Virus genome (UHGV): UHGV-1364187
Length of the DNA: 64,000 nucleotides
Source of the DNA: a virus
Reading direction: 5' to 3' (one strand)
Shown: positions 1 to 64,000 of the stretch, piece by piece
Layout: every line of letters starts with the position of its first letter
Numbering within the stretch: position 1 is the first letter of the stretch
Program-made: the position numbers and the translations under genes
Notes under the pieces: generated by a model
Database searches by the model: none
What the model saw: the letters and a program-made list of their open reading frames with translations, nothing else
Told to the model about the DNA's origin: nothing

Positions 1-2
1 TG

Positions 3-470
3 GATGCTATTGAAATGGAATTTGTTCCAATCACAGATAAATATTGTGTAACAATCAAAAATCCATCTTTATATGATCAACTAATTGAACCAACTTTCTT
101 AAGAGAGAAATATAGAAAAGAAAACGAAGAAAAGATTGCAATCATTTCATACATTGATACAATATATAGAATTGATGCTGCAAATCAAACACTTATTCCA
201 GTTGATTATAGTCTTAAAACTGAAGATAGTACAAAGATTATCAGAAATAAATACAGACTATATATGCAATTCTTAAATTCATTAAATTCAGATCAATTTA
301 CATACTTAACAAGCATCATTAATAAAGTAGTAAATGATCAAACTATATGTGAATTTATTATTCCAGAACATACATGTGAAAAATGTAAAACTAAGATTGA
401 ACCTAAAGAATCATCTGCATTAAAATTACTTTTTACACGTCACCAGTTAGCAGCCCTAGCGACTATCTAA
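3..470 (+). CDS. hypothetical protein; open at the 5' window edge, ATG at 15
   Basis: ORF in frame from window start to TAA at 468-470; contains a CEKCK motif; no recognisable domain. Confidence 0.4.
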   Translation, partial: DAIEMEFVPITDKYCVTIKNPSLYDQLIEPTFLREKYRKENEEKIAIISYIDTIYRIDAANQTLIPVDYSLKTEDSTKIIRNKYRLYMQFLNSLNSDQFTYLTSIINKVVNDQTICEFIIPEHTCEKCKTKIEPKESSALKLLFTRHQLAALATI

Positions 471-523
471 AGCTTTGTTATAACGTGTCTTCTAATTTAA
501 ATAGAGGAAAAACTTTATCATAT

Positions 524-727
524 ATGGAGGCAAGAAACTTACCTATTGGTGAGTTATCTTACCTCAATATGATTTTGTTCCAACAAAATAAATTAGAAGA
601 GGAAAGAGAAAAAGAACGTAAAAAACAAGCTGCTAAGAAAAATCAAAGAGGAAATAAACAACCTCAACAACAGCCAACTGGTGTTCCTGTAAGAGTAGTA
701 GAAGAAATGATAGATGAATTGACATAG
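524..727 (+). CDS. small basic hypothetical protein
   Basis: ORF 485..727; ATG at 524 preceded by AGAGGAAA; K/Q-rich low complexity; start uncertain. Confidence 0.3.
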   Translation: MEARNLPIGELSYLNMILFQQNKLEEEREKERKKQAAKKNQRGNKQPQQQPTGVPVRVVEEMIDELT

Positions 728-741
728 AGGAGGTGAAATCT

Positions 742-1035
742 TTGGATGTTTTACAATATAATACACCATGTATGAAAACCGTATTAAATGAATACTTTGA
801 GGAATTAATGATAGTAAACTCTATTATATATAAATCGTATACTATATTAGATACATATATAGACAATAAAGATGATAAATTATCGGTTAAATTAGATTTT
901 GTATCTGAAGAAGATTGTTCATATATGTATCAATTAGTAAAGAATGTAAATATTATTAGATATAATAATACATTTAATATAGTTGGATTTATGATGTCTC
1001 CGACTAGTATTATGATAGCTATACATAAGATTTAA
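742..1035 (+). CDS. hypothetical protein
   Basis: ORF 733..1035; AGAGGAGG RBS at 726-733 favours the TTG at 742 (in frame) over the GTG at 733. Confidence 0.4.
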   Translation: MDVLQYNTPCMKTVLNEYFEELMIVNSIIYKSYTILDTYIDNKDDKLSVKLDFVSEEDCSYMYQLVKNVNIIRYNNTFNIVGFMMSPTSIMIAIHKI

Positions 1036-1054
1036 GATTAGGATGACCTAATCT
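1035..1054 (+). terminator. stem-loop AGATTAGG-atga-CCTAATCT overlapping the stop of the upstream gene
   Basis: perfect 8-bp inverted repeat; weak T tract after it. Confidence 0.4.
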
Positions 1055-1105
1055 TAAATCTTCAACATGTATGTAAATATAACTCATAGAAGGGAGAGTA
1101 ATATA

Positions 1106-2611
1106 ATGAACTATAAGCGTTTAAAAATAGAATTATTAGATCCAGATAGATTGGTAAAAGTTAACAATTTACCAGAGATATCAGATCCAATATTCTTTAA
1201 GAGAGATAATATTCCTACTGAAAAAGGTTTATTGTCTAATGAGTTATTTGGTAATACTATATACGAAAGAGCTAATATATTTGCGTATATAGATCTTGGT
1301 GATTATTTTATTAATCCATTGATATTTAAAACTCTATGTAAACTAAATGCTAAGTTTAAAGATGCTGTTCATGGAACAAAATACTTTAAAATAATAGATG
1401 GTGATTTAGTAGAAGATATGAATGGTGATACTGGATTGGTTTGGCTTAAAGAAAACTTTTCTAAAATTAAATTTAAGAAAACTACATCTGAAAAAAGAGA
1501 TGTGAATATCGAATTTATAGAAAAGAATAGAAATCTAGTATTTATGAACAAACTAATAGTATTACCTCCATATTATAGAGACGTTGATACATCTAATGGT
1601 AGAACTAGTGTAGGTGGAGTAAATAAGATATATAATCTTATATTATTATCTGTAAGATCATTAAAAGAAACACAAGATTATGGATTAAATATATCTGATT
1701 CTATTAGAGGAAGAATACAGGATCAAATTATTGGTGTGTATAACTTCTTTACTAAGGGAGATGATATGACAACAGGTATTGTTTCAGAAAGTGCTGGTTT
1801 ATCTAAGAAAATGGGATTAGTTCGTAGAGCATTATATGCTAAAACTGCTGACTATGGAGATAGACTTATTATATCTTCTGCTGATATCAATTATGATAGA
1901 ATAGATGATATGATTGTAGATTTAGACCATTGCGGTCTTCCATTATCAGCATGTCTGTCTAATATGTTCGGCTTTATAATGTTCAATGTAAAACGTTTCT
2001 TTGAAAATGAATTTTCTTCTCCAAAATATCCATATATAGATAAGAATGGGGAATTAAATTATGTAACAGTAAAGGATCCAAACTTAGCATTTTCAGATGA
2101 AGTTATTAAACATGAATTGGAAAGATTCATTAAGGGATATTCTAATCGTTTTATACCTATAGAAGTTCCGAATGAAGAAGGAAAGAAAATCTATATGAGA
2201 TTTAAAGGACGTAATAAAGTATTAACTAATGAAGATGATATGGATGATAAAACTGGTATTATTAATCGTAGATTAACATGGTGTGATGTTTTTTATATGG
2301 CTGCTGTTGAGTCTGCTAAAGATAAACATGCACTTTTAACACGTTATCCACTAAATGACTATTTTGGTCAAGTGCCAAATAAGATACATGTGTTATCTAC
2401 TATTAAGACAGAAAAAGTAATACTAGATGGACAAATATATCCATACTATCCATATATAAGAGAAGAAATGATTGGGACAGATACTTCTAATATGTTTATA
2501 GATACACTTCAAATATCAAATCTTTTATTAAAGGGACTAGAAGGTGACTTTAAAATAACCCATTGGAGTCATCTCTGTTGTTATAAACAACTAAAACAAA
2601 AACCTCTTTAA
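1106..2611 (+). CDS. multisubunit RNA polymerase beta-prime homolog, N-terminal fragment (exon 1; 3' end reads into a group I intron)
   Basis: RBS GAAGGGAGAG then ATG at 1106. GLLSNELFGNTIYERANIFAYIDLGDYFINPLIFKTL matches the beta-prime GLFCxxIFGP...GHIELAxPxxHIWF region. KLIVLPPYYRDVD matches the LPVLPPDLRP region. GLVRRALYAKTADYGDRLIIS...DLDHCGLPLSA matches the [26 protein letters not shown]...LHQCGLPKKMA region. No N-terminal zinc finger. The last ~15 codons (HWSHLCCYKQLKQKPL) are probably intron-encoded read-through. Confidence 0.75.
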   Translation: MNYKRLKIELLDPDRLVKVNNLPEISDPIFFKRDNIPTEKGLLSNELFGNTIYERANIFAYIDLGDYFINPLIFKTLCKLNAKFKDAVHGTKYFKIIDGDLVEDMNGDTGLVWLKENFSKIKFKKTTSEKRDVNIEFIEKNRNLVFMNKLIVLPPYYRDVDTSNGRTSVGGVNKIYNLILLSVRSLKETQDYGLNISDSIRGRIQDQIIGVYNFFTKGDDMTTGIVSESAGLSKKMGLVRRALYAKTADYGDRLIISSADINYDRIDDMIVDLDHCGLPLSACLSNMFGFIMFNVKRFFENEFSSPKYPYIDKNGELNYVTVKDPNLAFSDEVIKHELERFIKGYSNRFIPIEVPNEEGKKIYMRFKGRNKVLTNEDDMDDKTGIINRRLTWCDVFYMAAVESAKDKHALLTRYPLNDYFGQVPNKIHVLSTIKTEKVILDGQIYPYYPYIREEMIGTDTSNMFIDTLQISNLLLKGLEGDFKITHWSHLCCYKQLKQKPL

Positions 2612-3990
2612 CTGCTGGAAACTCCTTAGAGCTAAATAAACTACAACGTAATCTGTAAAGATAAGCGTGAATGTTTGAAAATTATTTAGATTGGACAATC
2701 AGCAGCCAAGTTATCAATTATAATTTAACAATAAATGAAATTATATAAGTGATAGTAATACATATTACTATACTAAAATATATAAGGAGGTATTGTTATG
2801 AATGATAATTTCATAGTACCAGCATTTATTGTTAAAGAAAAAAGTAAGAGAAGAATTTATGGAACATCTTTTACAAAAAGAACAAGAACTTATATTTTAT
2901 GGCTACACTATATTTGAATATCCAGAAGAATGGAGACCTATAGAATGCTTTGATATTAAAAAAGGATTATACTTAATATCTAATTATGGTCGTGTGTATA
3001 GTATGCAACACAATGTGAATTATCGGTTTTACCTAATGATGGTTACAGACAAGTTGTATTACAAACAAAAGACAATAAAAGAAAGACATATTCCATACAT
3101 AGATTAGTTATATATACATTCATTCCAAAAACTGATGAAGATATAATAAATCAAAGAGATTATATTAATCATAAGAATCTTCATAGAGATTGTAATTTCA
3201 CATGGAATCTTGAATATGTAACACCTAATGAGAATACTATACACGCTATAATTAATAATGCCATTGGTGAAGATTATTCTTATGAATATAGTGGAAATTG
3301 GAGTAAAGGTGAAAGAACATTCGGTGAAAATAACGGAATGTCAGAGTGGACAGAAGAACAAGTTCATATTATATGTCAAGCATTACAAGATGGGAAAATC
3401 TACAAAAGATGCATTAACTTTAGCTGGAATTCCTGTAACTGATAACGCTATTTATAATGTAAGTCATATTGTTCAAGGTAAAAGGTGGAAGTATATTTCT
3501 AGTCAGTATAATATTCAACAGAAATGGAAGATAACTGATAAATCCGATTTTGTAATTCCAGTATGTGAATTGTTAGAGAAAGGTTATAGTCCATCTGAAA
3601 TTTATGAATTACTTCCAGATATTCTTGGTAAAAGAGATAATGTATTACCGTTTATACGAGGTATTAAAAGACGTAAATATTATACTAATATTAGTAAGAA
3701 TTATAATTGGTAAAAGGTTCAACGACTATCGAAAAGACATGTGCAAACATGGAACTTAGTAGAGTACACTTTATATAAAGTGGAAATGGGAGGCTTCTCT
3801 ATAAAGAGATGAAGATATAGTCTATCCGATATAGAAATATATCGCTATACTTATACGGATATTATAAATATTTCGTTATTTATAAAAATGATAGTCGTAT
3901 AAGTATTAAATTCCGAAGATGGGGACCAACTTTCGAGTAAAGTAGCGTATACGCTTGAAGCTAATGATGAGCTTGATAAGTATATGAATT
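2556..3990 (+). mobile_element. group I self-splicing intron carrying a degenerate HNH homing-endonuclease ORF; boundaries approximate
   Basis: 5' block TAACTGCTGGAAACTCCTTAGAGCT...AATCAGCAGCCAAGTT (CTGCTG/CAGCAG pairing) and 3' core GTTCAACGACTATCGAAAAGACATGT...ACATGGAACT.AGTAGAGTACAC...AGTGGAAATGG...GATATAGTCT (P7-like GACTAT/ATAGTC) are shared with the second intron at 37.4-37.8 kb. The HEG ORF sits in a peripheral loop between the two blocks. Confidence 0.7.
2799..3713 (+). pseudogene. HNH/NUMOD4 homing endonuclease gene, interrupted by at least three frameshifts
   Basis: Frame A 2799-: MNDNFIVPAFIVKEKSKRR. Frame B 2829..3107: PEEWRPIECF...YLISNYGRVYS (NUMOD4-like). Frame C ~3026..3440: GYRQVVLQTKDNKRKTYSIHRLVIYTFIPKTDEDIINQRDYINHKNLHRDCNFTWNLEYVTPNEN (HNH motif). 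Frame D 3258..3713: GKSTKDALTLAGIPVTDNAIYNVSHIVQGKRWKY (C-terminal HTH typical of HNH HEGs). The shifts coincide with the A6 run at ~2836, the T4 run at ~3027 and the A4 run at ~3408. Confidence 0.7.
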
Positions 3991-4114
3991 CTAACTCATA
4001 TTATATCGACATGGGTGGAAATTGTATTCGTACAACGACCAACGAAGCAATTCAAGCTATATACTCTTTAACAAAAGTTGTAGATAAATCGAAATTAACA
4101 GATCCAATATTCTA
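3957..4114 (+). CDS. putative short 3' exon of the RNAP beta-prime N-fragment gene (LEANDELDKYMNSNSYYIDMGGNCIR...DPIF*)
   Basis: Open frame immediately after the intron 3' core, ending at TAA ~4112-4114 and followed by a strong terminator. The exact 3' splice site is not determined. Confidence 0.3.
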
Positions 4115-4126
4115 AAATATAATAAT

Positions 4127-4160
4127 AGATTACACTATTTTTAGTGTAATCTATTTTTTA
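4127..4160 (+). terminator. rho-independent terminator AGATTACACTA-ttttt-TAGTGTAATCT then TTTTTTA
   Basis: 11-bp perfect stem plus T tract right after the 4114 stop. Confidence 0.75.
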
Positions 4161-4206
4161 ATTATATATTATACATATGAATATAATATTAAAAGGAGAG
4201 ATGTAT

Positions 4207-4380
4207 TATGGAAAAAGGAATTAAAGCATTAGGATTAGATATCCTTTTAAATGATAAAGATCAGAGAGTAAGAAGAAAAGTAGCAAGACATGGATATGGT
4301 TTAGATATCCTTGTTAAAGATGAAGATTATGATGTAAGAGCGGAAGCAGTTAAACAATTAAAATTAAGAAACAAATAATA
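4207..4380 (+). CDS. small leucine-rich-repeat-variant (LRV)-like repeat protein, 57 aa
   Basis: RBS AAAAGGAGAG. Internal duplication GLDILLNDKDQRVRRKVARHG / GLDILVKDEDYDVRAEAVKQL resembles the LRV/HEAT-like xxDxDxxVRxxAA repeat. Confidence 0.45.
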
Positions 4381-4399
4381 TTTAAGGAGAGTGTTTAGT

Positions 4400-4882
4400 A
4401 TGGAAAAAGATATTGTATTTATAGTTGAAGATTCTCAAAAGATTGATAATTATTTAACACTAATGTTTAACAAAATACCAGAATTTGTAGAAGAAAGAAA
4501 AAGAGACATATTAGAGAAAAATGGTATCGAATATGATGATATTAACGATTACTATATTACACCTCTAGGATATAAAAATTCAGAATGTAAAAGTATTCAA
4601 GAGATGTTTAAACATATAATGTTACCTATATTTATATATTATGATATTAAAAATAACCATGTTATATCATATAACTCTATATCTAGTTATATATCAAATG
4701 AACTCGAAAGAATTCCTATGGTAATATATGATAAACATTACAATGAAATATTAACAGTGTATAATATTAAAGAATATTATACATTTTTAGAACAGTATAA
4801 ATTATTCATCTTAAATTTATTTAGTGATGAATATTATGATATTACTATGGCGTTGACAAAACTAATGAATAAATGGGAGTAA
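4400..4882 (+). CDS. hypothetical protein
   Basis: ORF 4391..4882; the ATG at 4400 is properly spaced from AAGGAGAG; no recognisable domain. Confidence 0.5.
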   Translation: MEKDIVFIVEDSQKIDNYLTLMFNKIPEFVEERKRDILEKNGIEYDDINDYYITPLGYKNSECKSIQEMFKHIMLPIFIYYDIKNNHVISYNSISSYISNELERIPMVIYDKHYNEILTVYNIKEYYTFLEQYKLFILNLFSDEYYDITMALTKLMNKWE

Positions 4883-4972
4883 TAATAGATAGTATTGGAG
4901 ATGTGATATTTAACATATATAGGTATATATTGAATAAAATTAAAATATATTATATAACAAAGGAGAATTAAT

Positions 4973-5404
4973 ATGAAAAGTAAAGTATACTACAAATGTT
5001 CAGAATTAGTAAACAATGACGAAATTGATATGTTTGTTAAACAAGTATATCTAGCATTTTATAATGATGCTAGATATAAGAATTTAGTTGATGAATATGG
5101 AAGAAGATTCGATATTAAGAGGCCTCATATATATTTCCATAATATGTCAACCACTACAATGATAAGAAGTATTGTACTTTATCTTATAAATAAAGTACAT
5201 AAAGAATATTTATCTGTAGATTATGTTGTGTATTATGCTATATCTGTAATAGAACAAAAGTTAGTTAAGTTCTCTGTATTAGATAATATTATTGCACAAC
5301 AACTTTTACTATTAAAACCTGGAAGTGAACTTATTGATGTTATCTTATCACGAAATGCTATCGGTGAAGATGATGATAAAATCTTCTTTTGTAAAAGTAA
5401 ATAA
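4973..5404 (+). CDS. hypothetical protein
   Basis: ORF with RBS AAAGGAGAATTAAT ATG. Confidence 0.5.
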   Translation: MKSKVYYKCSELVNNDEIDMFVKQVYLAFYNDARYKNLVDEYGRRFDIKRPHIYFHNMSTTTMIRSIVLYLINKVHKEYLSVDYVVYYAISVIEQKLVKFSVLDNIIAQQLLLLKPGSELIDVILSRNAIGEDDDKIFFCKSK

Positions 5405-5442
5405 TCTCAATTATATATTATAACTATGAATAATATACATTG
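5405..5442 (+). promoter_or_regulatory. plus-strand copy of the conserved phage promoter motif TCAATTATATATTATAACTATGAATAATATA
   Basis: matches the consensus TTCAATTATATATTATATAAATGAATAATAATATT found upstream of many minus-strand genes, here in the opposite orientation; no protein gene follows. Confidence 0.5.
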
Positions 5443-5651
5443 ATTATATTATTGGAGCGTTATAATATTTGATTGGGAGACGATAATATGGTGACAAGAA
5501 TAAGGAATAGTATATCGTAATTGTACGGATGTCAAGACGTGTTATATTTAACTAGAAAGGGGGATTCGTACCATGCCAGACGATTACGAAACATACGGAA
5601 CAGAGTATTAAATAGTATTAATCCCAAAAAACATTAAAAACTGTTTTTTAT

Positions 5652-5692
5652 AAACACTAGATAGATTGGTAGCTATCTAGTGTTTATTTTTT
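5652..5692. terminator. terminator AAACACTAGATAG-loop-CTATCTAGTGTTT then ATTTTTT, between convergent transcription units
   Basis: 13-bp perfect stem; T tract on the plus side, A-rich on the other. Confidence 0.7.
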
Positions 5693-5693
5693 A

Positions 5694-6248
5694 TTATTTT
5701 CTGTGTTGTCTTCTTGTGTTTACATTTATTTGAGGTTTAACTGCTTCTTTTACTGGTACTTCAGTAGTGGTTTCTTCTACTTTAGTTTCTTCAGCAGTTA
5801 CTACTTCTTCTGCTGGAGCTAAATCATCAACTTTGGTTTCTTCTTTTACTGGAACTTCAGTAGTGGTTTCTTCTACTTTAGTTTCTTCTTTAGCTTCATT
5901 AATTGATTCTTTTACTAATTCTTCTGTAGATTTAACTTCTACAGCTTCATTCTTAATTTCTCCTTTAGCTTGTTTAACAGCTTCTTCAACAGCTTTTTCT
6001 AATTGAGGTTTGAATCCTAATTTTGTAGGATCAACAACAATTTTTCCACCATTGTCTTTATTATAATTAGTAAAGTTTAGTCTTACAATATCTCCATTTG
6101 GTAAGATTTCATCTACAGTAGCTCCTCCGACTAAACATCTGTAAATTTGATCTTCAGTCATTTGTCTATTTGAAAATTTACCAATTAATGGAGTAATATC
6201 TACACCATGTACTGGTGTGTTTGCTTTTACATTAACTTTTTTCATCAT
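5694..6248 (-). CDS. repeat-containing protein with conserved N-terminal domain and C-terminal (K)VEETTTEVPVKE tandem repeats; possibly virion-associated
   Basis: ORF; GC content above the local background; a ~95-nt unit is repeated at 5759-5795 and 5854-5890. Confidence 0.55.
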   Translation of the reverse strand: MMKKVNVKANTPVHGVDITPLIGKFSNRQMTEDQIYRCLVGGATVDEILPNGDIVRLNFTNYNKDNGGKIVVDPTKLGFKPQLEKAVEEAVKQAKGEIKNEAVEVKSTEELVKESINEAKEETKVEETTTEVPVKEETKVDDLAPAEEVVTAEETKVEETTTEVPVKEAVKPQINVNTRRQHRK

Positions 6249-6451
6249 TACACCCCTAACTGTCTATCGATTTCATCATCTTCATAATCATCTGGAAATA
6301 CACCATCTTCATCACAATCTAAAGTAGCAGATTCATTAATAGATGTTTGTGTATCAATTGGAACAGAACTAAATACTCTGTCTAAAACAGACTCTAATAA
6401 TGTTTCATTTTCAGATTGTTCTGAAATCATCTCATTAAATGTTTTGTACAT
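6248..6451 (-). CDS. small acidic hypothetical protein
   Basis: ORF; its stop overlaps the downstream start. Confidence 0.45.
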   Translation of the reverse strand: MYKTFNEMISEQSENETLLESVLDRVFSSVPIDTQTSINESATLDCDEDGVFPDDYEDDEIDRQLGV

Positions 6452-6453
6452 TG

Positions 6454-7671
6454 TTATTTCCTCCTTTTAGTCATTTTTACTATTTTGTTAGCATTATAAT
6501 TAAGTATATAGATTACTATAGGAATCAAATAGTATAATCTTTTATTTTTTGAGAATACAACTTCTTCTAATGTCTCTATATCAGCTTTGGTTATAGTTTT
6601 ATTATTCATGTAGTTTATAATTATATTCTCTAAGTGATCTGGCATATCTAATGGTTCGTCATCTACTATAGCTTCTATAAGTTTTACATCTATAGTTTCT
6701 ATTGTTGTATAACAAGCCAATACAAATTCATCTTTTTGAATATAATGTGGTCTATAATATGATTCTTGCCTCATACTCAATATAGAATTTATCTGATTTA
6801 TATTATCAAGATAAGCATTATAATAACAATCTTCTAGTTTATTTTTGTCTTTATCTTCTATATGCCTAAAGAATGTTTTATCATACTCTAATGAGAATGT
6901 TGGTTCTAGATACATTTGTTGAGTATAACAAGAAAAGTTCTTATCATATGATAATATCTTATTTCTTATTAAGAACTCATTTAATGCAGGATCATAGACA
7001 AATTGTTCATTATATTGTAATATGAAAGATTCTACTCTAGTATTAAAAAATAAATCTATATAATATTCAATAAGCTTAGAAATTAATACATCTATAGCAG
7101 TTAAAAAATCAAAATCGGTTTTTTCTATATATGCGTTATATTCTGTACCGATATTATTTATTACCATTTCATATTCACCGACTATCTTGTCTAATACACC
7201 ATCTGGGTTATTTCTAGTATAAGAATATGAAATAGAGTAAACTGTTTCTACTTCTGGAGTACCGTATTCAACTTTAGTAACTTTGAATAGATATTGATTA
7301 TCATAATGGTTTATAATAAAGTAATCATTTGCTTTTGGAACAAATCCTGGAAGCATAGTACATTCACCTTCTATATCTCCAGATTCCAATCCAAAATCTC
7401 CTAGTTCCATCGATAACGTGAGTTTCTCTAATCCATATAAGATTACATTATTAATCTTCTTGAACTTTATAGGCGAATCTTTACCTCTATCAGAATAAGC
7501 TTTAAGATTACCTTCATCTAATGTAGATAATTCTTCTGATTGAGATAAATATGTAACTATAGTTTTACCTTTATCTAATAATGGATAATATGGATTATTA
7601 TGCATATTTTTAAATCCATCTGTAAGTTTATCTACAGTATTTTGTATATTCATATTGACAAACTTTCCCAT
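6454..7671 (-). CDS. hypothetical protein (405 aa) with C-terminal hydrophobic helix
   Basis: ORF preceded by AAGGAGG; no recognisable motif. Confidence 0.5.
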   Translation of the reverse strand: MGKFVNMNIQNTVDKLTDGFKNMHNNPYYPLLDKGKTIVTYLSQSEELSTLDEGNLKAYSDRGKDSPIKFKKINNVILYGLEKLTLSMELGDFGLESGDIEGECTMLPGFVPKANDYFIINHYDNQYLFKVTKVEYGTPEVETVYSISYSYTRNNPDGVLDKIVGEYEMVINNIGTEYNAYIEKTDFDFLTAIDVLISKLIEYYIDLFFNTRVESFILQYNEQFVYDPALNEFLIRNKILSYDKNFSCYTQQMYLEPTFSLEYDKTFFRHIEDKDKNKLEDCYYNAYLDNINQINSILSMRQESYYRPHYIQKDEFVLACYTTIETIDVKLIEAIVDDEPLDMPDHLENIIINYMNNKTITKADIETLEEVVFSKNKRLYYLIPIVIYILNYNANKIVKMTKRRK

Positions 7672-7721
7672 AATAAAACCTCCTTAATATATTAATTTTA
7701 ATAAGATTATATAGATGTAGA

Positions 7722-7768
7722 CAAAAAATAAATCTAGTAAAGGTGCCCGAATACCTTTACTAGATTTA
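7722..7768 (-). terminator. terminator AATCTAGTAAAGGT-gcccgaat-ACCTTTACTAGATT
   Basis: 14-bp stem flanked by A/T tracts. Confidence 0.6.
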
Positions 7769-7875
7769 TTATATATATGCAGTAGTTTTAATAAACATTT
7801 GTAGTTTTTGATTATAATACTATAAGATGCTCAATATACTTGAGCACTATATAAATACGACAATCTGTTGTAGTT

Positions 7876-8022
7876 TTATTTCTTTATAGCACTTTCTTTT
7901 ATTTCCCATTTGATATTTGATGTTGCACTGTATCCTATACATAATGATGTAACATAAACTGTTACAGATACAAATACTATTAGTATTGCGAACATTATAT
8001 TCTTTTTGTTGCTTGTTTTCAT
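7876..8022 (-). CDS. small membrane protein (48 aa, MKTSNKKNIMFAILIVFVSVTVYV...)
   Basis: short ORF below the ORF-track cut-off with RBS GAAGAGG and one transmembrane helix. Confidence 0.35.
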   Translation of the reverse strand: MKTSNKKNIMFAILIVFVSVTVYVTSLCIGYSATSNIKWEIKESAIKK

Positions 8023-8043
8023 TTTAAAATAAACCTCTTCTCT

Positions 8044-9066
8044 TTATAGTTGTATAAAAGTGTCAATAATTCTATCTGGGCTTACGCCATAATCTTTTTC
8101 TCCGATACAATTATTAGTGTGCAGATATGTTGGAATTCCAAAAACCTGCAATACTTGTGATAGTTGTATAAATTGTGCGATATCTACTTCACTATCACGA
8201 TATATGTGAACTTCACAATAGAACATATTAAGTTTAATTAATTGGTCTATTAGTGAAAGATAATTTTTATTCTGTAATGCATAGTATATACCTGGTTCTC
8301 TATTACGAAGATTTAAATATACCGATAATATATCAAAAGGACCTTCTGCCAAGCACACTAGCGTTCTTTTAGATGTATTTAAATATACCTGAGTAGGTAT
8401 AATATAATATGAATCATCCATATCATCATTGAATATTTTGTAGTTTACATATCTCTTATCTACATATTTAGAGACTTTCCCTTCTCTAAGATTTCTCATA
8501 TTTATAGCACCATTATGTCCAGCTATAAAACCAATAAATGAAGAGTTTAACTCATCCATTACCATTGGATATCTAGTATATTCTTTTATGTTATTATAAT
8601 TCAATAGATCATATAGATTTAAAACTATTTTAAGATTTATAATATCATTATAAGTAAGTTGAGTTCCTAAGCGTTTATTTATAAAAGCAAGTTTAAGTTC
8701 ACTCATCTTACTATCTGATATATACCCGTTCTGAATTGTATATATTCTTTGATTATTCTTATTTACTCTTGGTTTATATTTTGATTCTTTATACCCTTTG
8801 TTTAATTCTAATGCTAATTCAGAATCAAATATACCAATTGAATTTAAAAATTGAGTTGTGACTATTCCGCTATTAGGACATCTTTTACAATGGTACATCG
8901 GAATACCATTATTCATTCCTATATATAAATGTGTTGAATGATCGTCACAATTATTACATCTCATACATACTTCATTACCACCAGAACATGGTCTGGCTGA
9001 AGAAATATTTTCTAATAGCAAGCTTTTAAGATGTTCCCATATGTCTATATCTGCCATATTATTCAC
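8044..9066 (-). CDS. DNA primase (zinc-ribbon plus TOPRIM)
   Basis: Zinc ribbon: CSGGNEVCMRCNNCDDHSTH...HCKRCPNSG. TOPRIM: LAEGPFDILSVY with the E, plus YRDSEVD with the DxD. Confidence 0.7.
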   Translation of the reverse strand: MNNMADIDIWEHLKSLLLENISSARPCSGGNEVCMRCNNCDDHSTHLYIGMNNGIPMYHCKRCPNSGIVTTQFLNSIGIFDSELALELNKGYKESKYKPRVNKNNQRIYTIQNGYISDSKMSELKLAFINKRLGTQLTYNDIINLKIVLNLYDLLNYNNIKEYTRYPMVMDELNSSFIGFIAGHNGAINMRNLREGKVSKYVDKRYVNYKIFNDDMDDSYYIIPTQVYLNTSKRTLVCLAEGPFDILSVYLNLRNREPGIYYALQNKNYLSLIDQLIKLNMFYCEVHIYRDSEVDIAQFIQLSQVLQVFGIPTYLHTNNCIGEKDYGVSPDRIIDTFIQL

Positions 9067-9120
9067 CTCCTTATCTCACTATTATAATATATAATTATTA
9101 TATTGTTTACTATGAAATAA

Positions 9121-9150
9121 AAAATAAAAGAGAGTATATACTCTCTTTTA
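9121..9150. terminator. terminator AAAGAGAGTATATACTCTCTTTT
   Basis: palindromic stem with the AAAAAATAAAAG / T-tract architecture typical of this genome. Confidence 0.65.
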
Positions 9151-9738
9151 TTAAGCTAAAGTTAATCTTACAACAGTTGGTGCACAATCTGTCCCATCTG
9201 AATTATAGAATTGGACCATTCTTGTTTTATTCATAATGATTCCTTTCATATATACTCTTGACATTTCATTATTAGTATAATCTTTTACAATCTCATAAGG
9301 ACACCCTTTAGATTTACATTTAGATACTTCTTTATTTATAAGACTATTAATTGTATATCTGTTTAAAGATTTACCATTATAGATACAATCTTGAAATTCT
9401 ACCATTACAATTTTGTCTGTGTAGAAGTATTTAATCATATATACAAAATCACCATTTGAATTGTAACAATTCATGAATGCTGTATCATTGTAATAAGAAA
9501 AGTCTACATAATCACATTGGTTCAATAATCTATATGCAATATCATACTTATCCATTCTTCCATTTGCAAATTCGTTCATAAGTGTATATACATCTTTTCT
9601 TTGATATTTATCATAATCAACTACTAGATTATGATTTCTTTCAAATGCTTCCGCATTATAATCAGAATAAGCAAATGTTTGTACACCACCTGATACTAAA
9701 GTTAAAGCTAAAGTTAAAGCTGCAAATAATTTTTTCAT
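9151..9738 (-). CDS. secreted or exported protein with N-terminal signal peptide, function unknown
   Basis: MKKLFAALTLALTLVSGGVQTFA signal-like N-terminus; Cys-rich. Confidence 0.5.
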   Translation of the reverse strand: MKKLFAALTLALTLVSGGVQTFAYSDYNAEAFERNHNLVVDYDKYQRKDVYTLMNEFANGRMDKYDIAYRLLNQCDYVDFSYYNDTAFMNCYNSNGDFVYMIKYFYTDKIVMVEFQDCIYNGKSLNRYTINSLINKEVSKCKSKGCPYEIVKDYTNNEMSRVYMKGIIMNKTRMVQFYNSDGTDCAPTVVRLTLA

Positions 9739-9770
9739 AATAGATCACTCCTTAAATTTTTATTATATAT

Positions 9771-9800
9771 TATTCACTTAAATAATATATAATTGAAATT
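9771..9800 (-). promoter_or_regulatory. conserved promoter motif (minus orientation) upstream of the 9738 gene
   Basis: reverse complement reads TTTCAATTATATATTATTTAAGTGAATAATATA. Confidence 0.5.
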
Positions 9801-9815
9801 TAAAAGTTTTACAAA

Positions 9816-10340
9816 CTATAACTCTACAATTTGTTGCATATCTGCAATTCTTAATAGAAATCTTATCATGAAAATATTATAATCATTCAGTTCTTTGTTA
9901 AATATAACCTCTATCGGTTCATCTTCATTATCTAATTCTATACTGAGACCTAATATATCATTTGGATTTATATATAATATTTCTTCATTTCTACCTAATA
10001 TGGTAGTGATGCATTCAATATGTGGAGATTTGTCTAATATATACATATCTCCAAATTCATTAGCAAAGACACACAATGCACAAATTGCAGCAATCCGTAT
10101 AATAAATAGATTATCTTCACATTCTATTGAATCATCATTGAATAATGGGAATATTAACATTTTCTCTGTTCTAAATACGTTATATGAAAAAGCTGCCATT
10201 TGTGCAAGTATAAATTCAGCATCAATACCGTTTAATTTTACATGATATACATCTGGTAGTTTTAGCATCATATTAGCATCGAAAATATTATATGTGTAAA
10301 AGTTCATTATATTATCTTTTAAAGGTTTAACTAATTTCAT
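9816..10340 (-). CDS. hypothetical protein
   Basis: ORF. Confidence 0.45.
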   Translation of the reverse strand: MKLVKPLKDNIMNFYTYNIFDANMMLKLPDVYHVKLNGIDAEFILAQMAAFSYNVFRTEKMLIFPLFNDDSIECEDNLFIIRIAAICALCVFANEFGDMYILDKSPHIECITTILGRNEEILYINPNDILGLSIELDNEDEPIEVIFNKELNDYNIFMIRFLLRIADMQQIVEL

Positions 10341-10390
10341 AATTTGATCAACTCCATTCCTTTTAAAATACTAATATAGAGATTCTTTCT

Positions 10391-12016
10391 CTATATTAGT
10401 AATAAATATATTAATACTTCTTCCATAATAATAGAAGGTATGTTTTCTACAATAGTCCCATTGAGTTCTGGATCATCATAATCTACAATCTTAAAAGTAC
10501 TTACTGATAAAGTTGCAATGAAAGATAGAATATCTTCTACAAATCTATCATGTTCTTTTCTAGATTGAGAATATCTCATTTTCATCTCTTTCTCTATATT
10601 AGGGTCATAATACATATTGCTATCAACTCCAACAATATCATTCATTGAGAATACGTTAGATAGACCTACATATTTCTCTATTACATATTTAAAGTAGATT
10701 GAGTTAGATAGTTCTGTATATTCTTTTTTATTGATATTCTTCTTCCTAATAAGCTTAACAACATTACCACTTATTATATATGGTAATATTCTTAAGTTAT
10801 GGCCTTCTAATAATCTCTTAGCAGCTATTACTAGTTTGATATATTCTTCTATATTATCAAGAGATTTGATACTCATTGGATCTCCAAAATACTTCATGAA
10901 TAGATTGAATACTAATTCTTTTTGAAATTTATTGATCTTTCCTCCGAACTCTTTATAATAGAAATTTATTTCGTCTTGTTCAAAAGGACCATATAACATT
11001 TCTATTTGCTTCATTGTATATGAGCAGTTTACATCATTTTGCAATAACAATGATTCATCATTACGAATTAATAAACTCTCATATTTATCAAACTCACTAT
11101 TATTATCTTCATCTCTGTTAGATAATGATAAAGGAATGAAACTGTATTCCCATGTAATACCAGTAATTTGAAATCCATTGTTGTTATTGATAGAACCAAA
11201 GTTCAAACTAACAATGTTCTTATTATATACATACTTAGGTAATACATTTAAGAGAATATTATCTATACATGATAATGCATGTGTAGTAACGTTTTTACTT
11301 CTGATATCTTGTTGATCCCACAATCCAGTATCACGCTTATATGAAGTATTAACATTTGTAATTGCTGTTTCATATAACTTATTGTATAGATCAACATCAC
11401 TGTACAATTCGATATTCAATAATATATCACATATTGTAAGAATAAAGTTATTGTCATCTTCTGAAGATCTCATATACATAAAATGACATGCTAATGGAAT
11501 GATCATATTCATTAACATACTAATTCTCATTAACAGTTTAGCATGTCTATTAGTATAACAAATAGCTGAATTGTTATTCTTATATACTAAGTCTATTATA
11601 TAATTATCATCGTTCATATTCTTAACTTTCCATAGAATAGTAGGAGATAATATATATCTTTGTATATCAGCTAAAAAATTGTCTTTGGTATAAGAAGCTT
11701 CATAATCGATAAGATATTTTATTTTAGAATAAATCATAAATAACTCTTTATCTTGATCATAGAACTTCTCGAAATAGTTTAAATAATGACACATATGCTC
11801 TTTCATCTCTTGAGTTGCATAGCATCGTTTGGACGTTAGAATAAAATAATCTATAGATCGTTTATCTTCATCATCTAATCCATAGAAATCGAAAATAGGA
11901 GCAACAAATGCTCCTTTACAATGTGTGAATAACATATCATCCTCATTAGGAATCCAATCATCCACTTTAGGATTGTTATAAGATCTCTCTTCTGATATTG
12001 TTGCTGGTACTATCAT
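10391..12016 (-). CDS. hypothetical protein (541 aa) starting with the terminal tag MIVPATISEERS
   Basis: RBS AAGGAGG-10 nt-ATG; N-terminal IVPATI plus charged module. Confidence 0.55.
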   Translation of the reverse strand: MIVPATISEERSYNNPKVDDWIPNEDDMLFTHCKGAFVAPIFDFYGLDDEDKRSIDYFILTSKRCYATQEMKEHMCHYLNYFEKFYDQDKELFMIYSKIKYLIDYEASYTKDNFLADIQRYILSPTILWKVKNMNDDNYIIDLVYKNNNSAICYTNRHAKLLMRISMLMNMIIPLACHFMYMRSSEDDNNFILTICDILLNIELYSDVDLYNKLYETAITNVNTSYKRDTGLWDQQDIRSKNVTTHALSCIDNILLNVLPKYVYNKNIVSLNFGSINNNNGFQITGITWEYSFIPLSLSNRDEDNNSEFDKYESLLIRNDESLLLQNDVNCSYTMKQIEMLYGPFEQDEINFYYKEFGGKINKFQKELVFNLFMKYFGDPMSIKSLDNIEEYIKLVIAAKRLLEGHNLRILPYIISGNVVKLIRKKNINKKEYTELSNSIYFKYVIEKYVGLSNVFSMNDIVGVDSNMYYDPNIEKEMKMRYSQSRKEHDRFVEDILSFIATLSVSTFKIVDYDDPELNGTIVENIPSIIMEEVLIYLLLI

Positions 12017-12043
12017 TTTATAAAACCTCCTTGTAGTATTATT

Positions 12044-12072
12044 TACTTCATATATATAATATATGATTTATT
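12044..12072 (-). promoter_or_regulatory. conserved promoter motif upstream of the 12016 gene
   Basis: reverse complement reads AAATAAATCATATATTATATATATGAAGT. Confidence 0.4.
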
Positions 12073-12826
12073 TCTTTTTTACTACCGTACTTGTTCGAGA
12101 TTTATTAGTAGTTTTTGTTTTAGTAACAGATTTAACTGGTTGTTTTACATTACTCTGTTTATCAATAACATTGTCTTTAACTGGACGTTTTTCAACTTTA
12201 TTTCTTTTAGCTCTCTTTTCAGCTTCTATTCTTTTTCCTTGTTCTTGTCTAGCCAAGATTTTAGTATCTGCGTCTTCTATAGATGCAACAAATAATTTCT
12301 TATTGAATGGTTTAACATAAATTTCAAATACATTCTTTTGGAATAAACCTTTTGAATTCATAATAAGATATAAAAAGAATAATGATTTTACATATCCTAC
12401 ATTACTTCCAGCATTTCTTTCTTTAGCTACAGTATTTAAGAATGTCTTAGGCATCTTTGGTTTAAGCATATCTATAAACATATTATGTTTCTTAAATGCA
12501 TGAGCAAAAGTGAAACAGAATGATGGATCATTAGAATAAAATCTTACATCATAATCTCTTAAATCTTTTTTCATTGAAGTAAATGGATTAATTGTACTAA
12601 ATTCCACCACAGTATCATAGTAAAATTTTGGAACAACCTCACTTGGTATTCTAATATGTACAATATAATCATTACCATTCATATATAAATTATAAGTTAT
12701 TTTACCAGCTTCTCTCAACATAATCAGATCTAATTTTTTCTTATACATATCTCTATACATTTGCATATTTGAAAAAACTGAATTCTTTTTTCCCATAGGG
12801 TTTTTGATATAATCATCAAATGTCAT
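12068..12826 (-). CDS. hypothetical protein with lysine-rich C-terminal tail
   Basis: ORF. Confidence 0.45.
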   Translation of the reverse strand: MTFDDYIKNPMGKKNSVFSNMQMYRDMYKKKLDLIMLREAGKITYNLYMNGNDYIVHIRIPSEVVPKFYYDTVVEFSTINPFTSMKKDLRDYDVRFYSNDPSFCFTFAHAFKKHNMFIDMLKPKMPKTFLNTVAKERNAGSNVGYVKSLFFLYLIMNSKGLFQKNVFEIYVKPFNKKLFVASIEDADTKILARQEQGKRIEAEKRAKRNKVEKRPVKDNVIDKQSNVKQPVKSVTKTKTTNKSRTSTVVKKK

Positions 12827-12879
12827 ATGATATCCCTCCTAAACTTATTAAGTATAAGTTATTTAGATAGTAAAATGTA

Positions 12880-12918
12880 AAAAATAGATAGTGAAAATTA
12901 ATCCACTATCTATTTTTA
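12880..12918 (-). terminator. terminator AATAGATAGTG-loop-CACTATCTATT
   Basis: 11-bp stem downstream of the chaperonin gene. Confidence 0.6.
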
Positions 12919-12919
12919 T

Positions 12920-14617
12920 TTACATGTATTTATTCTCTGCAGTATTTCTACAGATAAATTGATTTGATGTATAAATCAATGTAAGAATTTTAGCAATAGC
13001 ATCTAATACTGCACAATCTGATTCAATAGATGCAATAATATCTTTATTAAATTCTTTCTTTACGACATCGTATACTACAGTTCCTTTTTGTTCAATGATA
13101 TTATTAATAATCCCATCAGAATCTGTAATATTCGAATTTGAATATAAGATTTTAATAAGATTTCTATATGATCTATTGATAATATTCTTTATAGTATCTT
13201 TATGATAATCATTAGAATAATCAATTACATATGATGCGTATAATCCTTCAACATTAGATGCCATACCATAACCATGTTCATCAGCAGATCTAATATTAAG
13301 AACAGCATCTTCTACTAAATCTCTTACAGAATCTCTATCAGCAGCACTAATACCACCAATATGAAATTCTACTAAATTTCCTTTAAGAGATTGAATTCTA
13401 CGTTTCATCTCACCAATTTCATGAGCATTTGCTCCTTGTTCTTTTCGTTTCTTTAATTCTGTCTCTAAATAGTTTAAGTGAACATTGAATGTTTTTGAAT
13501 AGTCTCCATTTTCATCTCTCATTTCTTTTGGATTGACAAATTTGGATTTATCAGCATCACATTCAAATACTTCACATGTACCGTAGAAATCTTTTGAAAT
13601 ATTATCTAATGTTGGAGCTAATCCCTTTTTAACCATTTCTTCATAGATCTTCTTATCAATAGATTTCTGAATAGGTTTTGCTCCAATCATTTTAATGATA
13701 TCCATATATTGTTCTGTTTGTGTAATATTCGTAACTACACATAATGGAAGTCTACTCTCTGATGATTGTTGAGAGAACATTCCAATGATATTGTCTATGT
13801 AATTACTCATATCCCTAGAAATACTTGGTACCAAGATTACAGTTGGTACAATCATATCTGGTTTATTTTCATTGATAGCTGTAACAATATTATCATAGAT
13901 AATCTTATCAAAGAATTGAGCTTGTTCTAATGTATTGATAGGATCAATAAATGCATAGATTCTTGGTTTAGGAATAATACATTTATTCTTAGATGTATTT
14001 ACAAATGATGGGTCCATATATCCACATTGTAAATTCATACCGTTATATTCTTTTAAAGCTGTTACTCCATTAGAAGATACAGCTACGTCGATGAATACAC
14101 CTGAACCAAATTTAGCATAAATATCTCTTAATGTTTCAGCAATTCTTACGTTTCCATTAGTAGATACCATTGCAATTTTATATACAGCATCTAAATCTAA
14201 TTCTTTAGATCTAGTTTTAATTTGTTTAATAATATCATTAACTACACTTTGGAATTGTCTCATAACTTCAAAAGGTGTTAAATCTTTAGATATAGAGCTT
14301 TTTAACAATTCTTCAAAGATAAGATGTGAAAGTAAAATAGCTGATGTTGTTCCATCTCCAACTTCTTTTACTACAGATCTTGTAATTTCATAGATATCTT
14401 CTTTAGTCGAACTTTCAATATCTCCTATAACTTCAATTTTACTCAAAATAGACTTACCGTCTTTTGTATATCTTGTAAGAGTTTGAGTACCTCCACTGAT
14501 TGTAGTGTTAGATCCATCAGGACCAAAAGATAACTTTAAACAATCTGCTAAGAATTTTAAAGTTTCTAATCTAACCTCTACTAATTTTTTACCTGATACT
14601 ACATTTGATCTAATCAT
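12920..14617 (-). CDS. GroEL/Cpn60-family chaperonin
   Basis: LADCLKLSFGPDGSNTTI...TKDGKSILSKIEV...VKEVGDGTTSAILLSHLI aligns to the GroEL segment LADAVKVTLGPKGRNVVL...TKDGVSVAREIEL...AGDGTTTATVLA (GDGTT ATP-binding motif). Confidence 0.75.
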   Translation of the reverse strand: MIRSNVVSGKKLVEVRLETLKFLADCLKLSFGPDGSNTTISGGTQTLTRYTKDGKSILSKIEVIGDIESSTKEDIYEITRSVVKEVGDGTTSAILLSHLIFEELLKSSISKDLTPFEVMRQFQSVVNDIIKQIKTRSKELDLDAVYKIAMVSTNGNVRIAETLRDIYAKFGSGVFIDVAVSSNGVTALKEYNGMNLQCGYMDPSFVNTSKNKCIIPKPRIYAFIDPINTLEQAQFFDKIIYDNIVTAINENKPDMIVPTVILVPSISRDMSNYIDNIIGMFSQQSSESRLPLCVVTNITQTEQYMDIIKMIGAKPIQKSIDKKIYEEMVKKGLAPTLDNISKDFYGTCEVFECDADKSKFVNPKEMRDENGDYSKTFNVHLNYLETELKKRKEQGANAHEIGEMKRRIQSLKGNLVEFHIGGISAADRDSVRDLVEDAVLNIRSADEHGYGMASNVEGLYASYVIDYSNDYHKDTIKNIINRSYRNLIKILYSNSNITDSDGIINNIIEQKGTVVYDVVKKEFNKDIIASIESDCAVLDAIAKILTLIYTSNQFICRNTAENKYM

Positions 14618-14630
14618 TTTAAATCCTCCT

Positions 14631-15231
14631 TTAAGTAAATAGGTTAATAAGTTTTAAATTAATCTTATCAGCAACAAATAATGCTAATTCTTCTGGAAGA
14701 AGTACTTTGTCACCAATGATATTAAGATTATATCTAACCATTGCCATATAAACAGCATTTCCAATATATCTACGTGGATTAGAATACAATCTAAATGGTG
14801 TATGTACAAAGAAAGTATCAAATTGTTCTTTCTCTACTTCATTATCTAGTATTGTATTATATCCAAATAGCTCTTTAATAATTTGTTCTTCTGTTTGTGT
14901 TTTACAACAAATAGTTAGTTCTATCATACTTTGATGTTGTGCAGCGTTTACAACATTAAAAATATTATCATTCGCTATAAGATTACTTGTAATGATATCA
15001 TTATATTTCACTATTAGATCTTTCTTTCTATTTTCCAATTGTTCATCTGTTTCGTTTGGATAATCTATAGATAGTACATTATATCTAGTTCTATTTTGTA
15101 ATAACTCATATACTTCTTTACATGGTTTTATATCACTAAGATTATTAATATTATGGTTCATATATAATATAGCATAGTCGTAGTTCAATAACATATCAAA
15201 ATCGACTAGTAAAATATCTTTATCGTCCATG
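14631..15231 (-). CDS. hypothetical protein
   Basis: ORF track 14631..15479 trimmed to the ATG at 15231, which removes the overlap with the upstream gene and sits next to a terminator. Confidence 0.4.
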
Positions 15232-15247
15232 TACGTCTCTCCTTTCT

Positions 15248-15285
15248 GATAAAAAATAAAGAGCGATATTAATATCGCTCTTATG
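15248..15285 (-). terminator. terminator AAGAGCGATATTAATATCGCTCTT
   Basis: 12-bp palindrome plus T tract. Confidence 0.65.
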
Positions 15286-15288
15286 TTT

Positions 15289-16071
15289 TTATAATAAACT
15301 TTGTAAATCAGCTTCAACATCATCAGATGATGTATTTTCTGATGAATTGTTTCTTCCTGGATTATCAAAGATACCCCTACCAGAAGAACCATTATGTGGT
15401 TTATTTCCGTATTGTTTCTTTTCAATTCCAAGTTTCTCACAAATAGCTTTACGATCATTATATGCACCATTGTCTGCATATCTGTTTAAATCATTGATGG
15501 AATATGCAATAGCATTAGTAGAAGCTTTAACATATTCTTCTAATGTAATTTTAAACATTTCTAACTCTGCCATACCATAGAATACTTTGTCATATTCTTT
15601 AGTATTTTTATCGAAATTCCTAATGGCATATTTATCACCTACAAACTCATATGCATAAGTATATACAATATCACCATTTTCATCAATCTTTCTTAAAAAC
15701 ATTAATGGTTGAGTAATACCAAATTCTGTACCATTACTAATAGATAATAATGAACCAGAATTATTTACACAACCAACGTTATTATAAGCCATAGGGTCTT
15801 GTAAGAACGTTTCAATTTCTTTGATAAGAATAAGTGCATCCATATGATTAATGTAAATAACACCACTATTATCATAATCATATCTAGCATTATCTGGTGT
15901 AGAATTTTTAAGCATTGGTGAAAATACTAATTTCATCATACCAAATAAATATTTGATTTGATATGTTGAAGGATCTACAGTTGAATTTGGATTGTAGAAC
16001 CTTAATCTTGTAATTGCTTCTCTTGCTTCGATTTTATTATCGTTTTGATTACTTCCATTTCCTAATGCCAT
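15289..16071 (-). CDS. possible ssDNA-binding protein (gp32-like)
   Basis: Start trimmed to the ATG at 16071 preceded by AAGGAGG. Acidic C-terminal tail SSDDVEADLQSLL resembles the gp32 C-terminus. AITRLRFYNPNS loosely matches gp32 AVIRFLPSKND. Weak call. Confidence 0.35.
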   Translation of the reverse strand: MALGNGSNQNDNKIEAREAITRLRFYNPNSTVDPSTYQIKYLFGMMKLVFSPMLKNSTPDNARYDYDNSGVIYINHMDALILIKEIETFLQDPMAYNNVGCVNNSGSLLSISNGTEFGITQPLMFLRKIDENGDIVYTYAYEFVGDKYAIRNFDKNTKEYDKVFYGMAELEMFKITLEEYVKASTNAIAYSINDLNRYADNGAYNDRKAICEKLGIEKKQYGNKPHNGSSGRGIFDNPGRNNSSENTSSDDVEADLQSLL

Positions 16072-16280
16072 TTTATAATTCCTCCTTAAATATCTATAAT
16101 CGATTATTCTGATGTTATCGATTAAGTAGTATTTTAATGTATTCATTATTATGATACATATAACTTGTTTCGTTATAAAAAACTATTGGTGGTACTAACT
16201 GTTCAACTAAATGTCTATGTTCTAATATATGGTATATATTCATGCATTTTAAAAATCATTTTATACCAATTCAATCTATA

Positions 16281-16472
16281 TCACTCCCTTCTTATACGCT
16301 TAATAGGACTCATTAATGTGTATGGTGGCTCATTAACAAACTCCATATTATATAAATTTCCTCTTAATTTAGGGAGATCAAAATTTAATATTGGTGCGTT
16401 TTTAATAGATCGAATCATGATTTTCTTTTCTATTTTTTTAAGTATATTATTTATTCTTTTCATTAACTTCAT
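16281..16472 (-). CDS. small basic hypothetical protein (63 aa)
   Basis: ORF; overlaps the end of an upstream 50-aa ORF. Confidence 0.3.
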   Translation of the reverse strand: MKLMKRINNILKKIEKKIMIRSIKNAPILNFDLPKLRGNLYNMEFVNEPPYTLMSPIKRIRRE

Positions 16473-16599
16473 TATTACTTCTCTCCTCTATTATAATTTT
16501 GCCTTGAATTGGATAATACTTACCTTTAATTGTGTATCTTTCAGATGCACTGATTGCTGGTAGTTTTATTTCTTCTTTCTGTTTTTCTTTATTACTCAT
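16447..16599 (-). CDS. small hypothetical protein (50 aa, MSNKEKQKEEIKLPAISA...)
   Basis: RBS GGAGGAATTATAT ATG; consistent with the minus-strand operon direction. Confidence 0.3.
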   Translation of the reverse strand: MSNKEKQKEEIKLPAISASERYTIKGKYYPIQGKIIIEERSNNEVNEKNK

Positions 16600-16640
16600 A
16601 TATAATTCCTCCTTTTCACATTTATAATATATGATTGTAA

Positions 16641-16680
16641 TTATTATTAATAAGTAGATATAGAAGTAGAATTAAATTCT
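16641..16680 (-). terminator. terminator GATATAGAAGTAGAATT-aa-ATTCTACTTCTATATC
   Basis: 17-bp stem. Confidence 0.6.
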
Positions 16681-16695
16681 ACTTCTATATCGTTT

Positions 16696-17853
16696 TTAAT
16701 ATCTTCTTTGTGTAGTTGGTAGCACTGTCCATAACCCCAGATACTTAGGTTTGTAAGAATCTGATTTAGCTAATGAATCTCTAAGTTCTTCTAATTTAGA
16801 TAATAACATACCCCATCTTTTTATTTCTGATTCTGATAATCCTTTTTCTAATGATAAATAATCAGATACAATATTAATCTTAGAATTAATATCTCTCATG
16901 ATATCCATAGCTTCTATTTCGTTATCAACATTTTTGATCTTGATTTGATATACATAAGTATCGTCTTCTATAGCTTTTAATCCAGATCTTTTCAATCCTC
17001 TAAATACTGATTCTACAATATAATTTAAAGCACTTTCTCTTATATAAGTCTCATTAATTGGTTGTTTAAATGATTTAATAAGACTATCTTTAAGTTCTTT
17101 GTTATCTTGTTTTTCTAATTTGGAACCAGAATATTGATTAATATCATCCATACATCTTGTGATAAACTTTCTTCTTTCGAAGATTTGTTTATATACTGTT
17201 AATGTCCAGAATAATGTATTTAATTTTCCTTGTGGTCTAAACGTACCTCTAGCTTTAAGAATTTTAGTGAATGCTGATTCTAAATCTGGACCATAGCCCA
17301 TCTCTATAGAGAATCTATCAGCTTCAAATTCTTCTTGATCTTTCTGGAATATGGATTGTATTGATTCTATAGTATGTCTAAGTGCATAATCAAATAACTT
17401 GACACATTTATGAACATCTAATGTAGTTGTATTAGTTCTATTTTTAGTTTGATATTCTATAATAGAATCTTTTATAATTTCACTATTAGCTTTATCATTT
17501 TGTGCAATATGTCCAACTTCATGCATAAGAATAGTAGTTAATTCTCTTGCAGTAAATCCGTTCAATTCATCAAATAATTTAGAATCAAATTCTATTACAT
17601 AATTATTTTGTGTATTATTGTTCTCTTTTAATGTAAACGTATTAGCTACAGTAGTAGGAGTTAAGTTCAAGTATACTTTCATACCAAAGAATGCTTTATC
17701 TGTATTAAGAGTATATATAACATCTTTACATATATTATTACCATGATAGAACTTATTGAGTTCTTGTTTAATTAATCCCAATTCGTAAGAACCAGGTTTA
17801 CCTTTAGACAGAATATCAGCAAATATTCTATCAAATATAGTTAAATCATACAT
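16696..17853 (-). CDS. putative zinc metallopeptidase (HExxH)
   Basis: ILMHEVGHIAQND contains the HEVGH motif. Confidence 0.55.
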   Translation of the reverse strand: MYDLTIFDRIFADILSKGKPGSYELGLIKQELNKFYHGNNICKDVIYTLNTDKAFFGMKVYLNLTPTTVANTFTLKENNNTQNNYVIEFDSKLFDELNGFTARELTTILMHEVGHIAQNDKANSEIIKDSIIEYQTKNRTNTTTLDVHKCVKLFDYALRHTIESIQSIFQKDQEEFEADRFSIEMGYGPDLESAFTKILKARGTFRPQGKLNTLFWTLTVYKQIFERRKFITRCMDDINQYSGSKLEKQDNKELKDSLIKSFKQPINETYIRESALNYIVESVFRGLKRSGLKAIEDDTYVYQIKIKNVDNEIEAMDIMRDINSKINIVSDYLSLEKGLSESEIKRWGMLLSKLEELRDSLAKSDSYKPKYLGLWTVLPTTQRRY

Positions 17854-17904
17854 TATAATTCCTCCTTATATGTTCAATTTACGTATTATATATAAGTTGA
17901 CAAT

Positions 17905-17945
17905 AAATAGACATACAACCATTTGTAGTTGTATGTCTATTATAT
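17905..17945 (-). terminator. terminator ATAGACATACAAC-catttgt-AGTTGTATGTCTAT
   Basis: 13-bp stem directly downstream of the capsid-candidate gene. Confidence 0.65.
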
Positions 17946-17951
17946 ATTTTA

Positions 17952-19682
17952 TTAGAATCCTTTACTATTAAGGATTGTAACACGTCCTTGTACTGGTTGA
18001 TATTCATAGAATTTCCAACGATCAAATGCATGAATTGCTGGTAATGTTGGGTTAGCAGCATTTCTAATATCATTTGCAATGTAAAGTTGGTAATCGTATA
18101 CCATGTACATAATTCTGTTTGTTCCTCTTGGTTTAAGAAGGATAATAAGGTCATCTGGATTATTTCCATTTCCTGACCAATGACCTGTATTAAGGTTTTT
18201 ACGAATTTTATCTGTAGAGATGAATTCATATCTACGGTTATCTGTTGTAACAACAGTTTTCTTGAAGTCTAATGCAACTCCACCTTGAGTAGTATTAGAA
18301 CCTGTTGTATATGTGATTGGCATTGTTTTACGAATTAAATCAGTTCTACCAATTACAGTGATATCCACGTTTGGATCGTTCCAAACCTGGATCATGTCTG
18401 TTGCTAATGTATCTAACTGATCCATGAATAAGTCATGTCTCCATTGAACTGGAGAACTAGATAAGTATCCACCTTTTAATGCAAAATCAATAGAATCACT
18501 GAATTTTTGTGATTTATGTAATGTTGCATATGATTTATCAAGTTCTTGTTTGATAGAGTCATCTTTCCAGTTACCCATTACGTCTTTAATCATAGACATA
18601 AGTTTAGTAAGTTGGTTTACTCCATAAAGAGCTTGAACGTCTTTGATTTCTTCTGGAGATACAGGAATGTTAATAGGAATTGATGTACCAATTTCTACTA
18701 AGCTTTCTTCTGTTTTCCATTTTACACTACATGTATTTACTAAGCCATTAGAAGTATCTTTTCTAGCTGTAAGTCTAATAGCTTTAATATTTCCTCCAGT
18801 ACAATGAGCAACTAATTGGTCATTGTATAACATAGCTGATAAGTAATCTCCTACTGGTTCAGCATCTGGATGTTGATCTGCACAAACGTCGTTTGTGATT
18901 TTGATTGTTTCATTAACATAACGTTTTTCACCATCACCATAACCTGGTGTAAAGCCATAATTTACATCAATCCAAACATCTGCAGTAACAGCTGGAGTTA
19001 GAATACTACCCATAGTGTCATATACAGGTGGTGTTGTAATAACAGTTGCTAAGATACCAGAAATATATGATTCAACAGCGATATGATCTTGAGCACCAGC
19101 ACCAATAGCATCAATAAGATTTGTTGTTGCTTGTTCTGGTAAAGTCATTTCGATAGTTTTGAATGGAACTGTTGAATCGAAAGCATCTTTGATAGCACTT
19201 TGTTCATAGAATAAATCAATTTCTTTTCCATCTGGTGTTGTCATGAAACGTTTTTCCATAGTGATAGTAAATTTAGGAGTATTAGCTACACCACGAGAAA
19301 TACCACCATTATCAAATACGTTGTTCATCATGAAATATTTATGCATTGGAAAAGCCATACCAATAACAGGGTTGAAAGTTGCTAAGTTACCAGCAGCTTC
19401 AAGTACACCTTGACGGTCGTTTTCAAATAATTGATTCATGTCTTCTTCATGTTCATTCATAGCAACAGGATCTAATTCTTCTGTTGTAGAATCTTCAACG
19501 AAGAATTCACGTAGAGCACTATAAGCATCTTCCCTTTGACAAATTTTTGCACTTTCTGAAAAGAAATCAACTTGTGATTCATTCATGATATCACCGATTA
19601 CACGTGCAAATTTTTGTGCATATGGTTGTAATGCTGTTGAAGAAAAACTAAATTTGTTATCTTTATTTTTACCAAAGATCAT
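17952..19682 (-). CDS. virion structural protein, possibly the major capsid protein
   Basis: 576 aa. Higher GC and T/G/N/V-rich beta-type composition, strong RBS AAAGGAGGAATTTCAG ATG, own terminator. Sits downstream of a scaffold-like acidic protein gene. No motif-level proof. Confidence 0.4.
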   Translation of the reverse strand: MIFGKNKDNKFSFSSTALQPYAQKFARVIGDIMNESQVDFFSESAKICQREDAYSALREFFVEDSTTEELDPVAMNEHEEDMNQLFENDRQGVLEAAGNLATFNPVIGMAFPMHKYFMMNNVFDNGGISRGVANTPKFTITMEKRFMTTPDGKEIDLFYEQSAIKDAFDSTVPFKTIEMTLPEQATTNLIDAIGAGAQDHIAVESYISGILATVITTPPVYDTMGSILTPAVTADVWIDVNYGFTPGYGDGEKRYVNETIKITNDVCADQHPDAEPVGDYLSAMLYNDQLVAHCTGGNIKAIRLTARKDTSNGLVNTCSVKWKTEESLVEIGTSIPINIPVSPEEIKDVQALYGVNQLTKLMSMIKDVMGNWKDDSIKQELDKSYATLHKSQKFSDSIDFALKGGYLSSSPVQWRHDLFMDQLDTLATDMIQVWNDPNVDITVIGRTDLIRKTMPITYTTGSNTTQGGVALDFKKTVVTTDNRRYEFISTDKIRKNLNTGHWSGNGNNPDDLIILLKPRGTNRIMYMVYDYQLYIANDIRNAANPTLPAIHAFDRWKFYEYQPVQGRVTILNSKGF

Positions 19683-19754
19683 CTGAAATTCCTCCTTTAA
19701 GGGTTTTTACTTATTTCAAGCATTTATTATATAGTTATTTCTGGAAGTTCTAAA

Positions 19755-20471
19755 TCACTGTTTTTTAGGAGCTATTTCTTGAAAAAGTTTTTCTATATCT
19801 TTGAGAATAAGAAGATAAAATTCATATTGTTTTATATTTTGTATATATGAACGTGTTTCATATGTATAATACATATAATGTTCAACTTCATCTTGTGTTT
19901 CTGATAATTTCTTATTTATAAATTCTATAACATTTTGTACTTTTGGTTCTGGTTTTATTCTTTGTAATTTTGTTTTTACATCATCTATTACATCATAAAG
20001 TTTTTTAAAATTTGATTTAAGTTCTTTATTCTTTATTTCCATTTCTTTATCTGACAATTTAAATAAGTTTTTCTCTTTCTCAACTAGTGGATTTGTATTT
20101 GGATCTGATATATTATCATCCATATTTTCATCTCCAGTAGTATCTGTATCTCCACCATCTTCTGGAGGAGTATCACCATCCATAGTATAGTCATCTCCTC
20201 CATCATCAGTAGTGTCATCTGTTGGTTCATCTCTATTATCTTCATTATTAGTCGGTGGTTCTTCATCATCTAAAGTGTAATCATCCCCACCATCATCTGT
20301 AGTAGTGTCATCTGTTGGTTCTTCTTCTGGAGTTTCTTCTGGTTGATCATCTGTATTATCAACACCACCATCTCCAGCATTTAATGTATAATCATTTTCT
20401 GGTTTTTCTTTAGGTGGATTAGTGTTTTTAATAGTATAATCCACCTCATTAATTATTCTTCCAAATATCAT
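19755..20471 (-). CDS. acidic tandem-repeat protein with C-terminal coiled coil (scaffold-like)
   Basis: Repeats EPTDDTTTDDGGDDYTLD x2-3; ~45-nt DNA repeats at ~20196-20240 and 20281-20325. The ORF-track start MCIM trimmed to MIFG. Confidence 0.5.
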   Translation of the reverse strand: MIFGRIINEVDYTIKNTNPPKEKPENDYTLNAGDGGVDNTDDQPEETPEEEPTDDTTTDDGGDDYTLDDEEPPTNNEDNRDEPTDDTTDDGGDDYTMDGDTPPEDGGDTDTTGDENMDDNISDPNTNPLVEKEKNLFKLSDKEMEIKNKELKSNFKKLYDVIDDVKTKLQRIKPEPKVQNVIEFINKKLSETQDEVEHYMYYTYETRSYIQNIKQYEFYLLILKDIEKLFQEIAPKKQ

Positions 20472-22327
20472 AATACACACCCACTTTCATGATATAATCT
20501 AATATTATACTTAATTCTCTTATATTCTTTTTCATATCTAGCTTGTAATCTATATAGTTCTTCTAATGCTTTATCATCACCTTTCATTTCAGCTTGATTG
20601 ATTTTTCTTTCAATAATCTTTTGTTGAACTTTAAGTTCATCTAAGATATATTGTTTTTCTTTAATAGTAGCTTTCTTAGATACAGCATATCCTACTAGTA
20701 TTGTAAGTGCTGTTGCAACAGGAGCAAATAATGCACCAACAGTTCCAGCAGCTGCCAATTTAACCATCTTTGTTAGAGAAGGAGCAACTTTACCTTTAAT
20801 AACATTTTCTCGTTTTTCTAAAGACATTGAACGTTGAAAATCTCTAACAAATATATCAAATCTATTATCAATCTCGGAACATATAGCTTTTTCTTTAGTG
20901 GTAAGTTTGGTCATTGTATTTTTAAGTTTTTCTTTTACAAGTTTTACCGTATTCATTAGATTACCACCCTCGTCTATAAGAGTATTAAGTTTATTTTCAT
21001 TAATCATTGTATGAATTATATTAATATCATCATAATTTTCATTTTCTATAGCTTCACTAATACAAGATAACAATGCAAAGTTTACAACATTAGATTGCTC
21101 TAAGAAATCATCATCCCAATCATCATCAAGTTCATCATCCATATCACTCTTAAGACTATTTTTATAATCTTCTACCTTTTCAATACATACATTTAATTTA
21201 TCTAGATATTTTTTTAGTTCTTCTGTTTCTTTCTTATCTATCTTTTTCTGCACTTTTTTCTTTTCAGATTTAAGAGCATCTAAATATCTATCAGTTTGTT
21301 CTATATCCATATTTTTACTAATTACATATTGAACAAATGCTGATAGAATACCTAATACTGGATGAATATATGCTACACCAAGAGAAGTTATAGTACCAGT
21401 AATGATACCAAATACATGTGGACAATCTTCAACACATTCTTCTAAAGATCTAGCATATACTTTAGTCATTACACCTTTTAAACCATCTACAGATTTTGTA
21501 GATACCTTATAAGCATCACATGAATCTTTAATCTTGTTCTTTTTCTTAAAGATACCATTTGATAATTCTTTCTTTTCTTCAAAAATAGCAAGAACTTCTT
21601 GTTTTGATTCATCTGAATACAAATTCATTTCTGAAATTACATTCATAATTTCAGATTTGTCTAAAGATGAATGATCCACATAATATTCTGATACAGTTTT
21701 TAATATAAGAGATTCATTAACAGCAATCTTTGCACTATTAAATGCAAATAATATAGATTCTAATGTAATATTAAATCTATATAATTCTTTTACATTAGGA
21801 TAGTTTACAAACATAGATTCTGTTATATCTGTAAGTACTTGTTTTCTATATTCATCATTATTGGACATATTAAATTTACAGTTTCTAATAGTTCTATTAA
21901 GATCTAATTTATTATTGATCTTTTCATAGTTTTCATTAATTCTGTTATATAACTTATATTTTTCTAATGTATCTAATAAATCATAGTTTACATCCTCTGC
22001 AGTAGATACTTCTTCTACTAAATTTGATAAACAGTCTTCTGATATTCTATATAGTAATTCTCTATCCATATAGTTTATAATAGTTTTTTGTTCAGTCTCA
22101 TTAAAACTTGAAAGTTTCTGAATTACTTGACATGTAACAGTGTCAGGATTATGTGATATTCCCGTCCAATTTTCTATCACATATTTAATATCATTAACTG
22201 TTTTACAGTCTGTTAGTTTTCTCTTTATATTACTAACACTTTCTGTTATTTGTTTTATAATTGAATATTTCTTATTGTATCTTACTTTCATTAATGATTT
22301 TATACTTATTGTTTTCATAGTATTCAT
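20468..22327 (-). CDS. large coiled-coil protein with two hydrophobic helices (head morphogenesis or membrane protein)
   Basis: 619 aa; hydrophobic stretches GIITGTITSLGVAYIHPVLGILSAFV and LAAAGTVGALFAPVATALTILVGYAV. Confidence 0.45.
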   Translation of the reverse strand: MNTMKTISIKSLMKVRYNKKYSIIKQITESVSNIKRKLTDCKTVNDIKYVIENWTGISHNPDTVTCQVIQKLSSFNETEQKTIINYMDRELLYRISEDCLSNLVEEVSTAEDVNYDLLDTLEKYKLYNRINENYEKINNKLDLNRTIRNCKFNMSNNDEYRKQVLTDITESMFVNYPNVKELYRFNITLESILFAFNSAKIAVNESLILKTVSEYYVDHSSLDKSEIMNVISEMNLYSDESKQEVLAIFEEKKELSNGIFKKKNKIKDSCDAYKVSTKSVDGLKGVMTKVYARSLEECVEDCPHVFGIITGTITSLGVAYIHPVLGILSAFVQYVISKNMDIEQTDRYLDALKSEKKKVQKKIDKKETEELKKYLDKLNVCIEKVEDYKNSLKSDMDDELDDDWDDDFLEQSNVVNFALLSCISEAIENENYDDINIIHTMINENKLNTLIDEGGNLMNTVKLVKEKLKNTMTKLTTKEKAICSEIDNRFDIFVRDFQRSMSLEKRENVIKGKVAPSLTKMVKLAAAGTVGALFAPVATALTILVGYAVSKKATIKEKQYILDELKVQQKIIERKINQAEMKGDDKALEELYRLQARYEKEYKRIKYNIRLYHESGCVL

Positions 22328-22427
22328 TCCTTTCTATACTCATTATTTCAAATTACTATAGTGTTAAACTCATAACCCTATAAGTTAACACATAGGTAAT
22401 TATAAAAAATAAAAGGAGGACATTATA

Positions 22428-23231
22428 ATGGTAAACAATATAGGATATATGATCTGTGAAGTAGCATCTTCAGAAGCTAGAAAACCTGTTATCGTTGATA
22501 GGGTAAACGATCGTGTAGTAATAGAAGCTATTTTACAAGATCTTAATATTAAAAATAGAAATGGCAGATATTATTCAACAGAAGAACTAATACCTCAATT
22601 AACATGTGAAAGAACAATGGAACTTCTTAATGCAAATGGTATTCCTGGTGAAGCTGGTCATCCATTAGCAAAAGATTTAGTACGTCAACAATCTATAGAC
22701 CCAATGAGGGTAAGCCATTATATAACAAAATTATGGCATGATAGAAATGATATTAAAGGTCATGTTAGAGCAGCCAGAGGTCAAGCTGGTGATTTATTTA
22801 ATGATACAGTTCTTGATGGCATTAAAATGGCATTCTCATTAAGAGCACTAGGTACAGTTGTTAATACAAAAAATGGTGCAGAAGTTAAAAATATTAAAGT
22901 AATTACATGGGACTGGGTGTATTATCCATCGCACAAACGTGCATATCAAACTGGTATTGTTACTGAATCATCTATAATGAATGATGAACAAAATGGTGTT
23001 ACTGGATTATTTACACCATTTAATACAAAACAGGTAATAAACTTTATTAAAGAATCATCATGTAATTTCAAAACTATAACAGAATCTTTTGAATTTTTAT
23101 ATAAAGATATTACCATGATAGATCCTAAACATGTACAACTTGTAGCTGATAGTGGTGAAGTTGTAGTTTGTAAACTAGAAGATCATGTAAGTAATGAAAT
23201 TATGTCATATTGTAGAGGATTTAAATACTAA
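22428..23231 (+). CDS. hypothetical protein (possible prohead protease or core protein by position only)
   Basis: ORF with RBS AAAAGGAGGACATTATA ATG; contains GEAGHP. Confidence 0.4.
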   Translation: MVNNIGYMICEVASSEARKPVIVDRVNDRVVIEAILQDLNIKNRNGRYYSTEELIPQLTCERTMELLNANGIPGEAGHPLAKDLVRQQSIDPMRVSHYITKLWHDRNDIKGHVRAARGQAGDLFNDTVLDGIKMAFSLRALGTVVNTKNGAEVKNIKVITWDWVYYPSHKRAYQTGIVTESSIMNDEQNGVTGLFTPFNTKQVINFIKESSCNFKTITESFEFLYKDITMIDPKHVQLVADSGEVVVCKLEDHVSNEIMSYCRGFKY

Positions 23232-23268
23232 AAAATAAAAGATAAGAGTCTATAGACTCTTATCTTTA
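23232..23268. terminator. bidirectional terminator AAGATAAGAGTCTATAGACTCTTATCTT
   Basis: 14-bp palindrome between convergent genes. Confidence 0.7.
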
Positions 23269-24111
23269 TATATAATATAATTCTTTATTGATATAAGTAT
23301 TACTATCATTTGAATATATGTAATATTTATCTGAATGAACAAATCTTAATTGCATCTTTCCATTACTATCATAGATATATTTAAGGTTATCATGATTATC
23401 ATAATAATATGTCTTTTTATCAATATAAGATCTATATTCTATAATTTGTCCTTTAGTATTATATGAGATGAATGTATCACCAATGCCACTATATATACAA
23501 CATAATAATCCATCATCATTATATGAAAATCTATACTTGACATTGTCTATATGCTCTTCTAATACTAAATTTGTATTAGGATTTATTATTTGGAATAGTT
23601 TAGTTGTACCGCTACATAAATCTTCACAATAAACACTATAACATACTAAATCATTATAAGATTTTATTTGTGATTCAAATAGATATGATTTATCTAATAT
23701 GCGTTTATTATATTTAGAATGAACTGTAATTTGAGTTCTTTTATGTCCTAGATTTAATGTCTTCATTATATATAAATGAATATTATTACGATTTGCAACG
23801 TATTCTTTACAATCTTTTATATCTACAAGTCTATAAAAATCTCCATACTTATAGTTTATAATAGCATCTATAATTACAGTATGTTTTGTATATTTGATAT
23901 TTATTTCTACAATAGGTTTTTCAAATTCATCATCTAATAATACAGCTTTAACTGGTTTATTATTACTATATCTTACATTATAATGGATATTATCTTTAAA
24001 TAAAGATTTAAGATTACCATTAGGCATCTTTCTTAAACGATATACTAATTTAGGTCTTCTTTCATTATTATATTTATAAATCTTTCTGTCTCTTAAAGCT
24101 AAATCTTTCAT
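23266..24111 (-). CDS. hypothetical protein with YD-repeat-like segments
   Basis: YIDKKTYYYDNHDNLKYIYDSNGKM. The ORF-track start MFIMK was trimmed by 9 nt to the ATG with proper SD spacing. Confidence 0.5.
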   Translation of the reverse strand: MKDLALRDRKIYKYNNERRPKLVYRLRKMPNGNLKSLFKDNIHYNVRYSNNKPVKAVLLDDEFEKPIVEINIKYTKHTVIIDAIINYKYGDFYRLVDIKDCKEYVANRNNIHLYIMKTLNLGHKRTQITVHSKYNKRILDKSYLFESQIKSYNDLVCYSVYCEDLCSGTTKLFQIINPNTNLVLEEHIDNVKYRFSYNDDGLLCCIYSGIGDTFISYNTKGQIIEYRSYIDKKTYYYDNHDNLKYIYDSNGKMQLRFVHSDKYYIYSNDSNTYINKELYYI

Positions 24112-24140
24112 TATGAACATCTCCTTTAATATTTATCATA

Positions 24141-24168
24141 TTCACTATAATAATATATAGTTGAAATT
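24141..24168 (-). promoter_or_regulatory. conserved promoter motif upstream of the 24111 gene
   Basis: reverse complement reads AATTTCAACTATATATTATTATAGTGAA. Confidence 0.5.
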
Positions 24169-24222
24169 CATTTTGCTTAGTAAAAACACTATAATAATTA
24201 AAAAATAAAGGAGTGTGATAAT

Positions 24223-24990
24223 ATGTTTACTAACTCTATGTCTAGACTATTAAATAAAGTTGCTCTTATGTTAGAAGTTGGATATATAGAACAATTCTTT
24301 CCAGATGAAATTAAAAGAGACAAATGGGTAGAAGTTGTAACTGGTACTAGCTTATTAGATTTTTCTAAATATGTACCAAATGAAGTTCCATATCAAGTTC
24401 ATACTAGTACTATGGATAAAGATGGTTGGTATTATATTGATGAATCATTTATTCCTGGAAACGTAAAAATTCTTGGAATACGAGATTTGGATTTCGAAAT
24501 GTTATCTAGAGATTCTACATCCATTGTAGGTTCATCATATTATGGTGTATATGACACACAAAGTATATATAGTTTTACAGATGTAATGGATGTTCAAATG
24601 TTAGCTGATACTAATAGTATATTTAATAATGGTATATATGTAGAATTTAAAGAACCTAATAGAATTAGACTTAAAACATCTACTAGGGATTTTATTAAAT
24701 ATCCAGCACCAACTTTTCCTATTACTATTTACTTATCTCATGCAGAGAATCTTCTTACTATATCTCCTACTAAGATGGAACTATTAGAAGAATTATCCGC
24801 TTGTGATATAGCAAAATTCTTATATGCAACACTTAAGTATTTTGATCATTTTGAAACTTCATTTGGTAATGTAGAATTAAAACTTGAGACAATAGAAGAA
24901 TACAAGAATAAAAGAGATGAGGTTATGCAAAAATTAAAAGATGGATTTATTTCTGCTGGCGGATCATACCCATTATTTATGACAGTATAA
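24223..24990 (+). CDS. hypothetical protein
   Basis: ORF with RBS AAAGGAGTGTGATAAT ATG. Confidence 0.5.
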   Translation: MFTNSMSRLLNKVALMLEVGYIEQFFPDEIKRDKWVEVVTGTSLLDFSKYVPNEVPYQVHTSTMDKDGWYYIDESFIPGNVKILGIRDLDFEMLSRDSTSIVGSSYYGVYDTQSIYSFTDVMDVQMLADTNSIFNNGIYVEFKEPNRIRLKTSTRDFIKYPAPTFPITIYLSHAENLLTISPTKMELLEELSACDIAKFLYATLKYFDHFETSFGNVELKLETIEEYKNKRDEVMQKLKDGFISAGGSYPLFMTV

Positions 24991-25028
24991 AAAATAAAGA
25001 AGAGTACTAATACTCTTCTTTATTATCT
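24991..25028. terminator. terminator AAGAAGAGTACTAATACTCTTCTT
   Basis: palindrome with A/T tracts. Confidence 0.65.
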
Positions 25029-25029
25029 T

Positions 25030-25723
25030 TTATTCTTTTGGTTCTATTGTTGCTGGAACAATCAGTTGTTTAATCTCATTTACACTTTTATTGAGTTGAT
25101 TTTCCAGATTATCAATTCTAATATTCATTCCACATATAGCATTCATAATCTTTTGTTGATTACTTATAACAGATGGTATAAATATATCATTTAATAATTT
25201 ACCAATATTATATAACTGGTTAAGATTATCAATATCATACGAATTACCATTTATATCCATCATTGTTGTAAATGGATAATATTGAGTATTATCTGTAAAA
25301 GTATCTTTAACTTTATCTATTTCGTATATTGGATTATTCATTTGGAAATTTGGATCATGATTTTGATCTGTATATGTACCATTCATATAGATAGATGGTA
25401 ATAATTCATAAGAAATCCAATTCTTAAATTCTTCAGCGAATGGCATTTTAGAACTATAAATTAAATTGAATACATCTGGTAGTTTAATAAAATTTGTAGA
25501 ACGCTCTCTATTCATTGAATCTATTACCTGTTGTTTTGACAGGTAATCGCAATGTGCCTTTAATGCAAGAACGACTCTTTGGATGATAACCTAAAATATC
25601 TAACACATCATTAGCACAGAATAACGTATCCATCTGGTTACCACTCTCTGCTGGGATAATTCTTACACTTCCTAAATTGTTGAAAATAAACTCTTGTACT
25701 TTATTCATTTTTGATTCCTCCAT
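25030..25723 (-). pseudogene. Bro-N domain protein split into two ORFs (25723..25508 and 25515..25030); C-terminal tag QLIVPATIEPKE
   Basis: Both halves are paralogous to the 47344..46736 Bro-N protein. At the junction, AATAGA-ttcaatg-AATAGA looks like a 13-nt duplication that shifts the frame and creates a new ATG. Confidence 0.55.
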
Positions 25724-25760
25724 TTATTTTAAATTTTTTATTTTAAAATAGAATATTCTA

Positions 25761-25785
25761 TTCACTATAATAATATATAACTAAG
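25761..25785 (-). promoter_or_regulatory. conserved promoter motif upstream of the Bro-N gene
   Basis: reverse complement reads CTTAGTTATATATTATTATAGTGAA. Confidence 0.45.
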
Positions 25786-26083
25786 ATTTATATTAAAATA
25801 AAGACTAAGAGATTAAAATTCTCTTAGTCTTTATTATACTTTTTAGATTGCTCGTTTACAGGTTTTCTTTGTTTTGTTTTTCTTTTTGTTCTAAATGTAT
25901 CTTGTTCTTTAGCGTCGAAATCTTCCCATTCTTTAATAGCTGTTTCTAAGTTCATATTTTTCATTTTAATTTATCCTCTCTATGTAAAGTTTTATTCAAC
26001 TGTAACAAGACATTCATTAATAACTTCTTCAGCATACATATAAATTCCTCCCTCAAAATTAATAATACATAATTGTTAGCATG

Positions 26084-26860
26084 TTAATCAAAGAAACCTT
26101 TCTTAAGTTGACGTCTTTTGTTACCTTCTAGCTTATCAATATCAGGTTCTTGATTTTCATATATTTTATTTTGATCATTAGGTTGCCACATATTTGTACC
26201 GAATGGTGGTCTTCCGAAATATGCCATTAATGTACTAGCGGCATTGTACATATCTATAGATCCAATTAAATAATATAATTCCATAAATGAATCCATATTC
26301 ACTTCAAAACTATTTCCATTATTGATTGTAAATACAACACCAGAAACCATTTCTCCTTTATTATCCATTACACATGGATGTATTATTATATAATTACCTT
26401 GATTTAATCCTTTTATTATTAATTCATGTTGACCGAATATAACCATTTTATTATCTCTCGTACCATAAATTCCTGGTATATATTTACCGTCAACAATATC
26501 ACCCATAAACCAATGATATATTATTTCAAATTGACTTCGTATATATAATATATCACATGCCCGTATCATAATAAAATCTTTATTACCAAATTCATCTTGT
26601 CTAGAAGACTCAATAGATAAATAATATGTCATATGTCTTCTAATAGTATTTCCTGCAAATACATTACTATATTTTCTAGTTTCATATCTATATTCTGTAT
26701 GAAATGGCATCTTTTTACCATCATTACTCATATTTGATAATGAAACATTGAATCTTAATAAATAACTACATTTAGATGTCTTACTATATCCTAACCACAT
26801 TAAATCATCTGTTATTTTTTCATAATCATCATGTACAAATACAGCTGGAATTTCAGCCAT
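26084..26860 (-). CDS. hypothetical protein
   Basis: ORF. Confidence 0.45.
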   Translation of the reverse strand: MAEIPAVFVHDDYEKITDDLMWLGYSKTSKCSYLLRFNVSLSNMSNDGKKMPFHTEYRYETRKYSNVFAGNTIRRHMTYYLSIESSRQDEFGNKDFIMIRACDILYIRSQFEIIYHWFMGDIVDGKYIPGIYGTRDNKMVIFGQHELIIKGLNQGNYIIIHPCVMDNKGEMVSGVVFTINNGNSFEVNMDSFMELYYLIGSIDMYNAASTLMAYFGRPPFGTNMWQPNDQNKIYENQEPDIDKLEGNKRRQLKKGFFD

Positions 26861-26904
26861 AACAATTCCTCCCTTAAGTATTACAATTAGTACAAAGTTA
26901 AGCT

Positions 26905-26940
26905 AAAAATAAAAGTCTACTTTTTAGTAGACTTTTATAA
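26905..26940. terminator. terminator AAAAGTCTACTTTTTAGTAGACTTTT
   Basis: palindrome. Confidence 0.6.
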
Positions 26941-26950
26941 TTTGTAAATT

Positions 26951-27772
26951 CTAATAACCATACACATCATAGTATGGTTGTTGATATTGTTGATTTAATG
27001 CTTGTTGTTGCATTAATACTTGTTCCTCATATGTTGCTTGTTCTTCTTGTTGTTTAATGATTTCTTGTGATTGAATAAATACATTCTCTTCACATTGATG
27101 ATCACTAGCTTCTACTTCTGGACTAATAATTTGCATTGGAGAATCATCAATAACTTCGACAGTAATACCATTACCATCTTCAAACAATGATGAACATAAT
27201 GTTTGTTCTCCAGTTTGTACTGCTTGAATTGCATCTTGTGGGTTTTCATATACATATTCTTTAAGTAAATCTTCTTTTGTTAATACTTTAGCAGCCTCTT
27301 TATGTTCTTTAGGTTGTTCTTCTACTTTTCCTTCAATAAGTTCTCCCCATTCTTTAATAGGTTTATCATTTGTAATTCCATTGATTAATCTTTCAAAATC
27401 ATATTTTAAATTTACAGATTGATTTAACATTTCAACATTAACAATCTTACCGTCTTTTGATACTGATAATTTTAAATCATTATCTCCATATTTAACTGAT
27501 ACTACACCATTATTTAATGAAATATTTTTATCTTTGTTTCTATTCTTTAATTCATTACAAAGAACAAATCCATATGATTCATTAATAGCAAAGTTTCTAA
27601 AACTTCTATAGCCTGATACAACTGCTGTTGTTAAATCTGCTAATAAAGAATTTCCTTTAATTGTAGCTGCACTTGTTGTAATTTGTACTTCGTGTGAAAC
27701 TTTACCTGCAATTATGCAAGCACCTTCACAAGTATCATTTACTACTTTCATTACATTGTCTAATAATTTCAT
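26951..27772 (-). CDS. hypothetical protein with Q-rich C-terminus
   Basis: The MFIMK artefact trimmed to MKLLDN. Confidence 0.45.
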   Translation of the reverse strand: MKLLDNVMKVVNDTCEGACIIAGKVSHEVQITTSAATIKGNSLLADLTTAVVSGYRSFRNFAINESYGFVLCNELKNRNKDKNISLNNGVVSVKYGDNDLKLSVSKDGKIVNVEMLNQSVNLKYDFERLINGITNDKPIKEWGELIEGKVEEQPKEHKEAAKVLTKEDLLKEYVYENPQDAIQAVQTGEQTLCSSLFEDGNGITVEVIDDSPMQIISPEVEASDHQCEENVFIQSQEIIKQQEEQATYEEQVLMQQQALNQQYQQPYYDVYGY

Positions 27773-27810
27773 TATAAACATCTCCTTTGAATATATTATG
27801 TATTGTTTAT

Positions 27811-27837
27811 TTCATATATATAATATATAATTGAAAA
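27811..27837 (-). promoter_or_regulatory. conserved promoter motif upstream of the 27772 gene
   Basis: reverse complement reads CAATTATATATTATATATATGAAATAA. Confidence 0.5.
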
Positions 27838-27859
27838 TTGAAACTATGACAAAAATATG

Positions 27860-29428
27860 TCATAGTTTCTTTATTATAAATGCTGGTACTATATAAGCAG
27901 GTTTAATCATACATCCATTATATATTCCACTATTATCTATAAATGCTGGTATTTGTAAATTCTTTTTAGGAGTAAGTTCTTTAGATTTTGTTACTAATGT
28001 AAAATCATCTAAAGTTATTACATTATAGCTCTTAGCATATGTTTTAAATATATCTTTTTTACTATTAAAGAAATCTCTACATGATTTAAATCCTATATCT
28101 ACTATATCTATATATTTTGTATTATTGCCTCTTGTTCTACCTAAAGTTTGTCTCGCTAATACTTCTGATCTAAAAGGTTCGGCTAACATAATTGTCATTT
28201 GTAATCCTCGTATATCAGTTGCAGCTCCACAACTTTTAGTAGTACTAAGAATAATATCACATTGTAATTGGTCTTCTTTATTACCTTGAACTTTGGAATG
28301 ATATTTTCCAACACTCAGATTAGGATATTCATTTAATATCCAATTATATACATAGTCTATAGCATCTATAGTGGCTAAATATATAAGTGTCTTTCCATGT
28401 TTCATGGCTATATTAATTACTATTCTGAGCATATGAATGAAATTCTGTTGTTTACATACATAATTGGCATAATTTACAGAACTAAATCCTTTTCTAGTTC
28501 TGCAATTTTGTATATCTCTTGCTGTAGGTCTAGAATTATATTTAATTGCTATATAATCGGTATGTGGATCATTATCTCCATCAAACAAATCTATAGATGG
28601 GACATTTTTAAAGTAATAATTATATATTACATTCTCATCTCTACTACTTCTTGCTGGAGTAGCTGTAATATAGAATGTCTTATAAGTATTTGTATAGAAA
28701 TCTATTTTACAAATATTATCGAAGTTTAAATGTGCTTCATCATAAAATTTAAGTCCTATCTTCATAAATTTAAACAATTCTGTTATCTTATCCCATCCAT
28801 TCTTTTCACCATACGATCTTAATGTTGCATGTGTAGCCAATATATATTTATATTGAGATATATCTTTTTGTAATAACCTTACTATGGAACCAGAACCCTC
28901 TATAATATATATTTCATCAGATGATGTATTTGTATATTCCATTATACAATTTTTCCACTGTTCTATCCATCCACTAGAATTCATTATAAATATACTTCTC
29001 ATCTTATATAAAGTGGTAACAGCTATAGAGCAATATGTTTTACCTTTACCAGTATTAAGATTTAATGCAAGTTGAGAATACTTCTTTGTGAAATCATATT
29101 CCTTTACACCATACATAAATGCTATAGCTCTTTTTTGTATATCATCTCTTGGCATATATTTCATTTTAGATGGTTCTATATGATCATATTTATCTACATT
29201 TCTATCTATAGATGCATATGATTGAAACATATTTTCTAACATTGGAACATCTATTCCTCTTGGTAATATAAGCTGTTGAGTATCTTCTTTGTATTCCATT
29301 CCTTTAAAATATGAAGAGAATGTAATGTCATTCCAGAGACTGAACATATACTCAAGTTGTGGCATATCACAAAGTGTATATTTATTTATAACTATACTTG
29401 ATTGTCTTAATTGTATCTTGCTAGACAT
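27860..29428 (-). CDS. SF2 DEAH-box DNA helicase; C-terminal tag AYIVPAFIIKKL
   Basis: Walker A LNTGKGKT; motif II FYDEAH; motif III ITATPAR; motif VI QTLGRTRG. Confidence 0.75.
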   Translation of the reverse strand: MSSKIQLRQSSIVINKYTLCDMPQLEYMFSLWNDITFSSYFKGMEYKEDTQQLILPRGIDVPMLENMFQSYASIDRNVDKYDHIEPSKMKYMPRDDIQKRAIAFMYGVKEYDFTKKYSQLALNLNTGKGKTYCSIAVTTLYKMRSIFIMNSSGWIEQWKNCIMEYTNTSSDEIYIIEGSGSIVRLLQKDISQYKYILATHATLRSYGEKNGWDKITELFKFMKIGLKFYDEAHLNFDNICKIDFYTNTYKTFYITATPARSSRDENVIYNYYFKNVPSIDLFDGDNDPHTDYIAIKYNSRPTARDIQNCRTRKGFSSVNYANYVCKQQNFIHMLRIVINIAMKHGKTLIYLATIDAIDYVYNWILNEYPNLSVGKYHSKVQGNKEDQLQCDIILSTTKSCGAATDIRGLQMTIMLAEPFRSEVLARQTLGRTRGNNTKYIDIVDIGFKSCRDFFNSKKDIFKTYAKSYNVITLDDFTLVTKSKELTPKKNLQIPAFIDNSGIYNGCMIKPAYIVPAFIIKKL

Positions 29429-29465
29429 ATATAAACACCTCCGTTTTTATTTATCTGTTATAAAA

Positions 29466-29506
29466 TATATAAAAAATAAAAAGAAGAGAGTAGTACTCTC
29501 TTCTTT
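29466..29506. terminator. terminator AAGAAGAGAGTAGTACTCTCTTCTT
   Basis: palindrome plus T tracts. Confidence 0.65.
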
Positions 29507-29507
29507 T

Positions 29508-30452
29508 TTAGTATAAGTTATCAAGTAAATAATCATATAGTATACTTAATATAATTGGTTTTATATAATCTTTAATACTTCCACATTCAAATAATGATTC
29601 GTCATAATTTGAGTTTATACATCTGCAATACATTGTAGCAACAATTCTATTAATACATTTGTATATATGTTCAACAAGATCATTAATACTATTAATATAC
29701 ATATTATCATGTAAATTAGTTTCGATTTTAATACCATATGAGTTATCTACTGTTGTGAATGATATAAAATTAAGTTTTGAACCATTATTATATAATGGTT
29801 CAAATATAATTATAGGATATAGTGATGTATCGAATAATAATGAAGAGAACATAATATCTAATTCTCTCTTATAACAATCATTCATATAATTAAAGAAATC
29901 ATATATATTGAATGTAGTCAATACACCATTACATATATTATTGTCTATATATTGTATAATTACGGATCTAATAAAATTTGTTCTTGAATCTAAATAATAA
30001 TCTGCAAACATATTCGCATCAATTTCATAGTCTATATTTTCATAATTATCTCTATAATTTTTATCATCTATTCCAGTTATTTCATATTTATTATTTTCCA
30101 TTTGCCATATATGTCTGCATTCATGTGCTAATGTATGAGCTAATCCTCTAATAAATATATGCATATTAAATCTTCTATGAAAATATATAATATTATTCAC
30201 AAAACAATCTATATTATATCTATCTTCATCTTCACTTGTTAGCATTCCTAATAAACCACCATTACTCATTTGTAACCCTTCATCATATAAAATGTATATA
30301 CATATAGGCTTCTTTGTTATATTCAATTCCGCAGTTAGATCATCTATAAATATCATACATAAGTCATATATTATTTTCTTTCTATCTGTAATAACGTTTG
30401 TAACTTGTATATTTTTATCAAATGTTGCTGGAATAACTGGCATTCTATCCAT
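29508..30452 (-). CDS. putative HExxH metallopeptidase; N-terminus MDRMPVIPATFDKN
   Basis: GLAHTLAHECRHIWQ contains HECRH; N-terminal terminal-tag module. Confidence 0.5.
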   Translation of the reverse strand: MDRMPVIPATFDKNIQVTNVITDRKKIIYDLCMIFIDDLTAELNITKKPICIYILYDEGLQMSNGGLLGMLTSEDEDRYNIDCFVNNIIYFHRRFNMHIFIRGLAHTLAHECRHIWQMENNKYEITGIDDKNYRDNYENIDYEIDANMFADYYLDSRTNFIRSVIIQYIDNNICNGVLTTFNIYDFFNYMNDCYKRELDIMFSSLLFDTSLYPIIIFEPLYNNGSKLNFISFTTVDNSYGIKIETNLHDNMYINSINDLVEHIYKCINRIVATMYCRCINSNYDESLFECGSIKDYIKPIILSILYDYLLDNLY

Positions 30453-30457
30453 AATCT

Positions 30458-31450
30458 CTATCTCCTATCTGTAATATAACGATCAAATAATATATATAAT
30501 TCTCTTGTAAATGATACTATAAACGAATCTATGGATTGTAATAAAGCTACACATACAAATGAATCATCTTTACTAATTCCCTCATCGTATATAATTTCAG
30601 ATGCTATATCTATAATAGATGAAACAAATAATGATTTAGTATAGCTTATAATAGACTCTAAATCATAATTTATCTTGATATTACAATTGAATTTTATAAC
30701 GCATGTATCTCTATTTAAATTATAGTCTATTATATAATAGACATCGTTCTGATCTTCCAAATACCAATTTTGATAAGATATCATTGTGTCTATATTCATT
30801 TCATCAAGTATAGATTGAATGTAATATGAATTATTAGAGACATAATATATCCAATGTATTAAATCGAACTCTGGTATATTGTTATATACACTATTTATTA
30901 TAACACAATGGATTAGTCTATATATGATACCATCTAAATATAGTTTATTGATTATCTGATTTGTATAACTTTCTATATCAGCATTATATTCATCATCTTC
31001 TATAATATCATAACCATCTACATATTCACAACAAGTCCATCCATATCCGAATATATTTGTAAATTGATATATAGACCTCATTATCTTTATAAATGATGGA
31101 AGTATTTTGATAAGATATTCTTCTACAGATAACATACTATATTTATTATCTATACTATACATATTTATATATATTCTGAATGTGTCTTTCATATTAAAGT
31201 CTGATGGATATTCTATATCCATTTCATATTCATTGCTAGAATACACAAACTCCAACACAATTCTATCAGCTACATCGCTTAAATCTAGATCATATTCTAA
31301 TATAGGTTTTATCCTATATAGAAAGTCTCTCAATATACGAGTTCTATCTTGATATATTGTTGCTGGTGATATTAGTTTTTTATGTTCTTTGTGTATTTCT
31401 GCTGGTACTATTAAATTATATTCTTTACATATCTCTGCTGGTATAATCAT
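30458..31450 (-). CDS. hypothetical protein with three tandem N-terminal tag repeats
   Basis: N-terminus MIIPAEICKEYNL-IVPAEIHKEHKKL-ISPATIYQDRTRIL. Confidence 0.55.
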   Translation of the reverse strand: MIIPAEICKEYNLIVPAEIHKEHKKLISPATIYQDRTRILRDFLYRIKPILEYDLDLSDVADRIVLEFVYSSNEYEMDIEYPSDFNMKDTFRIYINMYSIDNKYSMLSVEEYLIKILPSFIKIMRSIYQFTNIFGYGWTCCEYVDGYDIIEDDEYNADIESYTNQIINKLYLDGIIYRLIHCVIINSVYNNIPEFDLIHWIYYVSNNSYYIQSILDEMNIDTMISYQNWYLEDQNDVYYIIDYNLNRDTCVIKFNCNIKINYDLESIISYTKSLFVSSIIDIASEIIYDEGISKDDSFVCVALLQSIDSFIVSFTRELYILFDRYITDRR

Positions 31451-31456
31451 ATATAA

Positions 31457-31481
31457 TCCTCCTTTTTAAAAGAGATGAAGA
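31457..31481 (-). terminator. intergenic hairpin AGAGATGAAGA-loop-TCTTCATCTCT between the beta-prime C-fragment gene and the next gene
   Basis: 11-bp stem. Confidence 0.55.
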
Positions 31482-33551
31482 TTATTCTTCATCTCTTTTT
31501 ACTATCGTTGCTGGAACTACCATATCATTATTATATTTAACTTCTGTAGAATAATCCCCAGGAGCATTAATAAAATCATAATAGTTAACCATAAAGAATA
31601 AATCCATAAAACTTGGAGATCTCTTCTTAAATGTTGCTGCTGTATAAATAGCTCTCTTAGTTCTTTCATATGATAATGAGATAGCTACACTAGGATGATT
31701 ATTCAATGCTTTACTTAATGTCAAGATTGTATATCTGTTATTGTTAGGAATAGACCAATCTGGTTTTTCTAAGATTTCATCAGATTCAAGTCCAAGTCTA
31801 ATTTGATTTGCTATAATAACTTCACAGTGTATAGCATCTGTCTTTACATCACCCTCAATACATGTTTCAACAAATGTTTGGATTAATGAATCTATAGTAT
31901 GTTTAGATGTAACTTCGCTCTTATTGATAAGATTAGTTAATCTCTTAAGAGTATCAGCAAGACCATTATTTCTAATCTGCATCATAAATATATTCATTTC
32001 ATTAATCTCATCAAATGGTATTGTAACAATACCATCAACATCAGTATATTTATCTATCATAGCAGATAGTTCTGGTGTAAAGTAAATATCATCATCATCT
32101 TCTGTTGACAATGAGAATAAGTTTCCTTCTTCATCTCTAACTTTAATCTCACATACAGATTGATTATACTCATAGTTTTCATATTCATTTTCAATATGAA
32201 TTTCACTATCAATAATCAATAAAGTGTCTTTTATCTCTATATCATCTCTAATAGATATAAGATTTCCATCTAATATAAAGAAGTCACCAAATTGTTTAAC
32301 CCATTTAAGTTCTTTAATTTTCGCTTCTAATAGATGCTTTGCTGATAAAAGTTTTTGAGTCAATTCTGATGATAATAATTCAGCTGCAATCTTACCAATA
32401 TTGATATCCCTATTAGTGTATGCAACATCCCCATAACATTTATAACAAATACCATTACCTTCTGAAAATGATTTACATTTAGCAGGAGATCTAAAGTAAA
32501 CAGTTTTACCAATAAGATCCATTTCCATTCCTGTTATCATAAACTCTTGTCCATCTGGATAGAATCTATAATATCTAGAGATATATTTCTTCAGCATTTC
32601 ATAACTAGTAATAGTTATCTTAACGAAATTTCTTGTACCACAATCATAATTTGGATCTTCATTAAGCTCTGTATCTTGATTATTTAAACCTAATAAACGT
32701 GCTAAATGCCCACTATCAGATACATTAGTCTTAGATAATAATTGTGCAGTACGACCACTATATTCCTCAATAGTGTGTTCTGTAGCATTACTTAATCCAC
32801 CAACAATATAGTTTGAATTAATAATCTTACTAAAGATCCCACCAACTCCATTTGGTTTAGCACCACCAGCTACAGCAAACTCTCTATGCTGTTTCTTATT
32901 AATAGCTTCTCTAGCTTTAAATGAATCTTTATAACAATGATCTTCTGAATTTTTAATAATATCAACAAGTTCATCATTAAGTTGATTTGCTATATTATTA
33001 ACTTCATTTATAGGATATCCAGATAAATCACAATGCATAATATCGTATGCTCTCGGGTTTTCATTCATAAGATCTCTATAATCTTTAAGATTAGCAGTAT
33101 TAGCCAAGAACATACTAAATTCATCTATAGATTTGAATTGATATTCGATATCATCTATGATATTATTTAACCTAATATTATCCATATCTTTTCTATATGG
33201 AATAATAAGATAATTATTGATAAAGTCTGCTATCATGTCAGCTACAAAATCATCTTCAAATACTAGATGTTTTGGTTCGATATGATTTCCTGTCATAACT
33301 ACAAGTTTCCATAATGCTATATTAGTATAACTATCTGGTATTGACAAATCAACATCTGTACCATCGTCAAACACATAAGTGATAAAGTTGGACATTACTT
33401 GATCACTATTAATTCCATCTCTTAATACATTTAAGAGAGAGTTAAAGTAATAATCTACATTATCAGATGTAATATCTTTTGTGTAGATTATTGTTTTCTC
33501 GCCTCTTGTAAAACTTACAAAAGGACCATAGTTTTCTGGATAATCAAACAT
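31482..33551 (-). CDS. multisubunit RNA polymerase beta-prime homolog, C-terminal fragment; C-terminal tag [14 protein letters not shown]
   Basis: [53 protein letters not shown] aligns to the beta-prime trigger-loop region SPLTC..[63 protein letters not shown] aligns to [22 protein letters not shown] (region F). Confidence 0.7.
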   Translation of the reverse strand: [689 protein letters not shown]

Positions 33552-33600
33552 TAATATCCCTCCTATTTTTCTTAATATATTAAAGTTAATTCTTGTGTAA

Positions 33601-33633
33601 CTTTCAAATATATAATATATGATTTCATTTCAT
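33601..33633 (-). promoter_or_regulatory. conserved promoter motif upstream of the beta-prime C-fragment gene
   Basis: reverse complement reads ATGAAATGAAATCATATATTATATATTTGAAAG. Confidence 0.4.
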
Positions 33634-33660
33634 ATTACTAAGAAAAAATAAAAGAACGGA

Positions 33661-33876
33661 TTACTCTGTTCTTTTATATTCTAAATCAAATACATCCATA
33701 ATAGTATCTAGATTTATACCTATAGATGATAATTTTTCTAATATATATTTCCGATATTCCATTTTAGTCTTTTCATGTATACACTTAACTCTAGAATACT
33801 TTGTGTATAATTTATCATTGTTTCTAGCAGCCATTCTAATACATATAGATTTTAATATATCATCACTTAAATTCAT
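33661..33876 (-). CDS. small hypothetical protein
   Basis: ORF. Confidence 0.4.
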   Translation of the reverse strand: MNLSDDILKSICIRMAARNNDKLYTKYSRVKCIHEKTKMEYRKYILEKLSSIGINLDTIMDVFDLEYKRTE

Positions 33877-33899
33877 AATTAATCATCCCCCTTTTAATA

Positions 33900-34366
33900 A
33901 TTATTAAAATCTACACCATATACTTTTTCTATTACTGTAAGTAGTTCAATATACTCATTTTCAGTAATAGGTTTACCATTGTGTGCAAATTGTTCAGTTT
34001 TTCCTCTATTTTTATAATACACAATACCATAATGATCTGTAATGATTTCCTCAATATCATCTATTATAGTAATTGTAATATATATTTTTTTTGATCACCA
34101 ACTCTTGTAGATGAAAATACTATTAATGTATAATCTTTAGGTACGCCTTTATTGTCATCTATTTCGCAACCACAACTAGAAATACTATCATGTAAATCTA
34201 GATCTTCATCATATATAAAGTTTCTAATGAGTGACACATCACCACCATTCCAATTTTCTGGATTCCACGATCTGTCTTCATTAAACGCTCTAACTGGTTT
34301 AGATGCAAATCTTGGATTTGCACAATTTTCCTTATATAATTTTACAAATAATTCATGATTTACCAT
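33900..34366 (-). pseudogene. hypothetical gene interrupted at a T8/A8 run (~34087-34094); ORF 34366..34064 continues in another frame to 33900
   Basis: The two contiguous ORF segments are joined only by a 1-nt shift inside the homopolymer. Confidence 0.4.
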
Positions 34367-34393
34367 AACTTAAACATCTCCTTTATTATTCTT

Positions 34394-34425
34394 TTATTCA
34401 ATAGTATAATATAATAATTGAAAAT
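34394..34425 (-). promoter_or_regulatory. conserved promoter motif plus AAAGGAGATGTTTAAGTT leader upstream of the 34366 gene
   Basis: reverse complement reads ATTTTCAATTATTATATTATACTATTGAATAA. Confidence 0.45.
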
Positions 34426-34463
34426 AATATTGGATAGAGTATAAAAACTCTATCCAATATTAA

Positions 34464-34916
34464 TTATGCTTTTTTAAGAGGTGCAATTGTTACTCTTCTT
34501 CTGAATGCATTTGGTACTTCTTTAATGTATTCTTTTTGAGCTTTTACCGCAGCTCTTGATGCTAAAGTACCATACTTAGCTTCCATTTTTTCTTCAAGAG
34601 ATTTTTCTTTCTCTTTATGTTTCTTCCATTGTTTCCATAATGGGTCATTCTTTTGTTGTGCTAAATAGATAGCAGCAGATTTTGTACGTCTTGATAAATC
34701 ATCAAGTTTTGAAAGAACTACTACAGAGTTAGCTTCTGTAATAATACCTTTATCGAACATTGCTTTAGCTACATCTGATTCTAAGAATTGCTCAAATTCT
34801 TCTTTAATAGGCATAGCCATAGCTAGTTCTTCCCATACCATAGCCTCTTTAATTGCTTTTTCATTATCTTCCTCTGTTTGAATTCTTGTATGTTCAAATA
34901 ATGCATCACCAAACAT
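34464..34916 (-). CDS. hypothetical protein
   Basis: ORF. Confidence 0.45.
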   Translation of the reverse strand: MFGDALFEHTRIQTEEDNEKAIKEAMVWEELAMAMPIKEEFEQFLESDVAKAMFDKGIITEANSVVVLSKLDDLSRRTKSAAIYLAQQKNDPLWKQWKKHKEKEKSLEEKMEAKYGTLASRAAVKAQKEYIKEVPNAFRRRVTIAPLKKA

Positions 34917-35108
34917 ATTAATTCCTCCTTAATTAGACTATATTGATTTATTTAAATGTTTTCATATATAAACTAATAAAGAGACAATTATGACAAAAAA
35001 TAAAAGGTAGTAGACTATATATCTACTACCTTTTATTATTTAAAGTTCTATCTTTAATACTATCTATAACTTATTATTTTTCATATAAAATACACTCATT
35101 TTTTTTAA

Positions 35109-35735
35109 TTATAATTCTTCTACTGATTCTCTTCCATCATTATTTATAATATTGTATGGTTCTTTAACATTTACAATTATTAAATCTGAACAACTTGTGT
35201 CTGCTTTACTACCTAATTCTTCTACTACTCTTATTAAATTTTCATCATCTCTTTTTATATCTTCAAAATTAAAGTCTATTTTTTCGCATAATTTAACATC
35301 TTCGATTTCTTCATCATAATAAGTATTAGTAAAGAATATACTATCTGAATTAATACGATATGATATGCTCAAAAATAATTCTGTAACTAATTTAGCTTTA
35401 TTGTCATCTATAGTCTTAAAATATGCGTATACATCTGAATTTGTTCTAAGTTTTAGATATTCAATACATGCTAACACACTTAAATCAAACCTACCAAAAC
35501 AATCATTAATTACTATTTGTTTCGTATTTTCTTTATCACTATCATGTTTATAATAAGAATATAATTCATCTGAATATATCATCTCATTACCACGATAATA
35601 TTGTTTTTCAATACTAACTTCAGCTTCTTGTTCAAAGTATTCTTCCAATTCTTCATTTTTATGTCCTAAGAATAAAACTACTTTTTCTAATAAACCACTT
35701 TTTTCATTGAATCTTTCATCTAATACTTTAATCAT
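35109..35735 (-). CDS. hypothetical protein
   Basis: ORF directly behind a conserved leader cassette. Confidence 0.5.
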   Translation of the reverse strand: MIKVLDERFNEKSGLLEKVVLFLGHKNEELEEYFEQEAEVSIEKQYYRGNEMIYSDELYSYYKHDSDKENTKQIVINDCFGRFDLSVLACIEYLKLRTNSDVYAYFKTIDDNKAKLVTELFLSISYRINSDSIFFTNTYYDEEIEDVKLCEKIDFNFEDIKRDDENLIRVVEELGSKADTSCSDLIIVNVKEPYNIINNDGRESVEEL

Positions 35736-35764
35736 AATTAAACATCTCCTTTAGATATAATATT

Positions 35765-35797
35765 ATTATTCATTTATATAATATATAATTGAAATAA
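35765..35797 (-). promoter_or_regulatory. conserved promoter motif TTTCAATTATATATTATATAAATGAATAATAATATT
   Basis: perfect consensus copy. Confidence 0.55.
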
Positions 35798-35805
35798 TGC
35801 TTTTT

Positions 35806-36195
35806 TTACAAATCTTGTTTAAAATATACATATTCTATACCATCATCATCTGTTCTGACTATATAATCACTACCATCAGGAATTTCAACTACTCTAAATT
35901 TATCACTTTCATATTCTTCCACAATAGATATAAATAATTCATCTGTTCTGTTATAATCTGTAATAGCATTTATACTTATATAATTTGTTTCTAATATATC
36001 GTTACATACATAGAATGTATACTCTATACATATCATATTTTTTACATCATTAAGTTTACATTTTTCGTTTCTATTAAAGAGTACATTTTTAGAGTATATT
36101 TCTATACTCTCTGTATTATACTTACGTCTTAAGTACTCATATACAGTCTTCACTCTAAGAATGTTGTTTAATTGATTTGATAAAATTACTTTCAT
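35806..36195 (-). CDS. hypothetical protein
   Basis: the MFIMK artefact trimmed to MKVILSN. Confidence 0.45.
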   Translation of the reverse strand: MKVILSNQLNNILRVKTVYEYLRRKYNTESIEIYSKNVLFNRNEKCKLNDVKNMICIEYTFYVCNDILETNYISINAITDYNRTDELFISIVEEYESDKFRVVEIPDGSDYIVRTDDDGIEYVYFKQDL

Positions 36196-36225
36196 TATAA
36201 ACATCTCCTTTTAATATTATATTCA

Positions 36226-36252
36226 TTTATATAATATATAATTATAATATTT
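36226..36252 (-). promoter_or_regulatory. conserved promoter motif AATTATATATTATATAAATGAATATAATATT
   Basis: consensus copy. Confidence 0.55.
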
Positions 36253-36326
36253 ATCAATTTCAATAATATTTGAAAGTATAAATTGTCTCTAACTTATCTA
36301 TAATGATTAAATAAGGAGGAATTAGG

Positions 36327-37373
36327 ATGGTCTTAGAAGAAAATTTAAATGATATGGAAGTTATCAAAAGATACAAGCAATTTTTTAAGGAGATGATTTG
36401 GTTTAATAAACCAAACATATCTGAGCAAGAATTAGAAGATGTAATGAATTGGTCAATACAGAAGAGAATCAAAAATTCATCATTAGAATTATATGATTCT
36501 TATAAGGAAAAACGAGCAGATTCATCAGTATTAGAATGGCTAGAATACTTCTATGCTAATGAACCAATTATAACTCCCAATGGGGTTATGTTTAAAAAAC
36601 ATAATGAAGAGCTTAATCCTGTGAATAAAATGATACAGGGATTCTTAAAAACACGTGCTAAATACAAAAAAGAAATGTTTAAATATCCTAAAGGATCTCG
36701 TGAATTTGAAAAATATAACCTACTTCAACTTCTCTCCAAGATTGATGCTAATAGTATATATGGTTGTTTAGGTAATTGGAGTGCTGTATATTATAACGTA
36801 AATGTTGCTAGTTCAGTTACAGCATGTGGTAAATCTTCTATTTCAGCAGCAGGTTTAGCATTTGAACAGTTCTTAGCAAATAACGTTAAATTTAGAAAGT
36901 TAGACGAAGTTATAGTATTTATTAATCATATCATTAAAGAAAAACCAAATAGAAAATTCAATGATAAAGATATTCTAGATAGAGATATTACAGTAGAAGA
37001 ATGTTTTATAAAAGTAATGTCTACATGTGGTCATGGTTATACTCCTTCTATGGAAGATTGTGAAATCATATGGGATATTATTAGTAAACTTAACAGTGAA
37101 GATCTTAATAGAATATACTATAAGAATAATCTATTAGAATTCTTTGACAATAAAGTAATGACTAATATGGTTATAGAAGTATTAAAGAGACTCAATAAAC
37201 CTTGGATGGATCCGAATAAAGTTCCAAAAGAAATTGAACTTGAAATGGATACAATGTGGGATTTAGTAAGTGAATATGTATTTTATAAATATCAAATCAT
37301 TGATAGACAAGATAGATTAGAGTTTCTTCCAAGAAAAATTACATGTATTATAGACACCGACTCTTTTGCATAA
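36327..37373 (+). CDS. family-B DNA polymerase, C-terminal (palm/thumb) part, exon 1
   Basis: Motif B QLLSKIDANSIYGCLGN (KxxxNSxYG) followed by ASSVTACGKSSI. Motif C TCIIDTDSFA (DTDS) lies at the very end of the ORF. No motif A (DxxSLYPS) and no exonuclease domain, so the N-terminal half must be encoded elsewhere. Confidence 0.75.
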   Translation: MVLEENLNDMEVIKRYKQFFKEMIWFNKPNISEQELEDVMNWSIQKRIKNSSLELYDSYKEKRADSSVLEWLEYFYANEPIITPNGVMFKKHNEELNPVNKMIQGFLKTRAKYKKEMFKYPKGSREFEKYNLLQLLSKIDANSIYGCLGNWSAVYYNVNVASSVTACGKSSISAAGLAFEQFLANNVKFRKLDEVIVFINHIIKEKPNRKFNDKDILDRDITVEECFIKVMSTCGHGYTPSMEDCEIIWDIISKLNSEDLNRIYYKNNLLEFFDNKVMTNMVIEVLKRLNKPWMDPNKVPKEIELEMDTMWDLVSEYVFYKYQIIDRQDRLEFLPRKITCIIDTDSFA

Positions 37374-37778
37374 TAAACTGTTTTATTATGTAAATAGGAG
37401 CATTATATAGTAATATATAATGAAAACCCTTTTAATTGCTGGGAAGCCTTAAAGCTCACCTGCCTATATTTTAATGAATATAGGAACGAAAGTAGAAACA
37501 AGTGGTGAGATAGTATATGGTGTAAACCTAAGTACTGCAAACAATGGGTAATCAGCAGCGAAGTTTCTTATAAAGTTATAAGAAGAACGTTCAACGACTA
37601 TCGAAAAGACATGTTTATATAAACATGGAACTGAGTAGAGTACACTCAAGTGAGTGGAAATGGAGGGGGTCTTATTTTATATAAGATCATGATATAGTCT
37701 GCTCACTATGGAAACATAGTGAAGTTCATAAGAGAACTGCATAGAATTAACGACTCTATGTGAACATAAAGGAATATT
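37368..37778 (+). mobile_element. ORF-less group I intron inserted immediately after the PolB DTDS codons; boundaries approximate
   Basis: TTAATTGCTGGGAAGCCTTAAAGCT...AATCAGCAGCGAAGTT and GTTCAACGACTATCGAAAAGACATGT...ACATGGAACTGAGTAGAGTACAC...AGTGGAAATGGAGGGGG...GATATAGTCTGCTC match the intron in the beta-prime gene block for block (P7-like GACTAT/ATAGTC). A P9-like hairpin CACTATGgaaaCATAGTG follows. Confidence 0.75.
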
Positions 37779-38849
37779 TTGAACTTAGATTTTTGGTATA
37801 GATTTATCAAAGATAAAGTAATCGGTATTGATATGAAAATTAAACATGAAATGTATGACATTGCAGAAATCATTAAAGCTGATGAATTTGGTGATAGAGA
37901 AATGATGAAGCCTGCAGAGATAGTAGATATCGAAGATGATTATGATTTCTATGAAGATGAAACAGTAGAAATGGAAAGATTAATCAATCCTGCAAAATTA
38001 GTACCAAATGACTCATTAAGATATTCTATAATAAATATTATAGCATACTTATGTGGTAATATGATTAATGAAGAGATGGTATTATACACAAAACAGAACA
38101 ATTCTTATAGTCCTGATAGACCATGTAGTCTTATTATGAAGAATGAATTCTTATTTAAAAGAGTTTTATTGACAAATGTAAAGAAAAGCTACGCTAGCAT
38201 CATAGAGGTTCAGGAAGGAAATATAGTACCATCTTCCAGTTCATTGGACGTGAAAGGATTACAAATTAGAAAATCAACACTACCAAAAAGAACAAGAGAT
38301 CAATTACAAAGTATATTATATGAAGATATACTAAACTCTGGAGATAATCTCGATCAAAGATGCATACTCAAAGATATTATATTATTAGAAAAACAAATTT
38401 ATAAATCACTTACATCTGGTAGTAAAGAATACTTTAGACCAGCACAAGTTAAAGCTATGGGATCATATGAAAATCCACTAAGAATTTCTGGATTTAAGGG
38501 ATGTGTTGTATGGAATGAGTTAACAGATCTTAATACAGAAAAACATGATCTTAATATTAGAAATGCTGTTGATATTATCAAAGTAGTTTTAAATGCAAAA
38601 ACTGTCGATAAATTAAAAGATTTTCCTGATGTATATGAGAGAGCTGTGAAGCTATTAAACGATCCATCATTTGCAGGGGGAATTAATGGTATATCTGTAC
38701 CATTAGGAGTAGAAACACCAGAGTGGTTATATCAAATTATCGATTATAATACAATTATTAATGATAATTTATCAGTAATGCCATTAGAAAGTGTAGATAT
38801 AATTATTGGAAATTCCAATATAAACTATTCAAATATGGTGCAAATGTAA
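37779..38849 (+). CDS. family-B DNA polymerase, exon 2 (thumb)
   Basis: Open frame resumes right after the intron core. The ORF-track TTG at 37779 is not a real start. Exact 3' splice site not determined. Confidence 0.6.
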   Translation: MNLDFWYRFIKDKVIGIDMKIKHEMYDIAEIIKADEFGDREMMKPAEIVDIEDDYDFYEDETVEMERLINPAKLVPNDSLRYSIINIIAYLCGNMINEEMVLYTKQNNSYSPDRPCSLIMKNEFLFKRVLLTNVKKSYASIIEVQEGNIVPSSSSLDVKGLQIRKSTLPKRTRDQLQSILYEDILNSGDNLDQRCILKDIILLEKQIYKSLTSGSKEYFRPAQVKAMGSYENPLRISGFKGCVVWNELTDLNTEKHDLNIRNAVDIIKVVLNAKTVDKLKDFPDVYERAVKLLNDPSFAGGINGISVPLGVETPEWLYQIIDYNTIINDNLSVMPLESVDIIIGNSNINYSNMVQM

Positions 38850-38850
38850 A

Positions 38851-38886
38851 AAAATAAAAGAAGAGTCAATTAAGACTCTTCTTTTA
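38851..38886. terminator. bidirectional terminator AAGAAGAGTCaattaaGACTCTTCTT
   Basis: 10-bp stem with A6TAAA / T4ATT flanks. Confidence 0.7.
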
Positions 38887-39469
38887 TTATTGTTGCTGGA
38901 ATAATTAATTTATTGTATCTCATCTCTGCATGTGTGCCATACTCATCATATGGAAGATTATTATCAACTCCAGCAAAGTTTAAAAACTCGTTAGAATCTA
39001 CTAAATTATTATTGCTTATAATATTTCCTATAGATTCTAATGATCCATCTAATTGATTTTTATCAATTTCTAATGTATTAGTAATTCCTTTATCACTATC
39101 ACCCCATTGAACATGATATTCATATGGAGCATCCGATATTGGATTACCATATAAATCACATTGTCTAACTTGACATAATCTCATATCAACTCCAACTGTA
39201 GGTCTCATAATTCCATCATAATTATAAAAACAATTAGTTTGAGTATAAAAATGTACAACACAATCATTTGATATATCTGTGTTTATGTAGTTAGATTTAA
39301 TATAGTCTATAATCCATTGTGTAGTGTTACTATCGTTTCTATATACAAAATCGTTTCTAAACATAATTTCATCATAGAATTCGCTTGTATCTGGATTTAG
39401 GTTACAGTCATCAGATACAATAAGACAATTAGTCTCATAGTTTAATAATACATATAAATTTTTTAACAT
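38870..39469 (-). CDS. hypothetical protein; C-terminal tag KLIIPATIIKEES
   Basis: The ORF-track GTG start lies inside the RBS AAAAGGTGG; trimmed to the ATG at 39469. Confidence 0.5.
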   Translation of the reverse strand: MLKNLYVLLNYETNCLIVSDDCNLNPDTSEFYDEIMFRNDFVYRNDSNTTQWIIDYIKSNYINTDISNDCVVHFYTQTNCFYNYDGIMRPTVGVDMRLCQVRQCDLYGNPISDAPYEYHVQWGDSDKGITNTLEIDKNQLDGSLESIGNIISNNNLVDSNEFLNFAGVDNNLPYDEYGTHAEMRYNKLIIPATIIKEES

Positions 39470-39498
39470 AACACATTCCACCTTTTCATAATATTATT

Positions 39499-39528
39499 TT
39501 ACACATATATAATATATAATCTAAAATG
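39499..39528 (-). promoter_or_regulatory. conserved promoter motif upstream of the 39469 gene
   Basis: reverse complement reads CATTTTAGATTATATATTATATATGTGTAA. Confidence 0.45.
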
Positions 39529-39685
39529 ATTTTACTTAAAAAATAAGTATAGAATTTATAGTTCTATACTTACGAATTGTATACATATCTTGTCAATCTA
39601 TTATAGATAGACAAGATATGCTTTTTCTCCATTTTGTTGTTTACTCTCATATTTTTATCTCCTTTATTTTAGCTTAAAATTATGT

Positions 39686-40015
39686 TTATCTTATTGTACG
39701 TCTCATGTCAAATTCAATGTCAAATAATTTTGAATCTACTTTATTCAATTCATTAATAGCATTATGCAATAGTTGTTGTTCTGATTCTGTTAAAGATTCT
39801 GTTGATCTAACTTTAGATTGCAATAAAGATATTGCATTATCTAAGTATTCTTTTTTATTGCATAATTTTTTGTATTTGACTTCTAATGAATCTTCTTCCA
39901 TTATATCACATCCTTCTTTATCACGATAATATAAGAAACAAATCTCAGTAAGAGATTTGTTTGCTTTCTTTAATAATTCTTTTTGTTCTTTATTTAATTT
40001 CATCATATCTATCAT
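39686..40015 (-). CDS. small coiled-coil protein
   Basis: ORF. Confidence 0.4.
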   Translation of the reverse strand: MIDMMKLNKEQKELLKKANKSLTEICFLYYRDKEGCDIMEEDSLEVKYKKLCNKKEYLDNAISLLQSKVRSTESLTESEQQLLHNAINELNKVDSKLFDIEFDMRRTIR

Positions 40016-40035
40016 TCTCCTTTTAATTTATAATA

Positions 40036-40242
40036 TTATTTTATTTCTTCTGTAAGTTTTTTAATCTCATCAAGGCATTCTTCCATTTGACATAATAATT
40101 TGTCTAACTCGTCATGTAATATGTGTTTATTCTTATTTGTATTTTCCATCATACTATATATCTTATAATGTTTAGAATATATTTCATCCATCTTGTTATA
40201 ATATAACATTAGCCCTTCAATACGTTTCATCTTTTGTTCCAT
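40036..40242 (-). CDS. small coiled-coil protein
   Basis: ORF. Confidence 0.4.
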   Translation of the reverse strand: MEQKMKRIEGLMLYYNKMDEIYSKHYKIYSMMENTNKNKHILHDELDKLLCQMEECLDEIKKLTEEIK

Positions 40243-40288
40243 AATAAACCCCCTAAAATATATAATTGATGTTTTATAAATTGATGTA

Positions 40289-40528
40289 TTATCTATCTGA
40301 TCTAACTCTAATTACTTCACATAAACTGAGAAAATAATTCTCAGTCATAGAATATAAATATCTTGTAAAAGCTATCCTATTAGAGATAGCTTTTATTAAT
40401 ACCTTGTCTATGATAGATAATCCATCATGACTTTTTAATGTATACAGTACTAATGATAATCTTTCTATTGATCTTGCTAAACTTCTTAATACCATTCCTA
40501 TAACGTTTCTATATACTTTTAATACCAT
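40289..40528 (-). CDS. small hypothetical protein
   Basis: ORF. Confidence 0.35.
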   Translation of the reverse strand: MVLKVYRNVIGMVLRSLARSIERLSLVLYTLKSHDGLSIIDKVLIKAISNRIAFTRYLYSMTENYFLSLCEVIRVRSDR

Positions 40529-40557
40529 AATAAAACAACTCCTTTAAATTTAATATT

Positions 40558-40809
40558 TTAAGCAACTTGATTTACAAGTTGCTCTAATCTTCTGTTAAGT
40601 TTTTGTACTTCTTCCATAGTTCTATCTATATTAGACATAACTCTATCAAGAGCTTCTATTAATACTAACTTTGTTTTTGCATCTTTGTATTTATCTAACT
40701 CACAAGTATACTTATGATAATTGATTTCATAAGTATCTAATAGTTTATCATACTCCATAAGTTGAGTATTAATTTTTAGCACTTCTTCTTTTAATTCGTA
40801 ATTTTTCAT
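40558..40809 (-). CDS. small coiled-coil protein
   Basis: ORF. Confidence 0.4.
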   Translation of the reverse strand: MKNYELKEEVLKINTQLMEYDKLLDTYEINYHKYTCELDKYKDAKTKLVLIEALDRVMSNIDRTMEEVQKLNRRLEQLVNQVA

Positions 40810-40828
40810 ACCAATTCCTCCATACCTT

Positions 40829-41020
40829 TTAATTTAAATTATTCTTAATCATATCACATTCGTCAATCATATCTTGAACTAATGATTTTACAATCTCTAA
40901 TACTGATTTTTTATCGTCAATATTATCTACTACAATTAGTGTATGTAATGATTCTTGTAATACTTCAATCTGATCGTTAAATAAAACTTCTACTTCTTCT
41001 CTTAATTCTTTCTTTTCCAT
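40829..41020 (-). CDS. small coiled-coil protein (MEKKELREEV family)
   Basis: shares the leader AAAGGAGTTGTTTAGTT ATG and an MxKKEL N-terminus with the disrupted gene at ~48.9 kb. Confidence 0.4.
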   Translation of the reverse strand: MEKKELREEVEVLFNDQIEVLQESLHTLIVVDNIDDKKSVLEIVKSLVQDMIDECDMIKNNLN

Positions 41021-41074
41021 AACTAAACAACTCCTTTAAATTTTTAGTAACATAGACTATTTACAATCATCTAT

Positions 41075-41107
41075 ATTCACCTTAATAATATATAAGTGAA
41101 ATATGAG
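41075..41107 (-). promoter_or_regulatory. variant promoter motif CTTATATATTATTAAGGTGAATATAGA
   Basis: same architecture as the copy at 48955-48986. Confidence 0.45.
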
Positions 41108-41122
41108 ACTTTTACAAAAAAA

Positions 41123-41160
41123 ATAAAAGAAGAGTCCAAATGGACTCTTCTTTATTTACT
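41123..41160. terminator. terminator AAGAAGAGTCCAAATGGACTCTTCTT
   Basis: palindrome. Confidence 0.65.
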
Positions 41161-41598
41161 TTCTATTCTATAAGTTGTATCGTATGGTGTACTATACGAG
41201 TTAACTTTAAATCCCAATTTCTCTAATCTTTTTATTTCAGCATTAGAAAAATTATATTGATATGAAGACACTTCTATTGAGATACAATCTTTTGAAATGC
41301 TAGCAAGAAGTTTTTCAACGTTATTAGGTTCTCTTGCAGATTTATAATCATCTGCTTTACATTCTCTTTCAATATCTATATTATACTTAGAATAGAAATT
41401 TTCATGATCTAATATTGGTTCGAGATTATCAAGTACAATCCAGTGTTCTTTACTCCAATTATCAGTCTGGGTTAAACAAAATGCACGAGCTTCTATTCTA
41501 TCAGATTTGATTTCTGCATCTAATATTATATACAAGTTATCATCGTATCTGTATATATTAAATGGTTCATTTTTGAAGTCTTCTAATTTCATTTCCAA
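41152..41598 (-). CDS. hypothetical protein
   Basis: ORF. Confidence 0.45.
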   Translation of the reverse strand: MEMKLEDFKNEPFNIYRYDDNLYIILDAEIKSDRIEARAFCLTQTDNWSKEHWIVLDNLEPILDHENFYSKYNIDIERECKADDYKSAREPNNVEKLLASISKDCISIEVSSYQYNFSNAEIKRLEKLGFKVNSYSTPYDTTYRIESK

Positions 41599-41689
41599 TA
41601 TTTCTCTTTGTCTTTCTTGTATTTCTTTTTATAATTGATTATATCTTTCTTTATCCATCTTAAATTCTCTCCTTTTATTATATAATTAT

Positions 41690-42697
41690 TTAAATTGCTA
41701 CTGAAGCTTTAATAGCATCACCACATTTATATCCATTAATCTTAATATCTTCTAGTTTAATATTTCTAATATCTTCGCCTAATAGATCTTTAGTAAATTC
41801 AATCTTAGGTAAGTCGTATAATTCTCTAGATAGATATTCTTTTGCCTGATCAATATGATTTTGGTAAATATGTGTATCGCCAAAATTATATGTCATTGTT
41901 CCAACTTGTAATCCACTAATAGCACCCATCATATGTAAAAAGATTCCATATTCTGCTAAATCAAATGGAACCCCTAGAATACTGTCAGCACTACGTTGAT
42001 TTACAATCATATGTAATTTATCATTGATTACTAAAAACTGGATAGAAAATACACAAGGTGGTAAATCTACATAAGGAACACTAGCAGTATTCCATGAATT
42101 AAGAATAATTCTTCTTGAATCTGATTTACTCTTAATAAGTTTTTGTGTAATATCTAATTGGTCTACAATGTTCACAACGACTTCTTGTTCTTGAGTATTC
42201 ATATTATTCATTTCTACATGTTTATTATACTTCCAAGCATTACCATAGATATCTTCATATACTGTAAGTTCTCTAGATGTAATTTCATCATTAAGAATCT
42301 TTTGTTCAAAGATATCGAGTTGTTCTCTATATAGTTTAGCAAATTCTTCATCCTTATCTTTTAATACAGTCCAATTGTCTGGGAATACTGGTCCTGTATA
42401 TTTTTCATTTTCTGGGCATTTTCCCTCAATATATCTTTTAAATTTCCATTCTGTCCAGATATGTACATTTTGCTCTAATAATGTCTTTAAGTTTTGTTCT
42501 CCATTAATGAACCATAAAAGTTCTTTAATAGCTGTTCTATAAGCAGTTCTTTTTCCAGTAACAATAGGAACACTACCATCTGATAAATCAAATTTCATAC
42601 TATAACCAGGAATACGGATAGTTCCTACTCCAGTTCGGTCTGTGCTAACTTCACCTGTTTCTAAAATAGTTTTAATCATTTCTTTATATTGTTTCAT
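41690..42697 (-). CDS. thyA: thymidylate synthase family enzyme (ThyA-like; a dCMP or dUMP hydroxymethylase cannot be excluded)
   Basis: MKQYKEMIKTILETGEVSTDRTGVGTIRIPGYSMKFDL...VTGKRTAYRTAIKELLWFINGEQN and DLPPCVFSIQFLV...NQRSADSILGVPFDLAEYGIFLHMM...GDTHIYQNH align with the ThyA signature including the catalytic Cys (PPC). Confidence 0.75.
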   Translation of the reverse strand: MKQYKEMIKTILETGEVSTDRTGVGTIRIPGYSMKFDLSDGSVPIVTGKRTAYRTAIKELLWFINGEQNLKTLLEQNVHIWTEWKFKRYIEGKCPENEKYTGPVFPDNWTVLKDKDEEFAKLYREQLDIFEQKILNDEITSRELTVYEDIYGNAWKYNKHVEMNNMNTQEQEVVVNIVDQLDITQKLIKSKSDSRRIILNSWNTASVPYVDLPPCVFSIQFLVINDKLHMIVNQRSADSILGVPFDLAEYGIFLHMMGAISGLQVGTMTYNFGDTHIYQNHIDQAKEYLSRELYDLPKIEFTKDLLGEDIRNIKLEDIKINGYKCGDAIKASVAI

Positions 42698-42739
42698 AAC
42701 TATTAACCTCTCTTTTCTAATGTAATTATATATAAGTTT

Positions 42740-42790
42740 ATGGGTGGTTAAAAAAATAAAAAAAAGAAGAGGATTAATCCTCTTCTATAA
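42740..42790. terminator. terminator AGAAGAGGATTAATCCTCTTCT
   Basis: palindrome after A tracts. Confidence 0.6.
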
Positions 42791-42794
42791 ATTG

Positions 42795-43382
42795 TTATAT
42801 GATATGTTCAGCTGCTTCGATGACTTCACGTCTATTGCATGTGGTAGCATTAATACGTTGTTCTATGTGAATAATATTATCATCAGTACAAGCAGAAATA
42901 TTTAAAGTATTAAACTCAGTATTTAATCTAATAAGTAAATCTTTTATTGTGAAATTCTGTTTCAATGGTTTATTGATATCAATATCAATAAGCATATATC
43001 TATCTTCATCACCATAATATCTAGTTGTTACATGATATCTAGATTTTATGTCAATATTCTTAGACTCTTTATTGTTTATACAATTTGATAATTTTTCATA
43101 TAGGTCAGAAACATCTAAACAATACTGACTACGTGCTCTAATATAATCTATAGTATTTGTTAAAAATTTAGCTTCTTTTTTAGTTATCTTGATATAATAT
43201 TCAGTATTTTCATCTTCAAATTCTTTAAGTTCTTTTTTGATGAATTCTTCATTTAGAATGATATAATTAATAGAACCTTTATATTCTATATATAGAACAT
43301 TTAGTTTTATACAATCAACAAGTTCATGTGTTATATGTGTATCTGTATCAAATTGTATAGTCTCTTCATAAGACATTTTCAA
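42795..43382 (-). CDS. hypothetical protein
   Basis: ORF with TTG start. A 28-codon upstream ORF (MRKFVDKEKMEVLKEKLTKMGN...) in another frame abuts it. Confidence 0.4.
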   Translation of the reverse strand: MKMSYEETIQFDTDTHITHELVDCIKLNVLYIEYKGSINYIILNEEFIKKELKEFEDENTEYYIKITKKEAKFLTNTIDYIRARSQYCLDVSDLYEKLSNCINNKESKNIDIKSRYHVTTRYYGDEDRYMLIDIDINKPLKQNFTIKDLLIRLNTEFNTLNISACTDDNIIHIEQRINATTCNRREVIEAAEHII

Positions 43383-43494
43383 TTCATTAACTATATAATC
43401 ATATAGTACAGATTTCCCATTTTAGTTAATTTCTCTTTTAATACTTCCATTTTCTCTTTATCTACAAATTTTCTCATTATAATCTCTCCTTTTT

Positions 43495-44532
43495 TTACAT
43501 ATGTTTTAATTGATTTAATACTTCTGCTTGAATATCTGATGGGGTTGCTGGTAATGATAATTTTGGTAAAATATCTTCTGGTTTAGCTTCAAGTTTCTCA
43601 ATTAGCTCAATAGCATATTCTCTTTCTAGTAAAGGAACTTCAACTTTAAGATCAAATCTACCACTTCTAGTAACAGCATCGTCTACTCTATCTATATAAT
43701 TTGTTGTTGCTATAAATATTACATCGTTAATAGATGCAATACCATCTAGTACATTAAGTATATCACCAATAACATTCATTGTTTCTTTATTATCATCTGT
43801 AATTGATTCGTCACGTCTACCAACGTAACAATCAATATCTTCTAATACAATTACACATTTTTCTATAGAACCCATATTTCTCAAGTTACTAATTGTTATT
43901 GGTGTTGTTATAACTACTGAGTATTCTAAATAATTAGCAATTGCTTGGATTAATGATGTCTTTCCACCTCCTTTAGGACCATATAAAACTATACCACCTT
44001 TATATGAAATATTGTGTCTACGATAATAATCTTTATTAGAGATCCACATATCTAAATAATCTTTATTTTTTTCTTTACTTGGAGTTACAATATCGTCAAA
44101 TGTCTTAGTTGGTAAATCTAATAAACCATTAAACTCAGTGCTTTTAATTTTACCTTTTCTACACCCAACAGTTATATTATCCTGGATCTCTTTCATATAT
44201 TTTCTAGAATTAATACCAGTTAGTTTACACTTTAAAGCTGACATTGTATCTTTATTATTATTACACATTATTTCACACACTTCAAATTCCATTCTGGTAA
44301 ATTTATATACATTGAAAGAATATTTACCATCTGGTAAGAAGTAAGTTTTTCCATTATCACATGTACATTTAAGAGTATCAAATTTATGAGTATTTTTAAA
44401 TATCCAATCGTATGTAAAATTAAATCCATATCTACTTGCAAGTTTACAGAACTCAATAGTGTATCTATCATTTACTTTCTTGTAAACAATCTTTCCTAAA
44501 CTTACTGTAGCTGCTGTAGCTAAAGATACCAT
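43495..44532 (-). CDS. AAA+ ATPase (classic clade); start probably at 44562 with a 1-nt shift in an A7 run
   Basis: Walker A GIVLYGPKGGGKTSL; Walker B VIVLEDIDC; second region of homology TTNYIDRVDDAVTRSGRFD. The conserved leader AAGGAGATGTTTTTTATT ATG at 44562 opens a 32-codon frame (MKYNMLKSMKKRNYGIFSYSSYSKFRKDCLQESK) that reads into the AAA+ frame only if one A of GAAAAAAAG is skipped. Confidence 0.7.
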   Translation of the reverse strand: MVSLATAATVSLGKIVYKKVNDRYTIEFCKLASRYGFNFTYDWIFKNTHKFDTLKCTCDNGKTYFLPDGKYSFNVYKFTRMEFEVCEIMCNNNKDTMSALKCKLTGINSRKYMKEIQDNITVGCRKGKIKSTEFNGLLDLPTKTFDDIVTPSKEKNKDYLDMWISNKDYYRRHNISYKGGIVLYGPKGGGKTSLIQAIANYLEYSVVITTPITISNLRNMGSIEKCVIVLEDIDCYVGRRDESITDDNKETMNVIGDILNVLDGIASINDVIFIATTNYIDRVDDAVTRSGRFDLKVEVPLLEREYAIELIEKLEAKPEDILPKLSLPATPSDIQAEVLNQLKHM

Positions 44533-44603
44533 AATTTCTTTTTTTCATTGATTTTAACATATTATATTTCATAATAAAAAACATCTCCTTTAATATTATT
44601 ATT

Positions 44604-44630
44604 CAATTATATAATATATAATTAAAACTA
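44604..44630 (-). promoter_or_regulatory. conserved promoter motif TTTAATTATATATTATATAATTGAATAATAATATT
   Basis: consensus copy. Confidence 0.55.
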
Positions 44631-44640
44631 TTTTACTACA

Positions 44641-44680
44641 AAAAAATAAAGACTAAGAGATAATACTCTTAGTCTTTATA
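44641..44680. terminator. terminator AAGACTAAGAGATAATACTCTTAGTCTT
   Basis: palindrome. Confidence 0.65.
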
Positions 44681-44682
44681 TA

Positions 44683-45570
44683 TTAAGCTATGTTTAAAGA
44701 ATCGGTACAAACCTTTCTAAAATCATCACTATATATCAATCTATCCCAAGGTCTTACAAAGAACATTACGTTATGATAGTGTTTACATAGATAAGATAAT
44801 TTTTCTAATCTTTGATTATCATTGAGTTCATTAGTATTACTCCAAGAATGATAATATGTATCATGTGACTCAAAGAACCTTACTGATCCTCTATCCATAT
44901 TAGCGTACTCATCAACTAATACTTTACACTGTTTTGTATATTTATTAAGTAAATATGTAGGGCAATTTAGACATTCTCCATATATAAACTTATCTTTATA
45001 TCTAGAGAATACATTATACCATATATTACATCCCTCTTCTGGTAATGCATAATGTTTACACATATCTAGTCTAAATCCATCACATCCTAGACTAAATAAT
45101 TCATCTAAGAATGGAACATAGACTTTTTCTTGTAGTTCTGTACTTTTATAATCTAATCTTGGCATTCCCCAACACCCGTTTATTATATCAAATCTATTAT
45201 CTGGATTGGTATAATCTTGTGTTATTATATACTTTAACAATTCTTTATCTACATCTTGATGTGGTTCTAGTTTTCCATTATCATTTCCAGCAACATGTCT
45301 CATTACTACATCTGGAAATACAAATATATCATATTTATGTGATTCTTTACATAAATCTCTTAAATCATCTTTAGTTCCTAGTCTATTTCCTATATTAAAA
45401 TTTAGTATTTGATATAGCTTCCACCATTCTTTATCGGCATTGTATTCATTTATACTTTTACATTCTGTAACTGGTGAAGTTTGTATAGCGTCAACTCCTT
45501 GATATTTAAAGAATTCTATATTTTCAGTAACATTGGTAAGTCTCCAGTTGAAAGTGTTTAAAATAATCAT
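44683..45570 (-). CDS. GH13 alpha-amylase-family glycoside hydrolase, minimal catalytic domain
   Basis: Region I GVDAIQTSPV. Region II GCDGFRLDMCKH (GFRLDxxKH nucleophile Asp). Region III FIYGECLN (Glu). Region IV FFESHDT (FxxNHD). GTG start inside the RBS trimmed to the ATG at 45570. Confidence 0.6.
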   Translation of the reverse strand: MIILNTFNWRLTNVTENIEFFKYQGVDAIQTSPVTECKSINEYNADKEWWKLYQILNFNIGNRLGTKDDLRDLCKESHKYDIFVFPDVVMRHVAGNDNGKLEPHQDVDKELLKYIITQDYTNPDNRFDIINGCWGMPRLDYKSTELQEKVYVPFLDELFSLGCDGFRLDMCKHYALPEEGCNIWYNVFSRYKDKFIYGECLNCPTYLLNKYTKQCKVLVDEYANMDRGSVRFFESHDTYYHSWSNTNELNDNQRLEKLSYLCKHYHNVMFFVRPWDRLIYSDDFRKVCTDSLNIA

Positions 45571-45635
45571 AATAAGCACCTCCTATAATTACCAATTTTT
45601 TACATTTATGTTAACTTACATTCTATACTTGAAAA

Positions 45636-45666
45636 ATAAAAGAGTACACATGTACTCTTTTATTAT
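45636..45666. terminator. terminator AAGAGTACACATGTACTCTT
   Basis: palindrome. Confidence 0.6.
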
Positions 45667-45669
45667 AAC

Positions 45670-46623
45670 TTACTTTTTACACATCATAATAATATGTTGT
45701 ATTAAATATTTATTAGTAATATCTACATTATACATTTTTATAGATATAATACAACAATCACCAACATTAATGGTTTCAGAAGAAAGCTTATATCCCAATA
45801 AACTAAGTACCTGTAAAAGTTTTTGTACATTAACTTTGCTATTATCTACAGTAAATTGGTATACATCTTCTACTATATTTGAACTCTTTTCATAATTCTC
45901 TACAAGTTTAACTATATATTCTTCATTAATCTCATAAGTATATGTAGATTTATTATATAAAACATCATATAGAATATTATTTTTATCAAATGTAATATTA
46001 TATAATATAATATTATTAGTATTACCATATAAATATACACTATTCATTACAATAACAACATTTATATCATCACTCTTATCATATCGTTCTAATAGATCTT
46101 TTGTAACAAGTTTATTTATAATGAAATTTTGACCATATTTTTCAATATACTGAATATATTTCTTATGAATGTCTTGCATATGATACATATAGTCAATAAT
46201 ATCATCAATCTTTCCTATGTACATTAAACCTTTGTCTGTTATAATATGTAAATTATTATCAATATGTGTAAGACATTCACTTTCCATATCAATATTGGTT
46301 GCACTTTGCATATTATTTCTGATAAGATAATTATATATAACAGATTTAATATCACTAAATTTCATAATCCAATTAAACTTAAGATCATTCATTACATACT
46401 CATCATTAAGTTTGAATTTATCGCAACCTACTCTAGTAATTAGCTTAGTATCAATAATACCATAAGTTAAACATTCTGAGATAAATCCATTATGCTCATC
46501 ATTTTTATATTCTTCTCCAAATTGAAATTGTTTAATAAAGTTAATAAATATATCATTATATTTTTCTTCTTTCATTTTCTTTACTAAAACTTGCATCTTT
46601 TCTTGATTTGTGAATTCTTTCAT
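45670..46623 (-). CDS. hypothetical protein
   Basis: the MFIMK artefact trimmed to MKEFTNQ. Confidence 0.45.
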   Translation of the reverse strand: MKEFTNQEKMQVLVKKMKEEKYNDIFINFIKQFQFGEEYKNDEHNGFISECLTYGIIDTKLITRVGCDKFKLNDEYVMNDLKFNWIMKFSDIKSVIYNYLIRNNMQSATNIDMESECLTHIDNNLHIITDKGLMYIGKIDDIIDYMYHMQDIHKKYIQYIEKYGQNFIINKLVTKDLLERYDKSDDINVVIVMNSVYLYGNTNNIILYNITFDKNNILYDVLYNKSTYTYEINEEYIVKLVENYEKSSNIVEDVYQFTVDNSKVNVQKLLQVLSLLGYKLSSETINVGDCCIISIKMYNVDITNKYLIQHIIMMCKK

Positions 46624-46735
46624 TATAAACATCTCCTTTAAAATTTACATTATTATTTATTATTAACAGATTTTCTGTTAATGATATTTATATCTTTCTT
46701 CTTTCGGAACAAGTATTGCTGGAACAACCATATGT

Positions 46736-47344
46736 TTACCATCTACATATTTTTGAACTATTAAGAAGTTGTTGTTGCATTTGCTGTATTTGATTGTTTA
46801 CATTTTGTTCCAAATTAGTTATTCTATTGTCGATATGATCACAAACATTTCCTAACATACTAGACACTACTCTAGTTATATCATATGTAAGCTGTTGTGA
46901 ATTAAAATGGAATTTAGTTTCACCTAAATCATCTTTGATATACGTTTCATTCATATTACCATATATCGCTTCCATTATATTTTCAGCATCAACTACAGGA
47001 TTAGATACATGATAATTTGGATTATGTTGATTTGATGTATATTGTCCAGTGTGATAAATATCTATAAGAACTTCATGTGTAACCCAATTAAAGAACTCTG
47101 TAGCTTTTGGCATTCTAGAACTTTTCACTAAATCCAATAGACCTGATAAAGAAACAAATGTCATATTATTTCGTCTTCCTAAAGAATCGACGCTACTCCA
47201 AATCGACGTATCGTCCTTTTTACAATGTTTACGTATTGCATCATTTGTCCTTGAATATCCTAAAATCTCACATACATCTCTACCACAATATAATACATCT
47301 TGTTCGTTTCCTCCTTCTGGTATAATAAATTCTAACATTTCCAA
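46736..47344 (-). CDS. Bro-N domain protein; a second frame continues to a C-terminal tag (VQKYVDGKHMVVPAILVPKEER)
   Basis: N-terminus MEMLEFIIPEGGNEQDVLYCGRDVCEILGY... is Bro-N-like and paralogous to 25723..25030. The tag that ends its paralog is present here only in another frame downstream of the annotated stop (46690-46760). Confidence 0.6.
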   Translation of the reverse strand: MEMLEFIIPEGGNEQDVLYCGRDVCEILGYSRTNDAIRKHCKKDDTSIWSSVDSLGRRNNMTFVSLSGLLDLVKSSRMPKATEFFNWVTHEVLIDIYHTGQYTSNQHNPNYHVSNPVVDAENIMEAIYGNMNETYIKDDLGETKFHFNSQQLTYDITRVVSSMLGNVCDHIDNRITNLEQNVNNQIQQMQQQLLNSSKICRW

Positions 47345-47445
47345 ATGTTCATTGTAATAATTCTTGAACTACATTGTTTTTATCTTGTTCCATAATATTA
47401 TCCTCCATAATGTTTAAAATTTATAGTGAATATAGATCATTCTAT

Positions 47446-47476
47446 ATTCACTATAATAATATATAATTGTAAATCG
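47446..47476 (-). promoter_or_regulatory. conserved promoter motif upstream of the Bro-N gene
   Basis: reverse complement reads CGATTTACAATTATATATTATTATAGTGAAT, same variant as at 25761 and 24141. Confidence 0.5.
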
Positions 47477-47488
47477 TTTTACTATATT

Positions 47489-47740
47489 CTATTTATAATT
47501 GAAACTAAAGACATAAGCATTATAATATCTTAATTTATACACCTCATCAATTTCAATCTCCTCATCTCCTAGAAGATATGTTCCTCTTTTTGGTGCATGT
47601 GTTCGGTTATCTTCAAACCAATCACACATAACCATAATCATTAACTTTCCATCATATTCAACAAACATACCTTTTGTCATGCTTGTTGATTTTTCTTTCT
47701 CTTTGTTCTTATTTGTTTTAAAATAAGATATCCATTCCAT
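47489..47740 (-). CDS. small hypothetical protein; may be the tail of a frameshifted larger gene extending to ~47850
   Basis: Upstream segments MEINEQLRGYGTIYI and DNDIDYCMGYFRGYVSYRLNYKWNGY... lie in other frames. Confidence 0.3.
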   Translation of the reverse strand: MEWISYFKTNKNKEKEKSTSMTKGMFVEYDGKLMIMVMCDWFEDNRTHAPKRGTYLLGDEEIEIDEVYKLRYYNAYVFSFNYK

Positions 47741-47856
47741 TTATAATTTAATCTGTATGAAACGTATCCTCTAAAATATCCCATACAATAATCTATATCA
47801 TTGTCAGATATAGATGGTACCATACCCCCTTAATTGTTCATTAATTTCCATAATTA

Positions 47857-48222
47857 TTATCTCCTTTCATAATCTATAATTAATATAACAAATTTACCTT
47901 CATATGATGATAGTTCTTTTAGTATATCATGTCCACCTATATTGAACTTTCTATCTGTATATAAATAATCAGATGTTTCTGACCAATTTATATTATATTG
48001 TGTATCTAATGTACCATTTATACTATTACATATAAGATTTTGTGCTTCTTCTAGTGTACACTCTTTATCTGATATAAAGTATTTAACAGAAGATTCACAA
48101 TGAACTATACCGTAGTCATTTGTTATTTCTTCTAAAAGATTTAGATCATCAATATATAAATCATATTCTAAATCTTCTGCTTCTATTAATTTGATAAATC
48201 CACTAATTACTAAAGTTCTCAT
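47857..48222 (-). CDS. hypothetical protein
   Basis: ORF. Confidence 0.4.
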   Translation of the reverse strand: MRTLVISGFIKLIEAEDLEYDLYIDDLNLLEEITNDYGIVHCESSVKYFISDKECTLEEAQNLICNSINGTLDTQYNINWSETSDYLYTDRKFNIGGHDILKELSSYEGKFVILIIDYERR

Positions 48223-48336
48223 TTTTTATTTACCCACTTTCATATTTCTTTATGTTTTCTTAGACACTCTATATTTATCAAATATTATATAGTAATAATT
48301 GATATCTTTAACTTAGTATAAATACCATGTTAAAAA

Positions 48337-48372
48337 AATAAATACTAGAGATTTTACTCTCTAGTATTTATA
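48337..48372. terminator. terminator AAATACTAGAGATTTTACTCTCTAGTATTT
   Basis: palindrome. Confidence 0.6.
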
Positions 48373-48954
48373 TTATCATTTATGCATTTTAGATTAATGA
48401 TTTATCTTTAATCTTCATCATTTGAATAAGTATCTATATAATATTCATCTTCTATAGAACTTGTATGAACAGTTTCCGTATTTAGTACTTTATCTACTAA
48501 TCTTATACTAATTTTACTAATAGCTTCACTTATTTTCTTAGATACATAATATGTAACTGCTACATATCAAACTAATTTTACTACAAATTTATATCCAGTC
48601 ATAACTTTTTCCATATTAAACTTTTTCATATCTTATCTCTCCTTTTTTATTATTTACTACTCTTCGATTTGTTCTTCTGATTCTCTTTTTAATACACTTT
48701 TAATTTTAGATGATATTTTTGTAAAAACTTTCTTAATAAAATCTACACCACTTGTCATCATAACGAATATACTAAGTACGAATGCTGCACCTATCACTGC
48801 ACCAACAATAATCTCTCCAACTACTGTGAAGATGTCCTTATCAATTTTCTTTGTCTAAAGCTTTCTTGTAATCATTTGCAAATTGTACTAACTCTTTTTT
48901 CATAACTAAACAACTCATTTTAATTTTTAATAACATAGACTAATTGTAATCTAT

Positions 48955-48986
48955 ATTCATATTGATAATATATAACTAAAATTTTG
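48955..48986 (-). promoter_or_regulatory. variant promoter motif TTAGTTATATATTATCAATATGAATATAGATTACAATTAGTCTATGTTA
   Basis: near-identical to the copy at 41075-41107, including the downstream TAGTCTATGTTA and the AAAGGAGTTGTTTAGTTATG leader. Confidence 0.45.
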
Positions 48987-48994
48987 AATATTTA

Positions 48995-49030
48995 CAAAAA
49001 ATAAAGAAGAGTCTAATGACTCTTCTTTTA
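48995..49030. terminator. terminator AAGAAGAGTCTAATGACTCTTCTT
   Basis: palindrome. Confidence 0.65.
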
Positions 49031-49050
49031 TTATTTATTTTATATCTTTA

Positions 49051-49782
49051 CTATTTTTCTCCATATGGATATTCTTCATTAGATATTTCTTTTATAACTT
49101 TATAAAGCATATCTTGAAAATATCTCCATTCCATACACACATCTCTCTTACTATATGCGGAAGAACATTTTCCCTCATGTGGAACTAAATATTTTCCTCC
49201 AGAAGGTCTTTCTTCAAATGTAAATCTACATTTATCATCTACTAAGTTAGCACATTTACCTCCCCATGATGCTGTAATATAATTATCATCATTATCGTTT
49301 CTACTTCTTAGATAATAAACTTTGTCTAATTCATCTTTCTCACAATCAACATCCCCTTCCCAATAATCTAATGTAACTAGACCTTTCTTTAATAATTCCA
49401 ATATTCCATTAACACTAAAATCTTGTACATCATATGGGGATAACTCACATCCCATACAATTACAACAATTTCCTTTACATTCAGAGCATAGAGAGCAATC
49501 TTCATTGTTCTCTATGTATAAAAAGTTTATTACTTTATTAATACGTGTATATAAACCATATATACCTTTTCTTAATTTACCGAAGAATGCTTTTACGTTA
49601 TCCTCTGTTTTGACATGGTCTAATTCTTTAAGTTTTGTGTTATAATTGATAAGTCTTTCTTGTAGTTTGTAGATATGATTTCTTAATAAACCAGATCTAA
49701 TATCTGAAACAAAAGACATATCAATTGTTTCTGGGTGCTCTAATAGTTCTGATATTTTTGATTTTAATTCATTCTTATTCAT
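49051..49782 (-). CDS. Cys-rich hypothetical protein
   Basis: CSLCSECKGNCCNCMGCE cluster. Confidence 0.45.
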   Translation of the reverse strand: MNKNELKSKISELLEHPETIDMSFVSDIRSGLLRNHIYKLQERLINYNTKLKELDHVKTEDNVKAFFGKLRKGIYGLYTRINKVINFLYIENNEDCSLCSECKGNCCNCMGCELSPYDVQDFSVNGILELLKKGLVTLDYWEGDVDCEKDELDKVYYLRSRNDNDDNYITASWGGKCANLVDDKCRFTFEERPSGGKYLVPHEGKCSSAYSKRDVCMEWRYFQDMLYKVIKEISNEEYPYGEK

Positions 49783-50405
49783 TAATTAATCCCCTTTTCT
49801 TTAACAGTTTTTCTTTCTCTATCTAGAATCTTTTGTAAAGATTCTATTGCCGTATCATGTTGAATTTTGAATGATAGAGTATAATCTTTCTCTATATAAT
49901 TATCTAGATAATATATAGTCTTTTCAAGTATATCAAGTATATCATTACATTTGATATTATCATTCATATATCTCATACTAATCATAGCTTGTAATATGTC
50001 TAATACCATAAAATACAATGCAAATCTAGTATATCCATATTTTTTGTAATTATTTATATATAATTTAATAATGATAGTATTGTTTGTTGATTTTTGATCT
50101 ATTGAATGCACATAATATGTAATACTATCATCATTATACAAATCTTCTAATTTACCTATACAATACTCATATGTATTATTTATATCATTTTGTAATATAT
50201 TGCTTATACATATGATAGGTTCCATTGGACATTTAGAATATTTTACCATAGAATCTCTATATTTACTTAGAAATTCTGTAGTAGTGTTAAAGAATTCTAC
50301 AGAATCTTTAATTTTAAATTGATCAGTGTTTATTGGAAATTCTAGATCGATCTTATAAAAATACTTATATTTTAGAGTATCTATTAACTTGTTTAAGAAT
50401 TTCAT
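49782..50405 (-). CDS. hypothetical protein
   Basis: ORF with RBS AGGAGGTATGTAGT ATG. Confidence 0.45.
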   Translation of the reverse strand: MKFLNKLIDTLKYKYFYKIDLEFPINTDQFKIKDSVEFFNTTTEFLSKYRDSMVKYSKCPMEPIICISNILQNDINNTYEYCIGKLEDLYNDDSITYYVHSIDQKSTNNTIIIKLYINNYKKYGYTRFALYFMVLDILQAMISMRYMNDNIKCNDILDILEKTIYYLDNYIEKDYTLSFKIQHDTAIESLQKILDRERKTVKEKGIN

Positions 50406-50479
50406 ACTACATACCTCCTAAGAATGGTACATTACTATCTTTTAGCTTTAATGTAAATTCTGTAATGAGATAATGATCT

Positions 50480-50755
50480 TTATCTTTTGCAACATGTTTT
50501 TTTTGGAATATATTTGTATAATATATTATCGTCATCAAGATAATCTAACGTGTTTGACATTAAATTATATCTATCATTTCCTACTGGTTCTTTTGTGATA
50601 GCTATAATAGGTCTATAATATTTATTCTTTGTGTATGCATAAACATTTTCAATTTCTGTTTCTACAAATTCGATACACTTATTAATAAATCCTTCCTTAT
50701 CTTTAATACTTTTTAAATCTTTAATAATTTGCATTGTTAATTCTTTGTTTTCCAT
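50480..50755 (-). CDS. small hypothetical protein (MENKELTMQ...)
   Basis: starts behind a conserved leader; the ORF-track N-terminal extension is removed. Confidence 0.4.
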   Translation of the reverse strand: MENKELTMQIIKDLKSIKDKEGFINKCIEFVETEIENVYAYTKNKYYRPIIAITKEPVGNDRYNLMSNTLDYLDDDNILYKYIPKKTCCKR

Positions 50756-50784
50756 AATAAAACATCTCCTTCTAATAATATTAT

Positions 50785-50812
50785 TCACTTATATAATATA
50801 TAATTAAATTTT
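50785..50812 (-). promoter_or_regulatory. conserved promoter motif AAATTTAATTATATATTATATAAGTGAATAATATT
   Basis: consensus copy. Confidence 0.55.
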
Positions 50813-50885
50813 TTTTTAATCATATATTATTGTAGTGACTATATTAAAGTTTTATTAAACTTCTAACAAGAAAGTAAGGGGCTTT

Positions 50886-50935
50886 TAAAGGCGTTGACCA
50901 AGAACCCTTAAAAGGTAGATAAGGGAAGAACAAAG
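50886..50935 (+). promoter_or_regulatory. candidate sigma-A-like promoter (TTGACC ...16 nt... TAGATA) in a GC-richer divergent intergenic region
   Basis: CGTTGACCAAGAACCCTTAAAAGGTAGATAAGG; the -10 element is weak; would drive the plus-strand block starting at 50981. Confidence 0.25.
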
Positions 50936-50980
50936 ATAAGACTTTAATACAAATACAGATATATAAAAGGAGATAATAAC

Positions 50981-51586
50981 ATGATTAAAAAATTCAAACA
51001 GCAATTACAATTTATGAAGTTAACAAAATTTCTACGTTCCAAAGACATATCAATCTCTAAAAATTCAAATAATGAATATACACTTAAAGATGATACAATT
51101 GTCTTTGGGACATTTACTAAACAACAATTAATGAACGAATTTTACAAAACAATGACAGATTTAAATATGAATAAATCTTTAACCAAAAATATTTCAATAA
51201 CAAATGTATACTTTTATAAACATCTTGAAGTTTTCTTAAAGATATTTAAGTTTGAAATATTATATTCATTATCAGAATCTTCATCAATTCACAAAGCTTA
51301 TTATAATGATGAAGAAATAACTTTTACACAACTTAATGATTGTGTTGGGATATGTAGTAAAGATAGTAAAATAATTGTATTATATAAATACAATGATGAT
51401 AATGGATTTGAACCATATATGTCTGAAGATAATATAATTCCACAACAGGTTAGTAATCTTACGAAATATTATATAAATCAGATTATTATTAGAACATTGA
51501 TAAATACTCTTAAAGAAAATGGTATTGCTATTTATAGCAATACTACATTATTCAAATACAATAATAAAATTATAGAGTTACAATAA
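50981..51586 (+). CDS. hypothetical protein
   Basis: ORF with RBS AAAAGGAGATAATAAC ATG. Confidence 0.5.
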   Translation: MIKKFKQQLQFMKLTKFLRSKDISISKNSNNEYTLKDDTIVFGTFTKQQLMNEFYKTMTDLNMNKSLTKNISITNVYFYKHLEVFLKIFKFEILYSLSESSSIHKAYYNDEEITFTQLNDCVGICSKDSKIIVLYKYNDDNGFEPYMSEDNIIPQQVSNLTKYYINQIIIRTLINTLKENGIAIYSNTTLFKYNNKIIELQ

Positions 51587-51626
51587 ACGTAACTCTATAA
51601 TAAATTTTAAAAGGAGGAAAAAGTTT

Positions 51627-52262
51627 ATGAATAAACCAGGTTTAAAAGATATTATCGATTATATTAAAAGTAGTGGTATTACTGAATGTGAAAGTACAGA
51701 TTGTGGTGATTGCCCATTCAATGTGCATTCACCAGAATCGAAAGAATTTATTGGAAATCCAAACATTTGTGTACTTCTTAATGAAGTAGCAAAGACTACA
51801 GAATCAAAAGAAACTATTATTGAATATACTGATAAATCATTACTTACTCATATCAATGGGGAAGAATGTTTATTAGTTCCAGTTGGAACTGATGGTCTCA
51901 TAGATTCACATTTATGGAGAATTATTGGAATACTATTTGAAGAAGAATATTCAATTGTAAGAAAAGGAATAGATGAAGGTACTTTTGTTTTAGGAAGTTT
52001 TGCTAAATATGATAAGACATATAGATGTGAAAATTTCACATTATGTTTTATAGTAGTAAAAGATAAATCTATGTATAACGATAGTGGTACAACTAATCGT
52101 AGTGATGTATTAGAAAATGCATTATATAATGTAAGAAAATCTATACATTCTACTAAATTTTTAATCCCATATGACATCGGATGTAGATTAGATTTTGAAA
52201 CAGTGTTAACGATAATAAACGAACAACTACATGGTTGTACTGTTATCATTGATAATAAATAA
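51627..52262 (+). CDS. macro-domain protein with N-terminal Cys cluster
   Basis: ECLLVPVGTDGLIDSHLWRIIG...FTLCFIVV...STKFLIPYDIGCRLDFE follow the macro-domain pattern; N-terminus CESTDCGDCPF. Confidence 0.5.
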   Translation: MNKPGLKDIIDYIKSSGITECESTDCGDCPFNVHSPESKEFIGNPNICVLLNEVAKTTESKETIIEYTDKSLLTHINGEECLLVPVGTDGLIDSHLWRIIGILFEEEYSIVRKGIDEGTFVLGSFAKYDKTYRCENFTLCFIVVKDKSMYNDSGTTNRSDVLENALYNVRKSIHSTKFLIPYDIGCRLDFETVLTIINEQLHGCTVIIDNK

Positions 52263-52283
52263 AATGAAAGGTAGGTAATTAGT

Positions 52284-52763
52284 ATGATCACAGAAGTTAA
52301 AGGAAATATTTTCAATTTTATCAAAGAAGGAGATTATTTAATTCAGCAAGTAAATACAGAAGGAGTAATGAGAAGAGGAATAGCTAAACAAATTAAAGAA
52401 TTATTTCCAGATGTAAATGAAAGATATGAAACATTTGTTAGATTTTCTAACAAGTTTAATCTGTTAGGAGCATGTCAAACATTAGACACAAAATATAAAG
52501 GTGTAAATCTTAATATATGCAATTGTTTTGCACAAGATTTACATACTTATTATGATGGACATTTAACAAATTATGAAGCTTTAGAACAATCATTGAAAAT
52601 TGCATTATGGAGTTCTAGAAGCACAACAAGATTTTTACTTCCAAAGAATATTGGATGTGGAATTGGTGGAGGAGATTGGAAAGTAGTATATAATATTATT
52701 GAAAGAGTATTTGTTAATAGAGAAGTTCTTATTGTAGATTATGACGGTTCAGAACTTATATAA
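52284..52763 (+). CDS. macro-domain (ADP-ribose binding or processing) protein
   Basis: VKGNIFNF...DYLIQQVNTEGVMRRGIAKQI...LLPKNIGCGIGGGDW matches the macro-domain pattern. Confidence 0.6.
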   Translation: MITEVKGNIFNFIKEGDYLIQQVNTEGVMRRGIAKQIKELFPDVNERYETFVRFSNKFNLLGACQTLDTKYKGVNLNICNCFAQDLHTYYDGHLTNYEALEQSLKIALWSSRSTTRFLLPKNIGCGIGGGDWKVVYNIIERVFVNREVLIVDYDGSELI

Positions 52764-52809
52764 TTAAAACTTATTAGGAGATGATTAACCAATAAGGAGG
52801 AATTTATTA

Positions 52810-52956
52810 TGAGAAGTAAAGAAGAGATTCAAAAGAATATACATGATGCACATGTTGCATATAAGAAAGTAAGAAAAGATTTATTAAATAGTGTGTCTAT
52901 CACGTATAATAGTACAACTGGAGACACATCTTGTTATGTTTCAAGTATAGAATAGT
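52810..52956 (+). CDS. small hypothetical protein (49 aa)
   Basis: RBS AAGGAGG then ATG; below the ORF-track size cut-off. Confidence 0.3.
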
Positions 52957-53356
52957 AACCTTATTTCATACAGTAAATACAGTTGATGAAGCTGTGGAAA
53001 TGTATAATAGAATTTATGAGATTTGTAAAGACGAAACATACTATATTGATTATTTACAATTTGCAGCATTTAAAATAGTTACAACTGGTGAAATTGATGT
53101 ATCTGTATTATTGCATCATATGTATAATGATGCTAGATATACATTACGTTCAGAAATATATGGCTCTGAGGAATATGAATCATATGTGATTATTAATACA
53201 GGGGAATATGTATATTATAGCGATAAATATGGATATGGGCTTAGAAATAAATATGGAAATCCATATAGTAATGTGTATACTAACTTAAATTCTATCAATG
53301 CAATGCACATATTCAATATATTTAATATGCAGACATATGAAGGTGAGAATTTATGA
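52931..53356 (+). CDS. hypothetical protein
   Basis: ORF. Confidence 0.4.
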   Translation: MLCFKYRIVTLFHTVNTVDEAVEMYNRIYEICKDETYYIDYLQFAAFKIVTTGEIDVSVLLHHMYNDARYTLRSEIYGSEEYESYVIINTGEYVYYSDKYGYGLRNKYGNPYSNVYTNLNSINAMHIFNIFNMQTYEGENL

Positions 53357-53709
53357 TAAAACGACTCATAGAATGGATAGTAAAACGATTCAAATATGCC
53401 AACAAAGTAGACCTTATTAAAGGTCTACTTGATGGTATAGATGATGAAGATATAAACAATATTTATAAAGTCTTAGACGGAAGACTCAATCCTGTATTAG
53501 TATCAGATAAGAATTGTAGTTATAAAACTATATCCTTATCTGATACTATAAATAATACGATTCTTATTATCATTCAAGATAATAAGATTATTGCATTTAG
53601 TGAATTCCATATTACTTTTAGTAATGGTTGGAGAACATATGCTATTATTAATGGTCAAGAACAAGAAATTGTTGAAGATGACCATACTAAAATATATCTA
53701 TTAATGTAA
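53353..53709 (+). CDS. hypothetical protein
   Basis: ORF; ATGA overlap with the upstream gene. Confidence 0.45.
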   Translation: MIKRLIEWIVKRFKYANKVDLIKGLLDGIDDEDINNIYKVLDGRLNPVLVSDKNCSYKTISLSDTINNTILIIIQDNKIIAFSEFHITFSNGWRTYAIINGQEQEIVEDDHTKIYLLM

Positions 53710-53721
53710 AGGAGTTGTTAT

Positions 53722-54099
53722 ATGGATAGAGAAGATATAAGTAAAGTATTAGAATATTGCTCTAATAATTACAATAAAATCAAAAAAGTTCCATTATATA
53801 TAAGAAGTGGCAGCTTTTTAGAATTAGATGATAAAAAAATCTATATATGTAATGTGTGTAAAAATGATTTAGAGAACATGTCATCTGCATTATCAAAATA
53901 TCATCTCTCAATATATGGAGAATTTAAAGGTGATTTAAGATATAACTATATCGTAATTTCTAACAGATTTAATATACTTAAGATGAAAATTAGTAATCTT
54001 ATAATTAATCTAATATTCATACTTATAATTCTAATAATACTCGGTGTATTTCTAGCACCAGATATTATAAGATATATATTTATTATAAAACACTTATAA
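53722..54099 (+). CDS. small protein with C-terminal transmembrane anchor
   Basis: C-terminus LIINLIFILIILIILGVFLAPDIIRYIFIIK. Confidence 0.45.
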   Translation: MDREDISKVLEYCSNNYNKIKKVPLYIRSGSFLELDDKKIYICNVCKNDLENMSSALSKYHLSIYGEFKGDLRYNYIVISNRFNILKMKISNLIINLIFILIILIILGVFLAPDIIRYIFIIKHL

Positions 54100-54116
54100 A
54101 AAAGGAGAGATTGATT

Positions 54117-54545
54117 ATGAAAACAAACAAAGAATATATGGAAATGGCTATTAAAGCTTCACAAAATAGTAACGATGAACACACTAAAGTCGGATGTATT
54201 ATTGTATCAAAAGAAGGATATATTGTATCTAGAGGTCATAATCGTATCATTAAAGATACACTACCAAAAGGTAGAGATGGAGAATGGTTAAATACAAAAT
54301 ATCCATATGTACTTCATAGTGAAATCGATGCTTTAAATAAAGTTTATCATAGAAATTTATTAGAATGTGCAAGTATTTACGTGACACTATTCCCATGTAA
54401 TAATTGTATGCTTGCTTTAGCAAATGCTGGGATTAAGAAAGTGTATTATATGTGTGATAAATATGCAGATAAAGACTTTACAATTGCAGCTAAGATTATT
54501 GCTAAAGAATGCGGTATAGAATTAGAACAAGTGGAGGTGGAATGA
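54117..54545 (+). CDS. dCMP deaminase
   Basis: HSEIDAL (H-x-E) and PCNNCMLAL (PCxxC) zinc-binding motifs of the CMP/dCMP deaminase family; ATG at 54117 after AAAAGGAGAG. Confidence 0.75.
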   Translation: MKTNKEYMEMAIKASQNSNDEHTKVGCIIVSKEGYIVSRGHNRIIKDTLPKGRDGEWLNTKYPYVLHSEIDALNKVYHRNLLECASIYVTLFPCNNCMLALANAGIKKVYYMCDKYADKDFTIAAKIIAKECGIELEQVEVE

Positions 54546-54887
54546 ATGAATTCACCACATCAATCAAATTTGAAAAGATTTATTAGTTTAACAAAACAAT
54601 TGTACATCAATGATGGTTCTATTGATATCCTTATTAATCCAGATCTTTATTCAGAAAGATATGGTATGGCATGCAGATTTCTTAAGAATGATTATCATTA
54701 TATAAAAGATACACTTGAACAAGAAAAGATTAAGATCATTGAATGTAAAGATGGATTGTTTAGAGTAGTTGATAATAGGACTTATAAGATTAAGAAAGCA
54801 TTTAAATGTGTGAGTATATCTTTATTGTCTATACTTATAATTATATTGATTGTATTACAGTTTCATATTTTAGATATATTCATTTAA
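54546..54887 (+). CDS. small protein with C-terminal transmembrane anchor
   Basis: C-terminus SISLLSILIIILIVLQFHIL. Confidence 0.45.
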   Translation: MNSPHQSNLKRFISLTKQLYINDGSIDILINPDLYSERYGMACRFLKNDYHYIKDTLEQEKIKIIECKDGLFRVVDNRTYKIKKAFKCVSISLLSILIIILIVLQFHILDIFI

Positions 54888-54899
54888 GGAGGTATATTA

Positions 54900-55160
54900 A
54901 TGGATAAATACAAAACTATTATTGACGATATTATTATGGGAATGGATGGTAATAATCATATTTATTATGATTGTACAGTAGAAATGGAAGATGATGAATT
55001 CTTTAAAGAATTACAATTAAGACTACATAATGAGGGATTTGTAATTTCAAGAAACAAAAAGATAGGTGTATGTTTTGTAACACGTAGAACTACATTATTT
55101 GATTGGTTTTTAATATTGATAATAATAATTCTAATAGCGTATATAGCATTACATATGTAA
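54900..55160 (+). CDS. small protein with C-terminal transmembrane anchor
   Basis: C-terminus LFDWFLILIIIILIAYIALHM. Confidence 0.45.
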   Translation: MDKYKTIIDDIIMGMDGNNHIYYDCTVEMEDDEFFKELQLRLHNEGFVISRNKKIGVCFVTRRTTLFDWFLILIIIILIAYIALHM

Positions 55161-55192
55161 AGAGAGACTATAAGTCTCTCTTTATTTTTTGC
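55161..55192 (+). terminator. terminator AAGAGAGACTATAAGTCTCTCTTTATTTTTT
   Basis: stem plus T tract. Confidence 0.7.
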
Positions 55193-55265
55193 GATTATAC
55201 GTAAATGGAAGAATTATTAATGTTAACTTCTATGTAATAATTTACATAGAAAGGAGACGTAGAAA

Positions 55266-57422
55266 ATGGTTCAACAACAATTTACGTATCAACAGAAAGT
55301 ATACTATGATACTTCTACAACTAATGCATCATTTATACGGATGCATTATTATTTAAAACAATCTGGTAGAACAAATAATATGTTTATGCTGTCTATATTT
55401 GATCCAGATCTTATAGGTATTAATCCTAGAGATCCAAGATTAAATAAGATTATGAAACTTAAAATTTTTAAAGAAGTTAAAGTAAATTTCTGGTATTTCA
55501 TAAGAGAAGTTATTAGGATACCTGACCAAGGTGGTGCTATAGGTAGCGGTAAACAATATGAACTTCATCGTGGAAATATGGCTATGAACTTTGGATTTAT
55601 ACTTAACTGGTGTATGTTTGTAGAGTTTCCTCGACAGAATGGTAAAACGATTAGTGCTGTATGTTGGTATTTGTGGTTATTTAATTTCGGAACAACTAAC
55701 TCTGAAATTATGTTTATTAATAAATCATTCTCTGACTCTAAACTTAACCTTGAACGTCTTAAAGATATTAGAGAAGCACTTCCTGATTATCTAAGAATGG
55801 ATCAACCTATTAGAGATAGAGACGGTAAGCTTATTAAACCAGTATCTAGGGTAGAAACATTAGAGCATATTACTAATGGTAATAAAATTAAAACTCTTGC
55901 ATCAGCAACAAGTGAATCTGTTGCTAATACTAGAGGACGTGGATGTACTCAACCTTGTCAATGGTATGATGAACATGCATTCATACCTCATGTTGATTTA
56001 GTATATAAATCAGCTACGCCTGCATACAAAACAGCATCTCAAAATGCTCGTACTAATGGTAAAAACTATGGTATTCTTATTACAACAACACCTGGTGATT
56101 TGACAACTAAATCTGGTAAAGCATCTAATGCTGTTAGATTAGCAGCTACTCCATTTAATGAGAAATTCTACGATTTACCATTAAATGAATTACAAGAGAT
56201 TATTTCAAGAAATACAGATTCTCCATTTGTATATATTAGATACACATATCAACAACTTGGTAGAGGAGAAGATTGGTTTAGAGAAATTTGTATTCTTATG
56301 CAAAAAGACTGGAGTGCTATTAGACGTGAAGTATTACTTGAATGGTCTACTGCATCTGATAATTCTCCATTTACAAAAGAAGATTTAAATAAAGTAAAAC
56401 AATGGATAGTTCAAGAACCTATTCATACTATGATGATTAGAGGATTCTTTGTAAATATTTATTCTCAAATGGATCCAAGTGTATCCATGTTCCAATATCC
56501 ACCATTAATAGGTGTCGATGTATCTGGTGGATATCAACGAGATTCATCTGCTATTACTATAGTAGATTCAAAAGATACAAAAGTAGTAGGAGATTTAAAT
56601 TATAACTATATTAAACAAGACGATTTAGCTGCAGTTATATATGATCTAGTTACGCTTTATATGCCAACTGCAATTGTAAACATTGAACGAAATGGTGGAT
56701 TTGGTGCTTCTGTATTATCTAAACTTGTAAAAACTAAGATTAAACGAAATTTATATTATGAGATTAAAGATAGAGTAATAGAAGAACGTGTAGTTAATGG
56801 ATCTGTAAATAAAATTAAAAAGAAAGTGAAATGTTATGGATTCGATAATACTAAGAATAGTCGTAATAGATTGATGGATATTCTTAGAAACAGAATGGAT
56901 AATCATAAAGATAAGTTTATATCTCCTATTATATATAGAGAACTGGAAGGACTTATTGTAACAAAAGATGGAAGAATAGATCACTCTACAGAAACTCATG
57001 ATGACCAAGTATTTTCTTATCTATTAGCACTATATATGTGGTATGATGGTAAGAGTATGAAAGAAACTTGGGGATTAGACAAGAGAGAATTATTAACAGA
57101 TGAAGAAAGTGATGAAGTTATTAATGATATTAGTGAAAAAGAATATAATATCATGAAAGAACTAGGTCTAGTTGATAATGAAGTTGTTAAATCTCAATTG
57201 GATAAACTCGATAAGTCTATAACATATGAACAATATAGACAGAAAGAATATGAAGAAGATCAAAAAGCTTTACAACAACTCATTAGAACAAATCCAAGAG
57301 CATTACAAGAATATGCAAGATTAAATGCATTAGATCCAGAAGAATTAAAGATACAAACTAATACTGGAGTATTTGTTGTGCCAGCATCTGTATATGATAT
57401 GAGTCATATAGATGATGAATAA
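55266..57422 (+). CDS. terminase large subunit (T4 gp17-like)
   Basis: Walker A FPRQNGKT (compare T4 SRQLGKT). Nuclease-domain IGVDVSGGYQRDSSAITIV. C-terminal HDDQVFSYLLALYMW. Confidence 0.8.
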   Translation: MVQQQFTYQQKVYYDTSTTNASFIRMHYYLKQSGRTNNMFMLSIFDPDLIGINPRDPRLNKIMKLKIFKEVKVNFWYFIREVIRIPDQGGAIGSGKQYELHRGNMAMNFGFILNWCMFVEFPRQNGKTISAVCWYLWLFNFGTTNSEIMFINKSFSDSKLNLERLKDIREALPDYLRMDQPIRDRDGKLIKPVSRVETLEHITNGNKIKTLASATSESVANTRGRGCTQPCQWYDEHAFIPHVDLVYKSATPAYKTASQNARTNGKNYGILITTTPGDLTTKSGKASNAVRLAATPFNEKFYDLPLNELQEIISRNTDSPFVYIRYTYQQLGRGEDWFREICILMQKDWSAIRREVLLEWSTASDNSPFTKEDLNKVKQWIVQEPIHTMMIRGFFVNIYSQMDPSVSMFQYPPLIGVDVSGGYQRDSSAITIVDSKDTKVVGDLNYNYIKQDDLAAVIYDLVTLYMPTAIVNIERNGGFGASVLSKLVKTKIKRNLYYEIKDRVIEERVVNGSVNKIKKKVKCYGFDNTKNSRNRLMDILRNRMDNHKDKFISPIIYRELEGLIVTKDGRIDHSTETHDDQVFSYLLALYMWYDGKSMKETWGLDKRELLTDEESDEVINDISEKEYNIMKELGLVDNEVVKSQLDKLDKSITYEQYRQKEYEEDQKALQQLIRTNPRALQEYARLNALDPEELKIQTNTGVFVVPASVYDMSHIDDE

Positions 57423-57455
57423 AAGACTAGCTAAGCTAGTCTTTTATTTTTACGT
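57423..57455 (+). terminator. terminator AAAGACTAGCTAAGCTAGTCTTTTATTTTT
   Basis: palindrome plus T tract. Confidence 0.7.
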
Positions 57456-57511
57456 TTTTAATACATATAGAACTTATACATAATCAAATTATAAAATATG
57501 GAGGGATTTTT

Positions 57512-58144
57512 ATGAAAGAATATATATATGGTAATACATGGAAAGAATTAGAGATGATGTTACCAAAAAATGAAAGTTATTATATCATGTTGTATTATAT
57601 GAAGCATCATAAGAATTATAGTATATACATTATGAATGATAATATAGAAGCTCATATATCATATAATAAAGAAGATACAATATATGATAATGCTAAGATT
57701 TTGATGTGGATATGTGATTTATTTAATATAAAATCTATAGGTATATTTGATGAAGATAAGAGTAATCTTGAAAAATTTATAAATGATCTTAATGACAACA
57801 CAAGAAAACTTATATATAAGACTGAAGAAAGTTTTAATATAAATTTCAAGAAAGAAACATTTGTTCATTATTCTATTAGTAAAGATAGTAGTTTTTCTAA
57901 CTATGAGAATACTGTTGATTATATATACAGTAAATTGAAATCGGAATGTAAAGATACAGAACCAAAACATAATCTTGATTTGAAAACGATTCTTAACAAT
58001 CCAACATTAGTTGACACATTATGTGATGAAGATAAAGAAAATATTGTTGATGAAATCTTATGTAATGCTAAATATTTAGCTTACTGGATAGAAGAATCAC
58101 ATCCTATATTAGAAGAAGTTATAGAAAAACTTAAGGAGGATTAG
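57512..58144 (+). CDS. hypothetical protein
   Basis: ORF with RBS ATGGAGGG. Confidence 0.5.
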   Translation: MKEYIYGNTWKELEMMLPKNESYYIMLYYMKHHKNYSIYIMNDNIEAHISYNKEDTIYDNAKILMWICDLFNIKSIGIFDEDKSNLEKFINDLNDNTRKLIYKTEESFNINFKKETFVHYSISKDSSFSNYENTVDYIYSKLKSECKDTEPKHNLDLKTILNNPTLVDTLCDEDKENIVDEILCNAKYLAYWIEESHPILEEVIEKLKED

Positions 58145-58146
58145 TT

Positions 58147-59229
58147 ATGAAATATGATATGGATTATATGAAGATTAGAAAACTATTAGAAGAAGGAAAG
58201 AAATATATATTTTCTATCACATACAATAAAACAGACTATAGTTGTACTATATTAGGAATGGATAAAAGTGTAGTTGTATCTTTCATTAATGAATCATTTA
58301 AATATGGTGTAACCAAGATGCTTACCGAATGTAAACAGTATATAAGACTTATAGTACTTAATCCAAGTGAATATTCATTAGCTTTATATAAAGCTATTAA
58401 TGAGATGAGTACATTAAAAGATCTTCTTGTATCTGATTCTATTATGGAATCAGTATACGGTAGTTTAGTTATAGATAGAATATCATTAACTAAAAAAGAT
58501 TTAGAATACACTAAAGAAAAATCTATAAACAAAGATTATATATCTTATAAAGAGTTATCAGAAAAGAGTAAAAAAGGGTATAAATACTATGACACTAATA
58601 CTGATGATAAATTGTCAAATAATTTTAAATCTAAAGGTGTTTTAAATTATGAATTACATCAAGTCATTTATGATAAAACACTATTAGAAACATATGACTT
58701 AGAAAGATCTATAGAAGAGTGTAAAAAGAATGTATTTTATTTCTTTAAACGTGTTCTTAAACATGACCTAACGGAATATGAAGTATTACTATTATTTTTA
58801 TATTCATTAGACTTTTCAATTACTGTACATGAATATGATAACATGATATCACGAGATATAAATAATCTAATATCAAATCTTATGATATATGATCATTTAT
58901 TTGGAAATAATAATTTATATGGAATATCATATTCAAATCTAACCGACAATTGTGTAAGTATTATACCTACTATATCAAAATATGTAAAAGATATTAGCAA
59001 ACTCAAAGAGTATATTTCAAAGTATACTTTGAAATATGAATGGCATAATTATACGGCTAAATTAAAATTTGATCAATCTATGAAAATAGAGAAATATATT
59101 ATGAATCATCACCTTGTTAAGAATAAATGTATGAAGTATAAGATTGAACAATTATATGGACTATTTGATGTTCCATATGATGAAATATTAAAACTATTTC
59201 CTAATAAGGAAATCTATATAACAATATAG
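58147..59229 (+). CDS. hypothetical protein
   Basis: ORF with RBS AAGGAGGA. Confidence 0.5.
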   Translation: MKYDMDYMKIRKLLEEGKKYIFSITYNKTDYSCTILGMDKSVVVSFINESFKYGVTKMLTECKQYIRLIVLNPSEYSLALYKAINEMSTLKDLLVSDSIMESVYGSLVIDRISLTKKDLEYTKEKSINKDYISYKELSEKSKKGYKYYDTNTDDKLSNNFKSKGVLNYELHQVIYDKTLLETYDLERSIEECKKNVFYFFKRVLKHDLTEYEVLLLFLYSLDFSITVHEYDNMISRDINNLISNLMIYDHLFGNNNLYGISYSNLTDNCVSIIPTISKYVKDISKLKEYISKYTLKYEWHNYTAKLKFDQSMKIEKYIMNHHLVKNKCMKYKIEQLYGLFDVPYDEILKLFPNKEIYITI

Positions 59230-59258
59230 AAGAGGTATATTACCTCTTCTATTTATTT
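59225..59258 (+). terminator. terminator AGAAGAGGTATATTACCTCTTCTATTTATTTTTT
   Basis: stem plus T tract. Confidence 0.65.
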
Positions 59259-59313
59259 TTTATCTTATCCTTAACTTAATTATAATTGAAAACTTATAAA
59301 GGAGGAATATATA

Positions 59314-60063
59314 ATGTCATTTGCAACTCAAAATATGAGTAATTATACTATTCATCAAGAAAATGAAGCATTAAAAGTTGTATCTCATTTGAATGAGATG
59401 TCAATTATTGATATTGTAAAACAAGATTTTATGCAAAGATATGATTTTAGTTTAGTATTACCTATTAATAATTTGCCTTCTATTATTGAACAAACTTTCA
59501 AACAAACAGAAGATACTTATCCAGAAAGTGTTCAAGATTTAGAAAATAGAAAAAATGAATTGTATAGAGTGATATTAGATAATGTTGCTCAATTATGTAA
59601 TGTAGTATTTGATGAAGTTGATGATTCATCATTATATTCATTTACATATTACGCTTATGATTTTCTTATTAGTAACTTCAAACCATATCTTATTTCTTTC
59701 TTTACTAATTTTATCATAAAAGAAAAGAATAATATCTATATTAATATGAACTTATCTATGTATAAGAAAGAAAAGAACTCTTCTACTAAATATGGAAAAT
59801 CTATGTATACTAATACTAAATTAGCTATCATTTCGGCTTATTTAGATTTGGTAATAAACAATATGAGTACATTTGATATTGATTTGGAAACTATACTGTC
59901 TAATGTATATCCAAACAATTCGATCATTACATTATTAGGAAATATACATCCTATTAATAATTTTTACACAGATAATTATATTTCATTAGTGAATACTCCA
60001 TTATTAAGACAATCTATTGTATCTAATATTAGATTTGCCTTACATAATGCTGCTATTAACTAA
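59314..60063 (+). CDS. hypothetical protein
   Basis: ORF with RBS AAAGGAGGAATATATA ATG. Confidence 0.5.
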   Translation: MSFATQNMSNYTIHQENEALKVVSHLNEMSIIDIVKQDFMQRYDFSLVLPINNLPSIIEQTFKQTEDTYPESVQDLENRKNELYRVILDNVAQLCNVVFDEVDDSSLYSFTYYAYDFLISNFKPYLISFFTNFIIKEKNNIYINMNLSMYKKEKNSSTKYGKSMYTNTKLAIISAYLDLVINNMSTFDIDLETILSNVYPNNSIITLLGNIHPINNFYTDNYISLVNTPLLRQSIVSNIRFALHNAAIN

Positions 60064-60083
60064 CTTTTTAGGAGGACATTAAT

Positions 60084-61331
60084 ATGAATGAAGAATTATT
60101 AAAAATGAGAGAAGAAATAGATAAATTACCAGAAGAAGAAAAAATCAAAAAAATAGCAGATAGTATTGGAATGAAAATGGATGATCAAGATATTCAACAT
60201 GCTAAAATGACAGATGAGCAACTAGATGCTATATGTAATGTATTAGCAGATAATAAACCAGAAGTATTAAATGATAGAATGGATTTTGAATCAGAAGAGT
60301 ATAAAGAATATGTAAAACAATTACAATCTTCAGAGCAAAAAGAACATTTAGCTACAGTAGCTGTTAATCCTATTAATGGCGGTGCATTAGTATTAGCTAC
60401 TCATGATGAAGATGAAATAGGATACATAGATAAACCAACAGAAGAAATTGATTTGGTAAAAATATTCGATAAAGAAAAAGAAGAAATTACATTTGATCTA
60501 TGTAAAGAAACATTCGTTAATATCTACGGCATTACAGATAAAGAAGAACAAAAAGTCTTATTTGATGCTATTATGGATGTAGATAATGTAAAATTCGATG
60601 ATCTCCCATCCAAAATCAAAGGTATGGTTATGGGAGCTATTCAAGGTCAAGAAATTGATAATAAAATTATTGACGAATTTACAAAATATCTATTAAACAA
60701 TATGAAAACCGATATTGTCGCTAACAAAGCTGCAACTGTTGATCTTGATAAAGAGATTTCTAAATATAAATCTGAATCTAACAAAATTATGTCAGAAGCA
60801 TTAGAACATAATAGAACTGTATTAGAAAAAGAGCTTTCAAAAATTGCAGATAAAGCTGAACAAGAGGGATTAAAGAAAAAAGCTGCACAATTAAGAAGAT
60901 GCATTAAAGGTTTTGTTGACTCTTATACTTTTGAACCATTATTTAGAGATTGGAAAACATTAAAGATTAAAGGTAAAAGAGTTTCTATTAAAAAGTATCT
61001 AGAAGCGGAATTACCTAACTATAGACAACATATTATGAAATTTGATAATAGATATAGACAAAGTAATAAAAACATTCATAGTTCTGGACTTATTTTACAT
61101 ACATTAAAGAGATGCCTACCAAATGAGTCAGAGCAGGATCTTAAGAAATTTGTAATTTTATTTTGTATGTATTCTTCATTACTAGACGTAAATAAATATG
61201 AAGATCATATTTTCATGTATTATACAATTCATGATATTATTTCTCTTGATGCTATTCCAGATAAATCTATTGGATTGTCAAGAGAGATCTTAGAGAATAT
61301 TAAGAAAGTTATAGATGAAGTTATTAAATAG
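60084..61331 (+). CDS. acidic coiled-coil protein (virion morphogenesis candidate)
   Basis: ORF with RBS TAGGAGGACATTAAT ATG. Confidence 0.5.
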   Translation: MNEELLKMREEIDKLPEEEKIKKIADSIGMKMDDQDIQHAKMTDEQLDAICNVLADNKPEVLNDRMDFESEEYKEYVKQLQSSEQKEHLATVAVNPINGGALVLATHDEDEIGYIDKPTEEIDLVKIFDKEKEEITFDLCKETFVNIYGITDKEEQKVLFDAIMDVDNVKFDDLPSKIKGMVMGAIQGQEIDNKIIDEFTKYLLNNMKTDIVANKAATVDLDKEISKYKSESNKIMSEALEHNRTVLEKELSKIADKAEQEGLKKKAAQLRRCIKGFVDSYTFEPLFRDWKTLKIKGKRVSIKKYLEAELPNYRQHIMKFDNRYRQSNKNIHSSGLILHTLKRCLPNESEQDLKKFVILFCMYSSLLDVNKYEDHIFMYYTIHDIISLDAIPDKSIGLSREILENIKKVIDEVIK

Positions 61332-61370
61332 AAAAAGAAGAGAATCTTAAATGATTCTCTTCTTTTTAAT
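61332..61370 (+). terminator. terminator AAGAAGAGAATCTTAAATGATTCTCTTCTTTTT
   Basis: stem plus T tract. Confidence 0.7.
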
Positions 61371-61415
61371 TTCTTTAACTACAATGTAATAGATTAAAAC
61401 GAAAGGACTGATAAA

Positions 61416-62138
61416 ATGGGAATGCCTAGTTTTTTAAAGAAAGAAGGACATAGTATAATTTATAATGGTAAAGGAACATTAGTTTTCTTTATACCAACAT
61501 TCTTTTTTTCTAAAGGATATGCTGAATCTATAGGAGAAAATATTAGTTTATTTGGTGTATTTGATTATGCAATATATGATGAAAAAGGTAATATATCTAA
61601 ATCACTTACTAATTTTAAACTACCTACTGTTTTCTTAACAAGACCAAGTAATATGGAAACAAAAAAAGATGTAAAACTTACAAAAAACACTAAACCTCAA
61701 GATTATAGACTTCTTAAATATAAACAAGGAGATTTAGTATTTGTATCTTGTAAACTTCCACAATCTATTGACAATGCTGAAATGTTATTTAAAATGATGA
61801 TTACTGCTGATATGCCTAATACTATTCCATATGATAAGATACATGACTATTGGGAATTGTCTATGGCATTAAATGGAACTAAGTATGGTATATCACAACA
61901 AATATTTGGAATATTTTCATCAGAAGTATTTAGAAAGATTGATGATAAAACTATTCCATTTAGATTATCTGGAGAAAAAGATATGACTAGATATCAAATG
62001 ATTTCTATTAAGATGATACCTAATTTAGTAACACCATTTACAGCATTTATAAGTGAAAACTGGGATGAATCTATGGTATATGCTAGTATGAATAATAATA
62101 AGAAAGAAATCCCTCTAGAGAAAATCATGATGATGTAG
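61416..62138 (+). CDS. hypothetical protein
   Basis: ORF. Confidence 0.5.
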   Translation: MGMPSFLKKEGHSIIYNGKGTLVFFIPTFFFSKGYAESIGENISLFGVFDYAIYDEKGNISKSLTNFKLPTVFLTRPSNMETKKDVKLTKNTKPQDYRLLKYKQGDLVFVSCKLPQSIDNAEMLFKMMITADMPNTIPYDKIHDYWELSMALNGTKYGISQQIFGIFSSEVFRKIDDKTIPFRLSGEKDMTRYQMISIKMIPNLVTPFTAFISENWDESMVYASMNNNKKEIPLEKIMMM

Positions 62139-62201
62139 TTCTTGTTTTCCTAACATGTAAATAATTAGAGCAAGACTCTATCAATAAAGGAGGAATCAAT
62201 T

Positions 62202-64000
62202 ATGGCTAAAATAGCTCCAAAGACTACATTTAGCTGGACCAATAATTCTCAGATTTCTACTATGACATCTGTATCAGAAGACGCACCAATTATTCTTGTT
62301 GCATCTACATCTGATAAAGGTACTGAAGATCTGAAACTTGTTAGCGGTTCAGCGTTCTTCAAAGAATATGTATCAGATAAGAAATCTATGTATACACGAC
62401 ACGGTCAACCATTACTTCAAGCAGCTGCTGTTGCTGAAGCTGGTGGAAAAATTTTATTCAAACGTATTGTTGCAGAAGATTCTAAATTGGCTAATGCCAT
62501 TGTAAGTGTTAAAGCTACAAAAGTTCCAGATACTCCTGGTCAGAATCCTGGAGATCCTTCAATTCCACCAGCACCTGGAACACCTCATGTAACTTTAAAA
62601 ATTCAAGTTGATACATTAACAGATGCTACTACAATGAATGAAGTAAAAGCTCATGCTGCTACTTTAGAATCAACAGCATCTGATAATGAGAAAACTTATC
62701 CTTTATTTGTATTCTGTGATACAGGTAGAGGTGCATCAGACAAGAGATTTAGAATTACACCAGATTATTCATCTGCTAGAGAATTAACTTTCATGAGATA
62801 TTCTTTCACAGTATTAGAAGGTACAACAAAACTTGAAGAAATGCAATTCTCTTTAGATCCAAATATTGAATATAATGGTGAAAATTTCGGATTAAATTCA
62901 GTTGTTAGAACAAATAGTACCCAACTTAAAGCTTATGTATATGAAGACAACATTGAAGCTTTAGCTGAATATGTAGCTCAAATTTTAGATACAGATAAAG
63001 ACACAATGCTGTTAACAGATATCTTAGGAGGTACTTCTCGTAATGGTATCGCTAATCCAGAGATTGAAATTGATGTTGATTCTATTAACCTTAATAATAC
63101 TCTAGGTGTAAGCTTACTTAGTGGAGATAATGGATCTTTCACAGATAAACCTATTCTTAATGGTGGTGATCCATACACAGAAGCATTAGTTGATGTATTT
63201 GCAAAAGAAGAAGATAATGAATTATTTGATGTTGATAAATATCAAATTGATGCTGTATTCGATGCTAATTATCCAGATGAAGTTAAGAAAGCTATCGAGG
63301 AATTAGCAGTTTACCGTACAGACTTTATGTTCTTTAGAGATCTTGGATTCGTATATACATATGACCAAATTAAAGCAAAAGCAGATCAAGTAACACCAAC
63401 TTACTTTGTTGCTATGTATCATAACTCATATGATATTATCGATCCGTATACAAAGAAACAAATTCCTGTTACTGTAACTTATTCATTAGCTAAACTATTT
63501 ATAAATCACTTTACAAGTGGTAAAGCTAATCCATTTGAAGGTATCAGATATAATATTATTTTATCTGATGCTATTGAAGGAACAGTAAATTATTTACCAA
63601 GAAAACTTAAATCTTCTGATCAAAAACAAGCTTTGGTTGATATTAATGTAAACTATGCTTCATATTACGGAGATACATTCGTAATTGAAACTCAATTCAC
63701 AGCAGATTTACAATATACTCAACTGTCTTGGTTAAACAATGTTATCTTAGTACAAGAAATTGTAAAAATGCTTAGAGAATACTGTCCAAGAACCAGATAT
63801 ACATTTATTGATGGTGATGGTAATGGTGATACACAAGCATTTGATAACTATAAGAAGAGTGTTGAAGAAAGACTCAATGAGTACAAAGGAAACTTCACAT
63901 CACTCGAATTCGAATGGCAATATGACGAAACACAAGTACAAAATAAAATCTTCTATGCAACTATTAAGTTTGCATTCAGAAACTTCATTGAGAGCGAACA
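62202..64000 (+). CDS. virion structural protein, tail-sheath-like (3' partial; open to the window end)
   Basis: RBS AAAGGAGGAATCAATT ATG. Not in the ORF track because no stop falls within the window. GC above the local background. N-terminus APKTTFSWTNNSQISTMTSVSEDAPIILVASTSDKGTEDLKLVSGSAFFKEYV resembles sheath-protein N-termini. Long beta-rich sequence. Confidence 0.45.
   Translation, partial: MAKIAPKTTFSWTNNSQISTMTSVSEDAPIILVASTSDKGTEDLKLVSGSAFFKEYVSDKKSMYTRHGQPLLQAAAVAEAGGKILFKRIVAEDSKLANAIVSVKATKVPDTPGQNPGDPSIPPAPGTPHVTLKIQVDTLTDATTMNEVKAHAATLESTASDNEKTYPLFVFCDTGRGASDKRFRITPDYSSARELTFMRYSFTVLEGTTKLEEMQFSLDPNIEYNGENFGLNSVVRTNSTQLKAYVYEDNIEALAEYVAQILDTDKDTMLLTDILGGTSRNGIANPEIEIDVDSINLNNTLGVSLLSGDNGSFTDKPILNGGDPYTEALVDVFAKEEDNELFDVDKYQIDAVFDANYPDEVKKAIEELAVYRTDFMFFRDLGFVYTYDQIKAKADQVTPTYFVAMYHNSYDIIDPYTKKQIPVTVTYSLAKLFINHFTSGKANPFEGIRYNIILSDAIEGTVNYLPRKLKSSDQKQALVDINVNYASYYGDTFVIETQFTADLQYTQLSWLNNVILVQEIVKMLREYCPRTRYTFIDGDGNGDTQAFDNYKKSVEERLNEYKGNFTSLEFEWQYDETQVQNKIFYATIKFAFRNFIESE

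What the first reader, a model, noticed from the sequence alone, without database searches (positions are those of the whole stretch)
2556..3990. Second, related group I intron inside the RNAP beta-prime N-fragment gene carries a decayed HNH/NUMOD4 homing endonuclease
The beta-prime homolog ORF (from 1106) runs into a segment whose 5' block (TAACTGCTGGAAACTCCTTAGAGCT...AATCAGCAGCCAAGTT) and 3' core (GTTCAACGACTATCGAAAAGACATGTGCAAACATGGAACTTAGTAGAGTACAC...AGTGGAAATGGGAGG...GATATAGTCTATCC) match the PolB intron. A 915-nt HNH-endonuclease reading frame sits between them.

The endonuclease frame is broken at least three times, at A6, T4 and A4 runs. NUMOD4 (EEWRPI...ISNYGRVYS), the HNH core (HRLV...INHKNLHRDCN...NLEYVTPNEN) and the C-terminal HTH (GKSTKDALTLAGIP...GKRW) each lie in a different frame.

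So one genome holds the two states of a homing intron: an ORF-containing copy with a decaying endonuclease gene and a streamlined ORF-less copy. The endonuclease N-terminus also begins with the FIVPAF tag.
Basis: partly seen in the sequence, partly recalled or inferred. Interest (0 to 1): 0.6.

Follow-up and report, generated by a model that had tools for sequence, protein, structure and literature searches.

The report
Phage RNA-polymerase intron with broken endonuclease
A self-splicing group I intron sits inside the catalytic-site codons of a jumbo phage's RNA polymerase gene; its homing-endonuclease gene is disabled by three real one-base indels, which is ordinary for such phages, but the intron ends in A instead of the near-universal G.

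Summary
The finding holds. Window 1106-2551 plus 3918-4115 encode a jumbo-phage virion RNA polymerase beta'-N subunit. A 1366-nt group I (IA2-type) intron, 2552-3917, interrupts it between the F and the second D codons of the catalytic DFDGD motif. Intron-less alleles in close relatives confirm the junction.

An I-HmuI-like NUMOD4/HNH endonuclease gene (2798-3713) lies in the P6a loop. It is broken by three 1-nt indels: +1 in the A6 run 2838-2843, -1 T at 3002/3003 (not the T4 run), and +1 in the A4 run 3395-3398. Sister phages carry intact 300-302-aa versions at the same site. The region is 100% identical in seven other contigs from short-read assemblies, so these are mutations, not sequencing errors.

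The PolB intron (37365-37781) is a paralogue of the same intron family, not the same element in another state. Sister phages show the homing cycle better, at this very site: intact ORF, broken ORF, no ORF, no intron.

One thing is unexpected. The last intron nucleotide is A, not the near-universal G, here and in four sister lineages, although the guanosine-binding P7 is canonical. This has a precedent only in a coral mitochondrial intron. Splicing is inferred, not shown.

The parts
1106..2551 (+). Exon 1 of the virion RNA polymerase beta'-N gene (482 codons, ends ...GGT GAC TTT = G D F)
   Evidence: The spliced 547-aa product aligns over residues 6-541 in one piece with intron-less Listeria phage LPJP1 rpoC1 (35% identity) and with Staphylococcus, Bacillus and Fusobacterium jumbo-phage beta' genes.
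2552..3917 (+). Group I intron (IA2-like), 1366 nt; first nucleotide A2552, last nucleotide A3917
   Evidence: Boundaries are fixed by the D-F|D-G-D junction. The spliced sequence is collinear at nucleotide level with the intron-less allele L028 (GAT TTT GAT GGA GAC). P1 and P10 pairings agree. Rfam half-hits.
2543..2573 (+). P1: exon strand GGUGACUUU (2543-2551) pairs with the internal guide GGAGUCAUC (2565-2573), with a U2551.G2565 wobble at the 5' splice site. CCCAUU (2559-2564) is the P10 guide for exon 2 GAUGGG (3918-3923).
   Evidence: Read from the sequence. P1 and P10 covary across 7 orthologous introns, e.g. CCGUU/GAUGG or GACGG, CCAUCA/UGAUGG, GCCGUU/GAUGGC.
2577..2721 (+). 5' ribozyme block: P2 (2577-2591), P3 5' strand (2603-2608), P4 (2613-2618 with 2699-2704), P5/P5a, P6, P6a 5' strand (2713-2721)
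   Evidence: Rfam model positions 60-139. 91-95% identical to orthologous introns. Helices 97.5% paired, with compensatory changes.
2784..2790 (+). Ribosome-binding site AAGGAGG, 7 nt upstream of the endonuclease ATG at 2798
   Evidence: Read from the sequence. The same AAGGAGG plus ATG arrangement occurs in L004 and L007.
2798..3713 (+). I-HmuI-like NUMOD4/HNH/C-terminal-HTH homing-endonuclease pseudogene in the P6a loop. Indels: +1 in A6 run 2838-2843, -1 T at 3002/3003, +1 in A4 run 3395-3398. Stop codon TAA at 3711-3713.
   Evidence: Frames. NUMOD4 29.1 bits, PHROG 59 E 1e-29. Intact homologues at 58-76% identity. Nucleotide alignment locates the indels. Family profile hits I-HmuI, PDB 1U3E, E 4.7e-15. 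No start codon opens the HNH core frame.
3703..3844 (+). 3' ribozyme core: P6a 3' strand (3703-3711, overlapping the last codons YNW-stop), P6, J6/7, P7 (3724-3729 with 3817-3822), P7.1, P7.2, P3 3' strand (3788-3793), P8, P9 hairpin (3827-3844)
   Evidence: Rfam hit 3710-3844. Core motifs TTCAACGACTATCG and GATATAGTCT occur exactly, and only here and in the PolB intron. Covariation in P7.2, P8 and P9.
3845..3917 (+). Peripheral P9.1-type hairpin (UACUUAUACG...CGUAUAAGUA) and 3' tail AAAUUCCGAA ending in A3917 (the omega position)
   Evidence: Read from the sequence. The tail is variable, but the last nucleotide is A in 5 lineages.
3918..4115 (+). Exon 2 of beta'-N (DGDQLSSKVAY...DPIF, 65 codons plus stop 4113-4115)
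   Evidence: 81.5% identical to exon 2 of sister contigs and collinear with intron-less genes. No in-frame start codon between the stop at 3900-3902 and 3918.
4124..4155 (+). Intrinsic-terminator-like hairpin (14 bp) plus T-run just after the beta'-N stop codon
   Evidence: 2 sites found against 0.6 expected.
37365..37781 (+). ORF-less group I intron in the PolB gene (comparison element); junction DTDS|NLDFWY; last nucleotide G37781
   Evidence: Rfam 81.6 bits. The junction fits AR9 and S6 intron-less DTDSNF...LD.FY.

Best explanation
This is a group I (IA2-type) intron that entered the virion RNA polymerase beta'-N gene of a roughly 256-kb AR9/PBS1-like gut jumbo phage. It sits exactly between the F and second D codons of the Mg-binding DFDGD motif.

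Proposed mechanism:
- After transcription the ribozyme folds. P1 pairs exon 1 GGUGACUUU with the guide at 2565-2573. P10 pairs exon 2 GAUGGG with 2559-2564.
- Splicing joins 2551 to 3918 and restores DFDGD.
- The P6a loop carries an I-HmuI-like nicking HNH endonuclease gene. Its last codons double as the 3' strand of P6a.
- In sister phages that gene is intact. It presumably drives homing into intron-less alleles and possibly interference with co-infecting relatives.
- In this phage three independent 1-nt indels have silenced it, so the intron is now an immobile, vertically inherited passenger. It is kept only because the ribozyme is needed to express an essential gene.

Shown: anatomy, junction, indels, orthologous states, conserved and covarying ribozyme helices.
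Inferred: splicing in vivo, nicking and homing activity of the intact relatives, and that splicing proceeds with a terminal A.
For: Host gene and junction:
- The spliced product is collinear with intron-less beta' genes.
- P0050 and P0054 (548 aa, 78% and 73% identity) read LEGDFDGDQ without interruption.

Ribozyme:
- Rfam half-hits.
- 77-85% identity of the 5' block to known phage introns.
- The ORF-less orthologue L025, at the same site, gives a full-length Intron_gpI match: 37.3 bits, E 5e-8.
- On 7 orthologous introns the P1-P10 model is 97.5% paired, with 24 pairs changed on both sides. Slid controls give 35-47% paired and 1-6 such pairs.

Endonuclease:
-.
- dN/dS of the repaired gene against intact ones is 0.16-0.25, the same as among intact genes. 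So the inactivation left no detectable trace of relaxed selection and is probably recent.

Not sequencing error:
- 100% identity in seven contigs from other assemblies.
- Long intact ORFs elsewhere in the window.

Viability:
- The same phage sequence recurs in several samples. So the essential beta' gene must be expressed despite the broken endonuclease and the terminal A.
Against: - The terminal intron nucleotide is A3917, not G, although P7 (GACUAU/AUAGUC) is the canonical guanosine-binding helix. With a G-specific pocket the second step is expected to be poor.
- No spliced transcript or exactly spliced protein is on record.
- Neither Rfam half reaches the gathering score.
- Pfam HNH_3 does not score on the repaired protein. 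Only NUMOD4 does.
Confidence: 0.85

Rival explanations
1. The three frame breaks are homopolymer sequencing or assembly errors, and the endonuclease is in fact intact.
For: Two of the three indels lie in A runs (A6, A4). The rest of the ORF is perfectly conserved, with no stops once repaired.
Against: Window 2400-4200 is 100% identical over the covered parts in seven contigs from other assemblies (MEGAHIT and SPAdes naming), and five of them cover all three indels. Gene callers found the same 39/82/151-aa fragments in those contigs. Three indels in 916 nt would imply about 200 in the window, yet ORFs of 405-522 codons are intact. The middle indel is in a TT dinucleotide, not a long run.
Confidence: 0.03
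2. The intron is splicing-dead because it has lost its terminal G, and the beta'-N gene is a pseudogene or is expressed in some other way.
For: The last intron nucleotide is A, with a canonical G-binding P7. No spliced product is on record.
Against: Both exons keep long open frames under conservation: 75-80% protein identity to sister phages, and exon 2 is 81.5% identical. Exon 2 has no start codon of its own. Every ribozyme helix is intact and covaries. Four sister lineages with terminal A still carry intact endonuclease genes. The phage recurs unchanged in several samples. A natural terminal-A group I intron is known to splice accurately in vivo (ND5-717, PMC8146996).
Confidence: 0.07
3. Splicing uses a terminal G after all. 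The 5' splice site is one base downstream (after A2552) and the 3' splice site follows G3918, giving D-F-N-G-D instead of D-F-D-G-D.
For: This register gives a terminal G in every lineage examined, because every one of these introns starts with A and exon 2 starts with G.
Against: It replaces the central catalytic Asp by Asn, whereas all intron-less alleles encode Asp. It puts the 5' splice site at an A-U pair instead of the conserved U.G wobble. The wobble moves with the splice site in L008 (GACUU|U, P10 UGAUGG/CCAUCA), as the Asp register predicts. It also breaks the P1-P10 continuity on the guide sequence.
Confidence: 0.05
4. The broken endonuclease is still made, by programmed ribosomal frameshifting or as functional fragments.
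For: Two shift sites are A runs. The 151-aa C-terminal ORF (3258-3713) has its own ATG.
Against: Three successive shifts (+1, -1, +1) would be needed. Intact relatives have no shift at any of these sites. The HNH catalytic segment (about 3003-3397) has no start codon in its frame.
Confidence: 0.03

Closest known systems
Intron with homing endonuclease in the virion RNAP beta'-N gene of Staphylococcus jumbo phages Madawaska and Machias (GenBank MW349129, MW349128; Korn et al., bioRxiv 10.1101/2020.12.14.422802), and introns in AR9 RNAP genes
   Same: Same host gene in the same phage group (AR9-like). A group I core with the same P7 and J6/7 motifs. An endonuclease ORF inside the intron. A DNA polymerase gene in the same genome that is also interrupted.
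   Different: The Madawaska intron sits 3 nt downstream (DFDG|D), ends in G, and has almost no P9 tail. Its endonuclease is annotated as intact. The host genes are only about 30% identical.
PhiPA3 gp210 intron (Birkholz et al. 2024, Science; PMC11620839)
   Same: An HNH nicking homing endonuclease in a group I intron that interrupts a jumbo-phage virion RNAP gene next to conserved catalytic aspartates. It gives a plausible selective role (interference competition) for the intact relatives.
   Different: That intron is in the beta subunit gene (gp211/209), not beta'-N. The endonuclease is active. The host is a nucleus-forming Pseudomonas phage.
I-HmuI and the SPO1 DNA polymerase intron (PDB 1U3E)
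   Same: The profile of this endonuclease family matches I-HmuI over its N-terminal and HNH domains, E 4.7e-15. It is encoded in a phage group I intron in a polymerase gene at a catalytic motif.
   Different: The window copy is frameshifted three times. This family has an extra N-terminal IPAFI segment and a longer C-terminal region. Nicking was not tested.
Twort-type IA2 phage introns (Twort nrdE and orf142 introns)
   Same: 79.6% identity over the P3-P6 block. P7.1/P7.2 insertion between P7 and P3'. Canonical P7.
   Different: Those introns end in G (from my own knowledge, not checked here). Host gene and guide sequence differ.
Hexacoral mitochondrial ND5-717 group I intron (PMC8146996)
   Same: A natural group I intron whose last nucleotide is A rather than G, and which is nevertheless spliced accurately in vivo.
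   Different: It is mitochondrial, vertically inherited, has no endonuclease, and carries ND1/ND3 in P8. It is an unrelated lineage. Here splicing has not been observed.

Membership tests
Group I intron (Rfam RF00028) | Conserved core helices P3-P9 with the P4/P6 and P3/P7/P8 domains | tested here: met
   Rfam matches to model positions 60-139 and to P7-P9. All helices form in the window sequence. On 7 orthologues, 97.5% of cells are paired and 24 pairs have compensatory changes.
Group I intron (Rfam RF00028) | Score at or above the family's gathering threshold (50 bits) | tested here: not met
   25.2 and 27.8 bits for the two halves, split by the ORF. The ORF-less orthologue L025 scores 37.3 bits, E 5e-8. 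The PolB paralogue scores 81.6 bits.
Group I intron (Rfam RF00028) | 5' splice site after a U paired with G in P1; internal guide also pairs with exon 2 (P10) | tested here: met
   U2551.G2565. P10 is 2559-2564 with 3918-3923. Both covary, and the wobble shifts with the splice site in L008.
Group I intron (Rfam RF00028) | Guanosine-binding G-C pair in P7 | tested here: met
   CAACGACUAUCG and GAUAUAGUC are identical to the family consensus, and identical in lineages ending in A and in G.
Group I intron (Rfam RF00028) | Last intron nucleotide is G (omega-G) | tested here: not met
   A3917. No register with a terminal G restores DFDGD. The same holds in L004, L007, L023 and L008. G is present in L010, L020/22, L025, L029, L030, Madawaska and the PolB intron.
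Group I intron (Rfam RF00028) | GTP-dependent self-splicing | not testable with these tools
   No transcript data. Exact spliced proteins are absent from the collection.
HNH homing endonuclease, I-HmuI-like (NUMOD4 + HNH + C-terminal DNA-binding domain) | NUMOD4 domain and HNH motif | tested here: met
   PF07463 at 29.1 bits spans the second indel in the repaired protein. HRLV...INHKNLHRDCN...NLEYVTPNEN is conserved with intact homologues. The profile hits 1U3E at E 4.7e-15. Pfam HNH_3 itself did not score.
HNH homing endonuclease, I-HmuI-like (NUMOD4 + HNH + C-terminal DNA-binding domain) | Uninterrupted reading frame | tested here: not met
   Three 1-nt indels relative to four intact orthologues, reproduced in other assemblies.
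HNH homing endonuclease, I-HmuI-like (NUMOD4 + HNH + C-terminal DNA-binding domain) | Site-specific nicking of the intron-less allele | not testable with these tools
   A candidate target is known from the intron-less allele L028.
Jumbo-phage virion RNA polymerase beta'-N subunit | Homology to annotated beta'-N and a restored D[FY]DGD metal-binding motif near the C-terminus | tested here: met
   30-35% identity over 97-99% of the length to LPJP1, S6, SA1, BpSp and Goe21. LEGDFDGDQ after splicing.

The most novel reading that the evidence does not exclude
A subclade of gut jumbo-phage group I introns (this window, L004, L007, L023, L008) splices accurately in vivo with a terminal adenosine, despite a canonical guanosine-binding P7. 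The 3' splice site would then be chosen mainly by the strong, covarying P10 (5-6 bp). This would be the first omega-A group I intron outside coral mitochondria, and in a small phage ribozyme that is tractable in vitro. Sister introns ending in G at the same site would serve as natural controls.
Probability: 0.55. Interest if true: 0.6.

Novelty: new variant of a known kind. Interest (0 to 1): 0.42.

Why it matters
As reported, an intron with a decaying endonuclease in a jumbo-phage RNAP gene is another example of something already annotated in AR9-like and PhiKZ-like phages. Two things add value.

First, one insertion site (D[FY]|DGD of beta'-N) now shows every stage of the homing cycle across related gut phages. 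This gives material for dating endonuclease loss and for testing interference competition of the kind shown for PhiPA3 gp210.

Second, a terminal A with an unchanged G-binding site contradicts the textbook requirement for omega-G in the second splicing step. If these introns self-splice, they offer a simple system for two questions: how the 3' splice site is recognised without omega-G, and whether omega-A serves to suppress 3'-site hydrolysis and circularisation, as proposed for ND5-717.

Tried and rejected
Searches that found nothing:
- Near-identity search of 1000-4200 against 50,697 phage records: no match, so the phage is not in GenBank.
- The search for related loci with the single beta' protein in IMG/VR, and with the alignment in JGI metagenomes: nothing. 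The alignment in IMG/VR gave 4 loci.
- Exact look-up of eight conceptual spliced proteins (Asp and Asn versions for four lineages), looking for assembled cDNA: none on record.
- Rfam at gathering threshold on six related loci: no hit, even for ORF-less introns.
- Rfam in E-value mode on the whole window returned only a weak MicX hit and did not list the PolB intron found. I did not rely on that run.
- Literature searches for exceptions to omega-G: two were rejected for syntax, one was uninformative, one led to ND5-717. The AR9 genome paper is not held.

Readings considered and rejected:
- 3' splice site after G3915 or G3918 with any 5' site in GGUGACUUUAAA. These give frameshifts, a stop, an inserted Lys, or loss of an Asp.
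- Exon 2 translated independently: there is no start codon.
- An A-specific nucleotide pocket: P7 is unchanged.
- J8/7 GAAG (lineages ending in A) versus AUG (lineages ending in G) as a compensating change. GAAG is the general group I consensus, so this is probably only phylogenetic signal.
- Promoter scan: not above chance.
Full report
**What is there.**
The window is AT-rich (26.6% G+C). It has no close relative among 50,697 GenBank phage records. It lies on a 256,505-bp metagenome contig (ERZ27229639).

The ORF starting at 1106 runs in frame to GGT GAC TTT (G-D-F, ending at 2551) and then reads on into a stop at 2609-2611. Downstream, from 3918, an open frame begins GAT GGG GAC CAA (D-G-D-Q) and ends at a stop at 4113-4115. 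A 14-bp terminator-like hairpin follows at 4124-4155.

Joining 2551 to 3918 gives a 547-aa protein. It aligns in one piece, over residues 6-541 or 6-544, with intron-less beta' genes of AR9-like jumbo phages:
- Listeria phage LPJP1 rpoC1, 35% identity.
- Staphylococcus phages S6, SA1 and PALS_2; Bacillus phages BpSp and Goe21; Fusobacterium phages.

The Staphylococcus homologues are annotated as 'viral RNA polymerase beta-prime subunit, N-terminal'. The junction falls inside the catalytic D[FY]DGD motif.

Close relatives have uninterrupted alleles. P0050 (78% identity) and P0054 (73%), both 548 aa, read LEGDFDGDQ. At nucleotide level the spliced window sequence is collinear with the intron-less allele L028...GGA GAT TTT GAT GGA GAC CAA.... 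The intron is therefore 2552-3917, 1366 nt.

**The ribozyme.**
Rfam's group I model matches both ends of the insert on the + strand: positions 60-139 (P4-P6) at 2613-2751, and P7-P9 at 3710-3844 (E about 1e-3 to 1e-4). Each is below the 50-bit gathering score because the ORF splits the model. The 5' block is 77-85% identical to known phage group I introns: Twort nrdE, PALS_2, phiR1-37, PBS1 and SPO1-like DNA polymerase introns.

By inspection the helices are:
- P1: GGUGACUUU (2543-2551) with GGAGUCAUC (2565-2573), ending in a U.G wobble at the splice site.
- P10: GAUGGG (3918-3923) with CCCAUU (2559-2564), directly adjacent on the guide.
- P2, P3 (2603-2608 with 3788-3793), P4 (2613-2618 with 2699-2704), P5/P5a, P6/P6a.
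- P7 (3724-3729 with 3817-3822), then the P7.1/P7.2 pair typical of subgroup IA2, P8 and P9 (3827-3844).
- A long peripheral hairpin before the 3' end.

I collected orthologous introns at exactly this site from related metagenome contigs: L004, L007, L023, L008, L010 and L025. I replaced each ORF by a GAAA loop and counted pairs on the alignment. Of all cells, 97.5% pair, and 24 of 80 pairs show changes on both sides. With the partner slid by 1-3 columns, 35-47% pair and 1-6 pairs show such changes. The structure was drawn on the window sequence, which favours the unslid register. The compensatory changes in P1, P10, P2, P5a, P7.2, P8 and P9 do not depend on that.

L025 is an ORF-less intron at the same site in a relative that is 57% identical. 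It gives a full-length Rfam match of 37.3 bits, E 5e-8.

**The endonuclease gene.**
An AAGGAGG site (2784-2790) precedes an ATG at 2798. The coding sequence then runs in three frame pieces to TAA at 3711-3713. A repaired translation has these properties:
- It carries NUMOD4 (29.1 bits, spanning the second break) and matches PHROG 59 'HNH endonuclease' at E 1e-29.
- It aligns end to end with intact 300-302-aa proteins at 58-76% identity.
- A profile of the family hits I-HmuI, the SPO1 intron nicking endonuclease (PDB 1U3E), at E 4.7e-15.

All the intact relatives I looked up lie in the same intron at the same site of the same gene.

Nucleotide alignment with four of them shows exactly three 1-nt indels:
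- An extra base in the A6 run 2838-2843.
- A missing T at 3002/3003 (AGTTATG to AGTATG).
- An extra A in the A4 run 3395-3398.

There are no internal stops once these are repaired. dN/dS against intact genes (0.16-0.25) is the same as among intact genes (0.12-0.26). So the inactivation left no detectable trace of relaxed selection and is probably recent, although dS is near saturation. The HNH core segment has no start codon in its own frame, so no catalytic fragment can be made.

The ORF lies in the P6a loop. Its last codons (Y-N-W-stop, 3703-3713) form the 3' strand of P6a with 2713-2721. This explains why YNW-stop is invariant in the family and is retained as a remnant (TYN-stop) in the ORF-less L025.

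**Real mutations or errors?**
The exon-1 ORF (501 aa) and the 151-aa fragment are found in the parent 256-kb contig L011 and seven further contigs, from several samples and assemblers (MEGAHIT k127/k119 and SPAdes naming). The gene calls show the same 39/82/151-aa fragments. Those seven contigs are 100% identical to window 2400-4200 over the parts they cover, with no gaps. Five of them cover all three indels. Elsewhere in the window, ORFs of 405-522 codons are intact. The indels are therefore genuine.

**Relation to the PolB intron.**
The PolB intron is 37365-37781. Its junction DTDS|NLDFWY matches DTDSNF...LD.FY in the intron-less AR9 and S6 genes, and it ends in G. It is the only other place in the window with the exact core motifs.

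Its 3' core is 81.5% identical to the beta' intron, the same as the orthologous beta' introns of sister phages (71-81%). Its 5' block is only 58% identical, against 91-95% for the orthologues. It is thus a paralogue of the same IA2 family with a different guide sequence, not the same element in another state.

The two introns of this genome do share a P7.1 stem (GACAUG...CAUGG) that the orthologues lack. That might reflect exchange between them, but it is only a 5-bp stem.

The homing cycle is better documented at the beta' site itself:
- Intron with intact ORF: L004, L007, L008, L010, L023.
- Frameshifted ORF: this window.
- ORF-less intron: L025.
- Empty site: L028/P0050, P0054, L019, L021.

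**The unexpected point: no terminal G.**
Restoring DFDGD fixes the intron's last nucleotide as A3917 (...AAAUUCCGAA|GAUGGGG). I tried every combination of a 3' site after G3915 or G3918 with any 5' site in GGUGACUUUAAA. These give a frameshift, a stop, an inserted Lys, or loss of a catalytic Asp.

The same holds in four sister lineages, whose tails differ:
- L004: CUGAAA|GAU.
- L007: UUCGA|GAU.
- L023: GCAAAA|GAC.
- L008: UUCUUAA|UGAU. Here the U.G wobble and P10 both move one base upstream, which confirms the register.

More distant lineages at the same site end in G: L010 CCUG|GAU, L020/22 UGUGUG|GAU, L025 UUAAG|GAU, L029 CGAUG|GAU, L030 UAAUG|GAU. So does the Madawaska intron, 3 nt downstream.

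P7, which holds the guanosine-binding G-C pair, is identical in all of them.

One register does give a terminal G everywhere: 5' site after the first intron A, 3' site after the first exon-2 G. It would encode DFNGD, replacing an essential Asp that all empty alleles encode. It would also place the 5' site at an A-U pair. I consider it unlikely.

A natural precedent for a terminal A exists. The hexacoral mitochondrial ND5-717 intron is spliced accurately in vivo, and its authors suggest that omega-A suppresses 3'-site hydrolysis and circularisation (PMC8146996).

Four points argue that the phage introns ending in A splice:
- Four of these lineages keep intact endonuclease genes.
- The window phage recurs unchanged in several samples.
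- The exons are conserved.
- Exon 2 has no start codon of its own.

In the window phage, splicing would also have to proceed without help from an intact intron protein. That is inference. No transcript evidence was found.

**Comparison with what is known.**
Introns in RNAP subunit genes of AR9-like jumbo phages are described. Madawaska and Machias have annotated introns in this very gene, one with a homing endonuclease. In PhiPA3, an HNH endonuclease in a group I intron of the vRNAP beta gene nicks the homologous gene of PhiKZ and gives a competitive advantage (PMC11620839).

Homologues of this beta'-N gene in metagenomes are interrupted at at least three positions around the motif: before the first D, D[FY]|DGD, and D[FY]DG|D. 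The motif is therefore a hot spot.

The finding as written is a new member of a known kind. The absent omega-G makes it a variant.

**Verdict.**
- Observation: confirmed, with corrected coordinates.
- Interpretation: supported, apart from the loose 'two states' claim.
- Mechanism: a self-splicing intron, now immobile. Confidence 0.85 for the identity of the element, and lower (about 0.7) for accurate self-splicing with a terminal A.
- Interest: moderate, carried mainly by the terminal-A subclade and the complete homing-cycle series.

Noticed in passing
window 3917; L004 7163, L007 7100, L023 6372, L008 5118: The last intron nucleotide is A, not G, in five related beta' introns with canonical P7. 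Five more distant orthologues and the PolB intron of this window end in G. The only precedent found is the coral mitochondrial ND5-717 intron.
   Followed up: yes
window 27860-29428 (- strand), C-terminus near 27952 and 27889; window 2810-2830: The IPAFI/IVPAFI motif at the endonuclease N-terminus (conserved in the intact homologues) also occurs twice in the last 30 residues of a ResIII/SF2 helicase-like ORF (QIPAFID and YIVPAFIIKKL-stop). It may be a short docking motif shared by DNA-metabolism proteins. Its partner is unknown.
   Followed up: partly
P0049-P0168; L002 4386/5826: Metagenomic homologues of beta'-N are cut by introns at three or more positions within a few codons of the motif...GG|(D), D[FY]|DGD, D[FY]DG|D. 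The DFDGD codons are an insertion hot spot for different introns.
   Followed up: partly
L004 vs L007 (5733-7164 / 5733-7101): These two contigs are identical through exon 1, the 5' ribozyme block and the start of the endonuclease gene. They diverge in the rest of the endonuclease gene, P7.1, the P9 tail and the synonymous sites of exon 2. That is a mosaic pattern, as expected from homing-associated recombination.
   Followed up: no
window 3733-3752 vs 37605-37630: The P7.1 stem (GACAUG...CAUGG) is shared by the two introns of this genome but not by orthologous beta' introns of sister phages. This may reflect exchange between the two introns, or chance.
   Followed up: partly
L008 3763-3800: This orthologous intron has no P2 hairpin: P1 is followed directly by the P3 strand.
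   Followed up: no
window 2744-2768: A hairpin (AUAGUAAU-ACAU-AUUACUAU) lies just upstream of the endonuclease ribosome-binding site. A hairpin of different sequence occupies the same place in L004 and L007. It may control ORF translation.
   Followed up: no
L020 / L022 (IMG/VR contigs), 5434-6666: An intron at the same D-Y|DGD site carries its ORF downstream of the J6/7-P7 motif rather than in P6a. So the ORF position differs between orthologous introns.
   Followed up: no
window 15195-15295 (- strand): Weak Rfam match to MicX sRNA (30 bits, gathering score 75, E 0.01), probably chance. The same E-value run failed to list the PolB intron that the gathering run found.
   Followed up: no

What the first reader, a model, noticed from the sequence alone, without database searches (positions are those of the whole stretch)
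1106..2611. Split multisubunit RNA polymerase: beta-prime N- and C-terminal fragments are separate genes 27 kb apart on opposite strands
ORF 1106-2611 aligns with the N-terminal conserved regions of bacterial beta-prime, and ORF 33551..31482 aligns with the C-terminal ones. The feature table quotes the aligned segments.

Neither fragment shows an obvious NADFDGD. The closest stretch is YVFDDGTDVD near the start of the C-fragment. These are therefore highly diverged beta-prime pieces of the kind used by phiKZ-like and AR9-like jumbo phages, which encode a virion and a non-virion RNAP as separate polypeptides.

Which of the two polymerases each fragment belongs to cannot be told from this window.
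Basis: partly seen in the sequence, partly recalled or inferred. Interest (0 to 1): 0.55.

Follow-up and report, generated by a model that had tools for sequence, protein, structure and literature searches.

The report
Intron-split catalytic motif in phage RNA polymerase
Both ORFs are real pieces of jumbo-phage RNA polymerase β′, but they belong to two different polymerases, and the "missing" catalytic motif of the first is present, cut in two by a self-splicing group I intron; this arrangement is already known from phage AR9, apart from the intron's unusual last base.

Summary
ORF 1106-2611 (+) and ORF 31482-33551 (-) are both β′ homologs of an uncultivated, AT-rich, AR9-like jumbo phage from a 256.5-kb gut-type metagenome contig. 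Two points of the interpretation need correcting.

(1) ORF 1106-2611 is only exon 1. A 1,366-nt group I intron (2552-3917) carrying a decayed NUMOD4/HNH homing-endonuclease gene splits the catalytic motif as GDF|DGDQ. Exon 2 is 3918-4115. The spliced 547-aa protein aligns ungapped with intron-less relatives (…LEGDFDGDQLSSK…) and with bacterial β′ NADFDGDQ. "YVFDDGTDVD" is irrelevant.

(2) The two ORFs are not partners. The N-piece is the virion-RNAP β′-N (AR9 gp145, phrog_2986). The C-piece is the non-virion-RNAP β′-C (AR9 gp154 / ΦKZ gp74, phrog_3015). A gp226-like non-virion subunit lies at 10391-12016.

Split β′ genes and introns in this gene are published for AR9/PBS1, where the intron sits 3 nt away. 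One feature is unusual. The intron's last base is A, not the near-universal G, in the window and in 2 of 11 related copies. P1/P10 covariation fixes the junction, and exon 2 is under purifying selection.

The parts
1106..2551 (+). Exon 1 of the virion-RNAP β′ N-terminal subunit gene (482 codons, ending …LLKGLEGDF)
   Evidence: phrog_2986 E 8e-61, matching profile positions 6-486 of 539. AR9 g145 tblastn E 5e-48 against 5e-7 for g270. Intron-less relatives P0002 and P0006 continue …GDFDGDQ….
2552..3917 (+). Group I intron, 1,366 nt, inserted between codons F482 and D483 of the Mg-binding motif; its terminal nucleotide is A3917
   Evidence: RF00028 half-matches at 2613-2751 (25.2 bits) and 3710-3844 (27.8 bits). 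ORF-less homologs score 55.1 bits (L017) and 37.3 bits (L015) full-length. The core is conserved across 7 aligned loci.
2543..2573 (+). P1 hairpin: exon end GGUGACUUU (2543-2551) pairs with internal guide GGAGUCAUC (2565-2573), with a U2551·G2565 wobble at the 5′ splice site. The adjacent guide bases 2559-2564 (CCCAUU) pair with exon 2 bases 3918-3923 (P10).
   Evidence: MFE fold. 9/9 P1 and 6/6 P10 pairs in the window. The same geometry, with compensatory changes tracking synonymous codon changes, is seen in 12 loci.
2798..3713 (+). Decayed homing-endonuclease gene (NUMOD4 plus HNH-type) in the P6 loop, preceded by Shine-Dalgarno AAGGAGG (2784-2790); broken by three 1-nt indels
   Evidence: NUMOD4 30.9 bits, above the 23.4 cut-off. 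tblastn of the intact 301-aa L010 ORF gives three segments in alternating frames at 67-75% identity. Indels mapped.
3724..3822 (+). P7-P3′-P8-P7′ catalytic core: P7 5′ strand GACUAU (3724-3729), J8/7 plus P7 3′ strand GAUAUAGUC (3814-3822)
   Evidence: cmscan alignment. Both strands are identical in ω=A and ω=G relatives.
3918..4115 (+). Exon 2 (65 codons plus stop): DGDQLSSKVAYTLEAN…DPIF*
   Evidence: Frame translation. Conserved DGD…EAN.E…Y.LT in all homologs. There is an in-frame stop at 3900-3902 and no start codon before DGD. dN/dS about 0.1 against L010.
31482..33551 (-). Non-virion RNAP β′ C-terminal subunit (AR9 gp154 / ΦKZ gp74 ortholog), 689 aa
   Evidence: 7S00_D E 3e-39, 7OGP_D 3e-11. 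Its only AR9 hit is g154 (9e-41). phrog_3015, the family of AR9 g154. Synteny with PolB and an SF2 helicase as in AR9.
10391..12016 (-). Homolog of AR9 gp226, the promoter-specificity subunit of the non-virion RNAP
   Evidence: tblastn to AR9 g226 E 8.6e-14, within a conserved primase-g226-g227-GroEL block. phrog_25005 'RNA polymerase' E 1.4e-13.

Best explanation
The window comes from an uncultivated AR9-like jumbo phage that, like AR9 and ΦKZ, encodes two multisubunit RNA polymerases whose β′ is split after the catalytic double-psi β-barrel. Gene 1106-4115 (+) encodes the β′ N-terminal subunit of the virion polymerase, which by analogy is packaged and injected to transcribe early genes. The gene is interrupted inside the Mg2+-binding motif, between F482 and D483 of G-D-F-D-G-D-Q, by a 1,366-nt group I intron. 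After transcription the intron's internal guide sequence pairs with the last nine exon-1 bases (P1, U·G at the cleavage site) and with the first six exon-2 bases (P10). The two exons are then ligated to give a 547-aa protein with an intact DFDGDQ. The intron once moved by means of a NUMOD4/HNH-type homing endonuclease encoded in its P6 loop. In this genome that gene has decayed through three frameshifts, so the intron is now an immobile passenger that must still splice. ORF 31482-33551 (-) is an independent gene for the β′ C-terminal subunit of the other, non-virion polymerase, which works with the gp226-like subunit at 10391-12016 and with partners outside the window. Shown here: the homologies, the exon structure, the P1/P10 pairing with covariation, the endonuclease decay, and purifying selection on exon 2. 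Inferred: actual self-splicing, virion packaging, and the temporal roles of the two enzymes.
For: Exon/intron structure: the spliced product aligns in one piece over 97-99% of its length with uninterrupted genes of Listeria, Staphylococcus, Bacillus and Fusobacterium jumbo phages, with D481, D483, G484 and D485 invariant. Metagenomic relatives 73-78% identical read …LKGLEGDFDGDQLSSK… without interruption, while others break off exactly after GDF/GDY. The phmmer and profile matches to E. coli β′ 446-519 run ungapped across the junction. Group I identity: two Rfam half-hits flank the ORF. Homologous ORF-less copies match RF00028 full-length at 55.1 and 37.3 bits. P1 9/9 and P10 6/6 pairs in the window co-vary with synonymous codon changes across 12 loci. 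Expression of exon 2: no start codon, an in-frame stop just upstream, and dN 0.15 against dS 1.6 relative to L010. Polymerase assignment: N-piece to AR9 g145 (5e-48) against g270 (5e-7), and C-piece to g154 only. AR9 g145, g270, g154 and g264 map to phrog_2986, 2987, 3015 and 2962 respectively, and the window ORFs fall in 2986 and 3015. PDB 7S00_D and 7OGP_D match the C-piece. Precedent: AR9 g145 is annotated as a 3-piece join with intron-encoded endonucleases, and its second intron lies at GGDYD|GD. Introns in virion β′-N genes are described in PMC12350094.
Against: No RNA data are available, so splicing is inferred. The window's intron halves score below Rfam's gathering threshold (25-28 bits against 50), and the gathering-threshold scan of six related loci returned nothing. 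The intron's terminal nucleotide is A3917, not the G used by nearly all group I introns for exon ligation, so efficient second-step chemistry is not guaranteed. Virion versus non-virion assignment rests on orthology to AR9 at only about 27-28% identity. The partner subunits (gp264-like, gp270-like and the β pieces) were not found in the window.
Confidence: 0.85

Rival explanations
1. The two ORFs are the N and C halves of one split β′ whose catalytic motif has diverged beyond recognition.
For: Both are β′ homologs, one N-type and one C-type. The unspliced ORF indeed lacks DxDGD.
Against: The motif is intact after splicing. The N-piece groups with AR9 virion gp145 (phrog_2986) and the C-piece with non-virion gp154 (phrog_3015), which are distinct families from their counterparts gp270 (2987) and gp264 (2962).
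Confidence: 0.04
2. The N-gene is a pseudogene or fission remnant. The insertion is an unspliced mobile element, and the protein ends at 2611 without a catalytic centre.
For: The terminal intron base is A rather than G, the endonuclease ORF is decayed, and the Rfam scores in the window are sub-threshold.
Against: Exon 2 is conserved in frame with dN/dS about 0.1 while synonymous sites are saturated. P1 and P10 are perfectly maintained and co-vary. Two other loci with a terminal A keep intact exons and intact endonuclease ORFs. No second phrog_2986-type gene was seen in the window.
Confidence: 0.06
3. Splicing uses a canonical terminal G (G3918) instead. This gives either a frameshifted, truncated product (5′ splice site after U2551) or an in-frame but catalytically crippled product: DFNGD if cleavage follows A2552, or GDYGD if it follows U2549. 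Such a product could be a regulatory or dominant-negative form.
For: G3918 directly follows A3917. A2552-U2564 could extend P1, as in the MFE fold. The first intron base is A in all copies.
Against: In the nine ω=G relatives the in-frame junction requires cleavage exactly after the U·G wobble, and the three ω=A copies have the same P1/P10 register. D483 is invariant in 24 of 24 aligned homologs. From established knowledge of β′, all three Asp residues of NADFDGD are needed for Mg2+ binding.
Confidence: 0.05

Closest known systems
Bacillus phage AR9/PBS1 gene g145 (virion RNAP β′ N-terminal subunit) and its introns
   Same: It is the orthologous gene (phrog_2986). It has the same β′ split after the DPBB. 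It is interrupted in the same catalytic motif by a group I intron with the same J8/7-P7 motif GAAGAUAUAGUC and an intron-encoded endonuclease (PMC12350094).
   Different: The AR9 intron sits 3 nt downstream (GGDYD|GD against GDF|DGD) and ends in a canonical G. Its ORF is annotated as a 'Hef-like' endonuclease, not NUMOD4/HNH. AR9 has an additional upstream intron in this gene that the window lacks. Protein identity is only about 28%.
AR9 non-virion RNAP (PDB 7S00: gp270, gp154, gp105, gp089, gp226) and ΦKZ nvRNAP (7OGP, gp74)
   Same: The window's C-piece aligns with gp154 over residues 72-650 (E 3e-39) and with ΦKZ gp74. A gp226-like gene is present. The local gene order PolB, β′-C, helicase is as in AR9.
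   Different: Identity is about 27%. An N-terminal extension of about 70 aa, containing YVFDDGTDVD, has no counterpart in the alignment. Whether this enzyme recognises uracil-containing template-strand promoters as AR9's does is unknown.
ΦPA3 gp210 intron (HNH homing endonuclease in a virion-RNAP gene; Birkholz et al. 2024, PMC11620839)
   Same: It is a group I intron with an HNH-type nicking endonuclease, inserted next to conserved Asp residues of a jumbo-phage virion RNAP gene.
   Different: It interrupts the β-like subunit (ΦKZ gp178 homolog), not β′-N. Its endonuclease is active and confers competitive interference, whereas the window's is frameshifted.
Coxiella burnetii 23S rRNA group I intron lacking the canonical ΩG (Raghavan et al. 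2007, cited in PMC3428280 ref. 20)
   Same: It is a natural group I intron whose terminal nucleotide is not G.
   Different: It lies in an rRNA gene of a bacterium. Only the title was available here, so the details rest on my memory. No relationship between the two introns was tested.
Cyanobacterial split β′ (γ/β′, rpoC1/rpoC2)
   Same: The split position after the DPBB domain is the same (PMC7598289). Automatic annotations of relatives even use the name 'rpoC1/gamma'.
   Different: It is a cellular enzyme with α and ω subunits and σ factors. It has no duplicate polymerase set and no intron.

Membership tests
Jumbo-phage virion RNAP β′ N-terminal subunit (AR9 gp145 type, phrog_2986) | Co-linear homology to the N-terminal half of bacterial β′ | tested here: met
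   A profile of 24 family members hits 90 PDB β′ chains in two co-linear stretches: 125-294 to about 288-462, and 465-537 to E. coli 446-519.
Jumbo-phage virion RNAP β′ N-terminal subunit (AR9 gp145 type, phrog_2986) | Catalytic D-x-D-G-D near the C-terminus, with the polypeptide ending soon after the DPBB | tested here: met
   Met only after removing 2552-3917. GDFDGDQ lies at residues 480-486 of 547, and the Asp/Gly positions are invariant.
Jumbo-phage virion RNAP β′ N-terminal subunit (AR9 gp145 type, phrog_2986) | Closer to the virion paralog than to the non-virion paralog | tested here: met
   AR9 g145 5e-48 against g270 5e-7. phrog_2986 8e-61 against phrog_2987 2e-3. AR9 g145 maps to 2986 and g270 to 2987.
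Jumbo-phage virion RNAP β′ N-terminal subunit (AR9 gp145 type, phrog_2986) | Physical presence in virions and early-gene transcription | not testable with these tools
   Requires virion proteomics or biochemistry.
Non-virion RNAP β′ C-terminal subunit (AR9 gp154 / ΦKZ gp74, phrog_3015) | Near full-length homology to gp154 and gp74, and closer to these than to virion β′-C (gp264, phrog_2962) | tested here: met
   7S00_D 3e-39 (72-650 against 65-628) and 7OGP_D 3e-11. phrog_3015 2e-47 against phrog_2962 1e-10. No tblastn hit to g264. AR9 mapping.
Non-virion RNAP β′ C-terminal subunit (AR9 gp154 / ΦKZ gp74, phrog_3015) | Assembly with β′-N, β-N, β-C and the gp226-like subunit | not testable with these tools
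   Only the gp226-like gene is in the window. The other partners lie outside it.
Group I intron (Rfam RF00028) | P1 helix formed by the 5′ exon end and an internal guide, with U·G at the cleavage site; P10 with the 3′ exon | tested here: met
   9/9 P1 pairs with U2551·G2565 and 6/6 P10 pairs in the window. The pairs are maintained with compensatory changes in 12 loci.
Group I intron (Rfam RF00028) | Conserved catalytic core (P3-P8) recognised by the covariance model at the curated threshold | tested here: inconclusive
   In the window there are two halves of 25.2 and 27.8 bits (E 9e-4 and 2e-4), below the gathering score of 50 because the ORF splits the core. The homologous ORF-less L017 scores 55.1 bits and L015 37.3 bits. 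The gathering scan of whole loci found none.
Group I intron (Rfam RF00028) | Terminal guanosine (ωG) preceding the 3′ splice site | tested here: not met
   A3917 precedes exon 2, and no sliding of the junction can restore a G while keeping DFDGD. ω is A in the window, L010 and L014, and G in nine related copies. So this is a non-canonical variant within an otherwise typical group I family.
Group I intron (Rfam RF00028) | Self-splicing with a guanosine cofactor | not testable with these tools
   Requires an in vitro splicing assay or RT-PCR.
NUMOD4/HNH (I-HmuI-like) intron homing endonuclease | NUMOD4 DNA-binding module | tested here: met
   PF07463 30.9 bits against a 23.4 cut-off in the window fragment 2829-3107, and 29.0 bits in the intact L010 ORF.
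NUMOD4/HNH (I-HmuI-like) intron homing endonuclease | HNH catalytic motif | tested here: inconclusive
   PF13392 scores only 18.6 bits (below the 24.8 cut-off), and only in the related L016 ORF. There are weak phrog_59 and phrog_959 'HNH endonuclease' hits. An …INHKNLHRDCNFTWNLEYVT..EN… stretch is visible in the frame translation.
NUMOD4/HNH (I-HmuI-like) intron homing endonuclease | Intact open reading frame | tested here: not met
   Three single-base indels relative to the intact 301-aa L010 ORF split it into alternating frames.

The most novel reading that the evidence does not exclude
The intron in this window, together with its relatives in L010 and L014, represents a natural lineage, or two independent origins, of phage group I introns that ligate exons with a terminal adenosine instead of the near-universal ωG, while keeping an unchanged guanosine-binding P7 helix. 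In addition, the 15-nt stretch encoding G-G-D-Y/F-D-G-D of the virion RNAP β′ is a multi-site intron hot-spot occupied in roughly a quarter of a large uncultivated clade of AR9-like phages. That would suit the kind of intron-endonuclease interference competition shown for ΦPA3.
Probability: 0.5. Interest if true: 0.55.

Novelty: new member of a known kind. Interest (0 to 1): 0.4.

Why it matters
For annotation, automatic gene callers truncate this essential gene at the intron. In 34 of the 120 best database homologs the predicted protein stops early, in 33 of them inside the catalytic motif. A reader can then wrongly conclude that the catalytic motif is missing, or pair up subunits from different polymerases. 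For biology, the locus adds an uncultivated gut-associated lineage to the AR9-type two-polymerase phages. It also shows that the Mg-binding motif of the virion polymerase is repeatedly targeted by mobile introns at three or more adjacent positions. Finally, it offers a natural set of closely related ω=G and ω=A group I introns at one site. That set is a ready-made system for asking how exon ligation tolerates a non-G terminal nucleotide.

Tried and rejected
(1) Pfam on the raw ORFs gave nothing for either β′ piece. PHROGs, AR9 comparison and PDB profile searches were needed.

(2) The search for related loci in viral contigs with the spliced protein found no relatives. An exact 24-nt intron pattern in viral contigs also found nothing. 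A degenerate core pattern later worked.

(3) The Rfam gathering-threshold scan of six related loci returned no hit. Short-region E-value scans were required.

(4) I looked for an alternative junction with a canonical ωG. Every in-frame option destroys the Asp triad (DYGD, DFNGD, DFDQ, DWDQ and so on) or introduces a stop. Junction sliding is impossible because the boundary bases differ (T/A on the left, A/G on the right) (reasoned).

(5) An intein was rejected because the insertion has stops in the exon frame.

(6) Genetic code 4 (TGA read as Trp) as an explanation for the broken endonuclease ORF was rejected. The breaks are frameshifts, not TGA codons, and the other genes are intact under table 11.

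(7) Sequencing error as the cause of ω=A was rejected. The same A occurs in two other diverged loci, and an independent gut-metagenome assembly repeats the window's exon 1 and the first 60 nt of the intron exactly, though that contig stops short of ω itself.

(8) I could not read Raghavan 2007 or Lavysh 2016. A covariance model of the whole intron was not attempted because it exceeds the size that can be calibrated. No structure prediction was run, since sequence matches to solved β′ structures were already decisive.
Full report
OBSERVATION. The window is AT-rich (about 26% GC). It contains ORF 1067/1106-2611 on the + strand and ORF 31482-33551 on the - strand, as described. The protein collection holds exactly the 501-aa product of 1106-2611 (P0001) on a 256,505-bp ENA metagenome contig. 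The same product also occurs in an independent gut-metagenome assembly. Pfam recognises neither ORF. PHROGs places the first in phrog_2986 (E 8e-61) and the second in phrog_3015 (E 2e-47), both annotated as phage RNA polymerase subunits.

THE N-PIECE IS ONLY EXON 1. The phrog_2986 match stops at profile position 486 of 539, and the ORF ends …LLKGLEGDF-KITHWSHLCCYKQLKQKPL*. Directly downstream lie a NUMOD4-containing ORF and two complementary group I intron half-matches. The P3-P6 half is at 2613-2751 (25.2 bits) and the P7-P9 half is at 3710-3844 (27.8 bits). Further downstream, one frame reads …*VLNSE-DGDQLSSKVAYTLEAN…DPIF*. Joining 2551 to 3918 gives G-D-F-D-G-D-Q. The resulting 547-aa protein aligns in one piece over 97-99% of its length with uninterrupted genes of Listeria phage LPJP1, Staphylococcus phage S6, Bacillus phage BpSp and Fusobacterium phages. 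D481, D483, G484 and D485 are invariant. Metagenomic relatives 73-78% identical (P0002, P0006) read …LKGLEGDFDGDQLSSK… without interruption. Others (P0003, P0004, P0005, P0008) break off exactly after GDF or GDY into unrelated tails. Single-sequence and profile searches of the PDB align residues 465-537 with E. coli β′ 446-519 (…NADFDGDQMAVH…) without a gap at the junction. YVFDDGTDVD in the other ORF lies outside the region homologous to AR9 gp154.

THE INSERTION IS A GROUP I INTRON. The last nine exon-1 bases (GGUGACUUU, 2543-2551) pair with GGAGUCAUC (2565-2573), with U2551·G2565 at the cleavage site. The six bases just 5′ of that guide (CCCAUU, 2559-2564) pair with the first six bases of exon 2 (GAUGGG, 3918-3923). 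This gives contiguous P1 and P10 helices. I collected eleven further independent loci with an insertion at the same codon boundary. In all twelve, the same 15-nt guide forms 8-9 of 9 P1 pairs with the U·G wobble, and 4-6 of 6 P10 pairs. The guide co-varies with synonymous codon changes in the exons: GGT/GGA/GCA/GCT, TTT/TAT, GAT/GAC and GGG/GGC/GGT/GGA. The intron cores are plainly homologous. Two ORF-less copies of about 370 nt match Rfam RF00028 over the full model, L017 at 55.1 bits (gathering score 50) and L015 at 37.3 bits (E 4.5e-8). The P7 strands (GACUAU and AUAGUC, within GAUAUAGUC) are present in the window at 3724-3729 and 3817-3822.

EXON 2 IS EXPRESSED. Exon 2 has an in-frame stop at 3900-3902 and no start codon before DGD. 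Compared with L010, its synonymous sites are saturated (pS 0.66, dS about 1.6) while dN is 0.15. It is therefore translated, which requires exon ligation.

THE INTRON ORF IS A DECAYED HOMING ENDONUCLEASE. L010 and L012 carry intact 300-301-aa NUMOD4 ORFs in the same place. A more distant copy (L016) also gives a weak HNH_3 match. The window's version is 67-75% identical to L010's but is split over alternating frames by three single-base indels. Other long genes in the window are intact. This argues for real pseudogenisation, the expected late stage of the homing cycle (established knowledge; inference here).

WHICH POLYMERASE. I loaded the annotated AR9 genome. The spliced N-piece matches AR9 g145, annotated as the virion RNAP β′ N-terminus, at E 5e-48. 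It matches the non-virion g270 at only 5e-7. The C-piece matches only g154, the non-virion β′ C-terminus (9e-41), and not the virion β′-C gene g264. The four AR9 β′ pieces map to four separate PHROGs: g145 to 2986, g270 to 2987, g154 to 3015 and g264 to 2962. The window ORFs fall in 2986 and 3015. The C-piece also matches the solved AR9 nvRNAP chain 7S00_D (3e-39) and ΦKZ nvRNAP gp74 (3e-11). Local synteny (PolB, β′-C, SF2 helicase; primase, gp226-like, g227, GroEL) matches AR9. ORF 10391-12016 is a gp226-like subunit. Their partners lie outside the window.

COMPARISON WITH WHAT IS KNOWN. The review PMC7598289 states that β′ of both jumbo-phage polymerases is split after the DPBB domain, at the same place as in cyanobacteria. 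AR9 g145 is annotated as a three-piece join containing two endonuclease genes. [quoted passage not shown] I located AR9's downstream intron at GGDYD|GD. It has a canonical …UUUUG terminus and the same GAAGAUAUAGUC core motif. That is the same motif as in the window, but 3 nt further 3′. ΦPA3 carries an HNH-endonuclease intron in its virion β-like gene, and that endonuclease gives a competitive advantage (PMC11620839). So the split polymerase and the intron in this gene are both known kinds. The window adds a distant, uncultivated member (at most 35% identity to cultured phages).

WHAT IS UNUSUAL. Among the 120 best database homologs, 34 predicted proteins are truncated: 28 after GD[Y/F], 3 after GG, 2 after GDYDG, and 1 elsewhere. 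The motif therefore holds at least three adjacent insertion points. More notably, the base before the 3′ splice site is A in the window (…CCGAA|GAU), in L010 (…GCAAAA|GAC) and in L014 (…UAAACA|GAC). It is G in the other nine loci. No alternative junction restores a terminal G without destroying the invariant Asp triad or the reading frame. The P1/P10 register and the P7 sequence are the same in ω=A and ω=G copies. The A recurs in two other diverged loci, and an independent assembly repeats the window's exon 1 and intron start exactly, so sequencing error is unlikely. A natural precedent exists in a Coxiella 23S rRNA intron. I know it here only from its title, as cited in PMC3428280. Whether ligation with ωA is efficient cannot be decided computationally.

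VERDICT. This is a new member of a known kind and is of moderate interest. The ω=A intron variant is the one feature worth an experiment.

Noticed in passing
window 37365-37781 (+): A second group I intron with no ORF (Rfam RF00028, 81.6 bits) splits the family-B DNA polymerase gene (AR9 g152 homolog; exons about 36327-37364 and 37782-38849). It sits immediately after the catalytic D-T-D-S motif (…CIIDTDS|NLDFWY…) and ends in a canonical G. Both polymerase genes in the window are thus interrupted at their metal-binding motifs.
   Followed up: partly
window 3917; L010 6372; L014 5142: The terminal intron nucleotide is A instead of the near-universal ωG in 3 of 12 related introns at this site. 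The P7 helix and the P1/P10 register are unchanged, and the downstream exon is under purifying selection.
   Followed up: partly
window 10391-12016 (-): This is a homolog of AR9 gp226, the promoter-specificity subunit of the non-virion RNAP (tblastn 8.6e-14; phrog_25005 1.4e-13). It lies in a conserved block with primase (8044-9066), a g227-like gene (12068-12826) and GroEL (12920-14617).
   Followed up: partly
window 41690-42697 (-) and 54111-54545 (+): A strong thymidylate-synthase-family gene (phrog_160, E 1e-84) and a dCMP-deaminase-like gene are present. AR9/PBS1 have uracil-DNA, so this relative may use thymine or a hydroxymethyl-uracil-type base instead. No uracil-DNA-glycosylase-inhibitor homolog was seen in the window.
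   Followed up: no
window 55266-57422 (+) and 22428-23231 (+): The terminase large subunit and the prohead protease are single uninterrupted ORFs here. Their AR9 orthologs (g121 and g114) are annotated as 5-piece and 2-piece joins. Intron positions therefore differ widely between these related phages.
   Followed up: no
L014 and L016 compared with window, L010 and L012: Within one intron family at one insertion site, the endonuclease ORF sits in different places. In the window, L010 and L012 it follows P6. In L014 and L016 it lies downstream of the P7 5′ strand. L015, L017, L020 and L031-L033 lack an ORF (314-573 nt). This suggests repeated ORF gain and loss.
   Followed up: partly
L023, L024, L025/L027, L028: The conserved 26-nt P3-P4 core pattern of this intron also occurs in metagenome contigs next to unrelated coding sequence, not RNAP β′. 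Related introns therefore occupy other genes.
   Followed up: no
P0009, P0012, P0077; P0023, P0044: Database homologs truncated after GG or after GDYDG point to at least two further intron insertion points within the same 15-nt motif, besides the window's site. AR9's DYD|GD site is close to or the same as the GDYDG class.
   Followed up: no

What the first reader, a model, noticed from the sequence alone, without database searches (positions are those of the whole stretch)
10391..12016. Dispersed copies of the same terminal tag on unrelated proteins
Further copies outside the 27.8-33.6 kb cluster:
- 12016 gene, N-terminus MIVPATISEERS.
- 39469..38870 gene, C-terminus KLIIPATIIKEES*.
- Bro-N paralog 25515..25030, C-terminus QLIVPATIEPKE*.
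- The other Bro-N paralog has it only in an alternative frame past its stop (46690-46760, GKHMVVPAILVPKEER).
- The intron-encoded HNH endonuclease begins MNDNFIVPAFIVKEKSKRR (2799-2860).

Bearers so far include an RNAP subunit, a helicase, a homing endonuclease, two Bro-N DNA-binding proteins and a peptidase. All are nucleic-acid-directed or regulatory proteins, which would fit recruitment to a common DNA-associated hub or compartment.
Basis: seen in the sequence. Interest (0 to 1): 0.7.

Follow-up and report, generated by a model that had tools for sequence, protein, structure and literature searches.

The report
Shared docking tag on phage enzymes
An uncultured giant phage puts the same seven-residue peptide on its DNA polymerase, helicase, RNA polymerase, single-strand-DNA-binding protein and selfish endonucleases, and in related phages the peptide's spelling changes in step on all of them, which points to one shared docking partner that is still unidentified.

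Summary
In this 26% GC jumbo-phage window the peptide Φ-Φ-x-P-A-x-I (MIVPATI, LIIPATI, YIVPAFI and similar) occurs 12 times against 0.44 expected. Ten copies lie within 30 residues of a protein end.

The gene at 10391-12016 is the homolog of AR9 gp226, the promoter-specificity subunit of the non-virion RNA polymerase. Its tag sits on an unstructured N-terminal tail.

The key new result is co-variation. In related metagenomic phages the same proteins carry a tag at the same places, but each genome has its own spelling: PVTF in one, G-V-x-Y in another, FMKRDK in a third. These proteins are RNAP β'C, the gp226-like subunit, an SF2 helicase, the PolB loop after motif C, a Whirly-fold SSB-like protein and an intron HNH endonuclease. 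Permutation tests gave 0/5000, 4/5000 and 0/5000. Synonymous codons vary, so selection acts on the peptide, not the DNA.

AR9, the nearest cultured relative examined, has the same gene order and no tags at these positions.

Best reading: a short linear docking motif for one co-evolving, phage-encoded receptor that gathers DNA-acting proteins. The receptor was not identified. The Whirly-like SSB, a compartment gate and a clamp-like hub remain candidates. The terminase copy is a different, non-co-varying motif.

The parts
10391..12016 (-). Gene for the gp226-like promoter-specificity subunit of the non-virion RNA polymerase (541 aa), which bears the N-terminal tag
   Evidence: phrog_25005 E=1.4e-13. 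PDB 7S01_A (AR9 gp226) E=1.9e-11 by sequence. AF2 model pLDDT 88.1. Foldseek 7s01_A E=9.3e-15 and phiKZ gp68 8que_B E=6.8e-5.
11996..12016 (-). Tag MIVPATI, residues 1-7 of the gp226-like subunit
   Evidence: Residues 1-10 have mean pLDDT 60 and there is no secondary structure in residues 1-16. Homologs carry lineage-specific variants at the same place. 37 of 113 homologs match a generic regex against 5.7 expected.
31503..31523 (-). Tag MVVPATI near the C-terminus of RNAP beta'C (ORF 31482-33551)
   Evidence: The protein matches AR9 gp154, 7S00_D, E=3.3e-39. The tag lies on a ~40-residue extension that AR9 lacks. Homolog tails co-vary.
31355..31450 (-). Three tandem tags (MIIPAEI, LIVPAEI, LISPATI) at the N-terminus of the unknown 330-aa protein 30458-31450
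   Evidence: No family hit.
30420..30440 (-). Tag PVIPATF at the N-terminus of the unknown 314-aa protein 29508-30452 (contains an HExxH string)
   Evidence: Only weak hits to PHROGs of unknown function.
27875..27958 (-). Three tags (LQIPAFI, MIKPAYI, YIVPAFI) at the C-terminus of the SF2 helicase 27860-29428
   Evidence: ResIII E=5.5e-11 and phrog_16. Homolog tails carry 1-3 genome-specific copies.
26837..26857 (-). Tag AEIPAVF at the N-terminus of the Whirly/PUR-fold SSB-like protein 26084-26860
37902..38000 (+). Two tags (MMKPAEI 37902-37922, LINPAKL 37980-38000) in the DEFGD...DYDF loop of the PolB polymerase domain, after motif C (DTDS)
   Evidence: The loop carries the genome-specific tag in most relatives examined. 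The gene is split by a group I intron, so the loop is probably internal.
38888..38908 (-). Tag LIIPATI at the C-terminus of the unknown 203-aa protein 38870-39481
   Evidence: No family hit.
25045..25065 (-). Tag LIVPATI at the C-terminus of the Bro-N protein 25030-25515
   Evidence: Bro-N PF02498 E=2.2e-7.
2810..2830 (+). Tag FIVPAFI in the leader ORF (from 2799) of the fragmented intron HNH endonuclease
   Evidence: Sub-threshold group I intron halves flank the ORF. The intron HNH of a relative starts MINPITF..FINPITF in that genome's spelling.
46711..46731 (-). Tag-like MVVPAIL, off-frame just downstream of the stop of Bro-N 46736-47344. It is a relic or is reached by a frameshift.
57372..57392 (+). 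FVVPASV at the terminase large-subunit C-terminus. It looks like the tag but is probably NOT part of the system.
   Evidence: The motif [YF]x[IL]Pxx[VI]Fx[DN]F is conserved through the TerL family. It does not follow the genome's tag spelling.

Best explanation
The tag is a short linear docking motif. It is a seven-residue hydrophobic peptide, Φ-Φ-x-P-A-x-I in this genome, usually followed by charged residues. It is displayed on flexible termini or on one surface loop, often in two or three tandem copies.

Shown here:
- It marks the proteins that work on the phage DNA: both parts of the split PolB, an SF2 helicase, a Whirly-fold SSB-like protein, two subunits of the non-virion RNA polymerase, intron homing endonucleases and Bro-N proteins.
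- Its sequence is selected at the peptide level.
- All copies in one genome share a spelling that differs between related genomes.

Inferred:
- All copies bind one receptor site, and that site co-evolves with them. The receptor is therefore phage-encoded rather than a conserved host protein.
- Binding concentrates these proteins at the replicating and transcribed phage DNA.
- Tandem copies add avidity.
- Selfish endonucleases adopt the local spelling in order to gain access.

The receptor was not identified. The leading candidate is the Whirly-like SSB, because SSBs are classical replisome hubs. It is also the only bearer of the two modelled here whose own tag is modelled with high confidence next to a folded domain.
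For: (1) Enrichment and end bias in the window: 12 hits against 0.44 expected, 10 of 12 terminal.

(2) Co-variation between genomes.
- Window: PAxI.
- 244-kb contig (L081): beta'C VVCPVTF; helicase IYPVTF/VVPVAF/ISPVKF; SSB-like IEPVSF; PolB loop INPVTF/IEAVTF; HNH MINPITF x2; gp226-like MINPVTF/QNPVMF.
- 256.5-kb contig (L083): LINGVIY, LIRGVYY/LIRGVTY, MINGIEY, LFRGVYY, MINGVYY.
- The same holds in roughly 20-25 further distinct lineages, for example FMKRDK, KLFxKIE, GMxY and CPIYY.
- Permutation tests, within-genome against between-genome similarity of tails of unrelated proteins: 18.66 vs 15.51 (0/5000), 17.08 vs 15.06 (4/5000), 19.23 vs 15.28 (0/5000).

(3) Peptide-level selection: synonymous codons of the tags vary freely in L081, L083 and L019.

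(4) Flexible display.
- The gp226-like tag has pLDDT about 60 and is unstructured.
- The beta'C tag sits on an extension absent from AR9.
- The PolB tag sits in a clade-specific acidic loop.

(5) Client list.
- Every bearer with a recognisable function acts on DNA or RNA.
- In the window no tag was seen on the capsid protein, protease, tail sheath, thymidylate synthase, deaminase or GroEL.

(6) The SSB-like bearer has a Whirly fold, a disordered linker and a conserved K-S-F-F-D-x-Φ-D-E-[LM] tip. Its N-terminal tag block has mean pLDDT 87.
Against: - No receptor was found. Nothing in the window has a recognisable clamp or peptide-binding domain.
- A mutual-information scan between the SSB-like protein's tag and its domain columns gave no clear signal.
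- Some SSB-like homologs lack the N-terminal tag while other proteins of the same genome keep theirs, for example L027 and L044. The SSB's own tag is therefore dispensable.
- Uniform spelling within a genome could also be kept by gene conversion or by tag-tag contacts, without a separate receptor. In the window genome the codons are unusually uniform: Ile ATA 11/11, Ala GCA 12/14.
- The primase and one RNAP beta subunit in the window have no tag.
Confidence: 0.6

Rival explanations
1. The tag is an address label for a DNA-containing compartment, which may be a proteinaceous shell, pore or condensate. It acts like a nuclear localisation signal: anything that must reach the phage DNA needs it. 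The receptor is then the gate or scaffold of that compartment. This is a special case of the common-receptor idea, but with a different cell biology.
For: - The client list is 'everything that touches DNA'. It includes selfish intron HNH endonucleases and Bro-N proteins, which have no obvious need for a replisome hub yet adopt each genome's spelling.
- No tag was seen on metabolic and structural proteins.
- Tandem copies fit multivalent partitioning.
- Rapid divergence of the spelling would isolate co-infecting relatives.
Against: - AR9-like phages are outside the chimallin-encoding family and no compartment is known for them (PMC13282480).
- No shell-like protein was recognised in the 72 kb read.
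- In chimalliviruses import uses surface patches of folded cargo, not terminal signals (PMC12908238).
- Only two of the RNAP subunits seen carry the tag, and the primase does not.
Confidence: 0.2
2. The tag is a sliding-clamp-binding motif. It would tether polymerase, helicase, RNA polymerase and nucleases either to the host DnaN clamp or to an unrecognised phage clamp. This would parallel T4 gp45, which binds C-terminal tails of gp43, gp33 and gp55.
For: - Location on flexible ends, tandem copies and the client list are typical of clamp partners.
- The window spelling [ML]-[IV]-x-P resembles the MutL clamp-binding motif QXX[L/I]XP (QPLLIP, QEMIVP; PMC4678855, PMC6511837).
- A tag on two RNAP subunits parallels T4 late transcription (from my own knowledge of T4).
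Against: - The canonical consensus QL[S/D]LF or QΦxLxL is not met (10.64898/2026.05.27.728225).
- The motif changes greatly between related phages, with Pro replaced by Gly and forms such as FMKRDK. That does not fit the conserved DnaN pocket.
- This jumbo-phage group is reported to lack a classical clamp (PMC7824862).
- None was found in the window. There is only a generic AAA ATPase with weak clamp-loader hits.
Confidence: 0.08
3. The tag is a recognition signal for a protein-handling machine that recognises terminal peptides: the phage GroEL-like chaperonin (12920-14617), the AAA ATPase (43495-44532), or a host protease as a degron.
For: - Terminal position at either end is typical of AAA+ recognition signals.
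- The phage encodes a chaperonin and an AAA ATPase.
Against: - The client set is defined by DNA-related function, not by size or folding difficulty. Small Bro-N and HNH proteins carry the tag.
- One copy set is in an internal polymerase loop.
- AR9 has the chaperonin family but none of the tags.
Confidence: 0.05
4. The repeat is a nucleic-acid element that merely translates to the peptide: a promoter, a terminator part, an intron or mobile-element scar, or a recoding signal. Alternatively it is a compositional accident of a 26% GC genome.
For: - CCAGCA is shared by the eight copies first aligned. In the window the codons are more uniform than codon usage predicts.
- Several C-terminal copies abut terminator hairpins.
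- Two copies sit next to frameshifts.
Against: - In relatives the same peptide positions use different synonymous codons, and the spelling changes at the amino-acid level in a coordinated way.
- Every copy but one lies in the reading frame of the ORF that carries it, at matching ends of orthologous proteins.
- Shuffles give 0.44 hits against 12 observed.
Confidence: 0.02

Closest known systems
Sliding-clamp interaction motifs (bacterial CBM QL[S/D]LF, MutL QXX[L/I]XP, PIP box QxxLxxFF, T4 gp45-binding C-terminal tails of gp43/gp33/gp55)
   Same: - A short hydrophobic peptide on flexible termini or loops of many unrelated DNA enzymes.
- Sometimes present in several copies.
- Ties polymerase, nucleases and, in T4, the transcription machinery to one hub.
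   Different: - The consensus is not met.
- No clamp is known or found in this phage group.
- The motif diverges strongly between related genomes while staying uniform inside each, which conserved clamp pockets do not produce.
T7 replisome acidic C-terminal tails (gp2.5 SSB and gp4 helicase tails binding the same patches of gp5 polymerase) and the SSB C-terminal tip hub of bacteria (from my own knowledge)
   Same: - Similar terminal peptides on unrelated replisome proteins that share a binding site.
- The SSB-like protein here also has a disordered linker and a conserved acidic-aromatic tip (K-S-F-F-D...).
   Different: - Here the shared peptide is hydrophobic and sits on at least 10 protein families, including RNA polymerase and homing endonucleases.
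- The polymerase carries the tag rather than receiving it.
- In bacterial SSB the hub carries the tail and the clients carry the pockets.
Terminal targeting peptides of protein compartments (microcompartment encapsulation peptides, encapsulin cargo-loading peptides, eukaryotic NLS; from my own knowledge) and phage-nucleus import in chimalliviruses (PMC12908238)
   Same: - One short terminal label shared by unrelated cargo proteins of one system.
- Found at the N- or C-terminus, and multivalent in some cargo.
- The cargo set resembles the contents of a phage nucleus: replication, transcription and nucleases.
   Different: - Not an amphipathic helix, not the encapsulin LGIGSL type and not basic like an NLS.
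- Chimallivirus import is reported to use folded surface patches, not terminal signals.
- No compartment or shell gene is known for this clade.
Bacillus phage AR9/PBS1 replication-transcription gene cluster (PolB, nvRNAP beta'C gp154, SF2 helicase gp156, gp226)
   Same: Orthologous proteins in the same gene order.
   Different: AR9 lacks every tag. Its beta'C and helicase end without the extension, and its PolB lacks the DEFGD...DYDF loop.

Membership tests
Bacterial beta-clamp-binding motif (CBM) | Consensus Q-Φ-x-L-F (QL[S/D]LF) or the hexapeptide Q-Φ-x-L-x-L | tested here: not met
   Tags are Φ-Φ-x-P-A-x-I, with no conserved Gln and a Pro or Gly at the core. Consensus taken from 10.64898/2026.05.27.728225 and PMC6511837.
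Bacterial beta-clamp-binding motif (CBM) | Located in flexible terminal regions or exposed loops | tested here: met
   10 of 12 copies lie within 30 residues of an end. The gp226-like tag has pLDDT about 60.
Bacterial beta-clamp-binding motif (CBM) | Binds the hydrophobic cleft of DnaN | not testable with these tools
   No complex prediction or binding assay is available, and the host is unknown.
MutL-type clamp motif QXX[L/I]XP | Gln, two residues, Leu/Ile, one residue, Pro, conserved across species | tested here: not met
   The window spelling [ML][IV]xP fits the second half. Gln is absent, and relatives replace Pro by Gly or drop it (LINGVIY, KTIFMKRDK). Motif taken from PMC4678855.
PIP box | QxxΦxx[FY][FY] | tested here: not met
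   No copy fits.
Phage-encoded sliding clamp system (T4 gp45 type) | A clamp gene and clamp loader in the genome | tested here: inconclusive
   No clamp was found in the 72 kb read. One AAA ATPase has weak clamp-loader hits (E 2e-5). The group is reported to lack a classical clamp (PMC7824862).
AR9 gp226 / phiKZ gp68 family (fifth, promoter-specificity subunit of the nvRNAP), for ORF 10391-12016 | Sequence and fold similarity to gp226 | tested here: met
   7S01_A E=1.9e-11. Foldseek 7s01_A E=9.3e-15, 8que_B E=6.8e-5.
AR9 gp226 / phiKZ gp68 family | Part of a five-subunit nvRNAP and needed for promoter recognition | not testable with these tools
   Only homology was tested. Two other RNAP subunit genes are in the window.
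Whirly / PUR / MRP ssDNA-RNA-binding fold, for ORF 26084-26860 | Two β-β-β-β-α repeats forming the Whirly-like fold | tested here: met
Whirly / PUR / MRP ssDNA-RNA-binding fold | Binds single-stranded nucleic acid | not testable with these tools
   Inferred from the fold and from the SSB-like architecture: a disordered linker and a conserved acidic-aromatic tip.
Chimallivirus phage-nucleus import | Chimallin shell and PicA; cargo recognised through folded surface patches | tested here: not met
   The phage's closest cultured relatives by RNAP beta'C similarity are AR9-like, and AR9-like phages are outside Chimalliviridae (PMC13282480). The signal here is a terminal linear peptide, whereas chimallivirus import is not (PMC12908238). 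No chimallin search of the whole genome was possible.
Microcompartment encapsulation peptide / encapsulin cargo-loading peptide | An amphipathic helix of about 18 residues, or a G-S-L-x-I-G-S-L type C-terminal peptide, next to shell genes | tested here: not met
   The tag is a 7-residue Pro-containing motif. No shell genes were recognised. The defining features are recalled from my own knowledge.
FtsZ C-terminal peptide mimic (D-I-P-x-F-L-R/K) | The conserved I-P-x-F-L core, which is invariant across bacteria | tested here: not met
   A few copies resemble it (LQIPAFI, YIVPAFIIKK). The motif's conserved positions differ, and relatives diverge completely. The FtsZ consensus is recalled from my own knowledge.

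The most novel reading that the evidence does not exclude
The tag is a linear 'entry ticket' to a DNA compartment or condensate in a chimallin-less clade of jumbo phages. This would be the first terminal localisation signal for a viral replication compartment in bacteria.

Its fast-diverging, genome-specific spelling would act as a private code that keeps out the proteins of co-infecting relatives and of the host. Selfish homing endonucleases would have to copy the local code in order to reach their target DNA.
Probability: 0.2. Interest if true: 0.92.

Novelty: new variant of a known kind. Interest (0 to 1): 0.72.

Why it matters
- **Organisation of the replisome.** Shared docking peptides are how clamps, SSBs and compartments organise DNA transactions. 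Here one peptide links replication (both PolB parts, helicase, SSB-like protein), late transcription (two nvRNAP subunits) and selfish DNA elements. This occurs in a phage group reported to lack a classical clamp and a nucleus shell.
- **A route to the organiser.** The tag gives a direct handle for finding the missing organiser, by peptide pull-down or a co-folding screen.
- **An evolutionary question.** The genome-specific spelling is a rare natural case of many clients co-evolving with one site. It raises the question of how a whole interaction network changes its code, and whether that isolates related phages from each other.
- **A practical use.** The tags could serve as portable, orthogonal localisation tags.
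- **Spread.** The family is abundant in metagenomes: hundreds to more than a thousand homologs of each bearer.

Tried and rejected
1. DNA-level element. A search for RTWCCAGCAWYA found 5 sites against 0.13 expected, and codons are uniform in the window. Relatives use varied synonymous codons and different amino-acid spellings, so this was rejected.
2. Terminase as a bearer. TerL homologs share a family-wide motif [YF]x[IL]Pxx[VI]F that does not follow the genome's spelling, for example the 218.6-kb contig. Rejected as a member.
3. DNA polymerase 'C-half' as an N-terminal bearer. The gene has a group I intron (RF00028, 81.6 bits, 37377-37721). The frame reopens only at 37770. Unsplit orthologs carry the tag in the same internal loop.
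4. Generic regex across 80 related loci. It gave only 1.6-fold end enrichment. The motif has to be defined per genome.
5. Search for a clamp or other receptor among window proteins with Pfam and PHROGs. Nothing was found.
6. Mutual information between the SSB-like protein's tag and its domain. Noisy and inconclusive.
It was solved by using library representatives.
8. Extending the contig to the left failed, because the products are not on record. The right side gave 8 kb.
9. Cultured relatives. There was no DNA match and no match for the SSB-like protein. AR9 has the cluster but no tags.
10. Literature. No description of such a tag was found.
Full report
**What the window is.** The 64-kb window has 26% GC. 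It encodes multisubunit RNA polymerase pieces, a split family-B DNA polymerase, a GroEL-like chaperonin, a capsid protein, a protease and a terminase. It has no DNA match among 50,697 phage records. Its RNAP beta'C is about 27% identical to those of AR9/PBS1, phiR1-37 and Staphylococcus jumbo phages. It is positions 6605-70604 of a 256,505-bp metagenomic contig. Hundreds of relatives exist in metagenomes, several on contigs of 220-270 kb.

**Checking the observation.** Using the seven-residue form [LIVMFY][LIVM].PA.[ILFV], 85 called ORFs hold 12 copies. Residue-shuffled proteins give 0.44 on average and at most 3 in 500 shuffles. Ten of the 12 lie within 30 residues of a protein end, where 27% are expected (P = 8e-5). 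The copies are:
- MIVPATI at residue 1 of ORF 10391-12016
- MVVPATI near the C-terminus of 31482-33551
- three tandem copies at the N-terminus of 30458-31450
- PVIPATF at the N-terminus of 29508-30452
- LQIPAFI, MIKPAYI and YIVPAFI at the C-terminus of 27860-29428
- LIIPATI at the C-terminus of 38870-39481
- LIVPATI at the C-terminus of 25030-25515
- AEIPAVF at the N-terminus of 26084-26860
- two copies in ORF 37779-38849

Eight kilobases past the window on the same contig there are further copies. The PolB exonuclease-domain protein carries three (MFIPARI, LMRPAEF, LYKPAIF) in a C-terminal extension. A 334-residue unknown protein starts MNNLVIPATIEDK.

**Who carries it.**
- ORF 10391-12016 is the homolog of AR9 gp226, the promoter-specificity subunit of the non-virion RNA polymerase: sequence E = 1.9e-11 to 7S01_A, and an AF2 model with pLDDT 88.1 whose Foldseek hits are 7s01_A at E = 9.3e-15 and phiKZ gp68 at 6.8e-5. 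Its first ten residues have mean pLDDT 60 and no secondary structure, so the tag sits on a flexible tail.
- ORF 31482-33551 is the beta'C subunit, matching AR9 gp154 at E = 3.3e-39. The tag is on a ~40-residue extension beyond the end of the AR9 protein.
- ORF 27860-29428 is an SF2 (ResIII) helicase.
- ORFs 36327-37373 and 37779-38849 are one PolB polymerase gene interrupted by a group I intron (RF00028, 81.6 bits). The downstream frame reopens only at 37770, so its two tags are probably internal, in a loop between DEFGD and DYDF just after motif C.
- The remaining bearers are two Bro-N proteins, a fragmented intron HNH endonuclease and four proteins without family hits. The 'peptidase' label for 29508-30452 rests on an HExxH string only.
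- No tag was seen on structural proteins, thymidylate synthase, dCMP deaminase, GroEL, the primase or one RNAP beta subunit.

**The decisive result: the spelling co-varies.** Homologs of the gp226-like subunit carry, at the same N-terminal place, motifs such as MIIPARI+IKPAFI, MINPVTF+QNPVMF, MNPISF, LIKPFYF and MINGVYY. Thirty-seven of 113 match a generic regex against 5.7 expected. Homologs of beta'C carry similar motifs on their C-terminal tails. When proteins from one contig are compared, the spelling agrees.
- On the 244-kb contig: beta'C VVCPVTF; helicase IYPVTF, VVPVAF and ISPVKF; SSB-like IEPVSF; a 237-residue protein SSPVTF; PolB loop INPVTF and IEAVTF; intron HNH MINPITF twice; gp226-like MINPVTF and QNPVMF.
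- On the 256.5-kb contig: LINGVIY, LIRGVYY/LIRGVTY, MINGIEY, LFRGVYY and MINGVYY, with proline replaced by glycine in all copies found.

Across 83 loci around beta'C, of which about 38 are non-redundant, the same holds in roughly two thirds of the distinct lineages, flanking residues included. Examples are KTIFMKRDK / RKVFMKRDK, KPLFYKIE / IKLFHKIE, xGMxY, CPIYY and IRPFxF. The best ungapped 6-mer similarity between tails of unrelated proteins is higher within a genome than between genomes:

| Pair compared | Within genome | Between genomes | Permutations reaching the observed value |
|---|---|---|---|
| beta'C vs helicase | 18.66 | 15.51 | 0 of 5000 |
| beta'C vs SSB-like | 17.08 | 15.06 | 4 of 5000 |
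| helicase vs SSB-like | 19.23 | 15.28 | 0 of 5000 |

Synonymous codons of the tags vary freely in three relatives, so what is conserved is the peptide. AR9 has the same gene order (PolB, beta'C, helicase) but none of the extensions, and it lacks the polymerase loop. The system therefore appears specific to this uncultured clade; AR9 is the only cultured relative examined.

**What is excluded.**
- It is not a DNA or RNA element and not a compositional accident.
- The terminase copy (FVVPASV) belongs to a motif conserved through the whole TerL family ([YF]x[IL]Pxx[VI]F). It does not follow the genome's spelling, so it is not counted.
- The canonical clamp-binding consensus and the PIP box are not met. 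The MutL-type motif QXX[L/I]XP (PMC4678855, PMC6511837) resembles the window spelling, but relatives abandon it.
- A conserved host pocket such as DnaN does not explain the divergence.
- This phage group is reported to lack a classical clamp (PMC7824862), and none was recognised here.

**How it most likely works.** Three properties are shown: peptide-level selection, flexible display that is often in tandem, and a coherent per-genome spelling on DNA-acting proteins. From these I infer a short linear docking motif recognised by a single co-evolving receptor, which is most likely phage-encoded. I infer that it concentrates the replication, late-transcription and DNA-targeting accessory proteins at the phage DNA.

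The intron homing endonucleases adopt the local spelling in two genomes at two different loci. This suggests the tag is needed for access to, or productive residence on, the DNA.

The receptor is unknown.
- **Whirly-like SSB.** It is my leading candidate, at roughly 0.15-0.2 probability. SSBs are classical hubs, and its own N-terminal tag block is modelled with pLDDT 87 next to the folded domain, against 60 for the gp226-like tail. However, some homologs lack the tag, and a covariation scan was inconclusive.
- **Compartment or condensate gate.** This is the main rival (0.2). It explains the breadth of clients best. There is no evidence for a compartment in this clade, and chimallivirus import does not use terminal signals (PMC12908238).
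- **Alternatives without a separate receptor.** Uniform codons in the window genome (Ile ATA 11/11, Ala GCA 12/14) hint that new spellings spread between genes by copying. Tag-tag contacts cannot be excluded either.

**Novelty and verdict.** Searches of the held literature found no description of this tag. The principle is known from clamps, SSB tips and the T7 replisome. New here are the motif, the clade, the reach across replication, transcription and selfish elements, and above all the coordinated, genome-specific change of spelling. I file it as a new variant of a known kind, interest 0.72. There is a 0.2 chance that it is a localisation signal for a so far unseen compartment, which would rank much higher.

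Noticed in passing
window 37377-37721 (probably extending to about 37772): A group I intron (RF00028, 81.6 bits) interrupts the PolB polymerase gene right after motif C (DTDS). All three frames are closed from 37722 to 37769, and a further hairpin (GTTCA...TGAAC) suggests a 3' extension of the intron. In a relative (L081) the same site holds an intron with an HNH gene.
   Followed up: partly
window 2612-3850: Sub-threshold group I intron halves (2613-2751, E=9e-4; 3710-3844, E=1.5e-4) flank the HNH ORFs downstream of the RNAP beta gene 1067-2611. The HNH reading frame is broken twice. The first break is at an A6 run (about 2840-2846), between the tag-bearing leader and the NUMOD4 part. This could be a pseudogene, an assembly error or a programmed frameshift.
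   Followed up: partly
window 46711-46800 and 25030-25723: The Bro-N gene 46736-47344 stops 5 nt before an off-frame tag, and an A5 run (TCAAAAATA) lies just upstream. The other Bro-N gene is split into two overlapping ORFs (25508-25723 and 25030-25515). Frameshifts cluster in these accessory genes.
   Followed up: no
window 38853-38888, 27840-27869, 24993-25024, about 31470-31500: Terminator-like hairpins (15 found against 2.0 expected in 24.5-39.5 kb) overlap or directly follow the last codons of tagged ORFs. At 38870-39481 and 27860-29428 the 5' arm of the stem encodes part of the tail after the tag; the hairpin at 24993-25024 lies just downstream of the stop.
   Followed up: partly
window 26084-26860 (C-terminus) and AR9 g161 (L085 11974-12999): The Whirly-fold protein family has a second, well conserved C-terminal motif, K-S-F-F-D-x-Φ-D-E-[LM], after a disordered linker. 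Unlike the tag it does not change between genomes, so it probably binds a conserved partner. AR9 g161 (341 aa, tail ...DLDDKDGGINF) may be the counterpart. This would be an unrecognised SSB family of AR9-like phages.
   Followed up: partly
window 57372-57422: The terminase large subunit ends with a family-wide motif, [YF]x[IL]Pxx[VI]Fx[DN]F, in an acidic tail. This may be the portal-docking peptide. In the closest relatives it happens to read like the tag (YIIPATVF, FIIPAEVF).
   Followed up: partly
window tags overall: In this genome the tags use nearly the same codons: CCA 12/14, GCA 12/14 against 44% usage, final Ile ATA 11/11 against 42%. In three relatives the codons vary. This suggests recent copying of the tag-coding DNA between genes in this lineage.
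   Followed up: partly
window 34464-34916: A conserved protein of about 150 residues lies between PolB and beta'C in the relatives examined. It has a conserved C-terminal Q-K-E-Y-Φ-K..Φ-P-x-x-F-R/M motif and a weak PHROG hit to a virion protein (E=7e-5). Its function is unknown.
   Followed up: no
window 12920-14617, 43495-44532, 16696-17853, 44683-45579, 41690-42697: Other notable genes: a GroEL-like chaperonin two genes from the gp226-like subunit, a single-module AAA ATPase (PF00004, E=1.6e-19), an M48-like metallopeptidase next to the capsid gene, an alpha-amylase-like domain protein, and thymidylate synthase.
   Followed up: no
L070 7559-9391; L081 16364-17077; L023 8698-9558: Relatives have additional bearers of their own spelling with no counterpart recognised in the window: a 610-aa protein with ICPIYYF 41 residues from its end, a 237-aa protein ending SSPVTFVEE..., and a 286-aa protein starting MNIKPVIF.
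   Followed up: no
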